A stretch of DNA of 64,000 nt from a virus: positions 25,261 to 89,260 of the IMG/VR virus record IMGVR_UViG_3300038465_000039; one strand, given 5' to 3'. Positions within the stretch are counted from its first letter, which is position 1. Each line of letters opens with the position of its first letter. This document shows positions 1-64,000 of this stretch, one piece after another. The notes beneath the pieces were generated by a model, which saw nothing but the letters and a program-made list of their open reading frames with translations, ran no database searches and was not told the DNA's origin. A program made the position numbers and the translations under genes.

Positions 1-145
1 CCTCGTTCGGCAATGTGCAGCGTGGCGCTGCAAGTTCGGGCGTGACACCCATTCTGGCGTCAAGCGCTATGCCGCGGTGGTCGACGCCATGAGCTGACCG
101 GCGTTGCGCGCCGTCCGGTCTAAGAACCGTCGATCTGAAGACCAG

Positions 146-194
146 AAAGCCCCCGGTCCGGTTCCTCTCAGGAGGGCCGGCCGGGGGCTTTTTT
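146..194 (+). terminator. Intrinsic terminator, possibly bidirectional
   Basis: AAAGCCCCCGG...CCGGGGGCTTTTTT long GC stem with T-run, downstream of the leftward early block. Confidence 0.75.
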
Positions 195-279
195 GCGTTT
201 GTGGGGTACCGAGATAGGCCACGACCCCACAAACCGCACCGGTGACGCTCTCAGGGCCGGGAAATGGCCTTCTGGCGCC

Positions 280-810
280 CTACTTGTCCCTGATCTTCCA
301 GAGCAGATTGAGGGTCGTGCCCGGGAGATCGGGGTCGAGGTCGGCGGCGTTGATGTGCTCCAGCTGGAGCGTGCACGGAAGTTTCACGTAATCCGCCATC
401 CGTTGATCGAACGTGATGGCCTCAAGGGTGCCGGCCTTGACCGGCGCCGACGGATCTTCCGAACTTGTCCGGCGGCTCATGATGTCGAGTTGGGCTTTTC
501 GGTTTGCATCCTGTGCCTCCAATTGAATCTGTTGAAGCAGAAACAGATTGTGGCCCTGGATATCGCGGACCTTGGAGGAAAGCTTGTAGTGCAGGGCGGT
601 GACCGATTCCGAAGGTTTGCCGGCCGCCACCACGGCCGTATAGGGCTCGTCGAGCGCTTGAAGTCCGCGCGCGACACTCAGGCAGTCGCTTATCGTCATC
701 TTGTTCGGTTTCAGTGCTTCGGTAGAGTCTTGCTTGACGGGGGCTTCTGCCGCGAAAGCTGGCGCGATCAGGAACGTGGCGAATAGGATCGTGAAAAAAA
801 GGCGTCGCAT
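280..810 (-). CDS. Hypothetical protein with Sec-type signal peptide
   Basis: RBS GAGGAG before ATG at 810; MRRLFFTILFATFLIAPAFA-AE has basic, hydrophobic and AxA parts. Confidence 0.7.
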   Translation of the reverse strand: MRRLFFTILFATFLIAPAFAAEAPVKQDSTEALKPNKMTISDCLSVARGLQALDEPYTAVVAAGKPSESVTALHYKLSSKVRDIQGHNLFLLQQIQLEAQDANRKAQLDIMSRRTSSEDPSAPVKAGTLEAITFDQRMADYVKLPCTLQLEHINAADLDPDLPGTTLNLLWKIRDK

Positions 811-1016
811 CTGTAGTTCTCTCCTCTGTGGTGAAGCTGCCGCGGCAGCGGGTGGTTGGTAGTTCTTGCCCAACTGCGCTAAATGACGTGAGCCCCCAAA
901 ATACTTTGTTGATATCGTGCATCAGATGCTCCAAGGCCAAATCAAAAGCCATCCCCCGGCAGTAGCCGCAACGCCTGTACCAACGGTAAACTTCGACAGC
1001 CTCGCGCAGCATCTCG

Positions 1017-1250
1017 TCATTCTCCTTGCACGTCAGGGGAGCGGGCGCGGAGGGCGGCCTCAATTTCCTCGGCCATATCGTTGCACATGGCGTTCGCGGA
1101 TTCGTCGTCGGCCGGGCAGAGCCAGTCGTCATAAGAGCCTCCGGCCGCGACTGCTTTCCCGGTCAAATAGCTACAGATGATCCGAGCGACCTTGTTCACG
1201 ACTTGGGGCTCCGCAAGATCAAGCAAGACGCTGGTTTCAGGGGCGGTCAT
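1017..1250 (-). CDS. Hypothetical protein
   Basis: ATGA-coupled to the upstream ORF in a tightly packed operon. Confidence 0.5.
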   Translation of the reverse strand: MTAPETSVLLDLAEPQVVNKVARIICSYLTGKAVAAGGSYDDWLCPADDESANAMCNDMAEEIEAALRARSPDVQGE

Positions 1251-1540
1251 TCGATCTCCCTTCCGGTATCGACCCAGATCAAGACCGTCGGCGGAAGGCC
1301 GCGAGCGACGACGCGAGCGCAGTGCTTGCACAGGTTCGGATCATCGGTCTGAAATTCGGAGTCCATCAAAAGCCAGTCCCCCGCGTCGATGTAGCAGAGC
1401 GTAAAGAGCTTGCCGGGATGCCGCGCATGATGAACGTCCCGGCGCCAATGCTGGTTGCCCTTCGCACCCTTCTGCACGGCCGGGCGAGGTTTGTTCGAGC
1501 AAACCAGCTCCACGGTGACAGGAGAACACCGCTCAATCAT
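1247..1540 (-). CDS. Hypothetical Cys/His-containing protein
   Basis: Coupled ORF; TLC...LCKHC motif. Confidence 0.45.
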   Translation of the reverse strand: MIERCSPVTVELVCSNKPRPAVQKGAKGNQHWRRDVHHARHPGKLFTLCYIDAGDWLLMDSEFQTDDPNLCKHCARVVARGLPPTVLIWVDTGREIE

Positions 1541-1838
1541 AGCCGTACGACCTCGAAATGCGCTTCCACTCCGCATAGCCAGCGTGACGGGGGTCGTCCA
1601 AATTGTTCGGATCGCCGGGCTGCGTCGATATTTCCGAGAGAGGCGTGCCGAGCGGCCGATCTCCGCGAAACTCCTTCGCCGTCATGATTGGAACGTCGCC
1701 TTCCATCGGTTCGCGCTGGTAGTCGTCTCCGGCCGCCAGATCGCAGGCGTCGCAATACCAGCCGCCGCAGATTCCGACCGATGGATCATCAGGCTCGTAG
1801 CTGTCTCGGATATCGGCGTCGCATTTCGGGCAATTCAT
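1533..1838 (-). CDS. Zinc-ribbon protein
   Basis: CPKC...CDAC; ATGA overlap with the upstream ORF. Confidence 0.6.
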   Translation of the reverse strand: MNCPKCDADIRDSYEPDDPSVGICGGWYCDACDLAAGDDYQREPMEGDVPIMTAKEFRGDRPLGTPLSEISTQPGDPNNLDDPRHAGYAEWKRISRSYGYD

Positions 1839-2161
1839 GCGTAGACTCCCTGAATTTCGGACGCTTTCTTTTCAGTGGCTTCGCCAAGAATGAACTGCAC
1901 GTCGATCACGTCGCCGTCGCTCAGATCGTCCCAATGCTTGAGGATGTAGAGGTGCGCGTGGTGATAGGTCCGCGACCGCCAATCGAAAGCGTTGTAGGTC
2001 GCCTCGCCCTTATGGAGGTGTTGCAGGATGATGCAACGGCTTTCGCCGTAACCAGCACGCCTCAAAACGGCGGCCTGCTTGCCATTGGCTGGGGTGGCTT
2101 CCGTTGCCATCGCCGGGATGCAAGTTCCTTCGTCTCGAATTTCAAGTAGCTTAGTGAGCAT
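1835..2161 (-). CDS. Hypothetical phage protein
   Basis: Strong RBS (AGGAGGA); first gene after the promoter at 2217-2245. Confidence 0.7.
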   Translation of the reverse strand: MLTKLLEIRDEGTCIPAMATEATPANGKQAAVLRRAGYGESRCIILQHLHKGEATYNAFDWRSRTYHHAHLYILKHWDDLSDGDVIDVQFILGEATEKKASEIQGVYA

Positions 2162-2211
2162 TTCATCCTCCTGTTAATAAATTCAGCAGTTTGCAGACGG
2201 AGCCAGCGTTC

Positions 2212-2246
2212 GTAACCTTATAGGTTAGTCAGCGCGTTATATCAAG
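2212..2246 (-). promoter_or_regulatory. Sigma70-type promoter with overlapping palindromic operator
   Basis: TTGATA-N17-TATAAG on the minus strand; GTAACCT-TAT-AGGTTAG at 2212-2228. Confidence 0.7.
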
Positions 2247-2267
2247 CCCCTTTAACCCCCAATTGCT

Positions 2268-3992
2268 TCAACGCATCGTTCGCGCCTTCTTAACCGGTTT
2301 CGGCTTCTTCGCGGCGTCGAGTTCGACCGGGCCAGAATAATGGCAGGTCCGAAGCTGTTTCGGTAGCCAGCCTTTGGCTGGAATGTGGGTGGCGCAGAAC
2401 TTCGCCGCGTCACCCTTCTTCATCTTCGACACCTTAGCCGCGTGGTCGTCTCCCATGGAACAGCGTACAACCGCGACACACGCATCGAGGTTGACTGCGT
2501 CGAAGTAGCCCTTGGCGTCGAAGTTTTCCGCGAGTGCTTTGTTCAGCGCCTTCGGGTCCATTTTGGCGACGATGGCCTGTAGACCGAGACCGTCGATCGG
2601 GGATTTGGCGTCAGCGCTGTGGATCTGGATGCTGATGGCCTCGGCCGCGATTTTCGTGAGCATGACGACGCGCGCTTCCGGAGATGCCTTCAGCGCGCCA
2701 TCGAAGACCTGGACGAAATTCTTCTCGCCGTCTTTCGGGCGGTTGAATCCACCACCACCAATACCGACGTCGACCACATGACCGTCACTCGCAAAGCCGG
2801 CAATCAGGGCCGCAATCGCGACATGCGGTGATGCGCCTATCGCCGATGCAATCGCCTCCTCCAAGTCCTCGGAAAGCCGCTCAGCCAGCTTGTTCGTCAG
2901 CGAGTCCTTTTTCGGCTTGGCCTTCTTGCCCGGGTTGATGGTTAACTGCTTTCTCTCCGCTGGCTTCAATCGACCCATGTCGATCTTGAGTTGACCATCA
3001 GGCGCGATGTCGAGGATGCAGCCAGACTTTTTCTTCTGAGCGTCGGTGAAGACGCCCTTCTTGCCTTCCGGCTGCGTATGACCGTAGGCGTAATAGCTCA
3101 TATTTTCGATATCGGATCGGTTGACGACCCACGACCAGCCCTGCTCAAGCAGAACGTGGGCAGATTCAACAAGCTTGGCGTCGGCCATCTTCTTGACCGC
3201 CTTCATGTCGGTGACGATATGATTAGTCGAGAACCAATCCCGCTGTTTGATAAGCCCGGCCGCGTCGATGTGGTCGACGCCGACAAATTCGATCAACTTG
3301 CCGAGTTCGCGCTGGGAATCCGGGATGAGTCGCGAGCGGACTTCGTAGACTGTAGGCGGACCGCCTGCCTGCTTTCGTGCGGCAGCAAAGACCTTTTCTT
3401 GCTCCGCCTGATTGTCGGTCATCGTCAACGCCTGCGCGACCGCGCCGTCCATCTCGTTGGCCCGCCATTTATCGCGGAGCGACGGCGCCAGGCTCCCGAG
3501 CTTCATCGTCTGATGGTACTGGCGCTCGGTCATGCCGAACCTAAGCATCGCATCCGTGTGCGACATACCTTCGCCGACCAGAGCAGCGATGACCTCGTAT
3601 CGGTCAACAGGATGCGGCGGCAGCGCGACGTTGGTCGCCATCGCGATCTCTCTTGGATCACCTGCATAGGCATCGGAATCCACGGTGGGGACCATCACAT
3701 CAAGACTGGGATGAATGGCGCGAAGTATCTTCAGGCGCCGATTGCCCGCGGTGACGTACAGCTTGCCTTTGTGCGCCTTGGTTACCAGCGGGACGATGAC
3801 ACCATGAGCGCGGATCGACGCCTCAAGCGTCGGTAGGCCTTCCTCGTCATTGCTTTTGCGGACCTGGAGCCCGAGTTCTTTCGGTGCATCTGAGGCAAAG
3901 AGCAGATCGGATATCGGGATCATGGTAACGGTTGGCGGGGCGACGGGCGTCATCGGCGGGGCGTCTCTTTTGGCGGCAGCAGTTTTCGGCAT
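2268..3992 (-). CDS. parB: ParB/Srx N-terminal domain protein
   Basis: LEASIRAHGVIVPLV...VTAGNRRLKIL box, HPVD, then HTH-like region. Confidence 0.8.
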   Translation of the reverse strand: MPKTAAAKRDAPPMTPVAPPTVTMIPISDLLFASDAPKELGLQVRKSNDEEGLPTLEASIRAHGVIVPLVTKAHKGKLYVTAGNRRLKILRAIHPSLDVMVPTVDSDAYAGDPREIAMATNVALPPHPVDRYEVIAALVGEGMSHTDAMLRFGMTERQYHQTMKLGSLAPSLRDKWRANEMDGAVAQALTMTDNQAEQEKVFAAARKQAGGPPTVYEVRSRLIPDSQRELGKLIEFVGVDHIDAAGLIKQRDWFSTNHIVTDMKAVKKMADAKLVESAHVLLEQGWSWVVNRSDIENMSYYAYGHTQPEGKKGVFTDAQKKKSGCILDIAPDGQLKIDMGRLKPAERKQLTINPGKKAKPKKDSLTNKLAERLSEDLEEAIASAIGASPHVAIAALIAGFASDGHVVDVGIGGGGFNRPKDGEKNFVQVFDGALKASPEARVVMLTKIAAEAISIQIHSADAKSPIDGLGLQAIVAKMDPKALNKALAENFDAKGYFDAVNLDACVAVVRCSMGDDHAAKVSKMKKGDAAKFCATHIPAKGWLPKQLRTCHYSGPVELDAAKKPKPVKKARTMR

Positions 3993-4016
3993 CTGATCTT
4001 CCTCTGGTCTTTGTTT

Positions 4017-4325
4017 TCAGAATTCGGTTTCGTCGTATATTTGGTTTTCGAGCTGCAATCGAGACGGCGGCTCATAAGGCTTGTTGCGCTTCATGACCGT
4101 GGCCTCGTCGGTCAGCGAATAGGAGAAGATCGACGGGCCGCCGTAGAGGTGCGTTGTCCAGCCCTTTGCAGGATCGCCAGAGATCGGCACGTCAACGCGG
4201 ATCATCTTCGCGCCGAACTTCTCGACCTCGATACATCGACCCCAATGCGAGCGATGCCCCATAATTTCGATAAAAGCCCACTCCCATTCCGGTGCTTCGA
4301 TCGGTTGGATTGTTTCGTCGTTCAT
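4017..4325 (-). CDS. Conserved hypothetical phage protein
   Basis: RBS GGAGGA; EWAFIEIMGHR...MIRVDVP pattern. Confidence 0.65.
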   Translation of the reverse strand: MNDETIQPIEAPEWEWAFIEIMGHRSHWGRCIEVEKFGAKMIRVDVPISGDPAKGWTTHLYGGPSIFSYSLTDEATVMKRNKPYEPPSRLQLENQIYDETEF

Positions 4326-4366
4326 GTCTTCCTCCATGGGTAGAATAAAATAGGCGTGGTCGAGGT

Positions 4367-5239
4367 TCATTCCGCGTCGGTGCAATGGGTGCCGCACTCG
4401 ACATCGTAGTCAGAGTCTTCATCGGCGCCGTCGAACAGCGTCGGCGAGACGCGAACTTGCTCGATCAGTTCGGAGACGGTATCGCGCTTATCGAACCAGC
4501 CGCTTTGCTCGCGCTCTCGATCAGCCCACCACGTCGCCACTGTTGCGTCATCGCGTATAAGGCGCTTGCGGATGCCTTTGCCTTTTTGGAAACAAAAGTC
4601 GCAGTTGCCTTCCCATGGATACAGGCCAAGGTCGAAGCCCTGCGGGAGCGGCACCGTGAGTGCTTTGGGATCGATATTGTCGCCCAGCCAGAATTTGAGG
4701 ACGTTGGCTTTCCGAACCTTGGCCTTCGCCAGCATATAACGGACGGTTCTGCCGTCCTTCTCAGCGCGCTCCATTCCGTTGAGGATGCGCAGCCCCTCAT
4801 CATCGCGGAGCCCGATGATCTCAGTATATTGCCCAGGCTCTAAGCCAAGCGTCGAGCGCATGAATGCGAACATGGGCATCACCTTGAGATATTGCGTGCA
4901 CCATCGCTCGTGAGTGTTCGGAAGGCGCTGCTTCGATTTGATCAACGCCTCGAACGGCTCGCCCTTACGACTGGCGCTATTATACCCGACCTCGGCAAAG
5001 CCCTCCTTGCCAGCGCGCCACTCAACCCAATGGACGCGGACGTTCCAGCGTGTCGAACATTCATGAACGAAGCGGAGCGTTTCTTCCTTCTCCTTGCCAG
5101 TGTTCGCAAAGACGGCATAAACGTCTCTCGGCAGGCCTCCATTAACGCGCAAAATCTCGTGCAGCATATAGGCCGACGTGCGACCGCCGCTAAATGAGAT
5201 CATCGCCGGGCCGTCAAGGATGATGTAGCTCAACGTCAC
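4367..5239 (-). CDS. PAPS reductase/PP-loop family protein
   Basis: ISFSGGRTSAYML PP-loop, FANTGKE, RWCTQYLK, GNCDFCF; GTGA overlap start. Confidence 0.8.
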   Translation of the reverse strand: MTLSYIILDGPAMISFSGGRTSAYMLHEILRVNGGLPRDVYAVFANTGKEKEETLRFVHECSTRWNVRVHWVEWRAGKEGFAEVGYNSASRKGEPFEALIKSKQRLPNTHERWCTQYLKVMPMFAFMRSTLGLEPGQYTEIIGLRDDEGLRILNGMERAEKDGRTVRYMLAKAKVRKANVLKFWLGDNIDPKALTVPLPQGFDLGLYPWEGNCDFCFQKGKGIRKRLIRDDATVATWWADREREQSGWFDKRDTVSELIEQVRVSPTLFDGADEDSDYDVECGTHCTDAE

Positions 5240-5931
5240 TGTTCCTTCCGGGTGAGGTAGTATTTCGCGGTCGCGCGAATGTCGCGGTCCTTGATATCGC
5301 TCTTTTCCAAAATCCAAGAAAGATACGACTTATCGACCTGCGACCACTTCTCGCCGAAGTGCTTTCCGAACCGGACATTCGCGAGAAGTGCCGGACCGCT
5401 GCTCCATCTAATGATTTGTTCAATCGTCGTTTCCTTCAGGATGCGACGAAACAGATGCGCGGTGACATAAGAATCCGGGCCGGACCGATGCGGGGGCACT
5501 GCAAGGTCGGGATCAAAATCGACAGCGTCGTCGAGGTCCAGATAATACCGCAGGACTTGGTTTTTGTGGCTCGGGCAATCTGGCCAAATGCGAAGTGCCG
5601 CCTTGTAGGCACACAGCATCGGCTTGCCGCCTCCTCCGAAAAACTGTTCATCGAACGCCATATTGAAAGCGCCGAACATCTCGGCGCCGTCCATCATCGT
5701 CATGCAGGCGCGCTCGATCGCTGGCGCGTTTTCGACATCGCTGTTTCGTATGTGATGGATTGCCATCGCCTCTACCGGAATAGGACGATGCGGATTCACG
5801 ATCACGGCTTTCGGTTCACTGATGCGGCCCGTCGCGATATCGAAGTCGGTCCAGCCGAACTCGACAGCGGAGTGCTTCTCGGTTTCGGATGGGATGCCGG
5901 TAGATTCGGTGTCGAATACGCGAATTTTCAC
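5236..5931 (-). CDS. DEDDh 3'-5' exonuclease (ExoX-like)
   Basis: FDTESTG, AFNMAFD, HRSGPDSY; C-terminal FGKHFG...SYLSW. Confidence 0.85.
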   Translation of the reverse strand: MKIRVFDTESTGIPSETEKHSAVEFGWTDFDIATGRISEPKAVIVNPHRPIPVEAMAIHHIRNSDVENAPAIERACMTMMDGAEMFGAFNMAFDEQFFGGGGKPMLCAYKAALRIWPDCPSHKNQVLRYYLDLDDAVDFDPDLAVPPHRSGPDSYVTAHLFRRILKETTIEQIIRWSSGPALLANVRFGKHFGEKWSQVDKSYLSWILEKSDIKDRDIRATAKYYLTRKEQ

Positions 5932-6524
5932 GGGAAGTTCTTCCATGTGTGGCCCCTTATAATTGCTCTGACAACATCGCCAGACACGCCAAAATCGGCA
6001 CCAACTGCCCTCATTGATTCCAGTGATGTATCGTGCTTCCCGACGCCGACTAACGGACGATTGCCAATCCGATTCCGAATGGCGGCAACGTCCGATGCTG
6101 TAAGTTTGGCATTCCAGTTGTCGGAACCTATTGGCTTCTTCCCGTTGCGAACTGCATCACTGAGGTTCTTGGACCGTGTTCCCCATCCGAGGTTCTCCAG
6201 TCTGTTGTCGTTTGGTACGTCGTTATCATGGCAGCACTCATGCCCCTTTGGGCATGGGCTGACAAATGCCGTAAGGACTAGGATGTGGACATCGTAGCTT
6301 TTGGCCGGGTGTCCGAGCGCTACGCTGACGTGACCGCTAGCCCTTGCGCCGGGCCGCAGTATTCTTTCCTTGCAGCGGCGCTCAACGGTCAAAATATTTT
6401 TATTATCGCTGTACTGATCGACGCGTTGATAAATCTCAACTCTTGCGAGACTCTTGACGCGGCCAAGATCGCTGACCTCGTATCGGCCTTCAAATCCGAC
6501 AACTGGTTTCCAAATTTCAGACAT
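5928..6524 (-). CDS. NUMOD4-HNH homing endonuclease
   Basis: EIWKPVVGFEGRYEVSDLGRVKS; CCHDNDVPNDNRLENLGWGT. Confidence 0.9.
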   Translation of the reverse strand: MSEIWKPVVGFEGRYEVSDLGRVKSLARVEIYQRVDQYSDNKNILTVERRCKERILRPGARASGHVSVALGHPAKSYDVHILVLTAFVSPCPKGHECCHDNDVPNDNRLENLGWGTRSKNLSDAVRNGKKPIGSDNWNAKLTASDVAAIRNRIGNRPLVGVGKHDTSLESMRAVGADFGVSGDVVRAIIRGHTWKNFP

Positions 6525-6676
6525 CACAAGTCTCCCTCGCGCCTGGCCTATCAAGCCAGGAAAGCGCGAATCCGGGGTCACATTTCTGCGACACCAGGCG
6601 CAAGGAAGTTGTGGAGGGTGCCGCGCTTTTGTCGCGTTGATAGCCGCGAGTGGCACTGTCATATCTCAGTTTCTCT

Positions 6677-7471
6677 CTAAATGTCTGGAAATTCCCGCCG
6701 CATCAGATAGTCTGGTATTGGAATCTTGCCGGGCTTCTCGCCTGAAAGCTGCTTCATGAAGAAGGGGATGTGGAAGTGCTCGCAGACATATTTTATCTGA
6801 CGAGGCCAGTCTGGATTCATAGGTCGGTAGCCGCGGCCGCTCTCGCCGCCACAAATTATCCAATCAGGGTAAGGACCGATAGCACCAAGTTCTTCCAGCG
6901 GCCCAATCGCTGGCTCGTAGCTGACGAATTTTACGCAAGCAGGGATGTATCTCAGGATCGGCCATCGCTTGTTATAGGCATTCTGATCTTCAGCGGTGAT
7001 ACCCAGCCAAACATTCGGCCAAAAATCATTTCCTGATTTGCCGCCCCAACCATCAGGCAGCATCTTTTCAATATTTTCCGGTCGCTTCGTTAGCAACAAC
7101 CAATCGAGGTTTGGCGTGGAGTCGATCAGACTCCAGAGATCGTCTCGCCACTGCGGATCCCATTGATTGTCGAAGACATCGGATAACGAAGCGCAGAACA
7201 CGCGCTGGCGGTGGCCGTGCTTGGCCTGGAATGCCGCGTGGTGCTTGTTCCAAGTGAGAGGCTGTCGCCAGTAAGCGTCTGACGTGCGCGCGCGAGTGCC
7301 GACGCTCGGCACCGTCTCATCGGTCTTGCGCTGTCCCCACTTCACGCGGTGATAGCGCGTATCCATCAGAGTCTCGGCATAGCAATTATCGCAACCCGAC
7401 GAGACCTTCATGCAGCCCAAAACCGGATTGAAAGTTGAGTCGGCCCAGGAAATATTTGTCGTCTCAGCCAT
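6677..7471 (-). CDS. Phage Gp37/Gp68 (DUF5131) family protein
   Basis: ISWADSTFNPVLGCMKVSSGCDNCYA, LLTKRP, WIICGGESG, FFMKQ. Confidence 0.88.
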   Translation of the reverse strand: MAETTNISWADSTFNPVLGCMKVSSGCDNCYAETLMDTRYHRVKWGQRKTDETVPSVGTRARTSDAYWRQPLTWNKHHAAFQAKHGHRQRVFCASLSDVFDNQWDPQWRDDLWSLIDSTPNLDWLLLTKRPENIEKMLPDGWGGKSGNDFWPNVWLGITAEDQNAYNKRWPILRYIPACVKFVSYEPAIGPLEELGAIGPYPDWIICGGESGRGYRPMNPDWPRQIKYVCEHFHIPFFMKQLSGEKPGKIPIPDYLMRREFPDI

Positions 7472-7803
7472 CACGCCTCTCCCGGATAGACACCAGTCGA
7501 CCGCCAAATCCTGATCTTCACCAGCCGACGCTGGTTTCGCCGGATGCCTTCTTTCCACAAGCCAACGGCGTATTCGATGGTGCAGAGGGAAGGATCGCGA
7601 AGACGTCCGCGATTTTCCCTGATGCGGCGCAGCGCGTTGCGGGTCTCGACGCGGACTTGTTGAGCAAGCGTTAGACTGTCGTACCAGCGCTCGTATTTGG
7701 ACATCTCGCGCTCGATCTCAGCGTGTTGCTGCGCATCGGTCATACCCATCCACTCGGCCATGGCTACGTCGTCGTCTAGCATGTCGTCATCTTCGTCAGC
7801 CAC
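7471..7803 (-). CDS. Hypothetical protein
   Basis: GTG start after AAGGAG; coupled to the next gene. Confidence 0.5.
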   Translation of the reverse strand: MADEDDDMLDDDVAMAEWMGMTDAQQHAEIEREMSKYERWYDSLTLAQQVRVETRNALRRIRENRGRLRDPSLCTIEYAVGLWKEGIRRNQRRLVKIRIWRSTGVYPGEA

Positions 7804-8068
7804 AGATCGTCTCCTTAATCCAGCCGCCGGCGCCGTCGCAACGAGCGCACCGATCATATTGAATCGGCACAGGTTCATTCGGACACTCCCGCGCAAGGAC
7901 GTGCAGGACCTTCGGCGAAAGCAGCAGCGTTGCCTTCGTGAAGCCTCGACCTTTGCAGTCTGAGCACTGTTGAAACGGCAGGCGCACATTCGCCGCCGCT
8001 TGCTGAAGGCTCAGTGACGGTTTTTCGCAGCGGCGCCTTTCCTCGATCTGATCGAATGTATCAGCCAC
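7796..8068 (-). CDS. Small DnaJ-type zinc-finger protein
   Basis: CSDCKGRG...CARCDGAG. Confidence 0.55.
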   Translation of the reverse strand: MADTFDQIEERRRCEKPSLSLQQAAANVRLPFQQCSDCKGRGFTKATLLLSPKVLHVLARECPNEPVPIQYDRCARCDGAGGWIKETICG

Positions 8069-8462
8069 GGTCGCGCTCCTCTTTCTTCGGAGGATCAGTC
8101 ATCAGGACCGCGACCAACGTCTCGGCTTGTGTTCGGTCCATGAAGAACGGAGTTTCCATCCGCTTGCGGACTTCGGCTTCGTAAAGCGCTCTCGTCTCAG
8201 GTTTTGAAAAATCAGTCATGTTCAAAGTACCCCTTAAGTCGCCATTGAAATCGCGCGATGCCGTCGACGTAAAGCGTGATCGTTGAATGATCTCGGCTAT
8301 CGATGATTTGCATTCGATCAAGCGATACTCCGCATTCGTAAAAACACCGGATATGTTTTTCGAGTTCTGTGTACCGGCTTGCGAGAATTGATTTAACCCA
8401 ATCCTGATGGCTAGGGCTCAGTCGAGTCATTTGAGCCATAGCATCGACCGCAGGCCAATCGA

Positions 8463-8690
8463 TCACGTATGGTAGTTCTTGAGCCATTGCCGACTTGCCT
8501 CCATGCGCGCATCTTCGAACGTCGGGCCCGGCGCCGGCGGCGCGAACTCGTTCATGGTGTGGCGGATGTCTTCGCCTCGTTGTCGCGCGCCGAACAGATA
8601 GGCGCGGAACTGATCTTCCGACATGCAGCCCGCTCGATATTCAGCACCGCGGGCATCGATGCGCTCCTGGCGCTCTTTCCAGTCAAGCAT
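8463..8690 (-). CDS. Hypothetical protein
   Basis: Starts 3 nt after the helicase stop. Confidence 0.5.
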   Translation of the reverse strand: MLDWKERQERIDARGAEYRAGCMSEDQFRAYLFGARQRGEDIRHTMNEFAPPAPGPTFEDARMEASRQWLKNYHT

Positions 8691-8693
8691 TTT

Positions 8694-9908
8694 TCAAACC
8701 GCTATGATGAGCGCTTCAGCAGCGCGAGTGATTGCTGTGTATCTCCATCGCCTCGGAATGTCGTCGCGGTCTCCGCGACCTCCGAACACATCACCTTCGT
8801 CGATCACAACGACCTTGTCCCACTGCGATCCTTGAGCCTTGTGAACAGTCGTGCAATACGCATAATCGAACTCATCGTAGTGACTGCGCTGCATCTTCTC
8901 CGGAAGGCGAAGGTCGTTTTCCTTGTTGTTCCAGAACCAATAGGCGTGCGGAACAGCGACGAATTCGGAGAAGTTCTCCTGGTCGATTGAATCTACCTCC
9001 AGATAGCTGACGTCCGGACGGCCCTTGCGCTTGGCCGCGAAGTCGCGGTCGCGCAATTCCTTCACCGTCCACATCGCGCCGTTCAGCAGGCCGCGGTCGC
9101 GTTTGTTCTTCAGGCAAATGACGCGGTCACCGACCACTGGCAGATGGTCGCCGGCGGGAAGCTTGCCCTGTGCGCGCAGTTCGTTGCGAATACGTCGATT
9201 GATCGTGACGCGGCTGTCATTTTTGCCGCACAAGATTTGCTCGGCCGCAAGTTCGCTGGACAGCTTCAGGTCGCCGCGGCGCAGGATTGAAACGCCTTGG
9301 CCGGCGCGCAGTCCCCTATGGCTGCCGATCGACAGCGTCTTGCCGAGCCGCACGTCGGTGGCGATGCGCACGATCGGGTTGTCGGCCGCCTGCCGGTGGA
9401 TCTCGGTCAGCATGACGTCCGGAGTTTTGACCTCGGTAAAGAAACCGGCGCCGCTGATGGGTGGTAACTGTGCGGGATCGCCGAGCACCAGGATGGGTGT
9501 GCCGAACGATGTGACGTCCTTGCCCAAATCTTCCGACACCATTGACGCCTCGTCGATTATAAGGAGCGCGGCACCGCGCAGCGCGCTATCCGGGTTGATC
9601 TCCCACATCGGTATCTCGCGGTCCTTTTCCTCGTCCTCGCGATTCTTGCGGCGCGGCTTGTAGATCAGCGAGTGCAGCGTCGAGGCACCGTGGCATCCCT
9701 TCTTGCGCATGACGAGGGCGGCTTTGCCTGTGAACGAGGCGAACAGCGTATCGCCGTCGCACATGCGCGCGATCTCGATTGCCAACGTCGTCTTGCCGGA
9801 GCCGGCGTATCCGAACAGGCGGAATATCTGCGGGCGACGTTCGGCGTCCATGTCCAGCCACTTCTGGACCGATACGAGGGCTTCGTGCTGTTGCGGGGAC
9901 CACTGCAT
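8694..9908 (-). CDS. RecD/Dda-like SF1 DNA helicase
   Basis: GYAGSGKTT, IIDEASM, GDPAQLPP, LTEIHRQ, TVHKAQGSQW, YTAITRA. Confidence 0.92.
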   Translation of the reverse strand: MQWSPQQHEALVSVQKWLDMDAERRPQIFRLFGYAGSGKTTLAIEIARMCDGDTLFASFTGKAALVMRKKGCHGASTLHSLIYKPRRKNREDEEKDREIPMWEINPDSALRGAALLIIDEASMVSEDLGKDVTSFGTPILVLGDPAQLPPISGAGFFTEVKTPDVMLTEIHRQAADNPIVRIATDVRLGKTLSIGSHRGLRAGQGVSILRRGDLKLSSELAAEQILCGKNDSRVTINRRIRNELRAQGKLPAGDHLPVVGDRVICLKNKRDRGLLNGAMWTVKELRDRDFAAKRKGRPDVSYLEVDSIDQENFSEFVAVPHAYWFWNNKENDLRLPEKMQRSHYDEFDYAYCTTVHKAQGSQWDKVVVIDEGDVFGGRGDRDDIPRRWRYTAITRAAEALIIAV

Positions 9909-10048
9909 CAGACGCTGCTGTTCCCCCGCGCCACGACGCTGCTGTTCCCCCACGCCACGACGCTGCAGCCGATCACGACGGCGATATTGCCAAGATTTAT
10001 GCAGGCGTCGAATTCAGCCTGACTGCGGACTTCGGTTCTCTTCTTCAT
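9908..10048 (-). CDS. 46-aa ORF ending in SVVA(W/R)GNS octapeptide repeats, possibly truncated
   Basis: Translated by hand: MKKRTEVRSQAEFDACINLGNIAVVIGCSVVAWGNSSVVARGNSSV*; 24-nt tandem repeat; TGATG coupling to the helicase. Confidence 0.55.
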   Translation of the reverse strand: MKKRTEVRSQAEFDACINLGNIAVVIGCSVVAWGNSSVVARGNSSV

Positions 10049-10068
10049 CGCATTTCTCCGTTCTGGTT

Positions 10069-11439
10069 TTACTGGTTTTTTAGCTTGAGCGCTCTCAACT
10101 TGGCTTCCTTGTCCTTGGTCAGTTCGTCGATCTGCTGCGGGGAAAGCAACTCATTCCGGTCGGCCCTGGTCGAGCCCCAAAGGTCGGTCACGGCCGCCTT
10201 GCTGGTGGCGGCGTCGAAGCTGTCCCTCATGAAGGTCATGTAGCCGGCAGCATCGTCGTAAGGTGTCTCGTCCGTCGTTTCGGTCTTTGCCGAGCCTGGG
10301 GAGGCCGTCTGTGCGGGTTCCTTCATGGCCGGGCTGTTGCGCCCGTCGTCCGGCGAGCCCTGTTCAGTGACTTCCGCAGCGGCTCCGGAGGCCTTGTCAC
10401 TTTTTGCCCCGTCGTTTGAGGCCGTTTCGGACCTTTCTTGCGCCATAGCTTGTGCGCCTTGCGTCACCTTGTCGGCGTTTCGTGCAATGGTCTCGCTGAT
10501 CCCGGAACTGATCGGGTCCGGCCCTGGCATAGCCTTCCGGAGGAATTCCTGTTCATCAATCGCCAGATCGGCAATTTTCCCGGTAGCGGGCCTTTCGGCC
10601 GGCGGGTCGTCTTTGCCGGGTCGATTATCCGTCGCCGGGTCGTCCTTGAGCGGGTTCTTGACCACGTCATGCGCCGGGCCTGGCTTGCCGAACAGGCTGT
10701 CGATCGTCTCGGTCCCGTCCCGAAGCGCCGTCCACATGCCGATCAGCCGCGGCATGTGCTCCAGCGTGATCGCCTCCTCGCCGGCGACATCGAGCGCTGC
10801 GAACACGCGGTCCGGCTCAACTCCCATCTTCTGGAACGCCTCGACCGATGAGCGGCGCCGGGTCGCCAAGGTCTTCTGGTCGCCCTGCAGCACCGCCAGC
10901 ACGCCTTTCCAGGCAGCACCCCAAATCGACTTCGGTACGGTCTTGAGGATGGCCTCGCGGCGCGCGATCGCCGCGCCAGCCGAAAAGGCTATATTCGTCA
11001 TGTCGGCGTTGAAGATGCCCTTGCGCCCGGTAATACTGCGGCGAACGGGAACGGTCTGGCCGTTGTTCATCTGCATGTCGATGCAGACGCCCTCGATGAT
11101 GACGGCCGCGCGCGCCGGATCCTTGGTGTCGAGCTCGACGAAGCGGGCGCCAGCGCGCATGTTGCCGTAGGACGCAAACACGAGCTCGGCGAAGCGCACA
11201 CTCGGTCCCACGATATCTTTGCCGGCGCGCGGGAGGGAATAGCAGCACTCGGCGGCGGTCTCCTCGTCCAGCGTGGCCCGGCTCATGATCTCGACCGAGA
11301 TCGCCTTGTCGGTGCGGCGCGGATAGCGCTTGGCGGTCGCGACCTGTTGGCTGATCTCGGCAGCGACGGCGCCGGACATCATTTCCACAGGCTCGTAGCC
11401 GGTGACTTCGCCTGTCTCGTTATCGATGATCTCGCTCAT
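10069..11439 (-). CDS. Conserved phage protein, candidate ssDNA-annealing recombinase
   Basis: QVATAKRYPR...YSLPRAG...GPSVRFAE core plus low-complexity tail; lies near a RecE-like nuclease and a helicase. Confidence 0.5.
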   Translation of the reverse strand: MSEIIDNETGEVTGYEPVEMMSGAVAAEISQQVATAKRYPRRTDKAISVEIMSRATLDEETAAECCYSLPRAGKDIVGPSVRFAELVFASYGNMRAGARFVELDTKDPARAAVIIEGVCIDMQMNNGQTVPVRRSITGRKGIFNADMTNIAFSAGAAIARREAILKTVPKSIWGAAWKGVLAVLQGDQKTLATRRRSSVEAFQKMGVEPDRVFAALDVAGEEAITLEHMPRLIGMWTALRDGTETIDSLFGKPGPAHDVVKNPLKDDPATDNRPGKDDPPAERPATGKIADLAIDEQEFLRKAMPGPDPISSGISETIARNADKVTQGAQAMAQERSETASNDGAKSDKASGAAAEVTEQGSPDDGRNSPAMKEPAQTASPGSAKTETTDETPYDDAAGYMTFMRDSFDAATSKAAVTDLWGSTRADRNELLSPQQIDELTKDKEAKLRALKLKNQ

Positions 11440-11452
11440 GGCTTGCTCGCTT

Positions 11453-11668
11453 TCAAAAGATTTGCATCAAAAGTTCCTCGCAGCCGAACACTTGCTCGGC
11501 TCCGCATGATTCGCATTCGTAATTTTGTGCGTCCGGTTCAACGCCATCGACCTCGAGGCCGCAGATCAGACAGAACCCGGGATTGTCGAGCGAGTTACCG
11601 CGGCGCTCGCATGCGGCGACGATAGCAGCGTCAGTGAGCATCGGGTGCCAAAGCTTCCGCGCAATCAT
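11453..11668 (-). CDS. Double zinc-ribbon protein
   Basis: GFCLICG...VEPDA...CESCG. Confidence 0.55.
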   Translation of the reverse strand: MIARKLWHPMLTDAAIVAACERRGNSLDNPGFCLICGLEVDGVEPDAQNYECESCGAEQVFGCEELLMQIF

Positions 11669-11829
11669 CCTGTTTTCCTTTCGGGTGTGTCACGTCTTCG
11701 GCGCGCGCCATGCACTCGCTGACCTGCTTGTGATGTCGGCTGGCGAATTCCTTGCGTGCGGCAAGCTGCTCATGGCCTGGATGTATTCCTGCGGCACGTC
11801 GACGTGCCAGCACTGATAGGTGTATGTGC

Positions 11830-12120
11830 TCATGACGAACACCACGCGCCGATCATCCAGTGAGCGACTCCGTCCTTTAGGAAGGTGACCACTTTCGCGT
11901 CCTCCCACTTGTTGCAATTTTCGTCCAGCCACGCACGCGCGTCGGTATCACGGTCGAAGGTTTTGTCAGCAAATGAGAGGCCAGTAGCCATTCCAAAGCC
12001 GCCGGAATAGGAATGGCCATTTTCGTACCGATCCTCGTCCTGAGCTTTCGCGAAGGCTTCTTTCACCTCGTTGCGAGTCAGTGTGCCGACGAGCACCATT
12101 TCTTGAAACTCGGCTCCCAT
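11830..12120 (-). CDS. Hypothetical phage protein
   Basis: Adjacent to the upstream ORF; ENGHSYSG motif. Confidence 0.6.
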   Translation of the reverse strand: MGAEFQEMVLVGTLTRNEVKEAFAKAQDEDRYENGHSYSGGFGMATGLSFADKTFDRDTDARAWLDENCNKWEDAKVVTFLKDGVAHWMIGAWCSS

Positions 12121-12121
12121 C

Positions 12122-12568
12122 TTACTGCCCCCTCGTCAGCTTCTTGAGGTTCTTGCGAACCTGCGCGTCATGCTTCTTTGTTGGGGCCTTGATCACCTTG
12201 AGAACATCAGGATCAATAAAGTCCTCCCAAAACGGCATTGAGTTTCCGCCGCTGTATGGCGGAACCTCCTGCAGCTTCGCCATCTCGGTCCAGACCCGCA
12301 GATAGGAGTCGTGAAGCGCCTTATCCGCCACGCTGGATTTGAAATTGTCATAGGTGATCCGATCGACCTCACCGCAGAGCGCAGCCTTCACGGCCTCGCG
12401 CTTCACAGGGGCTCGATAGAGATAGTCGGACTTCGTGTAGCGAGAGACCTTGGCGCCAGGGAATATCTTTTCGATATCACCCTTTCTGCGCGCCCGGATC
12501 ATCAGTTCATCGCGAGCACAGTCCTTGCTCACCACTGATAAGAAAAAATCGTTTCCGCAGATCCACAC
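12122..12568 (-). CDS. Hypothetical phage protein
   Basis: RBS GGAGGA, GTG start; first gene after the promoter at 12596-12633. Confidence 0.7.
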   Translation of the reverse strand: MWICGNDFFLSVVSKDCARDELMIRARRKGDIEKIFPGAKVSRYTKSDYLYRAPVKREAVKAALCGEVDRITYDNFKSSVADKALHDSYLRVWTEMAKLQEVPPYSGGNSMPFWEDFIDPDVLKVIKAPTKKHDAQVRKNLKKLTRGQ

Positions 12569-12595
12569 GAGCGTCTTCCTCCGCTTTGTGTTGCA

Positions 12596-12633
12596 CTAAA
12601 CTATTAGTATAGATGATTTGCCCCGACATCAAG
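12596..12633 (-). promoter_or_regulatory. Promoter with palindromic operator
   Basis: TTGATG...TATACT (15-nt spacer, short); CTAAACT-ATT-AGTATAG at 12596-12612, identical to 38714-38730. Confidence 0.65.
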
Positions 12634-12634
12634 C

Positions 12635-12979
12635 CTAAAACGGGATCAAATCGATGTATTTTTCGGCCGCAGCCATGGCGAGGCCCAACCGTGGCGTTGC
12701 CGCGTTGAACTGGCTCAAGGTCTTGGCCCGCAGTATGTTTTCGCAGGCCCTGTATAAGTCGGTCAACGGTACGGACGATTCCTGATCTTTCCGCCTCAAT
12801 ATCTCCAGATCGTTCGTTGCCGTCGTCAGTCGCTGATTGGCTTTTCCTAACTCAAGCCGCATCTCGGCAAGAAGCCTGCCGGTCTGGGCGGCCAGGTTCT
12901 CAGCCTCAGTCGTTTTGATGTGCGCAGCCGATTCGATGGAATCAATGAGTCGCTGCAGAACAATCTTTTTCATGGACAT
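12635..12979 (-). CDS. Coiled-coil hypothetical protein
   Basis: Heptad-like composition; coupled to the upstream ORF. Confidence 0.55.
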   Translation of the reverse strand: MSMKKIVLQRLIDSIESAAHIKTTEAENLAAQTGRLLAEMRLELGKANQRLTTATNDLEILRRKDQESSVPLTDLYRACENILRAKTLSQFNAATPRLGLAMAAAEKYIDLIPF

Positions 12980-13338
12980 TATCCGTGCTCCTGGTTCTGG
13001 CGCTTCTTACGTCGGGCCAGCGCCGCCTTCCCTATCTTCGCCGCCATGTCGATACCGGCCGTCGAATGCTGTGCGAGCATCCGGATGCCGCGCGTGATCG
13101 CCTCCGCCATGTCGGCTTCCGTGCCGGCGCAGGCCGAGCACAGCGGCGGCGTCGCGCCTTCAACCTTGACCCATGAGCACGTCAGCGGCGTCTTTCGGCC
13201 GCCGTCTTTCGGCATCAGGCAGGCGTTGTGTTCCGTGCATTTGCAGACACGGCAAGCCGGGCCGTCGTTCTTCAAGGGCTTGTGGACCGGGGGCATCAGC
13301 GTTCCCCCACTGTTGCCACGGGTTGCCGTCGCAGGCAT
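12979..13338 (-). CDS. Cys-rich zinc-binding protein
   Basis: CRVCKCTEHNAC...CSWV...LCSAC. Confidence 0.6.
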   Translation of the reverse strand: MPATATRGNSGGTLMPPVHKPLKNDGPACRVCKCTEHNACLMPKDGGRKTPLTCSWVKVEGATPPLCSACAGTEADMAEAITRGIRMLAQHSTAGIDMAAKIGKAALARRKKRQNQEHG

Positions 13339-13595
13339 TCGTCGAACCTTGACAGGATAGCCCGGCGCATCTGCTTATTCAGCGGCTGGATAGCAAAAAA
13401 CGCCGCCGCCGATACCAGGACAACGTCGAACAGTTCTTCGGCGTCGGGTGCTGTTAGAGCATTGATCGCGGCATCAATTCCTTCGCTGATCTTGCTTGCC
13501 GCATGTTGGACCGCAGGACTAACCGGGCGATCGAACGTGAATTTGGTAATTGATCTATCCATTTTGCGATCTTCCTCACGATGCCAAAGGATTTC

Positions 13596-13632
13596 AAAAA
13601 AGAGCCGGGGACCCATTCGCGGCGTCCCCGGC
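13596..13632 (-). terminator. Intrinsic terminator
   Basis: GCCGGGGAC...GTCCCCGGCTCTTTTTT on the minus strand after the nuclease gene. Confidence 0.7.
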
Positions 13633-13675
13633 AGTTGCCGCCTTGGCCGTGCGGGCCTTCGACGGTCGCGGAAGT

Positions 13676-14668
13676 TCAGCGCGCCCTCGGCGACAACTTG
13701 CCGAACGCATATGGTAGTTGCGCGATATCGAGCTCGGTCACTTCGTGACCGGGCAGCCATCGATCAGTACCGTGCTTTTCCTTCGCCATTTTGTAGAGGC
13801 TGATGGCGATATCGATGTCCTGGCGCGCGCCTTCGAGAATCGGATTACCCGGTGACAGCACGCACGACCACGCATCCGGAGCGCCCTTCTTTGGAATGAA
13901 AACCAGTTGGAAGGCGAAGGTCTTTTGACCGACGCATCGAGCGAGGAAGCTGAGAAGTTGGTCGGCACCCTCAGTCTCCGGTCCAACGATTTCACCGTCG
14001 CCCATAAAAACAAAACCCGCATCAAGTAACGCCGGCATTTGGCGGCGCCCCTCCATGTAGTGCTCGGCCGGAATGTCGTAGCGATAGGTCGAGATATCGA
14101 GGAGGCATGCCTGATCGAGCGGCCGTTCCCGCTCGTTGGCGATTGTCTTGATATCTCCGATGCCTTTGATCTTCAGTTTGTCGAGCCGTGCCTTGCAGCG
14201 GACGCCATCCTTGCGCGTCCAGAAGATCGAGACTTCGGACAGGCCGTTGTCGAGACAGCCCTTGAGTTCGGGGTCGGCATCGAGAACCTGCTTGCAGCCG
14301 AGAACGAAATCATAATCTTCTTGTGCGAGGAGTTCCTGATCTTCCATCAGCTTTGCCTTCGCGGCCTTGGTAAGCTGCGCTTTTTCAGGCGGTGTTAAAT
14401 CGTCGTCCGGTCCGTAAGGACCGCGGACATATTCGGCCGAGAATAGATCAAACCCATCGAGCAAAAGTCGATGTGTCGCTTGGCCCAGGATCAGCGATGG
14501 AGTTTTCTTCTCCTTCGGCCGCTTCGGGTTCATGGCCGACTTGTGCCAGAACAGGTTCGGGCCCTTGAGCAAATCGCGGATGTTGCTCGATCCGAGCGAG
14601 TCGTCAGCATGATAGCGTTCGGAACTGAGACCGATATAGATCCCGTCTGCAAGTTGGGTCTTCGCCAT
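13676..14668 (-). CDS. PD-(D/E)XK exonuclease (DUF3799, RecE/ExoVIII-like)
   Basis: YHADDSLGSSNI, LGQATH, EVSIFW...CKARLD...DIKT. Confidence 0.85.
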   Translation of the reverse strand: MAKTQLADGIYIGLSSERYHADDSLGSSNIRDLLKGPNLFWHKSAMNPKRPKEKKTPSLILGQATHRLLLDGFDLFSAEYVRGPYGPDDDLTPPEKAQLTKAAKAKLMEDQELLAQEDYDFVLGCKQVLDADPELKGCLDNGLSEVSIFWTRKDGVRCKARLDKLKIKGIGDIKTIANERERPLDQACLLDISTYRYDIPAEHYMEGRRQMPALLDAGFVFMGDGEIVGPETEGADQLLSFLARCVGQKTFAFQLVFIPKKGAPDAWSCVLSPGNPILEGARQDIDIAISLYKMAKEKHGTDRWLPGHEVTELDIAQLPYAFGKLSPRAR

Positions 14669-14700
14669 GGCTTCCTCCATTGGGCGGTTACGATTGACGC

Positions 14701-14730
14701 AGGATATACTTATAGGTTAGTCCGTTCAAG
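14701..14730 (-). promoter_or_regulatory. Promoter with operator in the spacer
   Basis: TTGAAC-N17-TATCCT; ATATACT-TAT-AGGTTAG at 14704-14720. Confidence 0.7.
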
Positions 14731-14980
14731 CCCCGTCCGGGACAGGTTCCAACATTTCTCGGGAGGCCCAAAACTCCCGACCGTCCTCGAATCGAATCTT
14801 GCATAGAGCAACGCCGTCGCTTCGGTCTTCCGGTTGAACTGAAAAATCGGTCAACAGCCTGCATCGCTTCCCGATGTAACGATCTCCAAAGAATAAAGCC
14901 ATTTGATATGGCGCATAGATGCAAACCGCCTGATCGCCGGCGCGCGGATCGAAGTCATCTTCGGGTTTGAGTGCGGTCAT
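14726..14980 (-). CDS. Hypothetical protein
   Basis: ATGA-coupled ORF in the early operon. Confidence 0.45.
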   Translation of the reverse strand: MTALKPEDDFDPRAGDQAVCIYAPYQMALFFGDRYIGKRCRLLTDFSVQPEDRSDGVALCKIRFEDGREFWASREMLEPVPDGA

Positions 14981-15110
14981 TTTTTCTCTCGAATTTTTCT
15001 TAATCGATTTTCAAGCTTGGCCTTTTCTCGTTCCAGTCTTCGTATCTGACGAGTGACAGCAATAATTTCCTTGAGAAGGTACTGTACAAAAACCAGAGAA
15101 TTATCCGGCT

Positions 15111-15584
15111 TCATGTCAGCGGATCCCATCGGATCAGGACACCCTCGAACTTGTCGACGCCGGGATGCTCGTCGCGCCAGAACGCTTTCATCTCGTCCCA
15201 TGTCTCGAAACCATCGGCCTGCGCGAACAAGTGGAGGCGTTCGTCGTAAAAACAATTCTCGGCCACTTTGCCGCCGCCGACGATGGCGCTACCCCAAAAG
15301 ATAAACTCCAGCTTAACAGGCAGCGCAGAAGTGCACCGACCGTCCCCGATCTTGAAGCACTGCTTGGTCCGCATGCCGTGATAGAGTTGCACGGTCTCGC
15401 CGACGCGCGCATGCCGGCGTTTGCCGATCGCGCGGATGGTCTGACGCTTTGGCCAGATCTTAGGACCGATGCGATATCCTGCTGGCGCGGTTGGATCATC
15501 GACGATCTTGGGTTCGACCGGCAAGATTCCGAGGCCGACCCTGATCGGGTCGACGAAACGCTTTTTGAATGAATAAGCTGTCAT
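15111..15584 (-). CDS. ASCH/PUA-like domain protein
   Basis: YSFKKRF...KRQTIR...VQLYHGMRTK...FAQADGF. Confidence 0.7.
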   Translation of the reverse strand: MTAYSFKKRFVDPIRVGLGILPVEPKIVDDPTAPAGYRIGPKIWPKRQTIRAIGKRRHARVGETVQLYHGMRTKQCFKIGDGRCTSALPVKLEFIFWGSAIVGGGKVAENCFYDERLHLFAQADGFETWDEMKAFWRDEHPGVDKFEGVLIRWDPLT

Positions 15585-16007
15585 TTGTACGGCGGCCTCA
15601 GATGCGATGTATCCGGCTCGGCAACAACTTCCGGCTCCCACTCCATCCCAAGTGCCTTGATGATTTCGAGAAGCCGTAGGATGGTTTCGTTTCCTTCGGG
15701 GCCATTGTACACGCCGTCGCGCGCGTAGCGCTCAATCGTCGGAAGCGTATCGGGCTCGCTAGGGTTCGGCGCGTAAAACTGGTAATCGCGTATCCCGTTC
15801 AGGATTTCGTGGATATCGGTTGCCATCAGAACAATCTCCCCTGTGATTCGATCGCTCGCAATTCCTGCAGCAACTCCTCGCGGTTCCGAAGTATCTCCAG
15901 AGCCCACTTCAGCGAAGTCGGGACAAGAACGTCCAGCGCGTCGAGCGCTGACCGCAAGGTGTCCGCGGTCTCGTTGTCGGCGAGCAGTTGCTGTCGATCG
16001 CGCGGCA

Positions 16008-16499
16008 TCAAATGCCTCGCCGAGTTAGGCCGTAAAAACCGGCAAGTGTATCCAGGTCGGCACCGGTATTGGTCGCCGCGAGATCATGATGCTCGATCTT
16101 CAACTTCTCCTGCTGAAGCCGCTCGCGAAGATCCGAGTCGGGTTCCGGCGGCTCACGCACGATTTCCGGACCGACCTGCATCACGTCAACAAAGTGGTGG
16201 CCGTCCGCAGATGCGCGACCGATGAAGTCCCAGGTGTGCGCCGCTGATGCGTCTCCGCACTGGCCGGTGTATCGCGCGGGCTGCCATTCGGTCTCTGGCG
16301 TCATGGCCTCGCGCTCGGAGTCAGCCACGACGCGAACCCAATAGAAGGCGCCGGCGCGTAGCGTCGGTTTGCCGCGCACGGTATTAAATAGTTCGACGCG
16401 TTCAAGTGTTGGCAGCGGACTAACCGGAAAGCCGGCTTGCTCCTCGTCGCGCTTGACGAAAAATTCTCCGATGCTGTTGCCGTCACCATAAATTCCCAT
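16008..16499 (-). CDS. Hypothetical protein with C-terminal baseplate-J-like motif
   Basis: RBS AAGGAGG; ends TGADLDTLAGFYGLTRR. Confidence 0.55.
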   Translation of the reverse strand: MGIYGDGNSIGEFFVKRDEEQAGFPVSPLPTLERVELFNTVRGKPTLRAGAFYWVRVVADSEREAMTPETEWQPARYTGQCGDASAAHTWDFIGRASADGHHFVDVMQVGPEIVREPPEPDSDLRERLQQEKLKIEHHDLAATNTGADLDTLAGFYGLTRRGI

Positions 16500-16757
16500 G
16501 GTTGCCTCCTTTGGCGCGGCGAACGATGGAGACGGACACCGATCGCGATTGCAGATTTTGGCTAACAACCACTTCAACATCTTCGACATCTAGAATTGGG
16601 ACTTGAAGGTTGTCCAGAACGTAACCGCCGCAGGCATAGAGATCGTAGATTGTGCCCTGAATGGCTGACTTGAGCCTGAATTCGGTTACTTGGGTTAACG
16701 GCTCACAGATGAAGCTGTCTGCGATGCGGTAGACCTCTGTCCAAAATTCGTCTGTCG

Positions 16758-16976
16758 TCATGGGATCAGATCCAGCGTCTTGCACTTCAGCGCCTCGGCG
16801 ATCTTGACCAGCTTCACCAGCGTGATCGAGCTCTGACCGGATTCGTATTTCGAAACCTGCATCGGCCCGACGTCGATCACTTCGCCGAGTTCGGGCTGGC
16901 TCATGCCGATCTTCTCCCGGCGCGCGCGGATACGCGCTCCGATCGCTTCATCGGTGACGGGTTTTTTCCGGGTCAT
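16758..16976 (-). CDS. XRE-family HTH regulator
   Basis: IGARIRARREKIGMSQPELG...VSKYESG...KIAEAL. Confidence 0.9.
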   Translation of the reverse strand: MTRKKPVTDEAIGARIRARREKIGMSQPELGEVIDVGPMQVSKYESGQSSITLVKLVKIAEALKCKTLDLIP

Positions 16977-17308
16977 TCCTTCTCCTCGCATACGGCTGGC
17001 GGCAGGATAACGTATAGGTCGATACCGGCCATTTCCAAATTCAAAGCTTCTGCGATCATCGTGTCCATCACGAATCCGGCCGGCGGCCGCGGCGGCCATT
17101 TCTCATAAATCCGTTTCATGGACTCGTCTACGGTCTCGGCAGGATAGTGCACCATCGCGCGGTAGTGATCGCGATTTTGGATGATGACTTTAACAGCCGC
17201 GCACCAGCCGCGCTTGAACTCGGGAGACTCTTCTCTGAAGTAGTGCTCTTGGCAAAACGCTGCCGTCGAAACAAACAGCAGTGCTCCCGTGATGATTGCT
17301 CGCATCAT
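16973..17308 (-). CDS. Hypothetical protein with signal peptide
   Basis: MRAIITGALLFVSTAAFC N-terminus. Confidence 0.55.
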   Translation of the reverse strand: MMRAIITGALLFVSTAAFCQEHYFREESPEFKRGWCAAVKVIIQNRDHYRAMVHYPAETVDESMKRIYEKWPPRPPAGFVMDTMIAEALNLEMAGIDLYVILPPAVCEEKE

Positions 17309-17550
17309 GTCGATTTCCTTTTTTCAAGATCTTCCTTGATCTCGGTCCGCAATTTCTGCACCACGGAATTGAAAAGTCGGAGTCGATGCTCCGGTTTGAT
17401 GGCCGCCATCACCAGTGATTTGAACAGCAGGATTGAGGCTTCAAGCCTGACTTCCTCTGGGACGCCAGCCATGGTCGTGAACATCACGGAAGCTGCCTGC
17501 TTTGCCATCGCCATCTTGACGGGAACTGTTAGGGGATCAACCACTGGCAC
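17305..17550 (-). CDS. Hypothetical protein
   Basis: Coupled small ORF. Confidence 0.5.
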   Translation of the reverse strand: MPVVDPLTVPVKMAMAKQAASVMFTTMAGVPEEVRLEASILLFKSLVMAAIKPEHRLRLFNSVVQKLRTEIKEDLEKRKST

Positions 17551-17554
17551 CTCT

Positions 17555-17746
17555 TCAGTTCATTTCACCGGCCACACTCTTGCGTAGCGTGTTGCAGAAC
17601 GTCTCGACCATCTCGGCACGCTCTTCCTCGCCGATACCGGAGATCAGTGCGGTCACAAGAATGCCTACCGCGACGATCTCTGTTCGGCGTTCGGCGTCCC
17701 GCGGTAGCGCATCCGCGAGCGCCATAGCGATTTCGTTGTGGTCCAT
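17555..17746 (-). CDS. Hypothetical protein
   Basis: AAGGAAG RBS before MDHNEI; downstream of the putative promoter/operator at 17796-17819. Confidence 0.5.
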   Translation of the reverse strand: MDHNEIAMALADALPRDAERRTEIVAVGILVTALISGIGEEERAEMVETFCNTLRKSVAGEMN

Positions 17747-17833
17747 GGCAGCTTCCTTGAGAAGCCACCGCATAGGCCTGAGTCGCGAGGATCGGACAAT
17801 CTGAGAGTTTAGTTATCAACCGGATGTCCACCG

Positions 17834-18269
17834 TCATCTTGTGCGTGCCGCGCCGATGATAGCCTGCTCGATCGCGACCGCGATGGCGGGCGATCGACGC
17901 TGTGTTGCTTACCATGTCAGCGCATTTGATCGACTGTGCTTCGGCGCCGGCTTTTGCCAGCCGGTCCAAGTTCATCCGGTTGCGTTGTAGGCGGTTGGTG
18001 CGGTTCGATGTCGGCTCATCGGTCAGATCGCGAACGATGTCGGCGATGTCCTTTCCAAACTCCATAACCAACTGTTCGTGAGTAACCGGCTGGTCCTCGA
18101 CCGTGTCGTGCAGGTAGGCTGCGGCACAAGCGCGCTTGCTCAGGCCATAGCGCGCGCAAAGCTTTGCCACTTCATCGAGGTGGACAAAATACGGCTCGCC
18201 GGTGTACTTGCGCACTTGACCCCTGTGTGCACGCTCGGCGAACTTGCGGGCTTTGTCGACGATGTTCAT
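17834..18269 (-). pseudogene. HD-domain (SpoT/Mesh1-like) hydrolase with apparent frame disruption near 17885
   Basis: FAERAHRGQVRKYTGEPYFVH, LHDTVED, IKCADMVSN; after IARH the frame turns implausible while another frame gives AIAVAIEQAIIGAARTR*. Confidence 0.65.
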
Positions 18270-18503
18270 GCCTCTGTGATCCCCAGCACTTCGAGATAAA
18301 GCCGCGTCAGCTTGTCGTAAGCGCCCGCGCGCGCCCGGTTCGTCATGCGAAGCTTGCCGTCGGGGCCGTTCTCGCCGCGGGCGATGGCATCGTCGGTCAT
18401 CTTTGGCGGTGCCGGCGCCGCATTCGGCGTCCAGCTTCTTGCGGTAGATCGCCTCGGAAACGTCGCGGACCTGTTCAGGCGTATGTTTTGGTTTGTCGGC
18501 CAC
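18266..18503 (-). pseudogene. Small hypothetical gene with frameshift near 18402
   Basis: MADKPKHTPEQV...GTAK then a shifted frame MTDDAIAR...LGITEA* that ends in an ATGA overlap with the HD start. Confidence 0.5.
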
Positions 18504-18834
18504 GCGCAGCCCTCCGTTTGGCGGCATCAAGCCGCGATTGAAATTCCGCCAGCCGGTCGGCGTGAGAGTCGAAGTAGCGAAAGATGACGCCGACAGGCCG
18601 CATCTGTCGGATCAACTCGCGGCACATGAAGTCATTCACACCGATCACATCGTAGGCCATCAGCGCGCCGGGGTGTGGGACGAATTCCCCTCCGCACGCT
18701 TCGCAAAACGTCCGCAAGACGCTCTCTGATACGGAGCGATGGACGGTTTGAAGGAAAAAATCTGCATCAGATTCCTCTTCAGCAGTTAGCTTGCCGTAAC
18801 GGCCTAACACACGATCCTCAAAAGACAGGTTCAC
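18475..18834 (-). CDS. Hypothetical protein
   Basis: GGGAG RBS, GTG start. Confidence 0.45.
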   Translation of the reverse strand: MNLSFEDRVLGRYGKLTAEEESDADFFLQTVHRSVSESVLRTFCEACGGEFVPHPGALMAYDVIGVNDFMCRELIRQMRPVGVIFRYFDSHADRLAEFQSRLDAAKRRAARGRQTKTYA

Positions 18835-19167
18835 CGCAGCGCTCCCATTACGATCGCGCCGAGAAACAAGATCGACGCATAAGCAACAACAGCGCAGAAT
18901 ATCCTAAGGCAATTCTGTACGCGGCCGAGCGCCATGTCGATTTTGACTATCAAATCCAGAACCGGACTCATCGCCGCTTTCCTTTACGTGCTTTTTTCTT
19001 TGCCACCTTTGCGACCTCGTTGCGTAGTTGATCGACAGTCGGTCTCTCCGGTGTCCGTGCACGCTTGGCGCCCGGCCCTTTGGTATTGTAGCGGATCAGC
19101 TTCAGCCGCTCGATGTCGGCAAGCTTGCTAGGTTTCTTCGGTTCTTCCTTTACCACTGCGATCTCCT

Positions 19168-19404
19168 TCACAGGTCGCGGGGACGACGCTTCGGATGGCG
19201 GGGAGCGTGGTCGGCAATGATCTGGCGAACGCGTTCTCTGGTCACCCCCATGGCGTTGGCTATCTCCTCTAGGGTGTAGCCCGCGTGATGCTTTCGCCAA
19301 CTGATGGCGTAGTTCCACCGCCACCGAATACGCTCTTCTCGACCGGTCCCTTCGACAAGGGGCAAGCATACTTCGGGGATAGTCCGCGTTTTCTTCGCCG
19401 CCAT
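19168..19404 (-). CDS. Sigma70 region-4-type HTH protein, candidate repressor
   Basis: GYTLEEIANAMGVTRERVRQI; first gene of the leftward operon with an operator directly before its ATG. Confidence 0.8.
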   Translation of the reverse strand: MAAKKTRTIPEVCLPLVEGTGREERIRWRWNYAISWRKHHAGYTLEEIANAMGVTRERVRQIIADHAPRHPKRRPRDL

Positions 19405-19408
19405 CGGT

Positions 19409-19464
19409 GTATACCTAAAGGTTAGGGTCTGCCGCATATCCTCCCTCGCCGCCTGCCTGTCAAG
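19409..19464 (-). promoter_or_regulatory. Leftward promoter and operator
   Basis: TTGACA-N17-GATATG; GTATACC-TAA-AGGTTAG at 19409-19425. Confidence 0.65.
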
Positions 19465-19515
19465 CCCTTGTGGGAAATAAAAAAGGTGTGGACGAAAGAA
19501 TTTATTTTTCTTGAA

Positions 19516-19616
19516 CGGGTACGCGGCGGATACGAAAACGCAAGCCCTTGGTTCTTCGTCTATTTTTTGGCCTCCGCGTACCTGGTGACCGCTTCGCGTA
19601 CCCGGTCGCGTACCGT
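19516..19616. repeat. CGTACC(CG) iteron-like array 1
   Basis: Inverted copy at 19516, direct copies at 19577, 19597, 19609; TTGACA at 19637. Confidence 0.65.
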
Positions 19617-20009
19617 TCGGTCCTGCTTTCTCGGTCTTGACAGACGTTCTCGCAATAGCGCATATCGCTTTCGCGCGCGGCCACACATTCCGATAGACCG
19701 GGCGCTCATCAAGAGCGCCAAACGGCACGATCGCAGGTCTTGTCTCTACAGTAACCTGTCTCTAATGAATCGTATGCGCGCGCGAGGGCGCGCTTCATCA
19801 ATCATGTCGGCAAAAACGTAAACCACCGGCTTGACGGTCGAAAATATACAGCGCACAAAACACCAGCGATTGATTCTCCCTCGATAGGTTCCATTCCCCC
19901 TTTTCACAGTTGCTGCGCCGGTTCCTATCCCCGGCCTGCATCGCCCCGGTCATCTGAATCAGTCGCCTTTTTCGTGATGGCCGGGGCAACTAATTGAGGG
20001 AGCATCACG

Positions 20010-20564
20010 ATGGGTAAGCGAACGACGATCGAGAGCGAAAAGTCTGCCACCGGTAAGGAAATCCGCCTGCCGGCGAAGACCACGATCAAGACCTTCAATT
20101 CGGCATTCGACGAAGCAAAAAACATTATCGACGATGCCAACGAGGTTTTGAAAACCGCCGCCGACGAAGCCAAGGCGAAGCACCTCAACCTTTGGGCTTA
20201 CAAGACCTGCAAGAAGCTGTTCGATGACTTCCATGCGGCCGAGAACGAGGCCCTCGCCGCGGAAAAGCTGGCGGTCAAACTCGCCAATTTCGACGAGTGC
20301 CGGAAGCATTTCGGGCTGGACGAGATCGCAAATTTGCAGGGCCGGCTCACGGGCATAGGTGAGATCGGCAGCAAAACCGACGTCAACGGTGTGCCGCGCG
20401 AAGTCGACGAAGATGGCGAAGAAGATCCCCGGCCATCGCATTTGAGACGACCCGGCGCCTCCGCTGCATCGGCGGTACAGGAAATGGCCGAAAAGGCCGG
20501 AGCTACGATCCCGCCGAAAGATGATCCGATGAACTCCGTTGGGCGCGGCCCGAAGCCTCACTAA
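20010..20564 (+). CDS. Hypothetical protein, first gene of the rightward operon
   Basis: GAGGGAG RBS; helical N-terminal half. Confidence 0.7.
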   Translation: MGKRTTIESEKSATGKEIRLPAKTTIKTFNSAFDEAKNIIDDANEVLKTAADEAKAKHLNLWAYKTCKKLFDDFHAAENEALAAEKLAVKLANFDECRKHFGLDEIANLQGRLTGIGEIGSKTDVNGVPREVDEDGEEDPRPSHLRRPGASAASAVQEMAEKAGATIPPKDDPMNSVGRGPKPH

Positions 20565-20578
20565 AAGGAAATTCCATT

Positions 20579-21355
20579 ATGGGTGTGGAGCTTGGACAGA
20601 CGTTCGGGCATTGGACGGTTGTTGCCTTGGCGCGTGTGATAATCCCCTCGCAGCAGTTCTGGACTTGCGAGTGCAGCTGCGGCAATCGCAGAGATGTGAG
20701 GTCGGACAATCTTCTAAATGGTCGGTCTAGGCATTGCGGTTGTTCGAAATCTCCGCGATGGGAGGATTTGTCTGGCAAAGTTTACGGCCGGCTTACGGTA
20801 GTTGCTTTCGATCATGTCACGCCATACAGGCACGGCACGCGCACGTACTGGCGTTGCAAGTGTTCGTGCGGAACCGAAAAAATAATCCGGTCTGACGGGC
20901 TAAAGGGTGGTGATAATGTTTCGTGCGGCTGCAAAAAGGTCGAGCAGCTAACAACTCATGGTGACACGGGAACGCCAGAGCATTCTGCTTGGCTCGCGCT
21001 CTTCGACCGATGCCGCAATCCGAACAACGAATCTTTCAAGGACTATGGCGCGCGCGGCATCAACATCTGCGAACGATGGGAAAATTACGAGAATTTCTTA
21101 GCTGACATGGGTCGTAAGCCTACGCCGAAGCACTCGATTGAGCGAGTACGCAATAACGACGGTTACCAGCCAGATAATTGCGTTTGGCTCCCTATGCGAG
21201 AGCAATCCTACAATCGAAGAACAACGAAAATGACGGTCGAGAAGGCCGCTGCTGTTAGGTCGCGGGCTTGTGAATCGCAGCGTGTTCTCGCAGAGGAATT
21301 TGGCGTAAGCCAGGGCACGATATCTCGAATTTTACTGGGGCAGTCATGGCTCTGA
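20579..21355 (+). CDS. HNH-type homing endonuclease with CxCxCG repeats
   Basis: WTCECSCG, WRCKCSCG, YGARGINICERW, HSIERVRNNDGYQPDNCVW. Confidence 0.85.
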   Translation: MGVELGQTFGHWTVVALARVIIPSQQFWTCECSCGNRRDVRSDNLLNGRSRHCGCSKSPRWEDLSGKVYGRLTVVAFDHVTPYRHGTRTYWRCKCSCGTEKIIRSDGLKGGDNVSCGCKKVEQLTTHGDTGTPEHSAWLALFDRCRNPNNESFKDYGARGINICERWENYENFLADMGRKPTPKHSIERVRNNDGYQPDNCVWLPMREQSYNRRTTKMTVEKAAAVRSRACESQRVLAEEFGVSQGTISRILLGQSWL

Positions 21356-21903
21356 GATGTCTTGGCGTGGACCCCGGCGTCAACGGAAGTTGCGCGCTCT
21401 ATCTCGGTGAGGGCCTGATGCTCCCGCCCGAAGCGATCTTTGATATCCCCACTGTGGGCGACGGCAACAAGCGTGAAATCGACTATGCGCGCATGCGCGA
21501 CATGGTGTGGGCGCTGCGACCCGATGTAGCGTTTATCGAAGTGGTCAATGCTTTTCTGCCGAAGCGAGAAAACCCCGAGACAGGCGAGAAAGAAACCGTG
21601 AATTTTGGCGCAACATCCATGTTCCGGTTCGGGGGGGCGTATTATGCGGCGCGCGCCGTTATCTGCTGTCTGAACATTCCGCTTCGGTCGGTCGGGTCTC
21701 CGGAGTGGAAGGGCGGATTCGGGCTCAAAGGGGGAAAGGCAAACAAGGATGCTTCGCGCAAGCTGGTGATGCAGCGGTACCCGCAAACGGCTCCGTTCGT
21801 TTCGCTTGTGAAGCACGGAAACCGCGCTGAGGCTTGGCTGATCGCATGCTACGGCGCGCGCAAGATGCGACGGGAGAACGAAAATCTCGACATCCCCGAG
21901 TGA
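21346..21903 (+). CDS. RuvC-like Holliday junction resolvase
   Basis: LGVDPGVNG, AFIE, SMFRFG, PEWK, NRAEAWLIA. Confidence 0.8.
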   Translation: MALRCLGVDPGVNGSCALYLGEGLMLPPEAIFDIPTVGDGNKREIDYARMRDMVWALRPDVAFIEVVNAFLPKRENPETGEKETVNFGATSMFRFGGAYYAARAVICCLNIPLRSVGSPEWKGGFGLKGGKANKDASRKLVMQRYPQTAPFVSLVKHGNRAEAWLIACYGARKMRRENENLDIPE

Positions 21904-22176
21904 GAAACCGCGCGACATCGACTACGTGTTTGATTTCCTGATGGATCGAATCACGGATGGTCGGCGCCGGGCTCGTGCGGCGTGTCAGGAACCGACATGC
22001 GGTGCGCGGGAGCAGGGAGTGGTGATCAGTTGTTCGTCTGTGAATTGCGGGGAGAAACTCATGCACAGTGGATGGCGCCGGGAATTGCGGGCATGTTTGC
22101 TGCTACGCGGGATGGTGTTGGACCGGGAGCGGCAGGAAATTGAACGGGCCGCGCAAGCGGACAGGAAGGCGAAGCG

Positions 22177-23163
22177 GTGAAACCGGAAACCGACAAAGAG
22201 GAAGCGCACTGGACCCTTTTCGAGAAGTTGCTCGAAATGTGGGACAGCGACGCGCTGGTCAAGTTTTTCTACGCTGAGTATGAGCGCGGTCACGCCGCGG
22301 GCTATACCGCCGGCTACGAGGCCGCGCGCGCCGATATTCTTGCTGATCTCGAAACGGTCGCGAAGCGGACCAAGGCGCTGATGCCGCCGGCCGACCGCAA
22401 GCCTCTGGCGGTCACGGCGATGGAACCCATAGATAGGTCCGAAACGGACCAATCTGGGACAGCAGAAACGACCGTCGCGGGGGAGTGTGAAGCGCCCGAG
22501 GCTACCCAAGTAGCCCCCGAGCCCGAAAAACGCACCAGCGAGCCCCGCAGGCCCGAGGAACGGCCTCGTATTTCCCACGGAGTGGGCCGCGTGTCAGGAT
22601 ACGCAAGGCCGGAAGGCATCCCGTCGAATTTCGAAATGTGCCGGCTGGTCCTGATCGACGCCGGCCGCCCGTTGACCGCAACCGAGATCCGCGACTGCGT
22701 TAAGGTCCGATGGTGGCCCGATGTTCCGGCGGACTGGAAGTCGAGCCCGTTCGGGTTCTTGGGTTCAGGCAAGCTGAAAAAAGATGAAGACGGCAAGTTC
22801 ATCCTGCCGGATGACAAGCCTGTCGAGCGAAAGCCGACGCCGCAGGAGATCATCAACGCCGAGGTCGCCAAGCGCCAGGCACCGAAGCTTGGCCCTCCAG
22901 CCCGTCAGGACGGCGTAGATTTTTTATGGAACGGCAAGACGGTCACACTGCACCAGCGAGAGGCGACGATCGCGGTCCAGTTGCGGGCCGCGATGGGGAA
23001 GGGTCACCTCGACGCGAAGCTTTTGGCAAATTCGATCGGCATCAAGTCCGAGGCGGAATCGGTGATGCGGGATATGGTTTCGATCCTGAACCCGAAGATC
23101 GCGGAGGTCGGTTTGCGTGTGGACTACTTCAAGGGGTTCGGCTTCATCATGAAGGAAGTTTGA
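22177..23163 (+). CDS. Hypothetical protein with winged-helix-like domains
   Basis: VLIDAGRPLTATEIRD; C-terminal LNPKIAEVGL...KGFGFIM. Confidence 0.6.
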   Translation: MKPETDKEEAHWTLFEKLLEMWDSDALVKFFYAEYERGHAAGYTAGYEAARADILADLETVAKRTKALMPPADRKPLAVTAMEPIDRSETDQSGTAETTVAGECEAPEATQVAPEPEKRTSEPRRPEERPRISHGVGRVSGYARPEGIPSNFEMCRLVLIDAGRPLTATEIRDCVKVRWWPDVPADWKSSPFGFLGSGKLKKDEDGKFILPDDKPVERKPTPQEIINAEVAKRQAPKLGPPARQDGVDFLWNGKTVTLHQREATIAVQLRAAMGKGHLDAKLLANSIGIKSEAESVMRDMVSILNPKIAEVGLRVDYFKGFGFIMKEV

Positions 23164-23166
23164 ACC

Positions 23167-23703
23167 GTGGGGAAAAGAAGCTCATTCGAGCGCGTCCCTC
23201 AAGATAAGTACATGACGACGGACCCATGGCCGGTTCGCCGATTGCAGGCGCATCTTCCGTCACGAATGATCTTTGCAGAACCATGTGCAGGCAACGGCGA
23301 TATCATAAAATCAATGGAGTGGTTCGGTCACCGCTGCGCTTATGCATGCGACATCAAACCCGGCAAAAAGACAATCGAGAAGCGCGATGCACTGACGCTT
23401 GATGGGCGATGGCGCCGGGGATCAGGCGCGGCGATGTTCGTGACGAACTTGCCCTGGTCACGTGAGGTACTTCACCCGCTGATTGATCATCTGTCCGCGC
23501 TGTTGCCGCTCTGGACAATTCTTGATGCTGATTACATGCACACCAAGCAAGGTGCTCCCTACATCGATAAGTGCCGTCAGATCGTCAGCATCGGCCGCGT
23601 GAAGTGGATCGAGGGCAGCGACGGCGGCGGGATGGAAAACTCTTGCTGGTATCTGTTCGACGCCAAGCATACCGGCGGCCCTAGATTCATGGGGTTGGTC
23701 TGA
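23167..23703 (+). CDS. Small SAM-dependent DNA methyltransferase-like protein
   Basis: DKYMT, EPCAGNG motif I, VTNLPW (NPPW variant). Confidence 0.7.
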   Translation: MGKRSSFERVPQDKYMTTDPWPVRRLQAHLPSRMIFAEPCAGNGDIIKSMEWFGHRCAYACDIKPGKKTIEKRDALTLDGRWRRGSGAAMFVTNLPWSREVLHPLIDHLSALLPLWTILDADYMHTKQGAPYIDKCRQIVSIGRVKWIEGSDGGGMENSCWYLFDAKHTGGPRFMGLV

Positions 23704-25034
23704 TGGCGGTCAAGATCATCGTCGGCGATTCCCGCGAGCAATTGAAACTTCTCGCCAGCGAATCCGTGCACGAGATCGTCACCTCGCCGCCCTATTGGGG
23801 CCTGCGCGATTACGGCGTCGCCGGCCAGATCGGATTAGAGGAAACGCCGCAGGCCTTTGTCGCCGAGATGGTGGCGCTGTTTGCCGAACTGCGCCGGGTG
23901 CTGCGCGCCGACGGCACGCTGTGGCTCAATCTCGGGGACAGTTATGCCACCGGCACGACTTCGGATCGTAATCCGACGGCAACCGGAAAACACGGTTACT
24001 GGGAAAACCCGGCCATCAATAAACGAATTGACGGGCGAGCCTATGGCCTCAAACCCAAAGACCTAGTCGGCATTCCCTGGATGGTGGCCTTTGCCTTGCG
24101 CGCCGATGGCTGGTATCTGCGGCAGGACATCATCTGGCACAAGCCCAATCCGATGCCGGAAAGCGTCACCGACCGCTGCACCAAGGCGCATGAATACCTG
24201 TTCCTGCTCTCGAAAAGCGAACGGTATTTTTACGATGCGGACGCAATCGCTGAACCGGCTTCGGAGAATACGCATTCCCGCGGCACCAAGCTAGTGACGC
24301 CCAAGAGCGCGCCGGAAGATTCGATGGTGCGCGCCAAGGAAAGCTGGCACGCCTCGACCGGCGATCACGTTTCCACCCGCAACAAGCGCAGCGTCTGGAC
24401 CGTGGCCACGGCCCCCTTTGCCCAGGCCCATTTTGCCACCTTCCCGCCGGCACTGATCGAGCCCGCGATTCGGGCCGGCACATCCGAGCGCGGCTGCTGC
24501 GTGGCCTGCGGCACGCCGTGGATCAGGATCGTTGCCCGCTCGCGTTCGAATGAAAGCGGTTCGGGCCGTAGCGGCAAAAACCCGGCCGGCAAGGGCGGTC
24601 CCAACGCGCAGCACGCCGGCAGCGACGATGATATCCGAAACGGCCCCGTGATCACTACCTCGACGCTCGGCTGGTATCCGACCTGTGACCACGATGGCCT
24701 CGCTCCGCTGCCCGCCTATCCCGACAAACCCGGCCGCGGCGACGACGACGGCCTTGAGGTGGAAGCGGCCCACGATGCAGCGACAGCGCTGTGGCGCGCC
24801 CAATGCCGCGAGGTCGACGAGAAGCGGCGAGCGCTGTGCGAGATCTCCGCGCGCCTCATCACCGCGCCCTGCACCGTGCTCGACCCCTTCGGCGGCGCCG
24901 GCACCACCGCGCTCGTCGCCGATCGTAACCAGCGCCACGCCATCCTGATCGAACTCAATCCCGAATATGCCGCGATGGCCCGCCGCCGCATCGATGGCGA
25001 CGCGCCGCTATTCGCCGGTGTGGATCATCCCTGA
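23703..25034 (+). CDS. N4-C/N6-A DNA methyltransferase (beta class) with large insertion
   Basis: TSPPYW, IIWHKPNPMPESV, HFATFP, VLDPFGGAGTT, IELNPEY. Confidence 0.92.
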   Translation: MAVKIIVGDSREQLKLLASESVHEIVTSPPYWGLRDYGVAGQIGLEETPQAFVAEMVALFAELRRVLRADGTLWLNLGDSYATGTTSDRNPTATGKHGYWENPAINKRIDGRAYGLKPKDLVGIPWMVAFALRADGWYLRQDIIWHKPNPMPESVTDRCTKAHEYLFLLSKSERYFYDADAIAEPASENTHSRGTKLVTPKSAPEDSMVRAKESWHASTGDHVSTRNKRSVWTVATAPFAQAHFATFPPALIEPAIRAGTSERGCCVACGTPWIRIVARSRSNESGSGRSGKNPAGKGGPNAQHAGSDDDIRNGPVITTSTLGWYPTCDHDGLAPLPAYPDKPGRGDDDGLEVEAAHDAATALWRAQCREVDEKRRALCEISARLITAPCTVLDPFGGAGTTALVADRNQRHAILIELNPEYAAMARRRIDGDAPLFAGVDHP

Positions 25035-27520
25035 TGGCCTTCGATCCCCGCCAACTCGACGAGATACGGAGGCGCGTTCGCGTCAGCGATGTGGTCGGCT
25101 CTGTATTTCCGCTCATCAAAAAGGGGAATGAATTTGTCGTCAAAGGCAACGAGTCGTTCACGGTCAACGATGCGAAACAAGTGTGGTGCGAATTCGGATC
25201 AGGCGGCGACGGAAAGGGCCACGACGTCTTCGAATTTCTCGTCCAGAACCAAGGGCTATCGTTCCCCGAAGCGGTCGAAGAACTCGCCAGACAAGCCGGC
25301 GTCTCCCTCAAGGACGGACCTGGACGGAGTCCTGCTTCGTCTAATGGCGCTGGAACTGCATCGGCATCCCACGCTCGAATTAACGGAAGCGGAGCGGAGA
25401 GCTCGCCGACAGGTCGAGACGATAGGCCTGACAATGGTCTGGGAAAAGCTGCAGGCGGCAAGCGTGAAGTCATAGCGACATGGGATTATCTCGATCCGGA
25501 AAACACGCTGCTTTACCAAACAGTGCGCATGCAGGAACGGATGCCGGATGGCAGTTGGCGTCTTACAAAAGATCGCAAAATCTGGAAAACCTTTTTGCAG
25601 CGCCGACCGGCACCGACGCCGGGCGAATGGATTCTTGGTCTTGATGTCGTCGATCGAGAAACAGGCGAACCTCTTGAGTTTTTGAAGACGGCGACCGGTA
25701 CTGCATGGCTACGCGTAACCGATGAACGTCTGAAGTGGAACAACACTACACGGGCAACGTTCGCCGATCTCGGTAACGTCGAGCACTGGCTATACAATGC
25801 AAATGCAGTGATCGACGAACTCCAGGAACCGAGGGACGACCAGCGGACTATTTTCTGTCCCGAAGGAGAAGGAAAGGTCGATGTCCTGAAAGAGTGGGGT
25901 TTGCTTGCCGTAACCAATTCCGGCGGTGCAAAGCATTTCACCACCGCCTGCGCAGAATTCTTTAGGGGCGCAAGGCACGTCGTCATTCTACAGGACAATG
26001 ATCGCGCCGGCGCCGAGGGAGCGGCCAAGAAAGCCGCGATGCTGAAAGCTGTCGGCGTTGAACTGATACAGGCGTTGAATTTTCGCGATGTCTGGCCCAG
26101 TTGTCCGATGAAGGGCGACGTCAAGGACTGGCGCGACCATGGCGGCACAAAGGATCAGTTGCTCGAGATCGTTGACGATCTGAAGCCATGGACTCCGGAA
26201 CCCTACAAATTCAGATACGGAGCAAAGACCGCAGCCGATCTGGATGACAAACCGAAGCAGTATCCCTGGCGGATTAAATTTCTGGTGCCGCGGAATGTCG
26301 ATACGCTTATCATGGGGCCGAGCAAATCGGGGAAGACATTCGAGACGCTGAATATGTGCATGCATGTCCACTTCGGAAAGGATTACGCGGGCCGACGTGT
26401 TGAACAGGGCGGTGTTGTCTATTTGACTTATGAGGGATCTGAAGGTTTCGAAAACAGATTCCGCGCCTACATGCAGCACAACGATTTAACCAAGGCTGAT
26501 CTTCATTCGTTTGCATGGTTGACGCGACCGCCTGGCCTTTATGCGAGCGAGGATGATGCTAAGGGTGTAGCGCAGGAAATATCCGAGATCGCCAAGACCT
26601 TCCGTCTTCCGCTGTCTCATTCAGTGATCGATACTCATAACGCGGCGACCCGGGGATCGAGCGAGATCAAGAGCGAGGATTTGAACCGCATCCAGAATAA
26701 TTACGGGACCGTTCGAACCATCACGGGTTGCCCTCTCTGGATCGTCGGTCATACAAATCAGGAAGGCCGGCACCGCGGCAACGAACAGTTTTTCAACGGC
26801 ATCGATGCCGCGCTGTTGATACGCAGGCTCTACACCGATGAGAAAAAAAAGATCGAAAAGCGCGATGATGATAGGCGCGTCATTCGCCGATTGAGTTCCG
26901 ACAAACAGCGCGATGGCGACGACAACGTGAGCGTCGATTTTGTGTTGCAGCGGGTTGTAATCGGTAAGGACGAATTCGGTGACGATATCCCGTCGATGGT
27001 ATCGACTGAACCGGCGCAGAGCGTGCCGGACAGTGTTGTAGAGGAGACTACCCGGAAAGCTGAATGGCTCGACGGGGAATATCTGATGGGGAGCAATCTG
27101 GATGTCTTCCAGGCGTTGCTGCGCAGCCTTGCAAAATCCGGACAGCCGCCTCCAAAAGAACTCGGATTGTCAAATGTCCCATTGGTGGTCGAATGGTCGC
27201 ATCTCGGCAGAGAGTATAAGAAGACCGATCCGCGCGAACAGGATGAACCGATTGATAAATATCAAAATCGCATGAAGGCGAGGACGCGGCGATTCCGTGC
27301 TGACCTGCTTAGAAAAAAGGTTATAGGGGTCGCCGAGATGATCGATCCATCAGCCGTCAACGAGAATCCGGAGAAGCCGATGATGATGCATTTTATCTGG
27401 CCGACTGGACGAAGGGTTTATGGTAAAGGCCTGCAGTGGCCGCCATTGCCGAAAAAGAAAAAGGAGCAGCCGATGATTCTGGCTCCTGGCGAAACCGAAG
27501 ACGATCTTCCTCCCATATAA
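25034..27520 (+). CDS. Primase-helicase (DnaG-like N-terminus, TOPRIM, AAA_25 ATPase)
   Basis: PEGEGKVD, QDNDRAG, GDVKDW; GPSKSGKT, VIDT, IVGHT. Confidence 0.85.
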   Translation: MAFDPRQLDEIRRRVRVSDVVGSVFPLIKKGNEFVVKGNESFTVNDAKQVWCEFGSGGDGKGHDVFEFLVQNQGLSFPEAVEELARQAGVSLKDGPGRSPASSNGAGTASASHARINGSGAESSPTGRDDRPDNGLGKAAGGKREVIATWDYLDPENTLLYQTVRMQERMPDGSWRLTKDRKIWKTFLQRRPAPTPGEWILGLDVVDRETGEPLEFLKTATGTAWLRVTDERLKWNNTTRATFADLGNVEHWLYNANAVIDELQEPRDDQRTIFCPEGEGKVDVLKEWGLLAVTNSGGAKHFTTACAEFFRGARHVVILQDNDRAGAEGAAKKAAMLKAVGVELIQALNFRDVWPSCPMKGDVKDWRDHGGTKDQLLEIVDDLKPWTPEPYKFRYGAKTAADLDDKPKQYPWRIKFLVPRNVDTLIMGPSKSGKTFETLNMCMHVHFGKDYAGRRVEQGGVVYLTYEGSEGFENRFRAYMQHNDLTKADLHSFAWLTRPPGLYASEDDAKGVAQEISEIAKTFRLPLSHSVIDTHNAATRGSSEIKSEDLNRIQNNYGTVRTITGCPLWIVGHTNQEGRHRGNEQFFNGIDAALLIRRLYTDEKKKIEKRDDDRRVIRRLSSDKQRDGDDNVSVDFVLQRVVIGKDEFGDDIPSMVSTEPAQSVPDSVVEETTRKAEWLDGEYLMGSNLDVFQALLRSLAKSGQPPPKELGLSNVPLVVEWSHLGREYKKTDPREQDEPIDKYQNRMKARTRRFRADLLRKKVIGVAEMIDPSAVNENPEKPMMMHFIWPTGRRVYGKGLQWPPLPKKKKEQPMILAPGETEDDLPPI

Positions 27521-27527
27521 AATCACA

Positions 27528-28049
27528 GTGCATGCAGAACCCCAAATGATAATCAAAGAGACGGTGGCAGGCGTGGCGGCGGATGGTGACCGTCCGTCCG
27601 GTCACGGCAGGATGCTAGGCAAGGCTCTGGCGCTGATTGCTGAGATTGGCCGCCGAGATGCGCCGATGCCAATCCCTGATACTTGCCTCACCTGTGCCTT
27701 CCGCGAAGGGACGATGCCCAATCAAACGGCTGGCACGGGCGTGATGGCGCTCAATTGCGTGCTGCGGATCGACCTTGACCGATTTGCATGCCATCACGGG
27801 ATGAAGGAAGGCGAGCCGCAGAAACTCTGTGCGGGTTACATCGCCGCGATGCTTGCGCCATTTTCGCAAGTGAGGGAAATCTTGGCCGCATTTCACAATG
27901 AACTCGGCACCATTGAAGATTCGACGGACGATGAGGTGCGCACGGCCTTCGATACATGGTTGAGCCTCGCTGATCCCGAGCGTCGGCTGGACGTTTATCA
28001 GGCCGCTCGTGAGTATGCCAAAAGTCAGATGCACGGTGATGATCAGTAG
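27528..28049 (+). CDS. Cys-rich hypothetical protein
   Basis: CLTCAFR...FACHH...LCAG; start uncertain. Confidence 0.55.
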   Translation: MHAEPQMIIKETVAGVAADGDRPSGHGRMLGKALALIAEIGRRDAPMPIPDTCLTCAFREGTMPNQTAGTGVMALNCVLRIDLDRFACHHGMKEGEPQKLCAGYIAAMLAPFSQVREILAAFHNELGTIEDSTDDEVRTAFDTWLSLADPERRLDVYQAAREYAKSQMHGDDQ

Positions 28050-28066
28050 ATTGTGGACAGAGAACC

Positions 28067-28924
28067 ATGAGGGTACAAAAAATGCAGGGGTTGACCAGCA
28101 TGAAGACTGATTCCGAGGATGTCCAAAAGGCGGTCCTCGAAGACCGCAAGCGCCGGCGCCTTGGGCTCGCCGCCGAAATGAAACAACTCGGAAAACACAA
28201 AAAGCGAATCAAGTTCAGATTGGTCGAGGGACGCTCCTGGCCGATCGATGTTGCCACTGGCGAGAATGCGGATATCGATCGCGAAGACGTCATGGCGTCG
28301 TTACCGGACGATATGAAGGCGCTGGTTGGTGACGTCGATGAAAAGATGCAGGCCATGCGCGTCGAGGCCGACAAGCACCAATCGTTTACCGAGGATACCG
28401 TGCAGGTTGACGAAGGAGTGCTTTTGCGCCGGCGGGCCGAGCGTGAGGCAGAACTTGAATCGCGCTCCAAGATACGAGGCGAGAAATGGACGCCGGAACT
28501 CGTCGAGGCGAGACTGGAAGACGCCTATCGCACGCTGTTTCGATCAAGCATCGGCGGTACGGGACCGCGTCCATTCGGCAATGCGATGCCGGCAATCATT
28601 AAGGAAGTCTCCGATCTCGTGCACCAGGCCGGCAACAAATCGCTTCGTAATGCGATTGCTCACAGGTTCAAGGGAGTACCATCGACTGAAGAAGTCCGGC
28701 GAGCTAACGAGGCCTTGGCGTGGGCAACTGAATATCTATTAACCGAGCATCCCGATCTGCCTGGGTTCGTTCAGTTGTCGGCTTTATGGAAGGCATGGGG
28801 CGCCAAGATCAGTAAAAAGTGTGAGACTCACGGCATCAATCGACAGGCGTTTTATCGCGATCGAAAGATAGCGTTGCAGCTGATTGTCGATGGGTTGATA
28901 CGAAGCGGGAAGGCGCCGACGTGA
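28067..28924 (+). CDS. Putative transcriptional regulator (DUF6362-like C-terminus)
   Basis: WTPELVEARLEDAYRTL...EALAW...HTH-like end. Confidence 0.55.
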   Translation: MRVQKMQGLTSMKTDSEDVQKAVLEDRKRRRLGLAAEMKQLGKHKKRIKFRLVEGRSWPIDVATGENADIDREDVMASLPDDMKALVGDVDEKMQAMRVEADKHQSFTEDTVQVDEGVLLRRRAEREAELESRSKIRGEKWTPELVEARLEDAYRTLFRSSIGGTGPRPFGNAMPAIIKEVSDLVHQAGNKSLRNAIAHRFKGVPSTEEVRRANEALAWATEYLLTEHPDLPGFVQLSALWKAWGAKISKKCETHGINRQAFYRDRKIALQLIVDGLIRSGKAPT

Positions 28925-29760
28925 GGCTTATTCGAGTCTTCCCGCGTATCACCAAGGCAACGCCGCGAGATGATCTTGCGCGTTTCGGCCCTCCAACTTT
29001 ATTCGACGAGGCTGACGAGGTTCATGTGTCGGTAACGTTCAGCGAGGATAAGATGATCGCAGAACATCTTGCTGAGCAATGGAAGCACGTCGCGCCGGTC
29101 AAAATCGGTGGCGTTGCCTACGACGACGATTCGCTCGAATTTATTCCGGGTCGCTATATCGGCCCCGGCTATACCATCACGTCGCGCGGATGTCCGCGCA
29201 AGTGCTGGTTCTGCGGCGTCTGGAAAAAATGGCCGACCGTCAACCCCATGACGATCTACCCCGGATGGAACGTTCTGGATGACAACCTGCTCGCCGCGCC
29301 GCGCTGGCACGTGGAGGCGGTATTCGAGATGCTGCGCCAATACGACCGCAAGCAGCGCGTGACGTTCACAGGCGGCTTGGAAGCCCTCTCACTGCAGGAA
29401 TATCAAGTCGAACTACTCGCGAGCCTCCGGCCCAAGCCCGCAATGTTCTGGGCCTATGATCCCGGCGACGAATTCGAGACGCTAGAGCGCGCCGCGCGGT
29501 TGATGATCGAAGCAGGCTTTACCGCCGCATCGCATCGGCTCCGCGTCTATGTCTTGATAGGCTTTCCGAAAGACACCTTCGATCTGGCGGAAAAGCGCCT
29601 CAAGCAAATGATGAGCATCGGCCTGACACCGATGGCAATGCTGTGGTCGCCGGACAAGCCATCGCAAGAGCGATACCGACCTGCGCCGGAATGGCGTGCG
29701 TTCCAGCGCCGTTGGGCGCGACCGGCAATCATACATTCTGATCCTGAGTGCCATACATGA
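28921..29760 (+). CDS. Radical SAM protein
   Basis: TSRGCPRKCWFC (CxxxCxxC), LDDNLL, YVLIGF. Confidence 0.85.
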   Translation: MRLIRVFPRITKATPRDDLARFGPPTLFDEADEVHVSVTFSEDKMIAEHLAEQWKHVAPVKIGGVAYDDDSLEFIPGRYIGPGYTITSRGCPRKCWFCGVWKKWPTVNPMTIYPGWNVLDDNLLAAPRWHVEAVFEMLRQYDRKQRVTFTGGLEALSLQEYQVELLASLRPKPAMFWAYDPGDEFETLERAARLMIEAGFTAASHRLRVYVLIGFPKDTFDLAEKRLKQMMSIGLTPMAMLWSPDKPSQERYRPAPEWRAFQRRWARPAIIHSDPECHT

Positions 29761-29953
29761 AAAAACTCCAGAGGCTCTTGAAACTACATCAGGGCGGCGA
29801 AAAGTTTGTCCCCACTCCTATCTGCGAGTGCGTCGGCACTGCGCAGAGGATGCATGTTGACGGTCGATTTATGGGATGGACCGAAGGTAGGCGCGGTCCC
29901 AAAGGTGGTGTCTGCGGTGCTTGCGGCGGTGCGATTCCTGATGAGAGAGGCAA

Positions 29954-30691
29954 GTGAAGAAACAACCGGCATATGCTTCTGAGGTCGCGCTCTGCGCAGC
30001 ATTCCTTGCTGCCGTCGATAAGCAGAAGTGGACCGCTTATGCCGAGAGTCTAGGATGGGACATCCTACTTGTTCGAAATCGTGACGGATTCCAGATCGGT
30101 ATCCAAGCCAAACTGCGGCTCAATGTCGAAGTCATCAATCAAGCAATCGAGGAAGGTGCATGGTATAGGATCGACGAACCCGGCCCCGATTGTCGCGCAA
30201 TCCTGGTCCCTCCAGATGGCGGCCCGGCCTTCGACAAGGTTTGTGATTTCATCGGACTGACAATCATCCGGATGCGCGACATGACGCATCTCAATCCGCG
30301 CTGGAACAGTGCGTTCATGCCGTCGCTGCCTGACGATCAAATCCATGATCGGGAGTGGCACGAGATGGCGCCGACGAAACGCCACAAGCTACCGGAGTAT
30401 ATTCCTGATGTAGCCGCTGGATCATCGGCGCCGATCCAACTCACACAGTGGAAAATCAAGGCGATCAAGATCGCTATTCTTTTGGAGAGCCGCGGTTATG
30501 TTACCCGCGCCGATTTTTCCTACCTACAGATAGATCATCGTCGCTGGATAACGATGGGTTGGTTGAAGATTGAGAATGGTCGATACGTAGCCAACGCTTC
30601 CCCTGACTTCAAGGCTCAGCATCCCATCGTCTACGGCCAGATCGAATCCGATGTAGAAAAGTGGAAACCGAAACAATCGGAGATGCTATGA
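29954..30691 (+). CDS. Hypothetical protein, possible nuclease fold
   Basis: E...WDILLV...GIQAK pattern. Confidence 0.55.
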   Translation: MKKQPAYASEVALCAAFLAAVDKQKWTAYAESLGWDILLVRNRDGFQIGIQAKLRLNVEVINQAIEEGAWYRIDEPGPDCRAILVPPDGGPAFDKVCDFIGLTIIRMRDMTHLNPRWNSAFMPSLPDDQIHDREWHEMAPTKRHKLPEYIPDVAAGSSAPIQLTQWKIKAIKIAILLESRGYVTRADFSYLQIDHRRWITMGWLKIENGRYVANASPDFKAQHPIVYGQIESDVEKWKPKQSEML

Positions 30692-30948
30692 CAATCGATA
30701 TTACATTCAACGACAGCGGCCGCACAGCGACGCAGCCATCGAACCCGAAATTTCCGGACGGTATCGATGTCGATATTTCAGCACCGGGTCGTGCATCGTG
30801 TTGTTTCAACCTGAGTCATCCAGCCCCACGCGTCGGGACGTATTCGATTGTCTGCCGGACCTGTCGTTGCACCGCGGTCATCACCGTCGCCGGACGCCCC
30901 GACGATCCGCGCACCCTAACTTTACCGTGCAAGGAGATACGACATTGA
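30688..30948 (+). CDS. Small hypothetical protein
   Basis: ATGA overlap; CRTC, AGRPDDP. Confidence 0.55.
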   Translation: MTIDITFNDSGRTATQPSNPKFPDGIDVDISAPGRASCCFNLSHPAPRVGTYSIVCRTCRCTAVITVAGRPDDPRTLTLPCKEIRH

Positions 30949-31385
30949 GCGATCTTCCGTTTGTTGTCATGATCGACTATACGAACCACACTGGCATTCG
31001 TGCTATCCGTGAGATCGTACCAATGCCAACAAACGCGCTGCACTTCGGCTCGAATCAATGGCACCATGAACCGCAGTGGCTGATCGATGCGATCGACGTC
31101 GCGAAGAGCGACATCCGCACATTCGCAGTCAAGGATATCCATGCATGGTCGCCAAGAGATGCGGCTACTGGTCGGTCAATGGCATCCTACGCCAAGCAGC
31201 TGCAGGCCTCGATCGAGCGGAACGCGCGCATGAAGGTACGGCTCGCGAAGGTAATCGACGTGCTCGCCGGCGTTGACGGTAGCAAGAGCGACTCGCGCAG
31301 CGAGGTTGATGAAGCTATCCGCAGAATAATTGCCGCGCAAAATGCGATCACGGCAATCATGAAGGATGAGGAGCCGGTCTGGTGA
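30945..31385 (+). CDS. Stand-alone WYL-like domain protein
   Basis: IDYTNHTG...REIVP...QWLIDAIDVAKSDIRTFAVKDI; TTG start after AAGGAG. Confidence 0.7.
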   Translation: MSDLPFVVMIDYTNHTGIRAIREIVPMPTNALHFGSNQWHHEPQWLIDAIDVAKSDIRTFAVKDIHAWSPRDAATGRSMASYAKQLQASIERNARMKVRLAKVIDVLAGVDGSKSDSRSEVDEAIRRIIAAQNAITAIMKDEEPVW

Positions 31386-31729
31386 AGTTGGTTATCCTGG
31401 AGAGCCCGTTCGCAGCGAAAACCTTTATCGGTCGATGGCTGAATCGTCGGTACGCGCGCCGATGTGTTCGCGATTCTCTGATGCGCGGCGAGGCGCCTAT
31501 CGCTTCGCATCTGCTCTATACTCAACCGGGCATCTTGCGCGACGGCGATCCTGCCGAGCGCCAATGGGGAATCGACGCCGGACTGGCATGGGGAGACCGC
31601 GCTGACGCCACCGTTGTCTATACGGACCGCGGAACGTCGCGAGGTATGGTCTACGGCATCAACAATGCGGACCGCGCTGGCCGACCGGTCGAACTTAGGA
31701 TACTGAGGCGGCATTCGAACAACGGGTGA
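31382..31729 (+). CDS. Nucleoside deoxyribosyltransferase-like fold protein
   Basis: VILESPFA...GEAPIASHLLYTQ...VYTDRGTSRGM. Confidence 0.65.
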   Translation: MKLVILESPFAAKTFIGRWLNRRYARRCVRDSLMRGEAPIASHLLYTQPGILRDGDPAERQWGIDAGLAWGDRADATVVYTDRGTSRGMVYGINNADRAGRPVELRILRRHSNNG

Positions 31730-31738
31730 GGTACTGAG

Positions 31739-32209
31739 ATGGCGGGAAGCGTAAATAGGGTGATCTTGATCGGCAATCTCGGGAAGGATCCCGAGACGTT
31801 CGAGCGTAACGGCAATAAGACCGTCAAGTTCTCGATCGCGACCAGCGAAAGCTGGCGCGACAAAGCTACCGGAGAGCGCAAGGAGGTCACGGACTGGCAC
31901 AACATTGTCGTGTTCGACAAAACCGCAGCAGAGTTCGCGGAAAAATTCCTGAAGAAGGGAATGAAGGTCTACGTCGAGGGCAAGCAGAAGACGCGTAAGT
32001 GGACCGATAAAGACGGTGTTGATCGGTACACCACGGACACCGTTATTGCAGCGTTCGGAGGACAGTTGCAAAATCTGACGCGCAGCGACGGTGCAAGCGG
32101 TGGGGCACCGAGCGAGGACGACTATGGCACGCCGTCTGATCGAAACGGGCGCTCGGCATCGCAATCATCCAGCAGGCCCGAGGATGACGGCGGGGATATC
32201 CCCTTCTGA
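31739..32209 (+). CDS. ssb: Single-stranded DNA-binding protein
   Basis: SVNRVILIGNLGKDPE...TDWHNIV...DIPF tail. Confidence 0.97.
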   Translation: MAGSVNRVILIGNLGKDPETFERNGNKTVKFSIATSESWRDKATGERKEVTDWHNIVVFDKTAAEFAEKFLKKGMKVYVEGKQKTRKWTDKDGVDRYTTDTVIAAFGGQLQNLTRSDGASGGAPSEDDYGTPSDRNGRSASQSSSRPEDDGGDIPF

Positions 32210-32610
32210 TGGCCTCCCGCATTGTCCCAGAAGGTGGATGGTCGAATCTCAAACCGTTCAAGACGCCGCGAGTCGAGAAGCAATCACACCTGCGATTTGT
32301 GAAGTCGCTGATCTGTGTATGCTGTGCGGCCCAAGGTCTAACCGTGCAGGCTGACGACCCGCTGCACATTCGGTCGATCAGCCTCATTCACGGTAAGGAC
32401 GAAACAGGCGGATCGCGTAAGTCAGATGACAGGTGGACATTGCCAGGTTGCCGAAGACATCACGATCAGCAGCACGGCATGAACGAGCGAAACTTCTGGT
32501 CGATGTACCGCATCGACCCGTTCCTGCTTGCTTTGGTTTTGTGGGGCCTGACCGGAAACGAGCATGCTGCGGTCGAGGTTATACGGCTGCATGCGAGGGG
32601 AGGAGTTTGA
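32209..32610 (+). CDS. DUF968-like HNH-type protein
   Basis: HLRFVKSLICVCC...KSDDRWTLPGCRRHHDQQH. Confidence 0.75.
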   Translation: MASRIVPEGGWSNLKPFKTPRVEKQSHLRFVKSLICVCCAAQGLTVQADDPLHIRSISLIHGKDETGGSRKSDDRWTLPGCRRHHDQQHGMNERNFWSMYRIDPFLLALVLWGLTGNEHAAVEVIRLHARGGV

Positions 32611-32797
32611 TGCCGCCGTTCCGCGAAGATGTCAAAACCGCTTTCGGCAATCACAATCGTTTCGCCGAGGTGCTCGGTCAGATCGCTCATGGTCGGACCG
32701 ATAATGGTAGACCGCTGGCGGCTGAGAAAGTGCGCCAGATGGCGCGGGCCGTTCTTGTCGAGTGCGGCATCAATACGTGGTCACCGGACGAAACAGC

Positions 32798-33208
32798 ATG
32801 AGGCTTCTGGTATGCGGCGGCCGCGGCTACGGTGTCGTGCCGGACTGGTATCCGCAGGAACAAGCGGCTGAGGTCCGGGCGCGTGCTGCTCGTGAATCGT
32901 TCTTCCTGCGCGAGACGCTGGATTGCCTTCACATCGAAGATCCTGTCTCAGTGGTCATCCATGGCGGCGCACGCGGCGCCGATGCATTGGCCGGGCTATG
33001 GGCGGTCCGGAAGGGTATTGAGGTCTTAGTCTTCAGGGCGGACTGGCGAGGTTTAGGGAAGTCGGCCGGTCCCATCCGGAATGCGCGCATGATCTTCGAG
33101 GGGTTGCCGGCAATGGTCGTCGCCTTCCCAGGCGGCTCTGGAACAGCCGACATGGTGCGCCAGGCAACGGCCGCTGGTGTCCGCGTCTTTGAGGCCGGGC
33201 AAGGATAG
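32798..33208 (+). CDS. YspA/DUF2493 SLOG family protein
   Basis: LLVCGGR, IHGGARGAD, AGPIRN, AFPGGSGT. Confidence 0.85.
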   Translation: MRLLVCGGRGYGVVPDWYPQEQAAEVRARAARESFFLRETLDCLHIEDPVSVVIHGGARGADALAGLWAVRKGIEVLVFRADWRGLGKSAGPIRNARMIFEGLPAMVVAFPGGSGTADMVRQATAAGVRVFEAGQG

Positions 33209-33315
33209 CGGCGAGTCGGAAATAGCGCACCGGTGAGCTTCTCTGGCCCAGCGAACGGCCATCCACAGGGAAAGTTCAGGTCGTGAGACCGAAAAATAGC
33301 TACAAAAATCCTTTT

Positions 33316-33421
33316 CGGGTACGTGAAAATCACAACATACTGTTTTTCCATCATATTTTGATTGTCGGCGTACCCGTCAATGGTTTCGCGTACCCGCCAC
33401 GTACCCGTCATTTCGTACCCG
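33316..33421. repeat. CGTACCCG iteron-like array 2
   Basis: Five exact copies: 33316 (inverted), 33369, 33389, 33400, 33414, with an AT-rich spacer; TTGACG at 33449. Confidence 0.75.
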
Positions 33422-33629
33422 TTTCGACGATTGCGGCGAAAATAAATATTGACGGGCCGCGACAGATTGCGACAACCATACGCACGCGAGCCCCGAAAGG
33501 GGTATTGCGTCCATCATCCCTGCGAGCGCCAGAACGCCCCCCGACGCTCGGGTATCGACCTTCCTTCGAACGCCCGGCTGCTCACGCAGTCGGGCTTCGT
33601 TGTATCCGGGGGCAGGGGGAAATCTGGGG

Positions 33630-33971
33630 ATGGGCGACGGTCAATCGCTAGACGAGGCTTTCAAACAAATCGCTGCACTCCGGAAGACGATCGATGAGCA
33701 GCAGCGCACCATTACTCGGATGCAATCGGTCGGCGGCTTCGCCGACAGCAAACAACTATCGACGCGATCTCAGCGCCTCGAGGACCGTGTCGAGCGGCTT
33801 GAGTTCGACAGCGTGATGCACCAGGATGTCACCGCTCACACGGTCGACCTGATGTCGCGCCACCTGCACGAGCGTCATGATCTCGATCTTGATCGGGACA
33901 ATTCGCCCGACGTGATTTTCTTGCGCAAGATTCGGAAACGGTTGCGCGATTGGGCGGAAGACAAGGTCTGA
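33630..33971 (+). CDS. Coiled-coil hypothetical protein
   Basis: ORF downstream of a promoter-like sequence and structured leader. Confidence 0.5.
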   Translation: MGDGQSLDEAFKQIAALRKTIDEQQRTITRMQSVGGFADSKQLSTRSQRLEDRVERLEFDSVMHQDVTAHTVDLMSRHLHERHDLDLDRDNSPDVIFLRKIRKRLRDWAEDKV

Positions 33972-34452
33972 TGAGCAAGTGTCGGGATATCCGCGACACC
34001 CGACAAGACGAGAACCGGCTGCGGCCGGTGTCATCATGAATACTCGGCGCGCTCGCCGACAGGCGCGACCAGATCGAGAAGGAATGCTCTAGGAAGGCTG
34101 CTTACCAGCCCTCATCGCCCTGCGGCGACGCCATGAAATATAAGGCCGCAGTCTAGGCCTGTAGTATTTCTTGTTCTCTTCGCTCTTGCGCCTTTTGTAC
34201 TCCAGCGGATTCTCTTCACGTTTTCGCTTCCGATATGATCTCATGTAGATCTTGGCCTTTTCGGAATATGTCCGCATCACATCGGCTCGTCGAGTTCGGC
34301 TTCTATCATGAGATCGTCGATAGCCTGTTGCTCGGTTTCGCCGTGGCCGATGGGCGAACCGAGATCGTAGTCGTCGAATACAGCGCTCCAATCCGCATCA
34401 CGAAAAGGAACCGGCGGCGGGTCGTACTTCGTGATGATCTTGCGCGGTGGCA

Positions 34453-34905
34453 TCATCGTCTCCTCGGCTGCGGTGGTGTCGTGCACAGCACGTGATGCGC
34501 CATGCAGTAACTGGAGTTCTCAAGCTTCGGATGGCCGCAGAACGTCGGCGGATCACCTTCGGGATATCGACAGTCCCCCGGTAACAGATCGGCGAATGGT
34601 ACTGCGAGCGGCTTGACATCGACGACACGAAGCTTGGCTAAGCTCACCGGTTCGTGTGTAATGCTGAGACGTAACCCGTTGCTGTTCGTGTTCGCGGGCG
34701 TGATCCGGATTCGTGGTCTTGTGACCGGGCTTTTCGGCGGCTTCGGATCGTTTTCTTTACGAAATAATCCGAGTCTCGAAATCTTCCCGCAGACGGCGTT
34801 TCGCGTCACACGGAATTCACCCGCGATTTCGGTTGCTGATTTGCCCTCCGCGAACAGCGCCTTGAGACGCTCCACGCGGTCGTCAGTCCAAGCCATCGTT
34901 GTCAT
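34453..34905 (-). CDS. gcrA: GcrA-like cell-cycle regulator
   Basis: WTDDRVERLK...SATEIA...TRNAVCGKISRLGL; CRYPEGD...FCG...YCMAH. Confidence 0.9.
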   Translation of the reverse strand: MTTMAWTDDRVERLKALFAEGKSATEIAGEFRVTRNAVCGKISRLGLFRKENDPKPPKSPVTRPRIRITPANTNSNGLRLSITHEPVSLAKLRVVDVKPLAVPFADLLPGDCRYPEGDPPTFCGHPKLENSSYCMAHHVLCTTPPQPRRR

Positions 34906-36185
34906 CAGAATCTCCACGAGAAACCCCGGCATTCATGCCGGGGAGGGATAGCGGTTCCGGCATTGCCGGAATGCTTTTCTTGCGCGAGCAGAGATAAGTG
35001 AGTATATTGCCGGGGCGTCGCAGCGTTGGAACCGCCGCAACGCCCCTTGATTGCCCTCCGTTGGAACCGGAAAAGCAACCCGCCAACATGATCCTCACTT
35101 ACCGCTTTCGCGTCAAGGACGCATCGAACGGAACACGCAACGCTCTCAGAGCGCAGGCGCGGGCCGTCAATTTCGTTTGGAATTATTGCTGCCAGATCGA
35201 CCGCGAAGCCCATGCGCGCTGGAAAGCCGGGCGCGTCGCCAAACGGCCATCTGCGTTCGACATCGCCAATCTTTGCCGGGGCGTGACCAAGGAACTCGGC
35301 ATCCATTCCGACGCGGTTGATGCGATCTGCCGCAAGTTCGCGGACGCGCGCCAAGCATGTTTTCCGAAGACGCCGCGCTTCCGCTCCTACAAGCGCAACC
35401 TCGATTTCGTGCCGTTCTCCAACTTCAAACGTCCGGCCAAGCTCGACGGCGAGCACCTGACCGTGCTTGGTCGAACCTATCGACTGTGGCTGTCGCGCCC
35501 GATCCCGCCCGATGGGAAGCCAAAGACATTCGAGTTTTCGACCGACGCGCGCGGGCGCTGGTACGTCAATATTCAGGTCGAATTGCCGGATGCTGAGAAG
35601 CGGGTCGGCACCAGTGTCGGCATCGACCTTGGCCTTAAAGACCTCGCCACATTGAGCGACGGAAGCAAGATCGCCGCGCCTTTACCGCGCCAGCGAGCGG
35701 CAACTGGCGATGCACCAATCGCGCGGGCAGAAGGTCCGCGCCCGCGCCCTGTCGGCCAAGATCGCCAACAGGCGCAAGCATTTCCTCCACGTTGAAACGA
35801 GCAAGATCGCTCGTGACCATGCGGAGATTTACGTCGGAGATGTGAATGCGTCCGGCCTCAAACGCACCAAAATGGCGAAATCCGTTGGTGACGCAGGCTG
35901 GTCTATGTTCCGTAACATGCTGTCTTACAAAGCGATTGCGCTTGGCGGCAAATGCGAAATAGTTTCCGAACGTTGGACTACCCAAACCTGTAGCTCTTGC
36001 GGTTCTTTGCCGCAAAGCAGGCCGAAAGGTATCGCAGGACTTGGAATAAGGCATTTTGGATGTTCCGACTGCGGGGCGTTGCATGATCGCGACGTAAATG
36101 CGGCTAGAAATATTCTACGTGTCGGGGCGGAGCGTCGCCCTCTTGTTGAAGAAATCCCCGTCCTTTAGGGCGGGGAAGACGTTAA
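34906..36185 (+). mobile_element. IS200/IS605-family tnpB-only element
   Basis: Left hairpin CCCCGGCATTCATGCCGGGG, right hairpin CCCCGTCCTTTAGGGCGGGG then GACGTTAA; removing 34906-36185 restores an ATGA gene overlap. Confidence 0.85.
35088..36168 (+). pseudogene. tnpB: TnpB RNA-guided nuclease, frameshifted near 35680
   Basis: TYRFRV, VWNY, GIDLG in one frame; DAGW, TQTCSSCG, CSDCG, DRDVNAARNI in another. Confidence 0.85.
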
Positions 36186-36406
36186 CGTTGCATACCTTGT
36201 GTTGCGGTTGTGGATGCAGTGAACGCTTCGTGCATACGCTTATCCGCTGCAACCTTCAGATTGTAGGCATCGCGAAGACTATCGGGAGCATCACGAAGAA
36301 ACCAGTCCCATCGGGACTTGAATCCGGCCTTCTTGATCGCAGTTTCGAAAGCCTGGTCGGCTATACCTGCATCGCGCATGGCCTCGGAGATTATTCGATC
36401 AAACAT
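36182..36406 (-). CDS. Hypothetical protein upstream of gcrA
   Basis: GGAG RBS; its stop codon is supplied by the IS right end. Confidence 0.6.
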   Translation of the reverse strand: MFDRIISEAMRDAGIADQAFETAIKKAGFKSRWDWFLRDAPDSLRDAYNLKVAADKRMHEAFTASTTATQGMQR

Positions 36407-37176
36407 CTTGTTCTCTCCGGTCAGGCGACAAAGAGAGTGATGAAGATCAGCATGCCGGCGCCGATCGAGGCGAACGGGATGGTTATCGACAGGAACATTC
36501 GGTTTGACATCGGCTTCCTCCGTTGTCGTTGGGTTGAAGATCAGAACTTCCTCACGATACGAACCAATGTATCGGAGAGGTTTTCTTTCGGTAACGATGC
36601 TGTCTGCAATTGATCGAGCAGTCCCATCGAAATGCCGACATCGTAGCGGCCGTCAGGCCGGCTGATGCCGACGCCGACGCGCGCTGGTTTCTGGTTGCAC
36701 ATCAGGATCAAGAAAGCCTGCACCGCATCGGCTTTGAGCGTGAGGCGGTACAGCGGCGGTTTGGTCAGGGGTTTTGGCATCAGTCTTCCTCCTCGCGTTC
36801 TTCTTGTCGGATCAGTTCTTCGACCGCTATCTCCTCGCATTCCTCGCAGAGGTAGGCGTCGCAACGGCGGACGTAGCGTAGTTCGGCTCGGTGCCAGCAG
36901 TGCTCACAGACATGCATCATGATTGCACCTGATAGCCACACCGGCGCTGGTCAGCCTTGTACCGGCGTTGCCAGTACGGCGTTAACTCCATCGCTTCCGA
37001 CGGTCTGTCGGTCCATCCCCAATCGACGCCGCCCTGACCGGGAAGGCCGTTCGGTTTTCCGATGTAGTAGGTTTTGCCGTTAACGTGCTGTCTCCACCCG
37101 CGTCCGAGGGTATCGACACCTGCTGATAGTTTTGACATTTGGCTTCCTCCAATTGTCGGTTGCGGGGGGATCGAAA

Positions 37177-37491
37177 TCAGTTTTCGCCCACGTCGGCGCT
37201 GTCCATGCGCTGACCGTAGAGCGGGTCACAATTGCCGTCATCAACGGGTTGCGGCGGTTCGTCGACAAAGTTCGCAGCGTCATTGATGGCGACGACCAAT
37301 CTTCCGACCAGTGCGCGGTCGATCTCTTCAAAAAATAGATTGATCTCGACTTCGTTCGATTGGCAATCTGAGGCATCAGTATCGCCGTTGATGATGAGTT
37401 TGAGAGCAAGACCGTCATAGGAACCGGCCTTGATCTTTCGCACCCAGTGGTAGTTGGCGCTTGTCGTAATCATGAGTTTGTTGGACATCAT
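37177..37491 (-). CDS. Hypothetical protein
   Basis: GGAG RBS; MMSNKLMITTS start. Confidence 0.5.
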   Translation of the reverse strand: MMSNKLMITTSANYHWVRKIKAGSYDGLALKLIINGDTDASDCQSNEVEINLFFEEIDRALVGRLVVAINDAANFVDEPPQPVDDGNCDPLYGQRMDSADVGEN

Positions 37492-37701
37492 CGTCTCCGT
37501 GGTCTGGTTACTGGAAATATTAGCGGCGGTAGCGTTCCCGGTGGTCGATATCGTAAAGCGGCGCGGTCGGGATGGCCGCACGGACCTGTTCGAGCCAAGG
37601 CCGAAGATGTTCGGCGCCGGCCGCGACCCTGTGATCGAGTGAATCGGCGCAGGCTTCAAGAAACGCGCGGGAGCAATCCGGCAAGTCGGCCGCGGTTAGT
37701 T

Positions 37702-38145
37702 TCATCGGTCGAGCTCCCGGGCAAGAGCGTTGGCACCGGTCAGAAGCTTTTCGAGCGCGACGTGATAGTCGCTGATGACATCCACATCGTTGCCCCAGAT
37801 CAGGCGTATCCAGCAATCGTTATGGGCCGGGAAGTGGACGATCAGGTAGTCCTCGCCGGTACTACCGAGGGCGACGAATATCTCGGTCGCATCGTTTGAT
37901 CTTTTGACCGTGATATCTTCGCCGTCGTTCACGGATAGGCAAAGACCTTCGGCCAGCAAATCCTCGACGAGTTTGCCAACGATTTTCTTCTCGTTGTCCG
38001 AGGCGTCCGGGATAGGTGGCAGATCGGATTGTGCTGCAATGCGCAGCGCGTCGATCACGGTCTCGCGGCGTTTGCCGCTGATGTCGAGCGAGCGGTTCGA
38101 TGCATCGCTCTCGAATATGGCGAGTAGTTCTGTGAAGCGGTTCAT
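37702..38145 (-). CDS. Hypothetical phage protein
   Basis: ATGA-coupled; LIWGNDVDVISDY motif. Confidence 0.6.
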   Translation of the reverse strand: MNRFTELLAIFESDASNRSLDISGKRRETVIDALRIAAQSDLPPIPDASDNEKKIVGKLVEDLLAEGLCLSVNDGEDITVKRSNDATEIFVALGSTGEDYLIVHFPAHNDCWIRLIWGNDVDVISDYHVALEKLLTGANALARELDR

Positions 38146-38333
38146 CGGAATACTCCGTTCGCCATGCAGCCAGCTTCGTGGACGCGATCAAGTGCGGCAC
38201 AGAAGCGCTTTTCGTATCCAGCAATAAACCATGGTTGAGGGTTGGCCTTGCGGACGTGGGCAAGATCGTCCCGAGCCTGCAGAAGATCGGCGCGGGCGCG
38301 AAGCAGGTTCTGTTGAAGATTGTCGTTCATGGC

Positions 38334-38678
38334 TCAAGCCTCCGTACAGGTGAAAGATGCGCGGCCGTGGTTCTTGCCACCGCAGGAACATTCGCAGTTC
38401 ATGGTCTTGCCCGTTGCGTTCATGCAGCGAGCGTCGCATTCGTGGCGAGATGGGTTGGACTTGAAGTTGATAATCCGCTCGACCGGCAGCAGGGTTTTGG
38501 TCCAGCCTTGACCTTGCACATAGACGGGCTTTTCTGTGGCGACGCGGCCAACCTTCATCGAGAACCCGTCATAGCGCCGCCCCTTCACGCCGGGGAAACG
38601 CTTGGCGAACTCGGCATTGCCCATCGGCTGGAGGCTGACCAGTTCAGTATCGCCGTTGAAGTAAAGGGTTTTTGACAT
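38334..38678 (-). CDS. Cys-rich hypothetical protein
   Basis: GGAGG RBS; CDARCMNATG...CECSCGGKNHG; first gene after the promoter at 38714-38751. Confidence 0.7.
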   Translation of the reverse strand: MSKTLYFNGDTELVSLQPMGNAEFAKRFPGVKGRRYDGFSMKVGRVATEKPVYVQGQGWTKTLLPVERIINFKSNPSRHECDARCMNATGKTMNCECSCGGKNHGRASFTCTEA

Positions 38679-38713
38679 TTGAGCCCTCCGGGCTATTCCA
38701 GTGGTTTGTTCCA

Positions 38714-38751
38714 CTAAACTATTAGTATAGCATCGCGCCGCGCTCCGCAAG
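38714..38751 (-). promoter_or_regulatory. Promoter with palindromic operator
   Basis: TTGCGG...TATACT (15-nt spacer); CTAAACT-ATT-AGTATAG at 38714-38730. Confidence 0.65.
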
Positions 38752-39661
38752 GGGTATTTTGCAGAAATGTTGCGAGGGCCGCAAATGGCTTGGGACGTGA
38801 CATACGGCAAGCGTTCCGGTGCCTATCTCAGGGCCGGGCAGTCAGAGCTCTATGTCCGCCGCGAAGGGGGTGGCTGGACCTGGTTCGTCGATGGCATCCG
38901 GATGGGAGCCGCCGACGGCGAAGCCGTGGCGAAGGCTGCGAGTGAAGCGGCGCTCCGGGCTATGAGCCGGACACATACAGGCCGCATGGCAGCACCCACA
39001 TGGGAGCCGGACCGCGCCGCATAAACAGCAGTCCCGGTTCATAGCAAGTGAATTCCTCTTTTTGCCGTCCTGTGCCAAGCGCAGTCCCCTTTTTGATATC
39101 GTGACCGCGCACAAATTGGCATGAGAAGGTTACGAAGAGCTTAACGGGGGAGCCCCGGTGCGGGGGCGGAGCCCCGGGGAGTATCCCGGCCATGAACGCC
39201 AGAGCGCCTTCCCAAGCCAATACCAAGGCCGCCCATGCGGCCGTTCGGCAAAGCCCCACCGACCTGCTGGGCAATCCCGGCATGCCCATGGAGTGCTTCG
39301 CCGCCTGTTTCTCGCCGGTCTGCTTCCTGTGGGGTTGTGCCCGAACCCGCCCCGCCTATCCGAAAAGCGAGTACGTCGCTCCGGCCTCAGACCCTGCGTA
39401 ATGGCTGACATCGTCCAGTTCCCGATTGACGGGTTCCGCCCGGTAAACGACGCCAGCCTCAAGCGTGTCGTTGATGGTATGACTGCGGACCTTCGCATGG
39501 AGAGCGGGCGCGTCTACCGCGCCATTTGGATCGCCCGGGGTCGTTGCACCGCATGGTGGCCGCTCTCTGGCCCAAGAAAGCGCCCTATAGGGCTGATGGA
39601 CCCGGTGGCGTTTAGGCCCGTGCATCTCGCGTCTGTTTGATTCTTCTGAAAGTTTTTACCG

Positions 39662-40159
39662 ATGGCTGGACGCGGCGGTAGACGGCCTAACTCAGGCCGC
39701 AAGAAGGGCAAGACCGGGCCGAACAAGGCCACGATCGAGCGTGCCGCACTGGCCGAGCGCATCATCGCCGAAGCGGCGGGCAAGCCGGGCCGGAAGCTTG
39801 GGCGGGAACTGGTCGAGGAATTCGCTGTGATGTTTGCCGGGTTGGCCGCTATGTTCCAGCCGACGTCGGCCATGGGTGGCCCTCTGACTGCGACCGACGT
39901 GGAAGCGTGGGCCAAAAGCTACCGGGAACCGCTATTTGAGAAGTACGCGAAGCTGGCGGCGAGATGCGCCAATGACTTTGCTGATTTCCAAAGCCCGCGG
40001 ATGAGCCGTGTGCAAGTAGCGGCGCCGGCACCTGAGGCTCGAGGTCAGGTCAAGAAGAAGTTCACTGTGGGGATATTCGATGGCCAGGGCCGCAAGGCCC
40101 CGCGGCACATCACCGTGAAGCCGAACTCGTCGGTGACAGCACCTGCGAAGCTGAACTGA
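39662..40159 (+). CDS. Putative terminase small subunit
   Basis: GGRRPNSGRKKG...PNKAT N-terminus; directly upstream of TerL. Confidence 0.7.
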   Translation: MAGRGGRRPNSGRKKGKTGPNKATIERAALAERIIAEAAGKPGRKLGRELVEEFAVMFAGLAAMFQPTSAMGGPLTATDVEAWAKSYREPLFEKYAKLAARCANDFADFQSPRMSRVQVAAPAPEARGQVKKKFTVGIFDGQGRKAPRHITVKPNSSVTAPAKLN

Positions 40160-40163
40160 CATC

Positions 40164-41465
40164 GTGGCCGGGAAGTCTGCTGGCGCGGTCCCCAACATCG
40201 AGGAATATCTCCTCGAATACGAGCGACCGTATCTCTACCCGAAACAACTCGACGCGATCTTCGACGCGCGGCGCTATAGTTGGATCGAGGCATCGACTAA
40301 GGCCGGGAAGACATCTGCGTGTATCGTCTGGATATTTGAGCAGGCGCTGCACGGCCAAGAGGGATGGAACTACTGGTGGATTGCACCGGTGTCCGGTCAG
40401 GCCGATATCGCGTTTCGCCGCGCGCTACGTGCAATACCGCAGGAATTGAGGAACGAAAATCAGACTCTTAAGACGATCACGCTGATCAACGGCGCGGTGA
40501 TCTGGTTCAAGTCGGCCGACAAGCCGGACTCGCTTTACGGCGAAGATGTCTATGCCGCTGTGATGGATGAGGCGAGTCGCACCAAGGAAGATGCTTGGTA
40601 CGCTGTGAGATCGACTCTGACAGCAACGCGCGGACCGATACGCTTGATTGGGAATGTGCGCGGGCGCAGGAATTGGTTTTATCAAAATGCTCGGAAGGCC
40701 GAGCGCGGCGAAGATCCAAACCACGGTTACCACAAGATCACCGCAGTCGACGCGATAGCTGCGTATGTCCTTGAGCAGGAAGAGGTCGACGACGCGCGCA
40801 AAGTTCTGCCCGAGGCGGTCTTCAAAGAGCTCTACCTCGCTGAGCCATCCGACGATCAAGGCAATCCGTTTGGCCTGAAGGCGATCGCAAGGTGCGTTCA
40901 GCCGATGAGTGCCGGCGCCATCCCGGTGGTGCATGGTCTCGATTTTGCGAAATCGCAGGACTGGACCGTCGACTGCGGTCTCGATGAGCACGGCCGTCTT
41001 GCGAAATTTCTTCGCATGCAGATCGGATGGGAAGCGCAGATACCGATCTTGCGGGCATCGATCGGCACGACGCCGACGCTCGGCGACTCGACCGGTGTCG
41101 GCGACCCGATTATCGAACGCCTGCAGAAGGCTCCAGGCTCCAAGGTCGAGGGCTACATCTTCAGCCCGGGATCGAAGCAGCGGCTGATGGAAGGTCTCGC
41201 GCTCGCTATTCAGTCCGGCGACGTCTCATTTCCGGATGCGCCCGACGGCGTACTGCCGCACGATCATCCCGGCCACATACTTCGCGAACTGGAAATGTTC
41301 GAATACGAGTTTACCCGGACCGGCGTCCGCTATTCTGCGCCGGCCGGATACCATGATGACTGCGTCATGGCGCTTGCGCTGGCGGTCATGCACCGAACCC
41401 ATGCGAGGCTACCGATGAAGATCAGCAAATCGGTTCTTGCCAGAGCGCAGGGCGGTCGCCGGTGA
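40164..41465 (+). CDS. Terminase large subunit
   Basis: Walker A STKAGKT, VMDEA, GLDFAKSQD, DSTGVGDP, HDDCVMALAL. Confidence 0.93.
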   Translation: MAGKSAGAVPNIEEYLLEYERPYLYPKQLDAIFDARRYSWIEASTKAGKTSACIVWIFEQALHGQEGWNYWWIAPVSGQADIAFRRALRAIPQELRNENQTLKTITLINGAVIWFKSADKPDSLYGEDVYAAVMDEASRTKEDAWYAVRSTLTATRGPIRLIGNVRGRRNWFYQNARKAERGEDPNHGYHKITAVDAIAAYVLEQEEVDDARKVLPEAVFKELYLAEPSDDQGNPFGLKAIARCVQPMSAGAIPVVHGLDFAKSQDWTVDCGLDEHGRLAKFLRMQIGWEAQIPILRASIGTTPTLGDSTGVGDPIIERLQKAPGSKVEGYIFSPGSKQRLMEGLALAIQSGDVSFPDAPDGVLPHDHPGHILRELEMFEYEFTRTGVRYSAPAGYHDDCVMALALAVMHRTHARLPMKISKSVLARAQGGRR

Positions 41466-43978
41466 CAGTCACCCGCTACAAGCGCGACCGGTCCTCGGAT
41501 GCCATTAGGGACGCCGTGATGGGCGTCATTCGCCACAAGCGCGAAGCACAGCCGGCTGAGACCGCGAAGCCGGCGCCCCCCGCAGGCGATCTGAAGGCCC
41601 GTTCGGTGGAGGACCTGGAGAAGCACCACGCCGAAGTCGTCGCTCCGATGAAGATTAGCCCGACCACGTTGGCGCTCGCCAGGTCGAAGCGACGAGCGGG
41701 TGCCATCCAGGAGCAGGCTATCCGCAGCTCGTTCAAGGCTTATGAACCGCCACCGAATGTCCTGCCGAGTGGTGCTAAACCGGACATGGCGCTCGATAGC
41801 GGGCTCCAAGGCTGGGCTGAAACATCGGCAACGAATGCGTGGAACTTTGCTGGCGCGTTCAACAATTCCTTTGCGGAGGGAATAGGCTTTCTCGGCTACG
41901 CGTATCTTTCACAACTCACTGAACGTCCGGAGTACCGTCGAATCTCGGAACGCATCGCGATCGAGATGACGCGGAAATGGATCAGGCTCACGGTCTCAGG
42001 CGAGGCCGATCCGGAATCGGAGGGTGGCGACGACGACGCGAAAGCCAATGATGGCTTCGGTTACGATCGCCAGCCCGATGCTGATCTCGATGATGAGGAG
42101 CAAGACGACGCGGATGGTGCCGGCGGTGCCGTGGCTGATTTTGACGACGATCAAGATGATGAACCTACACCGGAAGAAAAGGCCCAGCGGAAACGCAACG
42201 AGGCCCTTCAGAAAAAGCTGAAGGAAATCGATGCGGACATGAAGCGCCTCGATGTCCGCGGCAAGTTCAAGAGCATCGCTGAGTTCGACGGCTGGATGGG
42301 CCGTTCACACCTCTACATCGATACGGGTGATGGCGACGATCCCGATGAACTGAAGAGCAACCTCGGCAACGGCAGCGATGATATCAGCAAGGGGAAGTTC
42401 AAGAAGGGTTCACTTCGGAACATAAAGAACATCGAAGCGATCTGGTGTTATCCGGTCAACTACAACGCCAACGATCCTCTTGCTGATGATTGGTACAATC
42501 CGCAGGTCTGGTTCGCGATGGCGAAGCAGATACATGTTTCCCGACTACTGACATTCGTTGGCCGGCCATTACCGGATATTCTCAAACCGTCATATGCGTT
42601 CGGCGGCTTGTCGATGTCGCAGATGGCGAAGCCTTATGTCGATAATTGGCTGAGGACACGCCAGGCCGTTACGAACCTGATTGAATCGTTCTCGACGAGT
42701 GGCGTCTACACCAATGCGCAATCCTTGCTGCAGGGTGGTGGTGAAGAGGTTCTCGACCGTATCGAGATGTTCAATGCCAATCGATCCAATCTCGGATCGA
42801 TGGTGCTCGATAAAGAGACCGAGGAGTTCTTCAATATTTCGACGCCGCTCGGGACGCTCGACCAACTGCAGGCGCAGAGTCTTGAGCAGTTGGCTGTGGT
42901 TTCCGGCATCCCGCTTATCGTGTTGCTCGGAATCTCGCCCCATGGGCTCAACGCCACATCGGAAGGGGAGCTCAGAACATTTTTTGACCTCATCCACGCG
43001 ATGCAGGAAAACCTGTTCCGGGACAAGCTGAAACGAGTCATCGACTTCATTCAGTTGCACCTCTACGGCGAAGTCGACCCAGCGATCGGCTTCGAGTTTG
43101 AACCGCTATGGTCACTCGACGAAAAGGGCGAAGCCGAGGTCCGCAAGATCAAAGCGGAAACGCACATGATCTATGTCGACGGTGGCATATTCGGTCAGGA
43201 GGAAGTCCGCAATATCGAGATCGACGACGACGACAGTCCATACAACGGTCTCGATCCCGACGACATGCCAGATCTTCAGGCCGAGGAAGATGCCGGCCTC
43301 GTGCCTGGCGGCGGTTCATCCGAGGGCGGTGAGGGTGGCAGCAGTCGCGCCGACAACAAGGAAGTCGATGGTGCGGCAGATGAACTGCCTCTGATTGCTA
43401 TCGATGCGGCTTTCAACGAAGCCGACCATCCGCGCGCCGACAACGGCGAGTTCGGCGAGGGCGGCGGTGGTAAACCCAAGAAGGCCCGGCTTACGCCAAC
43501 TGAAAAGTCCTATCTCGATAGTTACAGCGGTGATGACTTTCTCAAACTGAACGAGAAGCTGCGATCCGGGGAAGACACTGGCGCTGCGACGGCAAAGATC
43601 GATTCGGCGATCTCTAAATCGACCATTGAACCGGGCACGAAGCTATATCGAGGTATCAGCAAGGACGCGCTCAAGAAGCTTGTGGCCGGCGATAGCATCG
43701 AAGCCGGTCAGGTTTTGTCTGATGCCGGTTTCTTATCTACATCGTCCAGTCGCGATATCGCCGGCATGAATAGCATCGGTGGCGCACTCATAGAAATTGA
43801 AGTTGGTCAAGGCCAAAATGGTCTCGATATGTCAGAAATCAGCAGGAACAAGCACGAGAAAGAGGTTATCCTCCCGCGTAATTCGAAGATGAAGGTTCTC
43901 GGTCTCCGTGCTCCGAAAAAGCCCGGCGATCCAATTATCGTTCGAGTGGCGACCCATAATGAGGAGGAAGACTCATGA
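41462..43978 (+). CDS. DUF1073-type portal protein fused to a C-terminal ADP-ribosyltransferase domain
   Basis: EYRRISE...EMTRKW, IHVSRL, SGIP..LLG.SP.GLNATSEG; ART LNEKLR, LYRG, FLSTS, HEKEVILPR. Confidence 0.85.
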   Translation: MTVTRYKRDRSSDAIRDAVMGVIRHKREAQPAETAKPAPPAGDLKARSVEDLEKHHAEVVAPMKISPTTLALARSKRRAGAIQEQAIRSSFKAYEPPPNVLPSGAKPDMALDSGLQGWAETSATNAWNFAGAFNNSFAEGIGFLGYAYLSQLTERPEYRRISERIAIEMTRKWIRLTVSGEADPESEGGDDDAKANDGFGYDRQPDADLDDEEQDDADGAGGAVADFDDDQDDEPTPEEKAQRKRNEALQKKLKEIDADMKRLDVRGKFKSIAEFDGWMGRSHLYIDTGDGDDPDELKSNLGNGSDDISKGKFKKGSLRNIKNIEAIWCYPVNYNANDPLADDWYNPQVWFAMAKQIHVSRLLTFVGRPLPDILKPSYAFGGLSMSQMAKPYVDNWLRTRQAVTNLIESFSTSGVYTNAQSLLQGGGEEVLDRIEMFNANRSNLGSMVLDKETEEFFNISTPLGTLDQLQAQSLEQLAVVSGIPLIVLLGISPHGLNATSEGELRTFFDLIHAMQENLFRDKLKRVIDFIQLHLYGEVDPAIGFEFEPLWSLDEKGEAEVRKIKAETHMIYVDGGIFGQEEVRNIEIDDDDSPYNGLDPDDMPDLQAEEDAGLVPGGGSSEGGEGGSSRADNKEVDGAADELPLIAIDAAFNEADHPRADNGEFGEGGGGKPKKARLTPTEKSYLDSYSGDDFLKLNEKLRSGEDTGAATAKIDSAISKSTIEPGTKLYRGISKDALKKLVAGDSIEAGQVLSDAGFLSTSSSRDIAGMNSIGGALIEIEVGQGQNGLDMSEISRNKHEKEVILPRNSKMKVLGLRAPKKPGDPIIVRVATHNEEEDS

Positions 43979-44154
43979 TCGGAAGTTGTGACTGCTGTAA
44001 TCGAATTGACGTACCTGTGTCGCACGTCAGTGCTTGCTATGCTCATCCTGAAGCAACGGCATGCTTTCTTTGTCAGGGCGACAGTGAACCCGACCCTTAT
44101 GGCGAACTGGTCGTCGACGACGGCAACGAAGTCGAGATGGAAGACGACGACTGA
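43975..44154 (+). CDS. 59-aa Cys-rich protein
   Basis: Hand translation MIGSCDCC...ACFLCQG...DDD*; ATGA overlap with the portal stop. Confidence 0.5.
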   Translation: MIGSCDCCNRIDVPVSHVSACYAHPEATACFLCQGDSEPDPYGELVVDDGNEVEMEDDD

Positions 44155-44298
44155 TGAACCGAAGCGATCCAGTTGAAAAACGCAGGCTTGCATTGATGCG
44201 CCAGGCTTCCGGTCGTGCCAACAGCCGGTTCAGCATCGGCGGTTTGGTCAAGCAACGCGGCCACGCCCCGAAACCGATCACGCTGGCAACATGGTCCG

Positions 44299-44643
44299 AT
44301 GAACAGGACGAAGCTTCTGGCGGAACTGCTCGACCTGCATCTGTCGCGCACGATCAACCGACACGGGGCTGACCTCATGAGCTCAAAGTTGTCGATCGCC
44401 GCGGCCAAGATGCGGGAAAAGCGCAAAGCATGGGATGATCGAGCACAGTCGCTGATCGAGAATATGGACAAGCTCGATGTCCGTGCAAACGGCGCATTCG
44501 AGAAGCACGAGGATGCGCTTTCCAGCGCGGAGGCCGGCTTCCGCGAGATGGAAGACGCCATCCGGGATCTGGAAGGTGCAAACAACCCTCCGCAGGAGGG
44601 CTCCGGGCCAAGCTCGGACGAGTCGTTTCCAGAGGTCAAATAA
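44299..44643 (+). CDS. Coiled-coil hypothetical protein
   Basis: Helical ORF; start uncertain. Confidence 0.4.
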   Translation: MNRTKLLAELLDLHLSRTINRHGADLMSSKLSIAAAKMREKRKAWDDRAQSLIENMDKLDVRANGAFEKHEDALSSAEAGFREMEDAIRDLEGANNPPQEGSGPSSDESFPEVK

Positions 44644-44759
44644 ACCGCTGGCGTCCGCCTCAGATGCACTAGATCGGGCGGAAAGGCGCAATACCAGGAT
44701 TGCGCGACCGAATGTTAGACCGTATAGGTGACATCCCTTCAAGCATCGGGGAGGTCGCG

Positions 44760-45068
44760 ATGGGTCTGGCCGGGAAATTCATCTTCCACATGGGCGAGGA
44801 ATACTCCCGTCACGGCGAAATCATTGAGCAGATTTCGGATGAAATAATCCTTGTCCGCTTTGAGCATGGCTGCGCCAATTGTGAATGCAGCAACCGATCA
44901 AGCAGAATCGTACCGATCAGCATCAAGTCGCTGATGGTCGAGATCGGTGACTACGACGACGCCTGCGAGTTGTTCGAGACCCGTGCCGATCTGGACAAGT
45001 TTCTGACATGGCTGGAGACCCCTTCTGAAAAGGCTGAGCCGGCCAAGATCGTCAAGCTGGTAAATTGA
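44760..45068 (+). CDS. Hypothetical protein
   Basis: GGAGG RBS before MGLAGK. Confidence 0.55.
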   Translation: MGLAGKFIFHMGEEYSRHGEIIEQISDEIILVRFEHGCANCECSNRSSRIVPISIKSLMVEIGDYDDACELFETRADLDKFLTWLETPSEKAEPAKIVKLVN

Positions 45069-45072
45069 AGCC

Positions 45073-45693
45073 ATGAAGATTGTTACACTAGTCGAGGCTC
45101 GCAATACCCTGTCCAAACGGTATTTTACTGGAGTCCCCTGCAAGCGCGGGCACATAAGCGAGCGCAGAACGAGCACAAGGGCTTGTATCGCATGTTCCAG
45201 TTTCCATCGAGAGCAGAACGGTGATCAACACCGCTTTGCATCGCGAAGATGGGCTGCAAATAACAAGGAACGCGGAAAAGCTAACGGCATTAGGTGGCGG
45301 GCTGAGAACCGAGACTTAGTTAAACAAATAAGGCGAAATTGGTACGCTCTAAATTCCGCAAAGTGCGTGGCTGCCACCTTAGAATGGGCGAAGAAAAACC
45401 CGGAGAAGCGAAGCGCCACTGAGCGCCGACGCAAGGCGAGGAAGCGCGCCGCCGGGGGAAATCATACTGCCGACGATGTCGTTGAATTGTACAGGCTACA
45501 GCGTGGCAAGTGTGCTCATGCGTGGTGCAACGTATCCCTAAAACCTGGTTATCATGTTGACCACGTTCAGCCGCTAAAACGCGGCGGATCGAATGATCGG
45601 TCTAACATTCAGTTGCTTTGTCCTAGTTGCAATGTTCGGAAAAGCGCATCTGACCCGATTGAGTGGGCGCAGCGTCATGGACTCTTGTTGTAG
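45073..45693 (+). CDS. HNH homing endonuclease
   Basis: YFTGVPCKRGH; HVDHVQPLKRGGSNDRSNIQLLCPSCN. Confidence 0.9.
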   Translation: MKIVTLVEARNTLSKRYFTGVPCKRGHISERRTSTRACIACSSFHREQNGDQHRFASRRWAANNKERGKANGIRWRAENRDLVKQIRRNWYALNSAKCVAATLEWAKKNPEKRSATERRRKARKRAAGGNHTADDVVELYRLQRGKCAHAWCNVSLKPGYHVDHVQPLKRGGSNDRSNIQLLCPSCNVRKSASDPIEWAQRHGLLL

Positions 45694-46497
45694 ATGGCTA
45701 CGATCAGACGGACGAAGAAAACTCAACTCAGGCCAGTCCGTCCCAACGTCGGGATCATGCTGGCCTATCAAAAAAAACTTGATCGCTTGATCACTGACAT
45801 GCAAAAGTCTGTCGCTTTCCATATTCGAGCGGCTTACCGACAACATCCTCCATCAATGGCGCTTGACGATGCATTGCCAACCAATGCTCTGAAGAGGGTT
45901 ATAGAAACTCTCAAAAAACGTTGGTTAAAACAGTTCTCTGACGCCGCACCGAAGCTGGCGCAGTATTTCGCGACCGCGGTCAACAAGCGTACCGATGCTT
46001 CGCTGAAAAAGATATTGCGGGACGGCGGATTCTCAGTCCGCTTCCAGCAAACGCAGGCCATGAAAGATGTCGTCAAGGCCACGCTTGAGCAGAATGTGTC
46101 GCTCATCAAAAGCATACCTGAACAATTCTTGAAGAACGTCGAAGGCGATGTTTTCAGATCGATCCAGCGTGGTCGCGATCTCGGCGGTCTGACGAAGGCG
46201 CTCGAAAAGAACTATGGTGTCACACATCGGCGTGCGGCCTTCATCGCGCGTTCGCAGAACAATCTCGCAAGTGGTGCGATGACCGCGGTCAGATTTACCG
46301 AGCTCGGAATCGATACTGCCAAATGGCGCCATTCAGGCGGGGGCAAAACTAAAAGGCCCAGTCACGTTGCGAACAACGGAAAGACCTACAAAGTTTCTAC
46401 CGGCTGGTACGACCCCACTGTCAAGAAATTCATAGTTCCTGGAGAGCTCCCGAACTGCAGATGCGTGGCGATTCCAGTCGTCCCCGGATTCTCGTGA
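45694..46497 (+). CDS. MuF/SPP1 gp7-like head morphogenesis protein
   Basis: NVSLIKSIP, RAAFIAR.Q, RPSH...G, PGELPNCRC. Confidence 0.9.
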   Translation: MATIRRTKKTQLRPVRPNVGIMLAYQKKLDRLITDMQKSVAFHIRAAYRQHPPSMALDDALPTNALKRVIETLKKRWLKQFSDAAPKLAQYFATAVNKRTDASLKKILRDGGFSVRFQQTQAMKDVVKATLEQNVSLIKSIPEQFLKNVEGDVFRSIQRGRDLGGLTKALEKNYGVTHRRAAFIARSQNNLASGAMTAVRFTELGIDTAKWRHSGGGKTKRPSHVANNGKTYKVSTGWYDPTVKKFIVPGELPNCRCVAIPVVPGFS

Positions 46498-46620
46498 TCT
46501 GGCTTTCGTAGTTCGACCGGCGGAAACAAACCGCTGTCGACCCAAAGTGGGCGAGGGTACCGTTTCATCCACGAGCCAGCGCACATCTGTTGGCCCGATG
46601 CATGGTCAATACAGACCGAT

Positions 46621-46645
46621 GGAACAAATAAAACTCTGGCGCATT
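46621..46645 (+). promoter_or_regulatory. EcfG/sigma-T-type promoter
   Basis: GGAAC-N16-CATT upstream of a small membrane protein gene. Confidence 0.55.
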
Positions 46646-46676
46646 GCCTCGGCTTAACCCCCGGAGGATTACGTCG

Positions 46677-46838
46677 ATGGGTCTCATCATCCTGATACTG
46701 GTGCTGCTGTTCTTCTTCGGTGGTTTCGGAAACTACGGCGGTCGCGGTCAGTTTTACGGTGCCGGTGTCTACGGTGGTGGTGGTCTCGGTTTGATCGTGG
46801 TCGTTATCCTGATCCTTGTTTTGCTCGGCAGATTTTAG
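46677..46838 (+). CDS. Small Gly-rich membrane protein (DUF3309-like)
   Basis: GGAGG RBS; two hydrophobic helices, GGGGLGLIVVVILIL. Confidence 0.7.
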   Translation: MGLIILILVLLFFFGGFGNYGGRGQFYGAGVYGGGGLGLIVVVILILVLLGRF

Positions 46839-47103
46839 GAGTCGGCTATGGCAAACATCGGTCTGATCTTCCTGGCGTTCGCGTTCGTGTTCGCTTGCTT
46901 TTACACCTTCGGAATGAAGCAAATCGGCCGTGCCGACGTGCTCGGCTTGGTGCTTGCCTTCTGGATTGCAAGCGAGTTGATCGGTGCCTACCCTCGATTG
47001 TTTCATTGACGCGCCGGGATCGAGCGTTCTCAGCGATAGTCCGATATTACCTCCTGCGGAGCCGATGCCCCCTAGCATTTGCCGCGGATGCTGATATAAG
47101 GAT

Positions 47104-47367
47104 GATCTTCCGCAAGGGGTCGTAGAGCCTTCCCCTAGGTCGTAGCCAGTTTTCCGGTATCTGGCGCAACACAATACGACCGAAAACAGAAACCGGCGCG
47201 CACGTTGCCTCCATAGAGGGACAGAAGCGCGACATTTCGAGCCACCCCCGTAACGGTCGCAAGGCCAGAGGCGGGGAATGTTGGTCACCGACATGCGGAT
47301 CGAACGGTGACGGGTTTAGCGTCGATCACGTTTTGTAGAGGCCTCGACTTTACAGTCGGGGCCTTTT
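47104..47367 (+). ncRNA. Candidate structured non-coding RNA
   Basis: Extended -10 TGATATAAG (47092-47100), many nested helices, two possible pseudoknots, terminator at 47339-47367. Confidence 0.55.
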
Positions 47368-47396
47368 GCTTGTCGGGATTGCGGAGATCGCTTGTC

Positions 47397-47756
47397 ATGG
47401 CAAAGCTGGTCGTCCTGAACCGTCACTATTGGCCGAAGGGCGGCTACGGTCACTGGTGCCCGGGCTGCAACTCCGGGCACGAGATCAACGTCGACCAGCC
47501 GAATTCGTCGGGCGCGAAGTGGTCGTTCAACAACGACCCGCGCAAGCCTACCTTTTCGCCGAGCATCAACATGCGGGTGAACACGCAGGACATGGGCGAG
47601 CACTATCAGCCCGACATCGGAAGCACGGTCTGCCACTACTTCATTCGCGACGGTCACATCCAGTACCTCGGGGACTGTACGCACGAATTGAGGGGCCAAA
47701 CTGTCGATCTGCCGGACATGCCGCCCAATCAGTATCTTTCCTGTGCAAGGCTGTGA
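47397..47756 (+). CDS. DUF6527-like protein, copy 1
   Basis: WCPGC...WSFN...PTFSPSI...CHYFIRDG.I..L.DCTH. Confidence 0.75.
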   Translation: MAKLVVLNRHYWPKGGYGHWCPGCNSGHEINVDQPNSSGAKWSFNNDPRKPTFSPSINMRVNTQDMGEHYQPDIGSTVCHYFIRDGHIQYLGDCTHELRGQTVDLPDMPPNQYLSCARL

Positions 47757-48049
47757 CGTGAGTTCGCGCAAGGAATTGCTGCAAGCTGCCGGTGTCGTCG
47801 GCATCATGATCGCGGTGATGCTGATAGTGGTATTTATCGCGCGGAGATTTGTCTGATGTTGACTGTCCGGAAGAAACGCATACCAGCAAAAGGCTTTTCC
47901 GGGTTGGTCCGATACGGTCAAGCACGCCATGCGATGTATTGCGGATGGGCTTCCAATCTGCGGAAACTGGCTGCCCAATGTTCCAAGACCCATCTTGAGC
48001 AAATGCAGCAGCGTGCCTACATGCAGCGCCAATTTCGTCCTGTGCACTG

Positions 48050-48376
48050 ATGCAGGTCAGCCCGATACTCCGCAAGACTGTCACCGGACATGCGCACTGG
48101 TGTCCGGCGTGCGAGCAGGTCCACATCCTGCCGGACAGTTGGAAATTCAACGGCGATGTCGACAAGCCGACGTTCTCGCCAAGCTTCAAGCATACGCTGG
48201 TCGCACGGGCACCGCTGCACGGTCCTGATAATTTTCGGATTTGCCACTACATCCTGACCGACGGCAAAATTCAGTTCTGCCCGGACAGTTGGCATAAGCG
48301 TTCGGATATTGTATCGATGCCGCTGCTCCCTTCTCCTCACGAGGACGACGGGTTTCCGATCGAGACGCAGGACTGA
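48050..48376 (+). CDS. DUF6527-like protein, copy 2
   Basis: WCPAC...WKFNG...PTFSPS...CHYILTDG.I.FC.DSWH. Confidence 0.75.
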   Translation: MQVSPILRKTVTGHAHWCPACEQVHILPDSWKFNGDVDKPTFSPSFKHTLVARAPLHGPDNFRICHYILTDGKIQFCPDSWHKRSDIVSMPLLPSPHEDDGFPIETQD

Positions 48377-48576
48377 CCCATGAACTTAAAGTTCACCATC
48401 GAGGCTCGCGACGAGCACGGTCACGTCATTATCGACAAGACCGTGATCGAAACGAGCGGTGACGTCTCTGTCATTCCTGGAATGTATGTCGCAGCGAACG
48501 CCGTCGCCGGTGTCATCAACGAAAAGTTGGATAAGTGGACGTTCGATCAGAAAGAGATGCAGGAGAGCCAAGGCTG

Positions 48577-49056
48577 ATGCGTGAACATATTATTCCCTCG
48601 ATCGTCGCATCGGTGATCGCCTCCGGTGCCGCGATCGGCTTTGTCCATCTCGCGCACAAGCCGGTGGTGAACGTGGTCAACTCGGTTTCGACAAAACCGG
48701 TCTCAGATCAGAAGGCCGCACAACTCGCGAAGACGGTATGGCCCGAGATGGCGCAATCCGATATCGACAAGTTGACGGCGGCGGTGAAGGATCTGCCAGG
48801 CCTGCACCGCGTCACGATTTTTTGTGTCGAGGAGGGCAAGTGCGGTGATCTCGCGTTGAACCTGGACAATGCGTTCGAAAGCGCTCATTGGCAGAGCGAT
48901 GTCGTCAATTATCCGATGATCCAGCCAGGAATCATGACCGGCTCGAAAGTACTGCAGGCGGCCTTGATCGCGATTGGTATGGATGCGAAGCTTGACGAAA
49001 GCGTGCGCGCCAAGGAAGGCGATGCCATCGCTATCGGAAACCGCTATATCCCTTGA
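48577..49056 (+). CDS. Membrane-anchored hypothetical protein
   Basis: N-terminal hydrophobic helix; C-x5-C pair. Confidence 0.6.
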   Translation: MREHIIPSIVASVIASGAAIGFVHLAHKPVVNVVNSVSTKPVSDQKAAQLAKTVWPEMAQSDIDKLTAAVKDLPGLHRVTIFCVEEGKCGDLALNLDNAFESAHWQSDVVNYPMIQPGIMTGSKVLQAALIAIGMDAKLDESVRAKEGDAIAIGNRYIP

Positions 49057-49726
49057 AATAACAAGGCCCTCGCATCACGGGGTTGGAATGCAGAACTTCG
49101 GCAACTCAGTCGATTGGTGGACGACAACCAAGGCTTCTCCTGCTATCTTTCGACCATCCCATCTGACAGTTGAGATCGAGACCTATCTTCGCAGCGCGAT
49201 CGGTATTGATCCTGCAATTATCGCCGCGGAACTGAAACTTCCCGGTTTGGGTGAGAACCGTGTCCGGTCATGGCAGCGCCAACTCGGCTTGAGGCCGTGC
49301 GCGCCGAATAATGGTGCGGTCAAGCAGCGGTACGCGCTGGATCATCGTGGGCGTAATCGTGATGCCTGATATCTTCGATCCGTTACCGGTTAAGCCGAAG
49401 GCGACATCAAGCAATCTTGCCGGACCGCTCTGTATCGAGTGCGGCAAGAACCCCTCTGACGTTGTATGGGCGGCCGTTCTGATGGGGCGATGCCGAGATT
49501 GTGCTCGCGAGTGGGCGCTGCAGGTTCAGGCTGTTCATAGGGCTATGCGTTAGAGGTATAGTCATGGCTCAGCAGTGCGAGATCACGATTAGCCTTCGCT
49601 GGCGGTGGTGGGTATGGCCGCTGATGCGCGGTGCAGTGATCTGGTATTGTTGCGGCCTACCGGTCAATCCTCACAGGCTCGCTGACTGGATTGGTCGGCG
49701 CGGTGCCGTGATCGGTATCGACTGAC

Positions 49727-51652
49727 GTGCCAGTAAAATCTGCGGCGCAAAATCGGGCAATGTGGGCCGCAAGAGAAGGACGCTCGACTTTGGGAATCCC
49801 CAAGTCTGTTGCGAAGAAGTTTGTCGGTCCATCTGCCCATGACGCAGCCGGTGCCAAGATCGCTGCCGGGATCATCTTCGTTTCGCCTGATGGTGATGTT
49901 CTGCTGCTGAAGCGTGCCGGCGAGGAAGGCGTCGACAACTACGTCGGACATTGGGCGCTGCCTGGTGGTGGTGCTGAGGATGGTGAGACGCCGGAGCAAT
50001 GCGCGGACCGAGAAGCGGCCGAGGAGCTCGGCGGAGCGGCGCCGGTCGGACGCAAGCGTCTGGTCGACCGCAAGACGACACCGAACGGGATGGTGTTCCA
50101 TACCTTCGCTCAGCAGTCCGACAAGTTTACACCGAAACTGAACGAGGAGCACTCGGCCTTCGGATGGTTCCCGCTCAATGCTTTACCGGGGCCAGAAAAC
50201 GATCATGCACCGGAACCGATGCATCCCGCCGTCAAGGCGGTTCTATCGGATGGCCTCGGGATGGCTCAGGACATGTCGCCCGAGGACTGGACCGCACTGC
50301 GGGAGAACTTCGCAAAGTGGACCCGCGAGGAAGAAGCGGAACCGGAGCATGCCGGGGACGTGAATGCGGTGGTCACGACCGTCCGCAACGATGAAGGCGT
50401 GATCCTGCTCGATACTTCGGATGGCAAGACGGTGGAACTTGGCCGGGGACTCGCCGACGACAACCAGCCGCAGCTCGCCACCACGGGGAACACAGGCATC
50501 CCACTGGCGGCTTGGAACAAGAAGCGGAAGGCAAAGATCGCTCAGGATGCCATTTTCCGGGCCTGCGGAGGCCAAGGATGCGTTAAATGTGGTGGGTCCG
50601 GGGTATCGCCCCTGACCAAGGCACCAATGAAGCCCGGGCTCGGTGGGGCTTTTGATGCCTTGTCACCCGCCATCGCCGCTTGGAACCGGATGGCAGACGC
50701 CGAAGCCGCGCGCGCCCGCAAACCGAATGCCTGCCCGATCTGCGGCGGTACCGGTGAGCTCGCCGGGCCCGGCATCATCTGCGATGAATGCGGAGGCTCA
50801 GGCCTGATCGCGCAAGACAGCCGCAAGGCACCGGAACACACGCTGCTGGTGCGCTACGACGGCGATTTCAGCTTCAAGGGGCTGCTCGCACATCTGAAAC
50901 GGCTTGGTTCGATCGGGGCCTCGCGCACGATCGAGGCGCGCGACGAAGACGACAAGATCGTGCCGTTCGGTTGGGATGGCGACGGCGCCGACAAGATTTG
51001 GGATGCCGAGATAGACGGCGAGAAACTCGCGTTTGATCGCGCGGCGGTGTCTGGCGTTGAGCGCCATGGTCTAGCATTTGACCGCGCGCCGGATAGCGCG
51101 CGCAAGTTCGATGCTGACGGACGAATGCATGTCGAAGTTTCCAATATTTCGCGCGCAGCAGTTAACCCGTATTTAGGTCGAGAAATACCTTCATACAAAT
51201 CGCTCGGTCTTGATCCGGATAAAATCTATCATTTGCTTCGCGATCCCGAGGAACTTCAAAAAGCCGTTCCGACATTCAACAATCTGCCGCTGCTTGACGA
51301 GCATGTGCCGGTTTCAGCAGCAAGCCATCGACCCGAGCATGTCATCGGATCACTCGGCACGGATGCTGAATTCGACGGCGAATTCTTGAAGAATAGCCTC
51401 GTCGTCTGGACGGAACGCGGCATCAAAGCAATTGAGAGCGAGAAGAAGCGCCAAATTTCATGCGCCTATCGCTATACGCCGGTGCTCGAAACCGGCGTAT
51501 TCAAGGGGCATCCCTACTCCATAAAAATGACGGCCATAATCGGAAATCATGCCTGCATAGTGCCCGAGGGGAGGGCTGGCGACATGGTGATGGTTGCGGA
51601 TGGAGCTCTTGATCCTTGGGCTTTGGTAGAATCTGCTATTTTAGGTCTATAG
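49727..51652 (+). CDS. Polyprotein: Nudix hydrolase, small modules and DUF2213 putative prohead protease
   Basis: Nudix box GGAEDGETPEQCADREAAEELG; ISRAAVNPYLGREIP, LLRDPEEL, ISCAYRY, NHACIVPEGRAG. Confidence 0.85.
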   Translation: MPVKSAAQNRAMWAAREGRSTLGIPKSVAKKFVGPSAHDAAGAKIAAGIIFVSPDGDVLLLKRAGEEGVDNYVGHWALPGGGAEDGETPEQCADREAAEELGGAAPVGRKRLVDRKTTPNGMVFHTFAQQSDKFTPKLNEEHSAFGWFPLNALPGPENDHAPEPMHPAVKAVLSDGLGMAQDMSPEDWTALRENFAKWTREEEAEPEHAGDVNAVVTTVRNDEGVILLDTSDGKTVELGRGLADDNQPQLATTGNTGIPLAAWNKKRKAKIAQDAIFRACGGQGCVKCGGSGVSPLTKAPMKPGLGGAFDALSPAIAAWNRMADAEAARARKPNACPICGGTGELAGPGIICDECGGSGLIAQDSRKAPEHTLLVRYDGDFSFKGLLAHLKRLGSIGASRTIEARDEDDKIVPFGWDGDGADKIWDAEIDGEKLAFDRAAVSGVERHGLAFDRAPDSARKFDADGRMHVEVSNISRAAVNPYLGREIPSYKSLGLDPDKIYHLLRDPEELQKAVPTFNNLPLLDEHVPVSAASHRPEHVIGSLGTDAEFDGEFLKNSLVVWTERGIKAIESEKKRQISCAYRYTPVLETGVFKGHPYSIKMTAIIGNHACIVPEGRAGDMVMVADGALDPWALVESAILGL

Positions 51653-51733
51653 AAAGGTGATATAAAAACGGGACCGAACAGCGTTGGACGCGCTGATCGA
51701 TCCCTGACCAAGTGCGCTGGATGAGAACGCAAG

Positions 51734-52453
51734 ATGGCTAAAGAACAAATCCCATACTCTGGGCCTATTGTCACCAAGGCTGAAGCAAAGGCCGCCGGTG
51801 CCAAGAAGTATTTTACAGGCAAGCCCTGCATCCGGGGACATATCTCCGAGAGGTGGGTGAGCACGCGAACTTGTGTTGGGTGTGCGACGTCTGAGCCGAG
51901 GCTTAAGGCTGATCTAAAATACAGGTCGAGTCATAGAGAAGAAATTCGTGAGAAGACCGCAAGGTGGCGGGCAGAGAATCCTGAGCGAACGAGACAATCT
52001 TTAGCCGATTACTTTGCGGCGAATGAAGAGCAGATCAATCAGCGCAGACGCGATGATTATGCGGCAAATGCTCCGGCCAAGCGACTAGAGAAGAGAGAGC
52101 GGTACGCCGCCGATCCACTGCATTACCAGGAAATCAATCGGCGGTACGCCGAGGAAAATCCCGAAGTAATTAGAGCCATCAGGCGTAACCGTCGCGCTCG
52201 CAAGAGAGGCGCTGGCGGTAGCCATACAGCCGCAGATATCGAGTGGTTACTCAACAAACAGAAAAATAAATGCGCGCACTCATGGTGTCGCATCTCTTTG
52301 GCTGATGGTCACCACGTAGATCATATGGTGCCGTTAGCGTTAGGTGGTTCCAATGACCGCAGAAACATTCAACTGCTCTGCGAGCCATGCAATCTGAAAA
52401 AGCACGCAAAGCACCCGATAGACTTTGCGCAGGAGCATGGCTTGCTCCTATAG
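51734..52453 (+). CDS. HNH homing endonuclease (paralog of 45073)
   Basis: YFTGKPCIRGH; HVDHMVPLALGGSNDRRNIQLLCEPCN. Confidence 0.9.
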   Translation: MAKEQIPYSGPIVTKAEAKAAGAKKYFTGKPCIRGHISERWVSTRTCVGCATSEPRLKADLKYRSSHREEIREKTARWRAENPERTRQSLADYFAANEEQINQRRRDDYAANAPAKRLEKRERYAADPLHYQEINRRYAEENPEVIRAIRRNRRARKRGAGGSHTAADIEWLLNKQKNKCAHSWCRISLADGHHVDHMVPLALGGSNDRRNIQLLCEPCNLKKHAKHPIDFAQEHGLLL

Positions 52454-52463
52454 GGGCGAATCC

Positions 52464-53543
52464 ATGAGCAAGCTTCGTGATGCACTCCGCAAGAAATTCA
52501 AGACTCCTCGTGAGGCCATTCTGGCGCTCGGTCTCGACGAGTCACTCCTGACTGAGCGCGCCTATGATTCCGTGAACCCTCAACTGAAGGAGAAGACAAT
52601 GCAGAAGATCAAACTGTCCGGTCTCGGCACCGTAGCCTACGGCGCTCTGATGACCTTCCTGCGGCCGCAACTGGCGATGGATCAGACCATCGATCTCAAG
52701 CGTGGTCTGCGCAACATCAACGCCAGGAACTTCAAGGCCAAGCGTCCCGTACTGGCGGCGTGGATCAGCGAGTCCGTCAAGGACAAGCTCGATCCGCAGT
52801 TCGCGCATGATGGTGCGCTAAATACCGACGGTCTCGATGCTGTCCTCGACATGGTCGAACTCGCCCTCGACGATTTTCCCGAAGAGATGAAGGAAAAGAT
52901 GGACGAGAAAAAGGACAAGGCCAAGGACATGAAGCCCATGGCCGGCGCCAAGGACGAGGAATCCGACGAGGATTCCGACATGGATGCCGAAGACGAAGAC
53001 GAGACCGAAGAGGAGAAGGAGGCCCGCATGAAAAAGCGCGCCGCCGACAAAAAGGCCAAAGACAAGAAAATGGGCAAGGACAAGAAGGCCAAGGACAAGG
53101 CCGATGTCAACGAGGATCCCGAAGAGCACGATCCCGAGACACCCGAAGAGACCGCCAACGACGAGGACGACGACATGGAAGCGGCGATGGATGCAAAGAT
53201 CAACGCCGGTATCCAGGCCGGCATCAAGAAGGAGCGCGACCGCATGGAGGCCATCTCGGTCGCCAAGGATCATGTCCGTTCCCGCGTCGGCAATCTTTCC
53301 ATGGCGTTCGATTCTGCGGCTCAGGTCTACGCCAAGGCCATCGAAGTCGCCGCCGGCAAGAAACCGCCGAAGGATGCGAATGTCGAAATGCTGAAGTTCG
53401 CATTCGACAACCTTCCCTCGAAGGATGGTGGCCGCAACAAGCAGACCTACGCGATGGATTCGGCGCCGAGCACCGCGGCGAGTGATCTCGCCAAGCGCAA
53501 TCCTGCTCTTGCGAAGAACCTGGAGCGCATCGGGCGCCAGTAA
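52464..53543 (+). CDS. Putative scaffolding protein
   Basis: Highly charged, between protease and capsid genes; many A-x-D motifs. Confidence 0.7.
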   Translation: MSKLRDALRKKFKTPREAILALGLDESLLTERAYDSVNPQLKEKTMQKIKLSGLGTVAYGALMTFLRPQLAMDQTIDLKRGLRNINARNFKAKRPVLAAWISESVKDKLDPQFAHDGALNTDGLDAVLDMVELALDDFPEEMKEKMDEKKDKAKDMKPMAGAKDEESDEDSDMDAEDEDETEEEKEARMKKRAADKKAKDKKMGKDKKAKDKADVNEDPEEHDPETPEETANDEDDDMEAAMDAKINAGIQAGIKKERDRMEAISVAKDHVRSRVGNLSMAFDSAAQVYAKAIEVAAGKKPPKDANVEMLKFAFDNLPSKDGGRNKQTYAMDSAPSTAASDLAKRNPALAKNLERIGRQ

Positions 53544-53721
53544 CCGAGCGACGCGGCTTCCTCCGCTCGTTCGTCGCAGCCTGTCCGTTTGAGCCCACCC
53601 CTGTCCCGACGGGCAGGCTGCGTTAATTCAACAACCCTCTTTCCTTGATTGGATCGGGGGATTTTTTACATTACACTGCTCCCGTTCATTGCCTGATAGG
53701 CAGAAGGGGATCAGCCAAAAA

Positions 53722-54087
53722 ATGTCAATCACAGACGCATACTTTGCCGGATTGATCGACGGCGAAGGTCACATCACGTTAGAGAAAAGGTCTGGTAAAC
53801 AAGTCGGGACTATCCCGCTCATTCAGGTTGGCATGACTGATCGTGCGATTGTGCAGTTGCTCCAAAAAACTTACGGCGGAAGTTTTGCAGCAAAGAAGAT
53901 AAGAGAACCCTACAAGCAGATGTTCGTTTGGCGCGTGAAGCATGCACAAGCTCGCGTTACTTTGAAACGAATCCTGCCATATCTTCGCGTAAAACGTGAG
54001 GTTGCTCTTACCGTCTATAAATTCGCGTGCGAACGACGTGCATGGATTAGACAAAATACCGGTCGGACGAATTCTATCTCTGTCTGA
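53722..54087 (+). CDS. Single-motif LAGLIDADG endonuclease, free-standing
   Basis: AYFAGLIDGEGHI...ILPYLRVKR. Confidence 0.85.
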   Translation: MSITDAYFAGLIDGEGHITLEKRSGKQVGTIPLIQVGMTDRAIVQLLQKTYGGSFAAKKIREPYKQMFVWRVKHAQARVTLKRILPYLRVKREVALTVYKFACERRAWIRQNTGRTNSISV

Positions 54088-54120
54088 TCCGAACTCATCG
54101 ATTCCACCTGAAGCCAAGTG

Positions 54121-54148
54121 GCAGCACGAGTTTCGTGCTGCTTTTTTT
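54121..54148 (+). terminator. Intrinsic terminator
   Basis: GCAGCACGA-GTT-TCGTGCTGC-TTTTTTT. Confidence 0.75.
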
Positions 54149-54186
54149 GTCCCTCTTTCCGCAACATCAATCAGGAGAAAATTCCC

Positions 54187-55173
54187 ATGACGGACTTTCC
54201 AAACCAGGTCAACGCCTCGCAAGCACCCGGCGTAGCCGGTGACTTCGCATCGGCCAATCCGCGCAGTACCGTTCTGGCGGGCGAAGGTGCCCTGATTTCC
54301 GGTCTCGGTGTCATCAATGGCGCCACCGTACAAGGTGCTGTCGTCGGTCGCTTCGGTTGGTTGACCTATCAGACGATCGACAACGATAATGCTCCGGGCA
54401 CCGTCAACACCTTCGGCAGCGGAGTTCCACAGGGTCTTGTGGCCCGAAGGCAGGTCGGTCTGATCACGCAGTATCTCGGTACATCCGTTTTCTACTTCCA
54501 GTCCGGATTCCAGATCGCGCTCTACAACGAGGTGGATATGTGGGTGACGAACAACGGTGCCACCGCCGCTCAGGTCGGCCAGAAGGCGTTTGCGAGCTAT
54601 GCCGATGGTTCGGCCTCGTTCGCGGCTGCTGGCTCTACTCCGGCTGGTGGTTCCGGTTCGGCCTCGTCGATCGCAGCAGAAACCGCCAACTCGCTGACCA
54701 GCACCATCGTCGGCGACATCTTCACGGCAATCGGGACGCTTACGGGCAACTTCTATCCCGGCAGCATTCTGAGCGGTTCGGGGGTTGCCACCGGGACACA
54801 GATCGTCGCTCAGGTGCTGCCGCTGCTCCCCGGCGAGGCCCTGAACGGCCTCGGTCGATATGAAGTCAATATCCCCGAGCAGAACGTCACATCGACCACG
54901 ATTACCGGTACCTACGGTCTGTTGACCGTTGGCGGTACGGTGGTGAACGGATTCGGTCCCGGGCAGACCGTTAGCGGTTCCGGGGTCACGTCTGGCACCG
55001 TTATCTTCCAGCAACTCACCGGTACTGCGGGCGGAGCCGGAACTTACGTGGTCAGCCCTTCCCAAACCGCCAACTCGACCGCGATCACTGCCGCTGGTTC
55101 GATCGAGACGAAGTGGTACGCCAGGTCGGCGGGAGCCGTCGGCGAGATCATCAAAATCTCGAACATCCAGTAA
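54187..55173 (+). CDS. Head decoration/auxiliary capsid protein
   Basis: FPNQVN..QAPGVAGDFASANPR start; immediately upstream of the major capsid gene. Confidence 0.7.
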   Translation: MTDFPNQVNASQAPGVAGDFASANPRSTVLAGEGALISGLGVINGATVQGAVVGRFGWLTYQTIDNDNAPGTVNTFGSGVPQGLVARRQVGLITQYLGTSVFYFQSGFQIALYNEVDMWVTNNGATAAQVGQKAFASYADGSASFAAAGSTPAGGSGSASSIAAETANSLTSTIVGDIFTAIGTLTGNFYPGSILSGSGVATGTQIVAQVLPLLPGEALNGLGRYEVNIPEQNVTSTTITGTYGLLTVGGTVVNGFGPGQTVSGSGVTSGTVIFQQLTGTAGGAGTYVVSPSQTANSTAITAAGSIETKWYARSAGAVGEIIKISNIQ

Positions 55174-55227
55174 CCGCATTCTGAAAAACCGGAGTGGTCG
55201 TAAACGGCCATTCCTCCATCCTTCACC

Positions 55228-55255
55228 AAGGCGTCTCGTCATGAGCGCCTTTTTT
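55228..55255 (+). terminator. Terminator-like hairpin before the capsid gene
   Basis: AAGGCG-T-CTCG-TCA-TGAGCGCCTTTTTT. Confidence 0.5.
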
Positions 55256-55276
55256 ATTTTGGAAAGGCACTTACAG

Positions 55277-56380
55277 ATGAATCGCCATGAAGCAGCTGCC
55301 GCGTATGCGGCCGAACGCCACATCTACGAGTCCAGCGGTGCGGTATTCGAAAACGTCAAGATGTTCATCCCCGACGGATGGAAACACGACTTCAACCTCG
55401 CGATGGATCAAGGCCTCGCGATGGACGCGCAGCCTCAGTTGTCGACGACACAGAACACCGGTATTCCGGTTTGGCTGTCGACGATGATCGATCCCACGGT
55501 CTATGAGATTCTGTTCTCCCCGCTGAAGGCCGCCGAAATTCTCGGCGAAGTGAAGAAGGGCGACTGGACCTTGAATTCCGTGATGTTCCCGACCGCGGAA
55601 CACACCGGCGAAGTCTCGAGCTATGACGACTACGTCAACAACGGTTCGGTTTCCACCAACCTGAACTTCCCGTCACGCCAGCCGTACCTCTATCAGACCA
55701 TCCTTCAATACGGTGACCGCGAGCTCGATGTCGTCGGCCTCGCCAAGATCAATTGGGTATCGGAACTGAATGCGGCCGCGGCCTGGGCACTGAACCGCTA
55801 TCAGAACCAGACCTACTTCTTCGGGGTGAAAGGTCTTCAGAATTACGGCATCCTGAACGATCCGAACCTGACCGCCGCACTGACGCCCGGACCGAAGGCG
55901 TACGGCAACAATCTGTGGATTACGAACGGCATCATCACCGCAACGCCGAACGAGATCTATCTCGATATCCAGGCACTCATCCTGCAGCTGATCCTGCAGT
56001 CCGGCGGCAACATCAATCAGGAATCGCCGTTCGTGCTGGCGCTTTCACCGGCATCGAAGTTCGCGCTGACCGCAACGAACTCGTTCGACGTCAATGTCAG
56101 CGACTTGCTGAAGCAGATTCCGAACCTGAAGATTATCGATGCGATCCAGTATCAGGCTCAGACGACGGCAAACCCGCAGGGTGTTGTCGGCGGCAACTTC
56201 ATGCAGATGATCTGCACCTCAGTTCGCGGGCAGCAGGCCGGCTTCTGTGCGTTCAACGAGAAGATGCGTTCCCATCGTCTGATCCCCGACCTGTCGTCGT
56301 GGAAACAGAAGCTGAGCGGCGGCACGATGGGTGCTATTTACCGGCAGCCCTGGTGCGTCAGCAGCATGTTGGGTATCTGA
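55277..56380 (+). CDS. Major capsid protein (DUF2184-like)
   Basis: AMDAQP..., GEVKKGDW, SYDDY, YFFGV.GL.NYG.LNDPNL. Confidence 0.88.
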   Translation: MNRHEAAAAYAAERHIYESSGAVFENVKMFIPDGWKHDFNLAMDQGLAMDAQPQLSTTQNTGIPVWLSTMIDPTVYEILFSPLKAAEILGEVKKGDWTLNSVMFPTAEHTGEVSSYDDYVNNGSVSTNLNFPSRQPYLYQTILQYGDRELDVVGLAKINWVSELNAAAAWALNRYQNQTYFFGVKGLQNYGILNDPNLTAALTPGPKAYGNNLWITNGIITATPNEIYLDIQALILQLILQSGGNINQESPFVLALSPASKFALTATNSFDVNVSDLLKQIPNLKIIDAIQYQAQTTANPQGVVGGNFMQMICTSVRGQQAGFCAFNEKMRSHRLIPDLSSWKQKLSGGTMGAIYRQPWCVSSMLGI

Positions 56381-56541
56381 TCCCAATAACTTCATCCAAT
56401 AAGCTGAGCGGCCTCGCGTTTTGTTTTGAGGCTTCGACGATGGCGCGGTGGTGCGGGTAGCTGCATCGTCTGCGGTGCCATGCGTGACGCTCACGTAAGA
56501 TTTCACCCTCCCCCCTCACATGAACAGAGAGAACCGCTAAA

Positions 56542-57162
56542 ATGGCGCTGTCCAAAGCACAGAAGACTGCACGCGCGCAGAAAAAGATCGATGAAGCACG
56601 ACTGCTGCTGGCAACGGCAGAAGCCGAAGGCGCAGAAGCCGGTCTTATCACCGCTCCCTCGATCGGCGGCGAGACGCGAAAGAACACCAGCACTGTCTGG
56701 ATCGGCCTCAAACTGCCGCGAGGTCTCCAGTTGAGGCTCTGCAAGGAAGTCACGGTCGACCGTCCGACTTTCGGTGGTGGTGTCAAACCGACCAGGATGT
56801 TCATGCCTGATCCCGATCAAGGTGAAGTCCGCCTCAAGGGCTATGCCGTCCAGTTCGGCAGAATCCCCAACTATTCCATCATCGGCGATTTCGGTCTGAC
56901 CGAGGTCGATCGTGCATGGTGGGAAAAATGGAAGGCGCAGAACAGCGGCTTCGAGTTGCTGAAGACCGGTCTGCTCTTCGAGCACGGCGAGAAGGCCAGC
57001 GTTGAATCCTATGCTGTCGAGCATGCTTCCATGAAATGCGGTCTTGAACCGATGGATCCGGCCGGTGATGAACGTGGTGAAAAGGCTCCCAACGACAATC
57101 TGACCGATGTCGAGCCTGATTCCGATCGTGCAAAGCAGCGCCGCTCATCGGCAGTGGCGTAA
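56542..57162 (+). CDS. Conserved virion-associated protein
   Basis: LKLPRGL...FGLTEVDRAWWEKW; position after the capsid gene. Confidence 0.6.
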   Translation: MALSKAQKTARAQKKIDEARLLLATAEAEGAEAGLITAPSIGGETRKNTSTVWIGLKLPRGLQLRLCKEVTVDRPTFGGGVKPTRMFMPDPDQGEVRLKGYAVQFGRIPNYSIIGDFGLTEVDRAWWEKWKAQNSGFELLKTGLLFEHGEKASVESYAVEHASMKCGLEPMDPAGDERGEKAPNDNLTDVEPDSDRAKQRRSSAVA

Positions 57163-57167
57163 CGACG

Positions 57168-57659
57168 ATGGGATGGTGGGGTGGTGGTTGTCAGGGTGGA
57201 GCGATCGCTGCCCTCAACTATCCGCAATGGATACAACTGTTCCCGCAATTCGCCACCAACCCGGGCCAACCCATCGTCCAACTCTACTACGATTTGGCTG
57301 GCAGCGTCTGGCTGCGCAATGACGGTACCGGGCCGGTCACTGATCCGAACCTGCAAGCCAACTTGATGAACCTGCTGACGGCTCATGTGACGACGCTGTT
57401 CAGCGGGCCGGATGGTAACGATCCTTCTGGTCTGGTCGGTCGTATCTCGAGCGCGAACGAGGGTTCGGTAAGTGTGTCGACCGAGTATGAATCGACGATG
57501 AATAGTGCTTGGTTTGTACAAACTGGGGCTGGTAGCGCATTTTGGCAGGCCACTGCCGGGTTCCGTTCGTTTCCTGCCTATATCCCGGGCCCGACACGGT
57601 TCGGCAATGGCATCGGATATGGCGGTTTCCGCGGTGGTCGTGGCTGCAGGGCATTCTGA
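57168..57659 (+). CDS. DUF4054-like head-tail connector
   Basis: FPQF, LLTAH, GRISSANEGSVSVS, WFVQT..G..FW. Confidence 0.8.
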   Translation: MGWWGGGCQGGAIAALNYPQWIQLFPQFATNPGQPIVQLYYDLAGSVWLRNDGTGPVTDPNLQANLMNLLTAHVTTLFSGPDGNDPSGLVGRISSANEGSVSVSTEYESTMNSAWFVQTGAGSAFWQATAGFRSFPAYIPGPTRFGNGIGYGGFRGGRGCRAF

Positions 57660-57985
57660 TGGCAAAGCGCAATGCTGTTTCGTTTATCGTCGAAACAATG
57701 GAGATTCCGGGCAAGCCTGGCGCAATTCAATTCGTTAATCGCGAAGGGATTGTATGCGGTCTCAATCACTGCTGTCCCTGCGGTTGCGGTAAGTGGTCTT
57801 TCATTAGAATGAACCCTGATGCATGGGCACCGGGAACGCTCCCGATGTGGAAATGCTGCGATCCGGGTACCGACGATGGACTCTACATGACACTGACGCC
57901 ATCGATCGGTATCAAGCCGCAAGATGCCGCTGGTGCTTACCATTGGCACGGCTACTTGAAAAATGGTGTGTTTGAGGAATGCTGA
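57659..57985 (+). CDS. DUF6527-like protein, copy 3
   Basis: CPCGCG...W...TLTPSI...HWHGYLKNG. Confidence 0.7.
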   Translation: MAKRNAVSFIVETMEIPGKPGAIQFVNREGIVCGLNHCCPCGCGKWSFIRMNPDAWAPGTLPMWKCCDPGTDDGLYMTLTPSIGIKPQDAAGAYHWHGYLKNGVFEEC

Positions 57986-57987
57986 AA

Positions 57988-58266
57988 ATGGCAGATGAAG
58001 AAAAGCGCAAGACCGTGAGCGTGCGCAGCGATCTCGATCGTCCGATCTCGTTGCATCTGCATACGACGGTTGCTGATGACGGCGGCGGCCGTCCTTTTCA
58101 GGGACGCGACCTGACGACGGCGACAACGCTGAACCCCGGCAACAATCCCGGCATCGACAAGGAATTTTTTGAGAAGTGGCAGGAACAGAACAAAGGTTCG
58201 TCGCTTGCACCGCTTTTCACCGCCACCGACGAAGACAAACCCGAAAGCGCAGAGCGCAAGGAATAA
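57988..58266 (+). CDS. Hypothetical protein, partial paralog of 56542
   Basis: IDKEFFEKWQEQN versus VDRAWWEKWKAQN. Confidence 0.55.
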   Translation: MADEEKRKTVSVRSDLDRPISLHLHTTVADDGGGRPFQGRDLTTATTLNPGNNPGIDKEFFEKWQEQNKGSSLAPLFTATDEDKPESAERKE

Positions 58267-58271
58267 AGCAC

Positions 58272-58520
58272 ATGGATATCGACGCAATGCTCAAGCAATT
58301 GACCCAGCTTTTGGCATTCAAAAACCGAGTTATGGCAATTCTGCCTGATCTGGAGGCGCTCGTTGCCAGCGGCAAGGAGACTTCCGAGGATTTAGGGAAG
58401 GTTTTGGGCGAGCTTGACCCCAAAGACCCGATTGCCGGGGCTACGGGGCTCGGTGGTGCGTCAGAACCTATCCTGGGCACGGATGCCCCGGCCGATCGCA
58501 ACGCGCCAGCGGGCGCCTAA
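58272..58520 (+). CDS. Hypothetical protein
   Basis: AAGGA RBS, MDIDAMLK start. Confidence 0.5.
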   Translation: MDIDAMLKQLTQLLAFKNRVMAILPDLEALVASGKETSEDLGKVLGELDPKDPIAGATGLGGASEPILGTDAPADRNAPAGA

Positions 58521-58523
58521 TCC

Positions 58524-59060
58524 ATGGCGTCCATCAGCGGCGGCGACAAGCTTCGCGACGCTCTGAACAAGATTGCCGCCAAGCTGGACAAGGGCGGAAC
58601 TTTGAAGGTTGGATTTTTGTCCGGCGCCACCGATACCGAAGGGATGTCGATCCCGCTCAAGGCTGCTTTGAACGAGTTCGGTCATACCATGCCGAACGGC
58701 GCCGAAGTGCCGCCTCGTCCTTTTTTCAGGAACATGATTCAGGCCAAGGCCAAGAATTGGCCCGACGCCATCGCCGGGCAACTCAAGGCCACGAATTATG
58801 ATGTTAACCTAACGCTCCAGCGGGCAGGCGCGGCGATCAAGGGGCAGTTACAGGAAAGCATCCTTGATCTTTGGTCACCGGAGCTTTCCGAGGTCACAGT
58901 CAAGAAAAAAGGTTTCGAAAAACCCTTGATTGAAAAAGGTGATATGATCAATGCCGCTGCGTGGGAAGTTAACGCTTCTGGTAAAGGGTCACAGTCCGCA
59001 GCTGAGGATAACGCCAGTAGCTTTGCCGCTGGAGCGGCGAAAGCCACGAAACCGAAATAA
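58524..59060 (+). CDS. Neck/tail-completion protein
   Basis: LKVGF, NEFG, PPRPFFR, KKKGFEKPLI. Confidence 0.75.
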   Translation: MASISGGDKLRDALNKIAAKLDKGGTLKVGFLSGATDTEGMSIPLKAALNEFGHTMPNGAEVPPRPFFRNMIQAKAKNWPDAIAGQLKATNYDVNLTLQRAGAAIKGQLQESILDLWSPELSEVTVKKKGFEKPLIEKGDMINAAAWEVNASGKGSQSAAEDNASSFAAGAAKATKPK

Positions 59061-59091
59061 CGTTTCAAACGCAACACCAACGGAGTCACCG

Positions 59092-60201
59092 ATGAAAAAG
59101 CTTGCTCTCCTCGCCATCGCAGCATCGCTGTCTCTGATGGCTTTCCCGGCGATGGCCGGCAATACGAATTTCCTGACGGAACGCAACGGTGCGATTACGT
59201 TTCCGCTGTCGCCACCGAACCGGGCCAATTCGACGCCCGGTTTCATCGACAACATGATCATCGGCCAGACCACTCCGGCGCTCGGCTATTTTACGCAGGT
59301 CATCGTCTCCGGTGGGACACCGGTCCTCTGTCTCGTGACGCCATGCTATCTTCAGGGTGTTGCCGCAGCCCAAGGTGGAGTTATCCAGTTGCTCGGCGGA
59401 CCGTCCTCAACATCTGGCAATGCCGGCGGTGCTGCACAGGTTCTCGGTGGTGTTCCCGGAGCAACCGGTATCGGTGGAGCGGCTTCAGTGGCTGGTGGAG
59501 CAGGTGGTGCGACGTCAGGGGCAGGCGGGGCGGCATCTGTCACTGGTGGCGCCGGAACAGCAGGTAACGCCGCCGGCGGAGCCGCTTCTCTCATCGGCGG
59601 CGCCGGTCAAGGTTCAGCCAATGGTGGTGCAGTCACGATTACAGGCGGTGTTGCCGGGGCCACGGGGCTCGGTGGTGCGGTAAACGTGACGGCCGGAGCT
59701 CCGGTAGCCGGAAACGGTTCAAACGTCACGGTGACCGCCTCAGCGGGTGCCGGCGGAACCAATGCTGGTGGTAACGTCAACTTGGTTCCTGGAGCCGCTG
59801 TCTCAACCGGGGCACCGGGAACCATTCAGGTCAACGGGAACCCTGGTCTGATCTGTCATAACGCTACGCTGGTCCCGAATTCGAACTCACTGACGTTCTT
59901 TATCGCTACCCGCCCGATGTTGATCGAGCAGATCAGCGCGGTCTGGTCCGTGGCGGCGGGCGGGACATCCACGGTTGGCGTCACGCATGACACCGGAACC
60001 GGCGCACCGGGTTCCGGTACCGACATGCTGGCTACGGACTTCAACCTGAACACCACTGCGAATACGACAAACGTCGGGTCGCTGTCGACGACCGTCGCGA
60101 CATTGACGCTCGCGGCTGGGGATCGTGTCGCGATGAAGGCCGCGAACGGGACGCAATCCACCGCGCAGTTCAACGTTACGTTCTGCGCCGCTCCGCAGTA
60201 A
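59092..60201 (+). CDS. Gly-rich fibre-like protein with signal peptide
   Basis: MKKLALLAIAASLSLMAFPAMA; GGA-x repeats; beta-rich C-terminal domain. Confidence 0.7.
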   Translation: MKKLALLAIAASLSLMAFPAMAGNTNFLTERNGAITFPLSPPNRANSTPGFIDNMIIGQTTPALGYFTQVIVSGGTPVLCLVTPCYLQGVAAAQGGVIQLLGGPSSTSGNAGGAAQVLGGVPGATGIGGAASVAGGAGGATSGAGGAASVTGGAGTAGNAAGGAASLIGGAGQGSANGGAVTITGGVAGATGLGGAVNVTAGAPVAGNGSNVTVTASAGAGGTNAGGNVNLVPGAAVSTGAPGTIQVNGNPGLICHNATLVPNSNSLTFFIATRPMLIEQISAVWSVAAGGTSTVGVTHDTGTGAPGSGTDMLATDFNLNTTANTTNVGSLSTTVATLTLAAGDRVAMKAANGTQSTAQFNVTFCAAPQ

Positions 60202-60256
60202 AGCTCTGGTCTACCGGAAGGTGTTCGTATAAGACGGATACCTTCCGGAGGCTTCG

Positions 60257-60655
60257 ATGCCAACCAACGACGGCGGCCACGTCATTGCCCTCTTCACTGA
60301 GGGCACCGCAACTGACGAAATGAACGCGCTGGACCAACTCGGTCCACTGGCACGTCAAGTCATCTACGATTCGCCGATCCGTTACTCGGCTGGTGCTGTG
60401 CTGAAACAACTACGGGATTACGAGGAAAGCGAGCGCCAGAAGCTGCCGCCGGAAATACGGCATCTGGTACACCTCAACCCTCGCGATCCCAAGATCGACG
60501 CCGCAATCGCCAAAGGCCTCGTCGATGACAGCATCAAGACGATGCTGAAAGATCGTTCCGAACAGGATGCAATGCTCGGTGTCAAACCGCTGGTGCCGAA
60601 GATCGGCGTGAAGACGATGAGGGAGCAGCGCAGGCTGCGCAAAGTCCGATGGTGA
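60257..60655 (+). CDS. Hypothetical protein
   Basis: GGAGG RBS partly within a hairpin at about 60214-60248. Confidence 0.55.
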   Translation: MPTNDGGHVIALFTEGTATDEMNALDQLGPLARQVIYDSPIRYSAGAVLKQLRDYEESERQKLPPEIRHLVHLNPRDPKIDAAIAKGLVDDSIKTMLKDRSEQDAMLGVKPLVPKIGVKTMREQRRLRKVRW

Positions 60656-61059
60656 CGAACTTAAGGGCCACTGCAAATTCGGTAACGAAGGTCATCAATC
60701 CGAATTTTCCTGCAACCTTGTTCATATCGACGCCGCCCATCGTAGTGAATTTCGTTCCGGTCCCGCAGTACGACAAGGCATCGATCATTGCTCAGGTGCA
60801 GCCGTTGTCATCGAAGGATTTACGGCTGCTCGATGCGCTCAATATCCAGGGCGCCGAGAAAGCGATCTATCTGAACGGTCCAGCGCTCGCCATATCGCGC
60901 ATCAAAAAACTCGGTGGCGATCTAATCGTGTTCGCAAACGGTGTTTTGCCGGAAGGCAATACGTGGCTTGTTCTCGCACAGCTTGAGCTGTGGGGATCTG
61001 GCGGAACTTGGTCTAAATGCGGCGTAATTTTGCAGGATGACATTCCTGATCCGTCCTGA
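60649..61059 (+). CDS. Head-closure/head-tail joining protein
   Basis: AQVQPLS..DL..LD.LNIQG...GGDL...WLV..QLE.W. Confidence 0.7.
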   Translation: MVTNLRATANSVTKVINPNFPATLFISTPPIVVNFVPVPQYDKASIIAQVQPLSSKDLRLLDALNIQGAEKAIYLNGPALAISRIKKLGGDLIVFANGVLPEGNTWLVLAQLELWGSGGTWSKCGVILQDDIPDPS

Positions 61060-61109
61060 CTTCATTTTCGGCAGTCTAACTTAGACAGCGCAAACGGAAG
61101 TAACCCGAC

Positions 61110-61685
61110 ATGAAAAATCTGAAGCTGGCGGTCGCGCTATGCGCGTCGCTTGTCGCCTTCGTGTGTTCGGCGGCCGCTCAATCCGGACTGCGACAGATTC
61201 CACTTGGTTTCTGTTCATTGTCGTCGATGAGCGCCGCGACAGGATTCTCGTCCTGTACGATGTCGACCTTTACGGGTACCGGCAATGGAACAAGCCTGAC
61301 AATATCTTCGGTCGCCGGTTCGTTGTTCTCGGGCGAAATTCTTTCAGGGACCGGAGTGCCGAGCGGGACATTTGTCGTTTCACAATCATCCGGCCCGACA
61401 GGTGGTGCCGGTGTATATGTGACAAGCCAACCGACTACTTCGAACGCGGCCAGCATTACTGCAAGCGGGCTTCCCACCGGAATAACCTATGCCGTGATAT
61501 GCGCCTACGTTCAGGGTGTCGTCTACAAGGACGATCCCAACGGTACGGCACCAACAGGTACCCCAGGTAGCGGCGGTCAGGGTATCTCGGCCGGACAATG
61601 CATCCCGTACAACGGCACGTTCTCGGCTCTTCAGTTTATCCAGCAGACTTCCGGCGCAATCCTTGGTGCGAGCTTTTATCGATGA
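61110..61685 (+). CDS. Ser/Thr/Gly-rich protein with signal peptide
   Basis: MKNLKLAVALCASLVAFVCSAAA-Q; shares a module with the decoration protein. Confidence 0.7.
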   Translation: MKNLKLAVALCASLVAFVCSAAAQSGLRQIPLGFCSLSSMSAATGFSSCTMSTFTGTGNGTSLTISSVAGSLFSGEILSGTGVPSGTFVVSQSSGPTGGAGVYVTSQPTTSNAASITASGLPTGITYAVICAYVQGVVYKDDPNGTAPTGTPGSGGQGISAGQCIPYNGTFSALQFIQQTSGAILGASFYR

Positions 61686-64000
61686 AAACCCTGCGAACCG
61701 TACTGCTGATCTTCGGTCTCACGGGATCGATCGCGCACGCCCAGGCACCCGGTACCGGTTCTCCGATGGTGCCGAATGCGGGGGCATCGTCCGGCGGTGG
61801 AAGCGGAACGATCACCGCAGGAACCACTGTCACGTCGGGGATCACGTCGGGTAATCTGATCGGCAGCGCGTCGAACAAGGTTGTGGATAGCGGGGTCGCG
61901 TACAACAACTTGGCACTCCTCAACGCCAGCAACAATTTTACCGGCGCGCTGAATAGCTTCATCGGTCTTGGTGCCTCGACCGCGGCGATCGGCGGTTGCA
62001 CGATCGGTAGCAACGCATTCTGCGTGACCGGTTCAAGCGCGCTCGGTAATACGTCCATCGGTGCCGGTTCCGCGATCACCTCCAGCGGCCCCGGTGGTGC
62101 GCTGACGGCTGCGGCCTATACGGCGATTGGCACGAGCGGCGCGACGATTCCGCTGCTCAATGGAGCCAACACGTTTTCGGGCAATACTACCGTCTCTAGT
62201 GCATCGTTCGGCCTGTCCGGTAACATCAATGCGGCGGCGTGGACGACGAGCGGTATCCGCTACAAAAACGTCGCGGCGACCCTGACCGATACCAGTTCGA
62301 CCGGAACGGTGGCGGCGGCCTATACCGATGTGTGGGGCGGCAACACCATCGCGGCGTCGAGCGTGACGACGTTCACCAACTACTACGGGGCGTATTTCAA
62401 GGCTCCGGTGACAGGCACCAACGTCACCTTCACGAACTCTTATGCGCTCGGTGCGGACAGCATCAACGCGACGACGCTATATCAGGGCGGCACGGCGCTG
62501 GGCACGGCGGCGCTCGTGGCCACCGGCACCTCGGGCGGCACGCTCTGCCTGCTCAACACCGCATGCACATGGTCGTCAGCCCAACTCTTCCCCGCAGGCT
62601 CTGCCACCACTCCCGGCGTTGCTGTCGGTATCGCAGGGACGGGGCTGTATAGTGTTTCGACGACGGGATTGGGGCTGTCGGTTAATCAAGTTAACAAGTT
62701 GGACTACGGAATTTCGTTAGCTGCTAATTGGAACATGTCGGCCCCGCTTAATATGCTCGGTTTCAATATTGGGGCAGTAGGAAATTTGTTGTTTAATTTT
62801 GGTAGCACTCAAATTGGCACGCCTACTGCCGCCACATATCAACTCGGTCCAACCGCAGCTTCTCCCGTCGCTCAAACCCTTATTTTGTCTCCACCTGTTT
62901 CCACCGGCACCTCCAACACCGCAGGTGCCAACGCCACGATACAGGCTTCTCTCCCGACTGGAACTGGTACTGCGGGGCTGCTGAACATCCTCTCCGGCTT
63001 TTCCGGCGTCTCCGGTGCCCAGACCGTCACCTTCACCAATTCCAGCGCCAACGTCTCACTTGCCGCGCAGCCTTATGTCCCCGGCCAGTCCGGCCAGTTC
63101 TCCACCACGGGCGCGCTGCCGACGAACTTTGCCACGGCGACCACGTACTTCGTCTGCTCGACCGGGCTCGCGACCGGCGCGTTTCAGGTCTCGCTCACCT
63201 ACGCCAACGGTTCCTGCGGCAGCATCATCACGGCGGGAAGTGCTGGCAGCGGCACCCAGACATGGACGCCCAACACCACGACGCAAAATCCGGGATCGCT
63301 GGTGGCGCAGTTCGGGCCATCGGCGCTGACGGGGAGCCAGACGACGAGTGCGCTGGCGATTAGTCAGGTGTGGAATACTAGTGGGGTTGCGGATGCGGCG
63401 CTAAGGGTAAATATCACAAATATTGCTAGTGGGGCGGCGTCGATCATCGCTGATTTCCAAGTTGGCGGATCAAGCGTTTACAATGTAAGTTCGGGCGGAA
63501 CAGTAAATCTTGCAGGCGGCATTGGGGCTGCTAGTTTCTTTGGACTTGTCGGCACTCGCTCGATCTTGACGTCGCCGGGGGCTGGCGCGTGGCAATTTGG
63601 TAATAGCAATTCCGCTACTCCCGTCGCTCAAATCCTGTCCTTCCAATCCGGCGTCGGCACTCAAATCTCAGGTCAGAACGCCACTATCATCGGTTCCCTC
63701 TCCACCGGCTCAACCGGCGTCCCCGGAGACATCATATTTCAAACCGGCGTCACCGGATCAGGAACCACGGTTGCGGGTGCTGCGACCACGGCGATGACGA
63801 TCAAGGGCGTGACGCAGAACGTGAACTTCGCCGGACAGATCACGGTCGCGGCCATGTCCCAATCATCCGCCGCTCAATCGGGTACGGTCTGCTACAACAC
63901 TTCTGGCGGCGTGATAAACTATGATGCTACGCTCGGTTGCTTGACATCATCCGCCCGCTTCAAGACCGACATCAAGGACATCACAACAGCCGAAGCGCTC
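61682..64000 (+). CDS. Fibre/spike-like protein with signal peptide and start of a peptidase S74 chaperone domain (runs off the window)
   Basis: Hand translation open to 64000; MKTLRTVLLIFGLTGSIAHA-Q; ends ...TSSARFKTDIKDI. Confidence 0.8.
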   Translation, partial: MKTLRTVLLIFGLTGSIAHAQAPGTGSPMVPNAGASSGGGSGTITAGTTVTSGITSGNLIGSASNKVVDSGVAYNNLALLNASNNFTGALNSFIGLGASTAAIGGCTIGSNAFCVTGSSALGNTSIGAGSAITSSGPGGALTAAAYTAIGTSGATIPLLNGANTFSGNTTVSSASFGLSGNINAAAWTTSGIRYKNVAATLTDTSSTGTVAAAYTDVWGGNTIAASSVTTFTNYYGAYFKAPVTGTNVTFTNSYALGADSINATTLYQGGTALGTAALVATGTSGGTLCLLNTACTWSSAQLFPAGSATTPGVAVGIAGTGLYSVSTTGLGLSVNQVNKLDYGISLAANWNMSAPLNMLGFNIGAVGNLLFNFGSTQIGTPTAATYQLGPTAASPVAQTLILSPPVSTGTSNTAGANATIQASLPTGTGTAGLLNILSGFSGVSGAQTVTFTNSSANVSLAAQPYVPGQSGQFSTTGALPTNFATATTYFVCSTGLATGAFQVSLTYANGSCGSIITAGSAGSGTQTWTPNTTTQNPGSLVAQFGPSALTGSQTTSALAISQVWNTSGVADAALRVNITNIASGAASIIADFQVGGSSVYNVSSGGTVNLAGGIGAASFFGLVGTRSILTSPGAGAWQFGNSNSATPVAQILSFQSGVGTQISGQNATIIGSLSTGSTGVPGDIIFQTGVTGSGTTVAGAATTAMTIKGVTQNVNFAGQITVAAMSQSSAAQSGTVCYNTSGGVINYDATLGCLTSSARFKTDIKDITTAEAL

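Follow-up and report, generated by a model that had tools for sequence, protein, structure and literature searches.

A capsid-junction mimic in a phage cargo-protease polyprotein and its possible role as a head-loading signal

Few systems, chief among them T4, have been worked out in detail as to how a passenger protein finds its way into a phage head. The T4 capsid targeting sequence (CTS), carried by the internal proteins and by Alt and removed by the gp21 prohead protease, binds the scaffolding core and is not known to resemble the mature capsid N-terminus. Encapsulins, too, load enzymes into an HK97-fold shell by means of a short terminal peptide; these cargo-loading peptides are C-terminal and are not known to copy the shell protein or to depend on a protease. 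T4 Alt is described as an enzyme of the cargo kind considered here that is packaged in the head and injected (PMC5512222), and the P22 scaffold is reported to bind the capsid N-terminus (PMC11456595).

We examined a 64,000-nucleotide window of the virus record IMGVR_UViG_3300038465_000039 (positions 25,261 to 89,260), in which a prohead protease polyprotein carries a near-copy of the predicted N-terminus of the mature capsid protein. The phage group is mostly uncultured, and relatives occur as prophages of soil and plant-associated Proteobacteria.

The polyprotein, the scaffold and the capsid protein

The head genes are ordered TerL, portal, MuF, polyprotein, scaffold, decoration, capsid, the protease gene thus sitting between portal/MuF and scaffold/capsid genes as expected of a head maturation protease. 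The phage also encodes a portal-ADP-ribosyltransferase (ART) fusion. In the polyprotein, a NUDIX domain and a DUF2213 prohead protease are accompanied by two zinc fingers of the CxxCxGxG type, a small domain and linkers that are disordered; 'protease polyprotein', the term used in a preliminary description of this DNA, is correct, given the Pfam matches to NUDIX and DUF2213 and the PHROGs match to head maturation protease. Its features are as follows.

49727..51652, + strand: cargo-protease polyprotein, 641 aa, GTG start, beginning MPVKSAAQNRAMWAA (ORF; Pfam NUDIX and DUF2213)
49859..50200, + strand: NUDIX hydrolase domain, presumably the cargo, spanning residues 45-158 (Pfam PF00293, E 5e-19; pLDDT 87-97)
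50450..50464, + strand: LADDN, a cleavage-like site (A-x-D-x) right before the peptide, aligning with LAMDA of the capsid protein and lying in the pLDDT<50 segment 241-274
50465..50503, + strand: QPQLATTGNTGIP, the capsid-tip copy, residues 247-259 (BLASTP, codon comparison, profile scan)
50504..50551, + strand: basic tail LAAWNKKRKAK, then IAQDA (the next A-x-D, residue 272), which ends a module of ~30 aa
50564..50602, + strand: first CxxCxGxG-type zinc-finger motif, CGGQGCVKCGGSG (read from the ORF translation)
50732..50803, + strand: second zinc-finger pair, CPICGGTG...CDECGGSG, then LIAQDS (ORF translation, A-x-D positions)
50843..51016, + strand: conserved small domain, ...GDF..GLL.HL..LG.IGASR...FGWDGDGADKI... 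(alignment, 74% mean column identity)
51023..51094, + strand: linker with two LAFDRA sites ahead of the protease domain (pLDDT<50 at 435-454; LAFDR in the family consensus)
51101..51601, + strand: DUF2213 prohead protease domain, residues 459-625 (Pfam E 3.9e-45; phrog_2229 E 2.6e-81; pLDDT 95-98)
51614..51649, + strand: C-terminal amphipathic helix DPWALVESAILGL (helix 630-638, AF2)

The start is backed by relatives that begin MP.KS.AQ.RAM. Both domain assignments stand well above their thresholds (PF00293, 69.1 bits, cut-off 21.1; PF09979, DUF2213, 154.3 bits, curated cut-off 22), and the Nudix box, GGGAEDGETPEQCADREAAEELG, is intact when read by eye (G-x5-E-x7-RE-x2-EE-x-G). The first zinc-finger motif may resemble the DnaJ cysteine-rich repeat; the segment that bears the second zinc-finger pair is missing from the relative L139. 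The region of the small domain (residues 373-429) is predicted by AF2 to contain strands and a helix. Within the protease domain, an alignment of 120 sequences shows H526 without exception and S578 and H608 with conservation of 90% or more, all three being invariant in 113 sequences, which makes them candidates for the His/Ser/His residues of the DUF2213 protease; that they are catalytic we presume by analogy to a His/Ser/His triad. The C-terminal amphipathic helix recurs in 26 of 28 proteases without a scaffold tail, and it, and not the capsid-like peptide, could be the true targeting device.

Downstream lie a separate scaffolding protein, with an acidic centre and A-x-D sites, and the major capsid protein:

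52464..53543, + strand: scaffolding protein of 359 residues counted from MSKLRDAL (matches positions 204-419 of the 428-position phrog_2229 profile)
55241..56380, + strand: major capsid protein, which probably starts at ATG 55277, MNRHEAAAAY (phrog_264 E 5.6e-62)
55415..55429, + strand: LAMDA, predicted capsid maturation cleavage site, aligning to SAMDS/N66 of E217/Pa193
55430..55468, + strand: QPQLSTTQNTGIP, the 13 residues with which the mature capsid protein is predicted to begin (capsid alignment, tip comparison)

The scaffold start was placed by comparison with L137, and five A-x-D columns are at least 90% conserved among 86 scaffolds. The idea that an HNH gene split a once continuous protease-scaffold gene was rejected: L055, L136, L137 and L139 have separate, adjacent genes with no HNH gene, so the HNH gene occupies a pre-existing gap.

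The capsid protein matches 9b40_A (E 1.5e-19) and 8frs_B (E 2.5e-19) in the PDB, and Pfam PF09950 at 24.7 bits, under its cut-off of 26.8. In the alignment, the deposited 317-residue E217/Pa193 chain begins at N66, straight after SAMDS; the E217 authors regard the first 65 residues as cleaved or disordered, and density is missing for those 65 in E217 and for the first 30 in XM1. Residues -4 to -1 before the 13-mer read AMDA in 87 of 125 capsid proteins, and the 13-mer itself is conserved across the 125, alongside a conserved protease. The phrase 'mature capsid N-terminus' in the preliminary description is therefore consistent with the homologues, and for this phage it is best read as a prediction. 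Precursors of the capsid, the scaffold and the protease all show the A-x-D motif, each time at conserved positions; every one of its sites in the polyprotein (residues 243, 272, 308, 362, 435 and 450) is in a segment with pLDDT<50. A-x-D-x is the predicted prohead-protease cleavage site of the family. Titles and abstracts of the papers found on DUF2213 yielded nothing on cleavage specificity.

The capsid-like peptide in the window and its relatives

The peptide QPQLATTGNTGIP (50465-50503, +) and the capsid tip QPQLSTTQNTGIP (55430-55468, +) are identical at 11 of 13 residues, as the preliminary description had it; ORF translations and BLASTP agree on both match and position. Their contexts are ...GRGLADDN-QPQLATTGNTGIP-LAAWNKKRKAK... 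in the polyprotein and ...QGLAMDA-QPQLSTTQNTGIP-VWLSTMIDP... in the capsid protein. When the two whole proteins are compared by BLASTP, the only significant segment is this one, with 15 of 25 residues identical and 20 of 25 positive (E 6e-6, for a single comparison), so the likeness includes the upstream G-L-A-x-D as well. This cleavage-site side, GLA-D-x, had not been part of the match first described. At the DNA level 26 of 39 bases agree. Of the 13 codons, 2 differ non-synonymously and 3 do not differ at all; the other 8 encode a shared residue by a different codon, so that 8 of the 11 shared residues are spelt differently, which bears out the earlier remark on synonymous differences, and by this codon comparison the motif is maintained at the protein level. 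When the complete 89,260-base contig was searched in six frames (1,749 ORFs) with a capsid-motif profile, only these two copies emerged (19.9 and 16.9 bits), the next best score being 8.0, in a 57-aa ORF.

AF2, applied to the whole window polyprotein with a 120-row alignment, gives residues 241-274 pLDDT<50 and docks the motif on none of NUDIX, zinc fingers or protease. In L003, where peptide, NUDIX, protease and scaffold share one chain, residues 1-11 are likewise pLDDT<50 and unplaced. These two cis models neither support nor exclude binding in trans, and the predicted position of the motif in a low-confidence linker is typical of short linear motifs. A complex prediction for the window scaffold with polyprotein residues 236-285 scored 0.00, without controls, and is counted neither way.

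The preliminary description had envisaged that homologues might lack the peptide; 24 distinct homologues carry it, from a sample biased by its origin (41 of its proteins were retrieved by likeness to window residues 205-455). Fourteen copies are N-terminal, with nothing upstream to cut, and 10 are internal, as in the window. The very N-terminal position, that of most relatives, is a further addition to the earlier picture. Nine of the 10 internal copies have D at -2; a basic tail (at least two K/R within 14 aa) and an A-x-D within 30 aa each accompany 21 of the 24. The peptide can also now be described as one module of a polyprotein punctuated by A-x-D throughout the family. A search for stand-alone carriers with residues 1-60 of P0010 returned two proteins, probably truncated, on contigs of at most 2.3 kb, and tblastn of window positions 50432-50626 against 50,697 phage records gave no match at E<=1, from a weak query of 65 aa with a 13-aa core.

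The motif occurs only with cargo: it is absent from all 58 proteases whose N-extension does not exceed 150 aa, and present in 22 of the 61 whose extension is longer. Effector domains (NUDIX, Acb1 and ART) are fused to DUF2213 in the window and its relatives, and the same three kinds are the cargo domains of the carriers. In L081 the motif stands on a stand-alone NUDIX cargo protein, directly after AKDM, and the adjacent protease has none.

Carriers also tend to be without a fused scaffold tail, which is absent from 19 of 21 complete carriers versus 5 of 94 non-carriers. Among cargo proteins only, the tail-less/tailed counts are 19/2 for carriers and 5/31 for non-carriers (Fisher p 1e-8, phylogeny ignored); the exceptions are two carriers that retain a fused scaffold (L003 and P0019) and five tail-less proteases without the motif. 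On a FastTree phylogeny of the protease domain (119 rows) carriers fall in at least three groups, and the peptide trait needs 7 changes, 2 of them forced by starred branches. An independent-pairs sign test had too few pairs to reach significance, so the Fisher values stay uncorrected for ancestry, and the association of the motif with tail loss may reflect shared ancestry and few independent events.

Correspondence between each copy and its own capsid tip, which had been proposed as co-variation, holds in part. Ranked among 88 distinct capsid tips, the phage's own tip comes first for the window lineage and for L136 (in a three-way tie), and only 21st for L055 and 23rd for L003. Variants pair as NTG/NTG in the window, SSG/SSG in L136 and NSA/NSA in L003. 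The test used eight polyprotein copies from seven lineages, the window and L139 counting as one; the copies of L121, L149 and L063 were picked up by a permissive regular expression, and chance could account for them. The copy thus tends to resemble the phage's own capsid variant, partly, and the comparisons support a motif that is maintained, functional and tied to the capsid junction.

A proposed role and its rivals

We tentatively favour, as a reading that is quite possible and still well short of secure, that the capsid-junction mimic directs injected cargo (NUDIX in the window, Acb1 or ART in relatives) into the procapsid and marks it for cleavage. The peptide is a conserved short linear motif of prohead-protease polyproteins that carry cargo. 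It copies the capsid N-terminal junction, with the predicted A-x-D-x cut site and the 13 residues that would open the mature protein, and in the window it is set in the disordered linker that joins the NUDIX cargo to the zinc-finger/protease part, followed by the basic tail and a second A-x-D. Whatever part of the assembling head recognises the capsid junction inside the procapsid (we favour the separate scaffold or the inner shell) would read the motif too, and the polyprotein, having no scaffold tail of its own, would enter the procapsid by that route. The DUF2213 protease would then cut at DN/QP and at the remaining A-x-D sites, freeing NUDIX within the head for injection with the DNA. The 'capsid-docking tag' or 'assembly modulator' first suggested survives in spirit, in that the motif is tied to the capsid junction, although AF2 leaves it disordered. 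Counting against the proposed role, the retained scaffold fragment of Pa193 touches the capsid A-domain and not the N-terminus (PMC11456595). A broader version, which we regard as doubtful, is that the ~30-aa unit of capsid-tip mimic, basic tail and flanking A-x-D is a portable, general packaging signal that loads counter-defence enzymes (NUDIX, the anti-CBASS protein Acb1 and ADP-ribosyltransferase) into heads by imitating the assembly handle of the capsid subunit, and is then clipped off by the co-packaged protease; it would in that case be an address label for HK97-fold capsids that is natural and can also be engineered.

The peptide might instead be a substrate determinant and nothing else: DUF2213 would read residues past the capsid cut, and the copy would let the NUDIX junction be processed with the efficiency and timing of the capsid site, with no part in loading. 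The window copy does have both sides of the capsid site (GLA-D-x/QPQL) in a disordered linker, the D at -2 is kept in nearly all internal copies, and the capsid 13-mer is conserved together with the protease. We nevertheless consider this somewhat unlikely. With 14 of 24 copies at the very N-terminus, where there is no upstream side, the 13-mer must be more than one side of a cut site; the conserved A-x-D sites found elsewhere, in scaffolds and ahead of the protease domain, are followed by residues unrelated to the 13-mer, so cleavage as such does not need it; the window and L139 have peptide and capsid tip in common though their protease domains are only 47% identical; and this reading offers no account of the basic tail found behind 21 of 24 copies. 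N-terminal copies that keep the downstream residues without a scissile bond would suit a pseudo-substrate, held in the cleft of the protease on the same or a neighbouring polyprotein and keeping it quiet in the cytoplasm until capsid junctions in the procapsid displace it. Such restraint could also avoid host sensors of prohead-protease activity, since prohead proteases are reported to trigger CBASS (PMC12991175), and relatives fuse anti-CBASS Acb1 to the same polyprotein. That L081 has the motif on a cargo protein separate from the protease, and that AF2 shows no cis docking on the protease domain, make this reading distinctly improbable in our judgement.

Two further explanations carry much less weight. 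Beyond the likeness itself, and cargo domains of counter-defence type in relatives, nothing in the analysis speaks for the earlier suggestion that the peptide is a decoy aimed at a capsid-sensing host defence protein; it goes together with features of head assembly (A-x-D sites, cargo, the absent scaffold tail) and after processing would lie within the capsid, and we think a decoy highly improbable. That the peptide is a neutral relic, left when the capsid gene was partly duplicated or took part in gene conversion, is scarcely credible given that synonymous sites are scrambled while residues are kept, and that 24 carriers span three contexts and several lineages, even though recombination borders fall at the edges of the module, where homology to L139 resumes (at 50453).

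Were the loading role correct, copying the N-terminal junction of the capsid itself would represent a simple principle not seen before, would explain how this whole phage group pre-loads enzymes such as NUDIX, Acb1 and ART for the first seconds of infection, and would offer a short tag with which proteins could be loaded into HK97-fold capsids. Whatever the mechanism, the family-wide A-x-D grammar and the conserved His/Ser/His residues provide testable predictions for the uncharacterised DUF2213 protease.

Comparison with described systems

Within the searches made of the literature on cargo and protease proteins, a copy of the capsid tip was not found described. There is a likeness to the T4 CTS, considered here by its description: a short peptide beside a prohead-protease site on packaged, injected enzymes, N-terminal in most carriers. 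As to the T4-type layout, a terminal peptide followed by a protease site, 14 of 24 copies are N-terminal and 21 of 24 have an A-x-D within 30 aa, the window copy being internal. The proposed signal here differs from the CTS in that it copies the capsid junction, may be internal and stands on a protease-containing polyprotein. Encapsulin peptides similarly address enzymes to an HK97-fold shell, from the C-terminus, whereas the peptide here is N-terminal or internal. As in the propeptides of ejection and head proteins of phiKZ-like phages such as SPN3US, one protease motif punctuates many head proteins, ejection cargo included; in the abstracts on those phages the shared element is a short cut motif, and a copy of residues that stay on the mature capsid is not described (PMC7411985, PMC10052503). 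MuF and portal fusions and the 'polyvalent proteins' likewise place effectors (ART, 2H phosphoesterase, NUDIX-linked) on head components for delivery (PMC5512222), but here the carrier is the prohead protease and the attachment includes a capsid-like peptide, of which the passages on those fusions make no mention. The DarA and Hdf proteins of P1 are also counter-defence proteins held within the head and released with the DNA; they are bound to the inner capsid surface, however, as folded proteins at penton-hexon junctions, with no capsid-mimic peptide or polyprotein (PMC12810830). Finally, in P22, the N-terminal region of an HK97-fold capsid protein serves as a handle in procapsid assembly (PMC11456595), and such an N-arm handle, extended by analogy to the present family, would explain how a copy of the capsid tip could load a passenger.

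The peptide and the predicted capsid N-terminus

The cargo-carrying polyprotein of the window, a DUF2213 prohead protease with presumed NUDIX cargo, holds at 50465-50503 a 13-residue motif resembling one at 55430-55468 in the capsid protein.

49727..51652, + strand: polyprotein ORF, 641 aa, reading ...GRGLADDN-QPQLATTGNTGIP-LAAWNKKRKAKIAQDA...
Polyprotein residues 45-158: NUDIX domain (Pfam E 5e-19)
Polyprotein residues 459-625: DUF2213 protease domain (Pfam E 3.9e-45; phrog_2229 'head maturation protease', E 2.6e-81)
55241..56380: capsid ORF, reading ...QGLAMDA-QPQLSTTQNTGIP-VWLSTMIDP...

As the preliminary description had noted, the two 13-mers are identical at 11 of 13 residues and differ at many synonymous positions: 8 of 13 codons are synonymous but different, 3 identical and 2 non-synonymous, with 26/39 bases the same, and these differences exclude recent gene conversion. 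The peptide region is the sole significant segment in a two-protein BLASTP comparison of polyprotein and capsid (15/25 identical, E 6e-6), reaching upstream of the 13-mer across G-L-A-x-D; a capsid-motif profile finds two copies only in the whole 89,260-base contig (19.9 and 16.9 bits; next best 8.0).

Matches to the capsid protein are phrog_264 (E 5.6e-62) and two solved structures, those of the Pa193 (9b40) and E217 (8frs) capsids, both from Pseudomonas phages. The capsid tip has the consensus QP.L.T..N.GIP among 125 related capsids, AMDA being the four residues upstream in 87 of them. The E217 chain in 8frs (317 residues) aligns from window capsid residue 75, and its first residue (N66), by counting back, follows SAMDS, which aligns with the window's LAMDA. 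In the E217 paper the first 65 capsid residues are described as invisible, perhaps cleaved or disordered (PMC10329688), and the XM1 paper describes the first 30 likewise (PMC10457771). Given this chain start and these papers, it is reasonable to infer that the mature capsid N-terminus falls after LAMDA.

A-x-D is likely the motif that the protease recognises. Five A-x-D columns reach 90% conservation or more across 86 scaffolds, the family consensus has LAFDR upstream of the protease domain, and the A-x-D sites of the window polyprotein at residues 243, 272, 308, 362, 435 and 450 all lie in linkers of pLDDT<50 in an AF2 model. That model (120-row alignment, mean pLDDT 75.6) folds NUDIX and protease with low-confidence linkers between them, the peptide and its basic tail falling within segment 241-274 (pLDDT<50). 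H526, S578 and H608 of the protease domain, invariant or nearly so among relatives, are candidate catalytic residues. The next large ORF, an acidic scaffold likely starting at 52464, aligns with the second half of phrog_2229 (positions 204-419 of 428).

The head genes run terminase, portal with C-terminal ADP-ribosyltransferase, HNH, MuF, polyprotein, HNH, scaffold, LAGLIDADG-like gene, decoration protein, capsid. Three are homing-endonuclease-like (51734-52453, 53689-54087 and 45073-45693; two HNH, one weak LAGLIDADG-like). In the portal (41462-43978; Phage_portal_3, E 9e-72), IAIDA and a FNEADHPR..G.FG linker precede the ADP-ribosyltransferase domain (PF03496, E 5e-20); the linker motif is also found upstream of cargo modules in three related proteins (P0002, P0004, P0041). 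Just upstream of the protease, in most peptide-bearing polyproteins, lies a small conserved domain with invariant FGWDGDGADKI (window 50843-51016), for which no Pfam match was found.

The module in related loci

Polyprotein residues 205-455, used as query, returned 42 proteins, 16 with the motif at the 8-bit threshold or above and four more with weaker copies recognised by eye; scanning collections of genomes, viruses and metagenomes added 158 loci. Homologues thus do carry the peptide, in 24 distinct carriers. In 14 it lies inside the first 13 residues, as in M-QPAMSTSANSGIP; in the other 10 it is internal, with D at -2 in 9. At least two K/R within 14 residues after the motif, and an A-x-D no more than 30 residues downstream, each occur in 21 of the 24. 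From these features we read the unit as a module of ~30 aa, in which the capsid-tip copy, preceded by a cut site or the N-terminus, is followed by a basic tail and then a cut site. Another N-terminal module, MPVKSAAQNRAMWAAREGRSTLGIPKSVAKKF (window 49727-49830), with GIP within it, is also the opening segment of many relatives; in locus L067 its counterpart is directly downstream of the capsid-like peptide. In the scaffold ORFs of L137 (11676-13028) and L062 an acidic region holds TDPNSGIP, the capsid tip of that lineage being TDPNAGIP; this may be an incomplete copy, carried by a third type of protein.

Covariation of peptide and own capsid, the check proposed in the preliminary description, held in part: the own capsid ranked first for some lineages and only middling for others.

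Table. Rank of own capsid when each polyprotein copy is compared with 88 distinct capsid tips
Window and L139 (one lineage): 1 of 88
L136: 1 of 88 (three-way tie)
L121: 3 of 88 (weak regular-expression match)
L063: 4 of 88 (weak regular-expression match)
L055: 21 of 88
L003: 23 of 88
L149: 25 of 88 (weak regular-expression match)

Copy and capsid agree at variable positions (NTG/NTG, SSG/SSG, NSA/NSA), which suggests a shared reader or repeated copying, and shared descent could also account for it. The window and its close relative L139 share the peptide, the scaffold (96% aa) and the capsid tip (39/39 bases), whereas protease-domain identity (window 51043-52463 vs L139:6722-7662) drops to 47% aa between flanks of 85-93% nucleotide identity. 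The motif is therefore independent of a particular protease lineage, and this family's prohead proteases seem to be exchangeable. Homology resumes exactly at the module start, 50453; the window-only inserts, a three-strand mini-domain just upstream of the peptide (50350-50452) and a helix with a second zinc finger (50647-50806), have borders at A-x-D sites. The homing-endonuclease-like genes at 51734-52453 and 53689-54087 are missing from the L139 head module, which is otherwise 92-93% identical.

Cargo, scaffold tail and the role of the motif

Among 119 DUF2213 proteins the motif occurs in 0/58 with an N-terminal extension of up to 150 aa and in 22/61 with a longer one, these extensions holding NUDIX, Acb1 (anti-CBASS) or ADP-ribosyltransferase domains. 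L081 has it directly after AKDM in a NUDIX cargo protein encoded by its own gene, and the adjoining protease-scaffold gene lacks it; the motif thus accompanies cargo rather than the protease itself. Acb1 (PF23474) is fused to the DUF2213 polyprotein in P0016 (E 4e-37), P0011 (E 2e-31) and L067:3613-4878, so that virions may come with Acb1 already packaged; CBASS activation by prohead proteases is reported in a preprint of 2026 (PMC12991175). The portal protein of Burkholderia phage BcepNY3 (4249-6336) ends in a NUDIX domain, so NUDIX cargo shifts from one carrier to another, portal or protease, among related phages.

The fused scaffold tail is absent in 19/21 carriers vs 5/94 non-carriers (115 distinct complete proteins), although these traits cluster on the protease-domain tree, where independent contrasts are too few for a test. 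An HNH gene as cause of the protease/scaffold split is ruled out, the genes being separate and adjacent without HNH in L055, L136, L137 and L139. A conserved amphipathic helix ends 26 of 28 tail-less proteases (in the window at 51614-51649, DPWALVESAILGL), and may be a procapsid-targeting tail, a rival device to the motif.

We tentatively favour the motif as a mimic of the capsid junction: the component that recognises the N-terminal junction of the capsid would recognise the motif too and bring polyproteins with cargo into the procapsid, after which cleavage would free the cargo. In P22 the capsid N-terminus is reported to be bound by scaffold (PMC11456595). That the motif is purely a substrate determinant is rather unlikely: N-terminal copies have nothing upstream to cut, other A-x-D sites are followed by unrelated residues, and three further observations (a basic tail, occurrence in cargo proteins only, the association with scaffold-tail loss) likewise point to a role for the 13 residues beyond completing a cleavage site. 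These five facts favour the junction mimic, held short of an even chance because structure predictions found no binding partner, shared ancestry confounds the comparative evidence, and the C-terminal helix offers an alternative. A pseudo-substrate brake on the protease is improbable, a defence decoy, as once proposed, very improbable, and a mere relic the least credible of all.

Comparison with known systems

No description of a mature-capsid-tip copy on cargo or protease proteins was found in the literature searched. T4 has a capsid targeting sequence. Also known are MuF and portal proteins with fused cargo and Alt packaged in heads (PMC5512222), cleavage motifs shared in phiKZ-like heads (PMC7411985, PMC10052503) and, in P1, Dar proteins attached to the inside of the capsid (PMC12810830).

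Follow-up and report, generated by a model that had tools for sequence, protein, structure and literature searches.

In an uncultured contractile-tailed phage, three genes that share a strand and lie among the neck genes encode proteins (ORF1 to ORF3) that begin with predicted export leaders and carry closely paired cysteines, and because of these two features they most likely fold outside the cytoplasm, the compartment where the other parts of the particle are assembled. The phage is represented by an 89-kb myophage contig, and the window is the whole stretch of 64,000 nucleotides analyzed here. What is observed is that the leaders are there, are conserved, and go together with paired cysteines; from this we infer export and cleavage, disulfide formation, contact between ORF2 and the fibers, and attachment to the virion. 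In the literature, we found no description of signal-bearing, cysteine-paired neck fiber proteins of this kind.

All three ORFs were confirmed where a sequence-only reading had placed them, and they are indeed interleaved with neck genes, as it had claimed (Table 1). The Neck1 gene ends 32 nt before the start of ORF1, and the 132-aa gene that follows ORF1 gave no match in Pfam and PHROG searches. The neck terminator (PF23961) and then the sheath are encoded at the start of the contig. Gene spacing is tight or overlapping, with ORF1 to ORF3 inside the late structural operon, and sites resembling promoters or terminators are not enriched there. In the cultured Pseudomonas phage Orisa03, which shares the backbone, the capsid-to-sheath interval contains no fiber gene; the ORF1 to ORF3 genes are therefore accessory insertions. 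The nearest Atlas clusters of the three proteins are all viral (77 to 100% viruses), which marks the proteins as phage-type by sequence. Searches against Pfam and PHROG (E ≤ 0.01) returned no family for any of them, tail fiber families included, so their assignment as virion parts rests on position, modules, and relatives. Nor was there a tblastn match among 50,697 phage records, and their kin are confined to uncultured viral contigs.

Table 1. Features of the neck-region locus and the related decoration gene (window coordinates)
Feature	Position	Strand	Content or basis
Shared-module copy in the leaderless capsid decoration protein (gene 54118-55173)	54961..55098	+	BLASTP, profile searches
Neck1/tail-completion gene	58524..59060	+	phrog_222, E 1.8e-37; directly 5' of ORF1
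ORF1, 369 aa	59092..60201	+	Leader, ~60-aa N-terminal region, stalk, C-terminal jelly-roll
ORF1 signal peptide MKKLALLAIAASLSLMAFPAMA	59092..59157	+	Predicted cut before GNT
132-aa gene between ORF1 and the phrog_1912 gene	60257..60655	+	Context
phrog_1912 structural gene	60649..61059	+	PHROG match
ORF2, 191 aa	61110..61685	+	Leader and small jelly-roll core; Cys pairs 35/49 and 131/164
ORF2 signal peptide MKNLKLAVALCASLVAFVCSAAA (...FVCSAAA/QSG)	61110..61178	+	Predicted cut before QSG
Shared module in ORF2	61332..61469	+	BLASTP to decoration protein
ORF3, 773 codons, open at contig end	61682..64000	+	Leader, fiber, start of S74-type region
ORF3 signal peptide MKTLRTVLLIFGLTGSIAHA (...SIAHA/QAP)	61682..61741	+	Predicted cut before QAP
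SPMVP motif, mature ORF3 N terminus	61760..61774	+	Kept in fibers 3' of an ORF2-type gene
Conserved 90-aa fiber module (SFGLSGNI...)	62204..62473	+	Query for related loci
SSARFK Ser/Lys motif, start of S74-type region	63947..63964	+	ORF3 residues 756-761; preceded by C737/C753 pair

Leaders were called with a home-made n/h/c heuristic rather than a trained predictor, and its visible errors comprise three false positives (P0076, P0210, and L181) and some mis-started ORFs scored as leaderless. The signal peptides proposed earlier at the three starts were recovered with scores of 4.5 (ORF1), 5.2 (ORF2), and 4.9 (ORF3) and predicted cleavage after residues 22, 23, and 20, respectively. The same rule flagged 27 of 1,701 candidate starts (six frames, whole genome) and none of 23 leaderless structural proteins; by this sequence-level comparison, the three leaders are genuine and above chance. 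A Sec-type leader cut by signal peptidase I was defined by a positive n-region, an uncharged hydrophobic h-region of about 7 to 15 residues, and small residues at -3 and -1. ORF1 combines KK, LALLAIAASLSLMAF, and AMA/G; ORF2 has K..K, LAVALCASLVAFV, and AAA/Q; and ORF3 has K..R, TVLLIFGLTG, and AHA/Q, and all three are predicted to belong to this type. Direct reading of the leaders found no lipobox ([LVI][ASTVI][GAS]C with Cys at +1) and no RR of a twin-arginine motif (S/T-R-R-x-F-L-K), and a lipoprotein (signal peptidase II) or Tat signal was rejected accordingly. SAR domains were likewise rejected, given the clear AxA sites, the strongly hydrophobic cores, and proteins without an enzyme domain in Pfam. 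A GGAG ribosome-binding site lies 7 nt upstream of the ORF1 start and a GGAAG upstream of ORF2, and the ORF3 start overlaps the ORF2 stop as ATGA.

Leaders recur among the relatives: in 17 of 36 IMG/VR loci with the ORF3 module and, among the 120 relatives listed for each family, in 80 for ORF3 (of 221), 63 for ORF1 (of 844), and 107 for ORF2 (of 128). In 94 rows of the ORF2 family, the mean majority fraction rises from 0.34 (residues 2 to 23) to 0.76 (residues 24 to 49), so that conservation begins exactly at the predicted cut, behind a variable leader, and the site itself carries Ala at -3 in 78%, Ala at -1 in 83%, and Gln at +1 in 84% of rows. The ORF1 alignment, which mixes in leaderless rows, has no clear step (0.34 versus 0.31 across the cut).

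Closely paired cysteines are present in all three proteins with the motifs quoted beforehand (CLVTPC, GCTIGSNAFC, LCLLNTAC, and VCYN...GC). The mature parts hold four cysteines in ORF1 (positions 80, 85, 255, and 365), four in ORF2 (35, 49, 131, and 164), and eight in ORF3 (106/114, 289/295, 492/512, and 737/753). When proteins were sorted as even (above zero), odd, or zero in cysteine number, leader-bearing members of the ORF3 family gave 72/6/2 versus 14/16/10 for leaderless ones (120 listed of 221), and those of the ORF1 family 62/1/0 versus 24/27/6 (120 listed of 844), the sequences compared being related to one another. Cysteine density in the ORF3 family was 9.2 per 1,000 residues with a leader versus 2.95 without (MWU p = 1.9e-11). 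Among 120 listed of 128 ORF2 relatives, 105 leader-bearing proteins were even and 2 odd. The pattern recurred for the ORF1 C-terminal domain in IMG/VR (10/0/1 leader-bearing versus 18/33/12 leaderless) and for all ORFs of at least 100 aa in 41 related loci (65/10/5 versus 140/138/98). Cysteine counts in the leader-bearing group span 2 to 30 and still are even, whereas leaderless relatives in all three families have random parity or no cysteine. Within the genome, 10 of 10 leader-bearing proteins are even, and the 23 leaderless structural proteins are mixed. The GGxTIG....x motif carries both cysteines in 16 copies, neither in 18, and a single one in none, i.e., the pair comes or goes as a unit in 34 of 34 copies. 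Across the ORF2 family, leader and Cys at LG[FY]C are associated (152/23/9/59; Fisher p = 1e-27). With phylogenetic control, the test on this family lacked power (four supported independent pairs; median p of 1). Together, the conserved leaders, the cut-site conservation in the ORF2 family, and the even cysteine numbers that go with a leader give comparative support to the earlier proposal that the proteins fold and oxidize in the periplasm; export to an oxidizing compartment is strongly supported at the sequence level.

The proposal that all three ORFs look like fibers held for ORF1 and ORF3. ORF1 has an N-terminal region of about 60 aa with the C80/C85 pair, then a long stalk rich in Gly and Ala, and at the C terminus (residues ~250 to 369) a jelly-roll domain that contains C255 and C365; AF2 gave pLDDT values of 81 to 95 for residues 250 to 369 and about 50 to 60 in the stalk. 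Its fold matches are weak, with capsid chains of phages GP4 (8h89_J; 0.56) and Pam1 (7eel_H; 0.55) by target TM. Among its 844 relatives, some leaderless ones carry a PF09956 cement domain, and leaderless head fibers fused to this domain (Phage_cement_2) share the Gly-rich stalk and the same C-terminal jelly-roll. ORF1 differs from these in starting with a signal peptide and the cysteine-pair region, and Pfam detected no cement or decoration domain (PF09956 or PF23982) in either ORF1 or ORF2.

ORF2, on the other hand, was rejected as a fiber: its AF2 model (pLDDT 93.9) is a small jelly-roll protein with an inserted beta domain of about 70 aa. The ORF belongs to a large uncharacterized phage family newly recognized here (1,342 representatives at E ≤ 1e-3) and matched nothing in Pfam, PHROG, or PDB sequences. 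The module that it had been suggested to share with the capsid decoration protein is real (residues 75 to 120 versus 282 to 327; 50% identity over 46 aa; BLASTP E = 3e-9). It is, however, a promiscuous domain of about 70 aa (phrog_21413-type) that also occurs in terminator, sheath, and baseplate wedge proteins, and the likeness of ORF2 to the PF23982 (XM1 gp53-like) decoration protein is limited to this accessory 46-aa module. In related loci, the gene order is phrog_1912, ORF2-type gene, terminator, sheath, with the phrog_1912 gene directly upstream of the ORF2-type gene in L182, L214, and L256. The slot is occupied by leaderless proteins with no or one cysteine in L192, L214, and L256 and by a leader-bearing protein with a cysteine pair in L182. 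By synteny, ORF2 occupies a position that related myophages conserve within the neck module.

ORF3 has a Gly/Thr/Ser-rich fiber body with its cysteines in four close pairs and 221 relatives. Its SFGLSGNI module retrieved 36 IMG/VR loci. In 9 of 11 distinct loci, a leader-bearing ORF lies at most 400 nt downstream of an ORF2-type gene, and the mature end reads PM[VI]P in six of these nine as well as in the window; from this arrangement, ORF2 and the signal-bearing ..SPMVP.. fiber are recognized as a new cassette. The S74 motif SSARFK noted earlier is present, but only the first 18 residues of the region fall within the window (nt 63947 to 64000). The motif has the S-x-x-R-x-K Ser/Lys dyad of Peptidase_S74 and aligns with VSDERLK of the 1,639-aa tail fiber of the same phage (PF13884, E = 2e-11). 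With the contig ending after those 18 residues, Pfam returned no PF13884 match for the part of ORF3 inside the window; the domain is present in some of the listed ORF3 relatives. Read in frame, the beginning of the contig codes for the final helix (...AIQELKADNDNLR...), and relative to the other S74 fiber of the phage, about 37 to 45 residues are missing. Leaderless relatives (e.g., P0011, P0012, P0014, and P0093) share the fiber body modules, among them SFGLSGNI at 70 to 88% identity, and the same putative C-terminal Ser/Lys chaperone region. Unlike these, ORF3 and the leader-bearing majority of its listed relatives start with a leader instead of a particle-binding N terminus, and their paired cysteines are absent from the leaderless forms. 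The K1F endosialidase and the T5 L-shaped tail fiber are leaderless and end in an S74 intramolecular chaperone.

We lean modestly toward a route in which exported, periplasm-folded ORF1 and ORF3 fibers, with ORF2 as partner, dock late on the neck or head. ORF1 and ORF3 would be peripheral fibers and ORF2 a small jelly-roll partner, all of structural type. Each would cross the inner membrane by means of a cleavable Sec-type signal peptide, and signal peptidase I would leave Gly or Gln at +1. Folding in the periplasm would turn the paired cysteines into disulfides; ORF3 probably trimerizes there with help of its C-terminal S74-type chaperone region, and the mature fiber may offer its conserved ..SPMVP.. 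end as a binding site for ORF2. Since capsid and tail assembly is cytoplasmic, exported parts would reach the particle only once the inner membrane is breached at lysis, or in the lysate. Holin lesions would connect cytoplasm and periplasm while the outer membrane is still intact, and the three products would then dock as late external appendages. Mixing solely at lysis would entail fast dilution, which counts against attachment.

Alternatively, the three proteins could be exported and disulfide-bonded and never join the particle, acting free or envelope-bound in receptor masking against loss to debris, in superinfection block, or as adhesins. Exported receptor blockers encoded by phages exist (T5 Llp, lambda-type Cor), and the genes are insertions relative to Orisa03. 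Moreover, the leader of both fibers sits where leaderless relatives have a particle-binding N terminus (fiber N termini or PF09956), so that the exported forms are without a known anchor, in line with the Pfam and PHROG results; by this comparison, anchorless forms would count against virion attachment. We nevertheless consider a nonvirion role rather unlikely, given the position in a tightly spaced late structural operon, the conserved neck-module slot of ORF2, and the S74-type chaperone region of ORF3, which is typical of virion fibers. In addition, the baseplate-distal fibers of the same phage, which match PHROG tail-fiber families, carry leaders too; were leader-bearing fibers excluded from the virion, this phage would be left without an obvious tail fiber.

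Two further explanations concern the start sites or the use of the leaders. An internal start downstream of the leader could yield a cytoplasmic copy for virions, with the long form exported to serve some other role, and a Met is kept in the mature SPMVP motif of ORF3-type fibers and found at positions 16 and 21 of ORF1. This is very unlikely: upstream of the conserved ATG, ORF3 and six motif-bearing related loci have no consistent Shine-Dalgarno-like sequence, L088 lacks the Met, and a cytoplasmic form would not select even cysteine counts. Least probable of all, the hydrophobic N termini would serve oligomerization or assembly of cytoplasmic proteins, or the true starts would lie elsewhere. 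The ORF1 frame is open upstream to 58951, but this extension overlaps the Neck1 gene. The tight coupling of leaders to paired cysteines also speaks against it, as does the fact that hundreds of relatives keep an n-h-c layout with small -3 and -1 residues while the leader letters vary.

More broadly, and tentatively, tailed phages of a large uncultured group may build their particles in two compartments, with the ORF2-type docking adaptor switched between cytoplasmic and exported forms within one slot. If so, heads and tails would be cytoplasmic, and host-recognition parts and neck or head appendages would be exported by Sec, disulfide-bonded in the periplasm, and attached only once the holin has connected the compartments. 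The ORF2-type jelly-roll would then be the docking adaptor for ..SPMVP.. fibers, and a single neck slot would hold either a cytoplasmic, cysteine-free or an exported, disulfide-bonded form.

Among known systems, the coat proteins pIII and pVIII of Ff filamentous phages are virion proteins with signal peptides, such as are predicted on ORF1 to ORF3. Of the two, pIII matures at the periplasmic face and contains disulfide-bonded domains joined with linkers rich in Gly. However, Ff virions take shape at the envelope and leave through it by extrusion, whereas the phage studied here is tailed, with cytoplasmic capsid and tail, and the coat proteins have no sequence relation to ORF1 to ORF3. Among late or accessory phage proteins, SAR endolysins, the T4 antiholin RI, spanin lipoproteins, T5 Llp, and Cor-type receptor blockers also use Sec and reach the envelope by N-terminal signals, but they act in lysis or exclusion and are not structural proteins of fiber type; a SAR domain stays uncleaved and is weakly hydrophobic, in contrast to leaders with AxA cut sites. 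The fibritin gene (wac) of T4 is likewise a fiber gene among neck and terminator genes, and fibritin whiskers decorate the neck and are added late. Fibritin has no signal peptide, unlike ORF1 to ORF3 as predicted, and the likeness drawn here is one of gene position.

PHROG and Pfam matches identified the phage as contractile-tailed. The contig is a single one of 89,260 bp, the final 64,000 bases of which form the window, and ORF1, ORF2 and ORF3 lie among its neck genes (see the table). Identity of the capsid protein to those of cultured phages was at most 49%. In Pseudomonas phage Orisa03, the best cultured capsid match, only five small genes separate the capsid from the sheath genes, none of them a fibre gene; ORF1-3 have therefore been inserted into a conserved block of head-tail connector genes. 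No ORF2-type gene was found in Orisa03 by local HMM. A scan for promoters and terminators gave counts equal to those in shuffles, and no tRNA was found.

Features of the phage genome (unprefixed coordinates are window positions; L001 is the start of the same contig)
Feature	Coordinates	Basis or remark
Protease fusion, scaffold, then XM1-gp53-like decoration protein	54118-55173	PHROG/Pfam
DUF2184-type major capsid protein	55241	PHROG/Pfam
phrog_2085, DUF4054, then Neck1/tail completion	Neck1 at 58524	PHROG/Pfam
ORF1, then 132-aa gene, then phrog_1912	ORF1 59092-60201 (+); phrog_1912 at 60649	PHROG (phrog_1912)
ORF2, then ORF3	61110-61685 (+); 61682-64000 (+)	after phrog_1912, up to contig end
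118-aa leader-bearing gene	contig start	ahead of neck terminator
Neck terminator PF23961	L001 638-1384	contig start
Sheath, tube, chaperone, tape measure, baseplate, two leader-bearing tail fibres, endolysin	after terminator	PHROG/Pfam
phrog_21413-type module (~70 aa) in decoration protein	residues 269-339 (gene 54118-55173)	
phrog_21413-type module (~70 aa) in neck terminator	L001 638-1384	
phrog_21413-type module (~70 aa) in sheath	L001 1408-3405	
phrog_21413-type module (~70 aa) in baseplate wedge	L001 9762-11639	two copies
phrog_21413-type module in exported ORF2 (predicted)	61332-61469	
Further leader-starting gene	L001 151-507 (the 118-aa gene above)	4 mature Cys
Further leader-starting gene	L001 19744-20013	4 mature Cys
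Further leader-starting gene	L002 3773-4522	0 mature Cys
Further leader-starting gene	280-810 (-)	2 mature Cys
Further leader-starting gene	16973-17305 (-)	2 mature Cys
Endonuclease-like gene	51734-52453	translation
Endonuclease-like gene	45073-45693	translation
Endonuclease-like gene	53689-54087	translation; LIDGEGH motif
Endonuclease-like gene	L001 3419-4168	translation

The sequence-only reading had described three fibre-like ORFs with signal-type N-termini, and both the ORFs and these N-termini were recovered when the translations were re-read. Our own n/h/c rule scored the three leaders (predicted Sec-type signal peptides) at 4.5 to 5.2 and placed the cut behind residue 22 in ORF1, residue 23 in ORF2 and residue 20 in ORF3. 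Applied to all six frames of the genome, the rule flagged 27 of 1701 candidate starts, roughly ten of which are real leader genes, and none of 23 leaderless structural proteins; it errs in a few cases. The start sites of the ORFs are plausible as judged from sequence, with GGAG 7 nt upstream of ORF1 and an ATGA overlap between ORF2 and ORF3. The mature proteins contain four (ORF1), four (ORF2) and eight (ORF3) cysteines, for the most part in close pairs. Throughout the genome, all ten leader-bearing proteins have even cysteine counts, among them the tail fibres with PHROG matches, and the 23 leaderless structural proteins comprise 9 with even, 10 with odd and 4 with zero counts. Five genes besides ORF1-3 and the tail fibres start with leaders and gave no Pfam or PHROG match where tested.

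Searches of 50,697 cultured phage records revealed no DNA match for positions 54000 to 64000, and tblastn against cultured phages gave no match for ORF1-3 or for leaderless ORF2-type proteins. Relatives were obtained from metagenomes, and the nearest ESM-Atlas clusters were 77 to 100% viral. As a single query in IMG/VR, ORF3 yielded no relative, and an alignment of whole mosaic fibres (A1) contained no sufficiently conserved stretch. Using a 90-aa conserved module of the fibre, 36 IMG/VR loci were fetched; in the genome collection this module occurred at a single locus, on a MAG contig whose fibre is leaderless. The ORF1 C-terminal domain is encoded at 79 IMG/VR loci, and a leader-bearing ORF2 at four. 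One protein relative used as query (P0003) returned short motif matches only (L003-L048), which were excluded from the analysis. A profile of the ORF2 core brought out a large, unannotated family of small proteins, with 1342 of 1.84 billion cluster representatives matching at E ≤ 1e-3 and leaderless forms at 591 or more IMG/VR loci.

Leaders are widespread among these relatives. They were present in 80 of the 120 ORF3 relatives listed (of 221), in 63 of the 120 listed for ORF1 (of 844) and in 107 of the 120 listed for ORF2 (of 128), the remaining 13 being mostly mis-started or truncated. Among the 36 loci with the ORF3 module, 17 encode a leader, and the N terminus was undeterminable in 5. In the ORF2 family, sequence conservation begins precisely at the predicted cut, with conserved Ala at -3/-1 and Gln at +1.

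Presence of a leader was accompanied by even numbers of mature cysteines (given here as even above zero/odd/zero). Counts for the ORF3 family were 72/6/2 with and 14/16/10 without a leader, and for the ORF1 family 62/1/0 and 24/27/6. The C-terminal domain of ORF1, counted in the 74 ORFs that are complete among the 79 IMG/VR loci, gave 10/0/1 in leader-bearing versus 18/33/12 in leaderless proteins, and distinct ORFs of at least 100 aa from 41 related loci gave 65/10/5 versus 140/138/98. Binomial p values for parity ranged from 5e-11 to 7e-29 in leader-bearing and from 0.78 to 0.95 in leaderless groups, the rows behind these counts being related sequences. Since even counts extend over a range of 2 to 30 cysteines, they are not explained by inheritance of a single state. 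The cysteine pair in GGCTIG....C is all-or-none, with both residues in 16 copies, neither in 18 and no mixed copy.

A similar picture emerged for 144 representatives of the ORF2 family, in which a leader was present in 106 (92/7/7) and absent from 38 (9/10/19; the leaderless ones with cysteines include several fragments). In leaderless members, the conserved cysteines are substituted (PLGFC to PLGYQ or PLGYG). Of 80 IMG/VR loci of this family, 76 encode a protein that lacks a leader, with even, odd and zero counts in 3, 39 and 34 cases. Leader and cysteine at the PLGFC position were associated (152/23/9/59; n = 243, 88 skipped; Fisher p 1e-27); on a FastTree tree of 177 masked ORF2-core rows, this link involved minimum changes of 21 and 17, with just four supported independent pairs.

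ORF1 consists of the leader, an N-terminal region of about 60 aa with C80 and C85, a Gly/Ala-rich stalk and a C-terminal jelly roll. AF2 modelled the jelly roll with a pLDDT of 81 to 95 and the stalk, poorly modelled as a monomer, with about 50 to 60. In fold, the C-terminal domain came closest, though weakly, to capsid chains of phage GP4 (TM by target 0.56) and phage Pam1 (0.55), at E 2e-3 to 4e-3, and the domain also occurs in small viral proteins of 135 to 149 aa. Leaderless ORF1 relatives frequently start with a PF09956 cement-type domain, and thus this stalk and tip are also found in head fibres anchored to the capsid.

For ORF2, AF2 predicted (pLDDT 93.9) a leader helix and a small jelly roll with a beta domain inserted at residues ~50 to 120. 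No convincing structure or sequence match was found for it, with none in the PDB by sequence. Its core is a generic jelly roll without a Foldseek match at E ≤ 0.001, and the top VIA Z of 7.8, to the receptor-binding domain of PM2 P1, lies inside the tool's stated background. In three related myophages (L182, L214 and L256), an ORF2-type gene lies between phrog_1912 and the terminator, with the sheath next; a fourth locus, L192, agrees only on the downstream side. The protein in this slot is leaderless with one, zero and zero cysteines in L192, L214 and L256, and has a leader and one cysteine pair in L182. ORF2 thus represents a conserved small neck-block gene with cytoplasmic and, as predicted, exported versions. 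Small proteins made up of the leaderless core (82 to 102 aa, motif PLGYxQ...VRWRDDG...SYY) are very common in phages; they have no Pfam, PHROG or PDB relative, and the neighbours of their genes are varied structural genes (loci L182-L261, proteins P0363-P0506). A module common to ORF2 and the decoration protein, also noticed in the sequence-only reading, was confirmed, 46 residues aligning at 50% identity (E 3e-9). This phrog_21413-type domain is promiscuous and also inserted in the terminator, sheath and wedge protein; the phage seems to use it as a decoration on many of its outer surfaces.

ORF2-type genes are often followed by a fibre gene. A leader-bearing ORF of at least 100 aa was present within 400 nt downstream, often via ATGA, at 13 of 16 fetched loci, or 9 of 11 after collapsing duplicates, where one miss had no DNA left downstream; this co-occurrence carries an ascertainment bias, most loci having been fetched with ORF2. 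The mature fibre start Q..VPN.GSPM[VI]P was found at six of these nine loci, in the window and at one more IMG/VR locus (L250), and, as judged from their N termini, in none of the 17 leader-bearing fibres fetched by the ORF3 module. From these sequences we infer that ORF2 may bind this end of the mature fibre. The 118-aa gene directly after ORF3 may be part of the same cassette. At another IMG/VR locus, L087, an ORF2-type gene located between those for portal and protease is followed by a gene (10311-14246) for a leader-bearing fibre of 1311 aa containing 30 cysteines, and hence the cassette can move within the structural module.

Judged on sequence grounds, the three proteins are very probably exported and oxidatively folded. 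Explanations in which the leaders are non-functional or the genes are read from dual starts are weak. An internal start at the conserved SPMVP Met was rejected as the main reading, as ORF3 and six motif-bearing loci have no consistent Shine-Dalgarno-like sequence there and the Met is absent in one locus (L088).

Given export, attachment to particles is somewhat favoured by where the genes sit in the operon, by the neck slot, by modules of phage type and by the baseplate-distal fibres of this phage, which bear leaders yet match PHROG tail-fibre families. The main rival, that the proteins are exported but act outside the virion as receptor maskers or adhesins, is favoured by two points: the N-terminal anchor has been lost, and the genes are accessory. 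In the textbook scheme, assembly of tailed phages is wholly cytoplasmic. A physical route is available in principle: holin lesions have the size to let big complexes through and form before the outer membrane fails, so that periplasmic fibres and cytoplasmic particles could mix inside the still-closed envelope. Supplementary SignalP tables aside, no account of tailed phages with Sec-exported fibres turned up in the literature searched, which included passages of PMC3556154, PMC13412088 and PMC13001222. Should fibres that are exported and disulfide-bonded truly belong to the virion, morphogenesis would in its final step rely on host Sec, Dsb and the order of lysis events, disulfides would stabilise the fibres outside the cell, and host-range work on such receptor-binding proteins would need periplasmic expression. 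A leader with an even cysteine count could serve as a simple genomic marker sorting phage proteins by compartment.

ORF3 itself is a mosaic fibre, and its leaderless relatives have typical fibre N termini (MADxKLSALT..., MADINLKTLTPD...). Its SSARFK motif (residues 756 to 761) can be aligned to the end of the 1639-aa fibre of this phage, which matches PF13884. The contig stops 18 residues into the S74-type chaperone region of ORF3 (63947-64000), and the last helix of a region of this kind is encoded, in frame, at the contig start (L001 1-140). About 37 to 45 residues are absent in between; the assembly is therefore unclosed there, and the record contains ORF3 only in part. The 1639-aa tail fibre ends in an almost identical stretch, ELKADNDNLR, and this near-repeat may have broken the assembly. 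In the translations, look-alikes of homing/HNH-type endonuclease genes also interrupt the structural module at four positions, with common KRYFTG.PC.RGHISER N termini.
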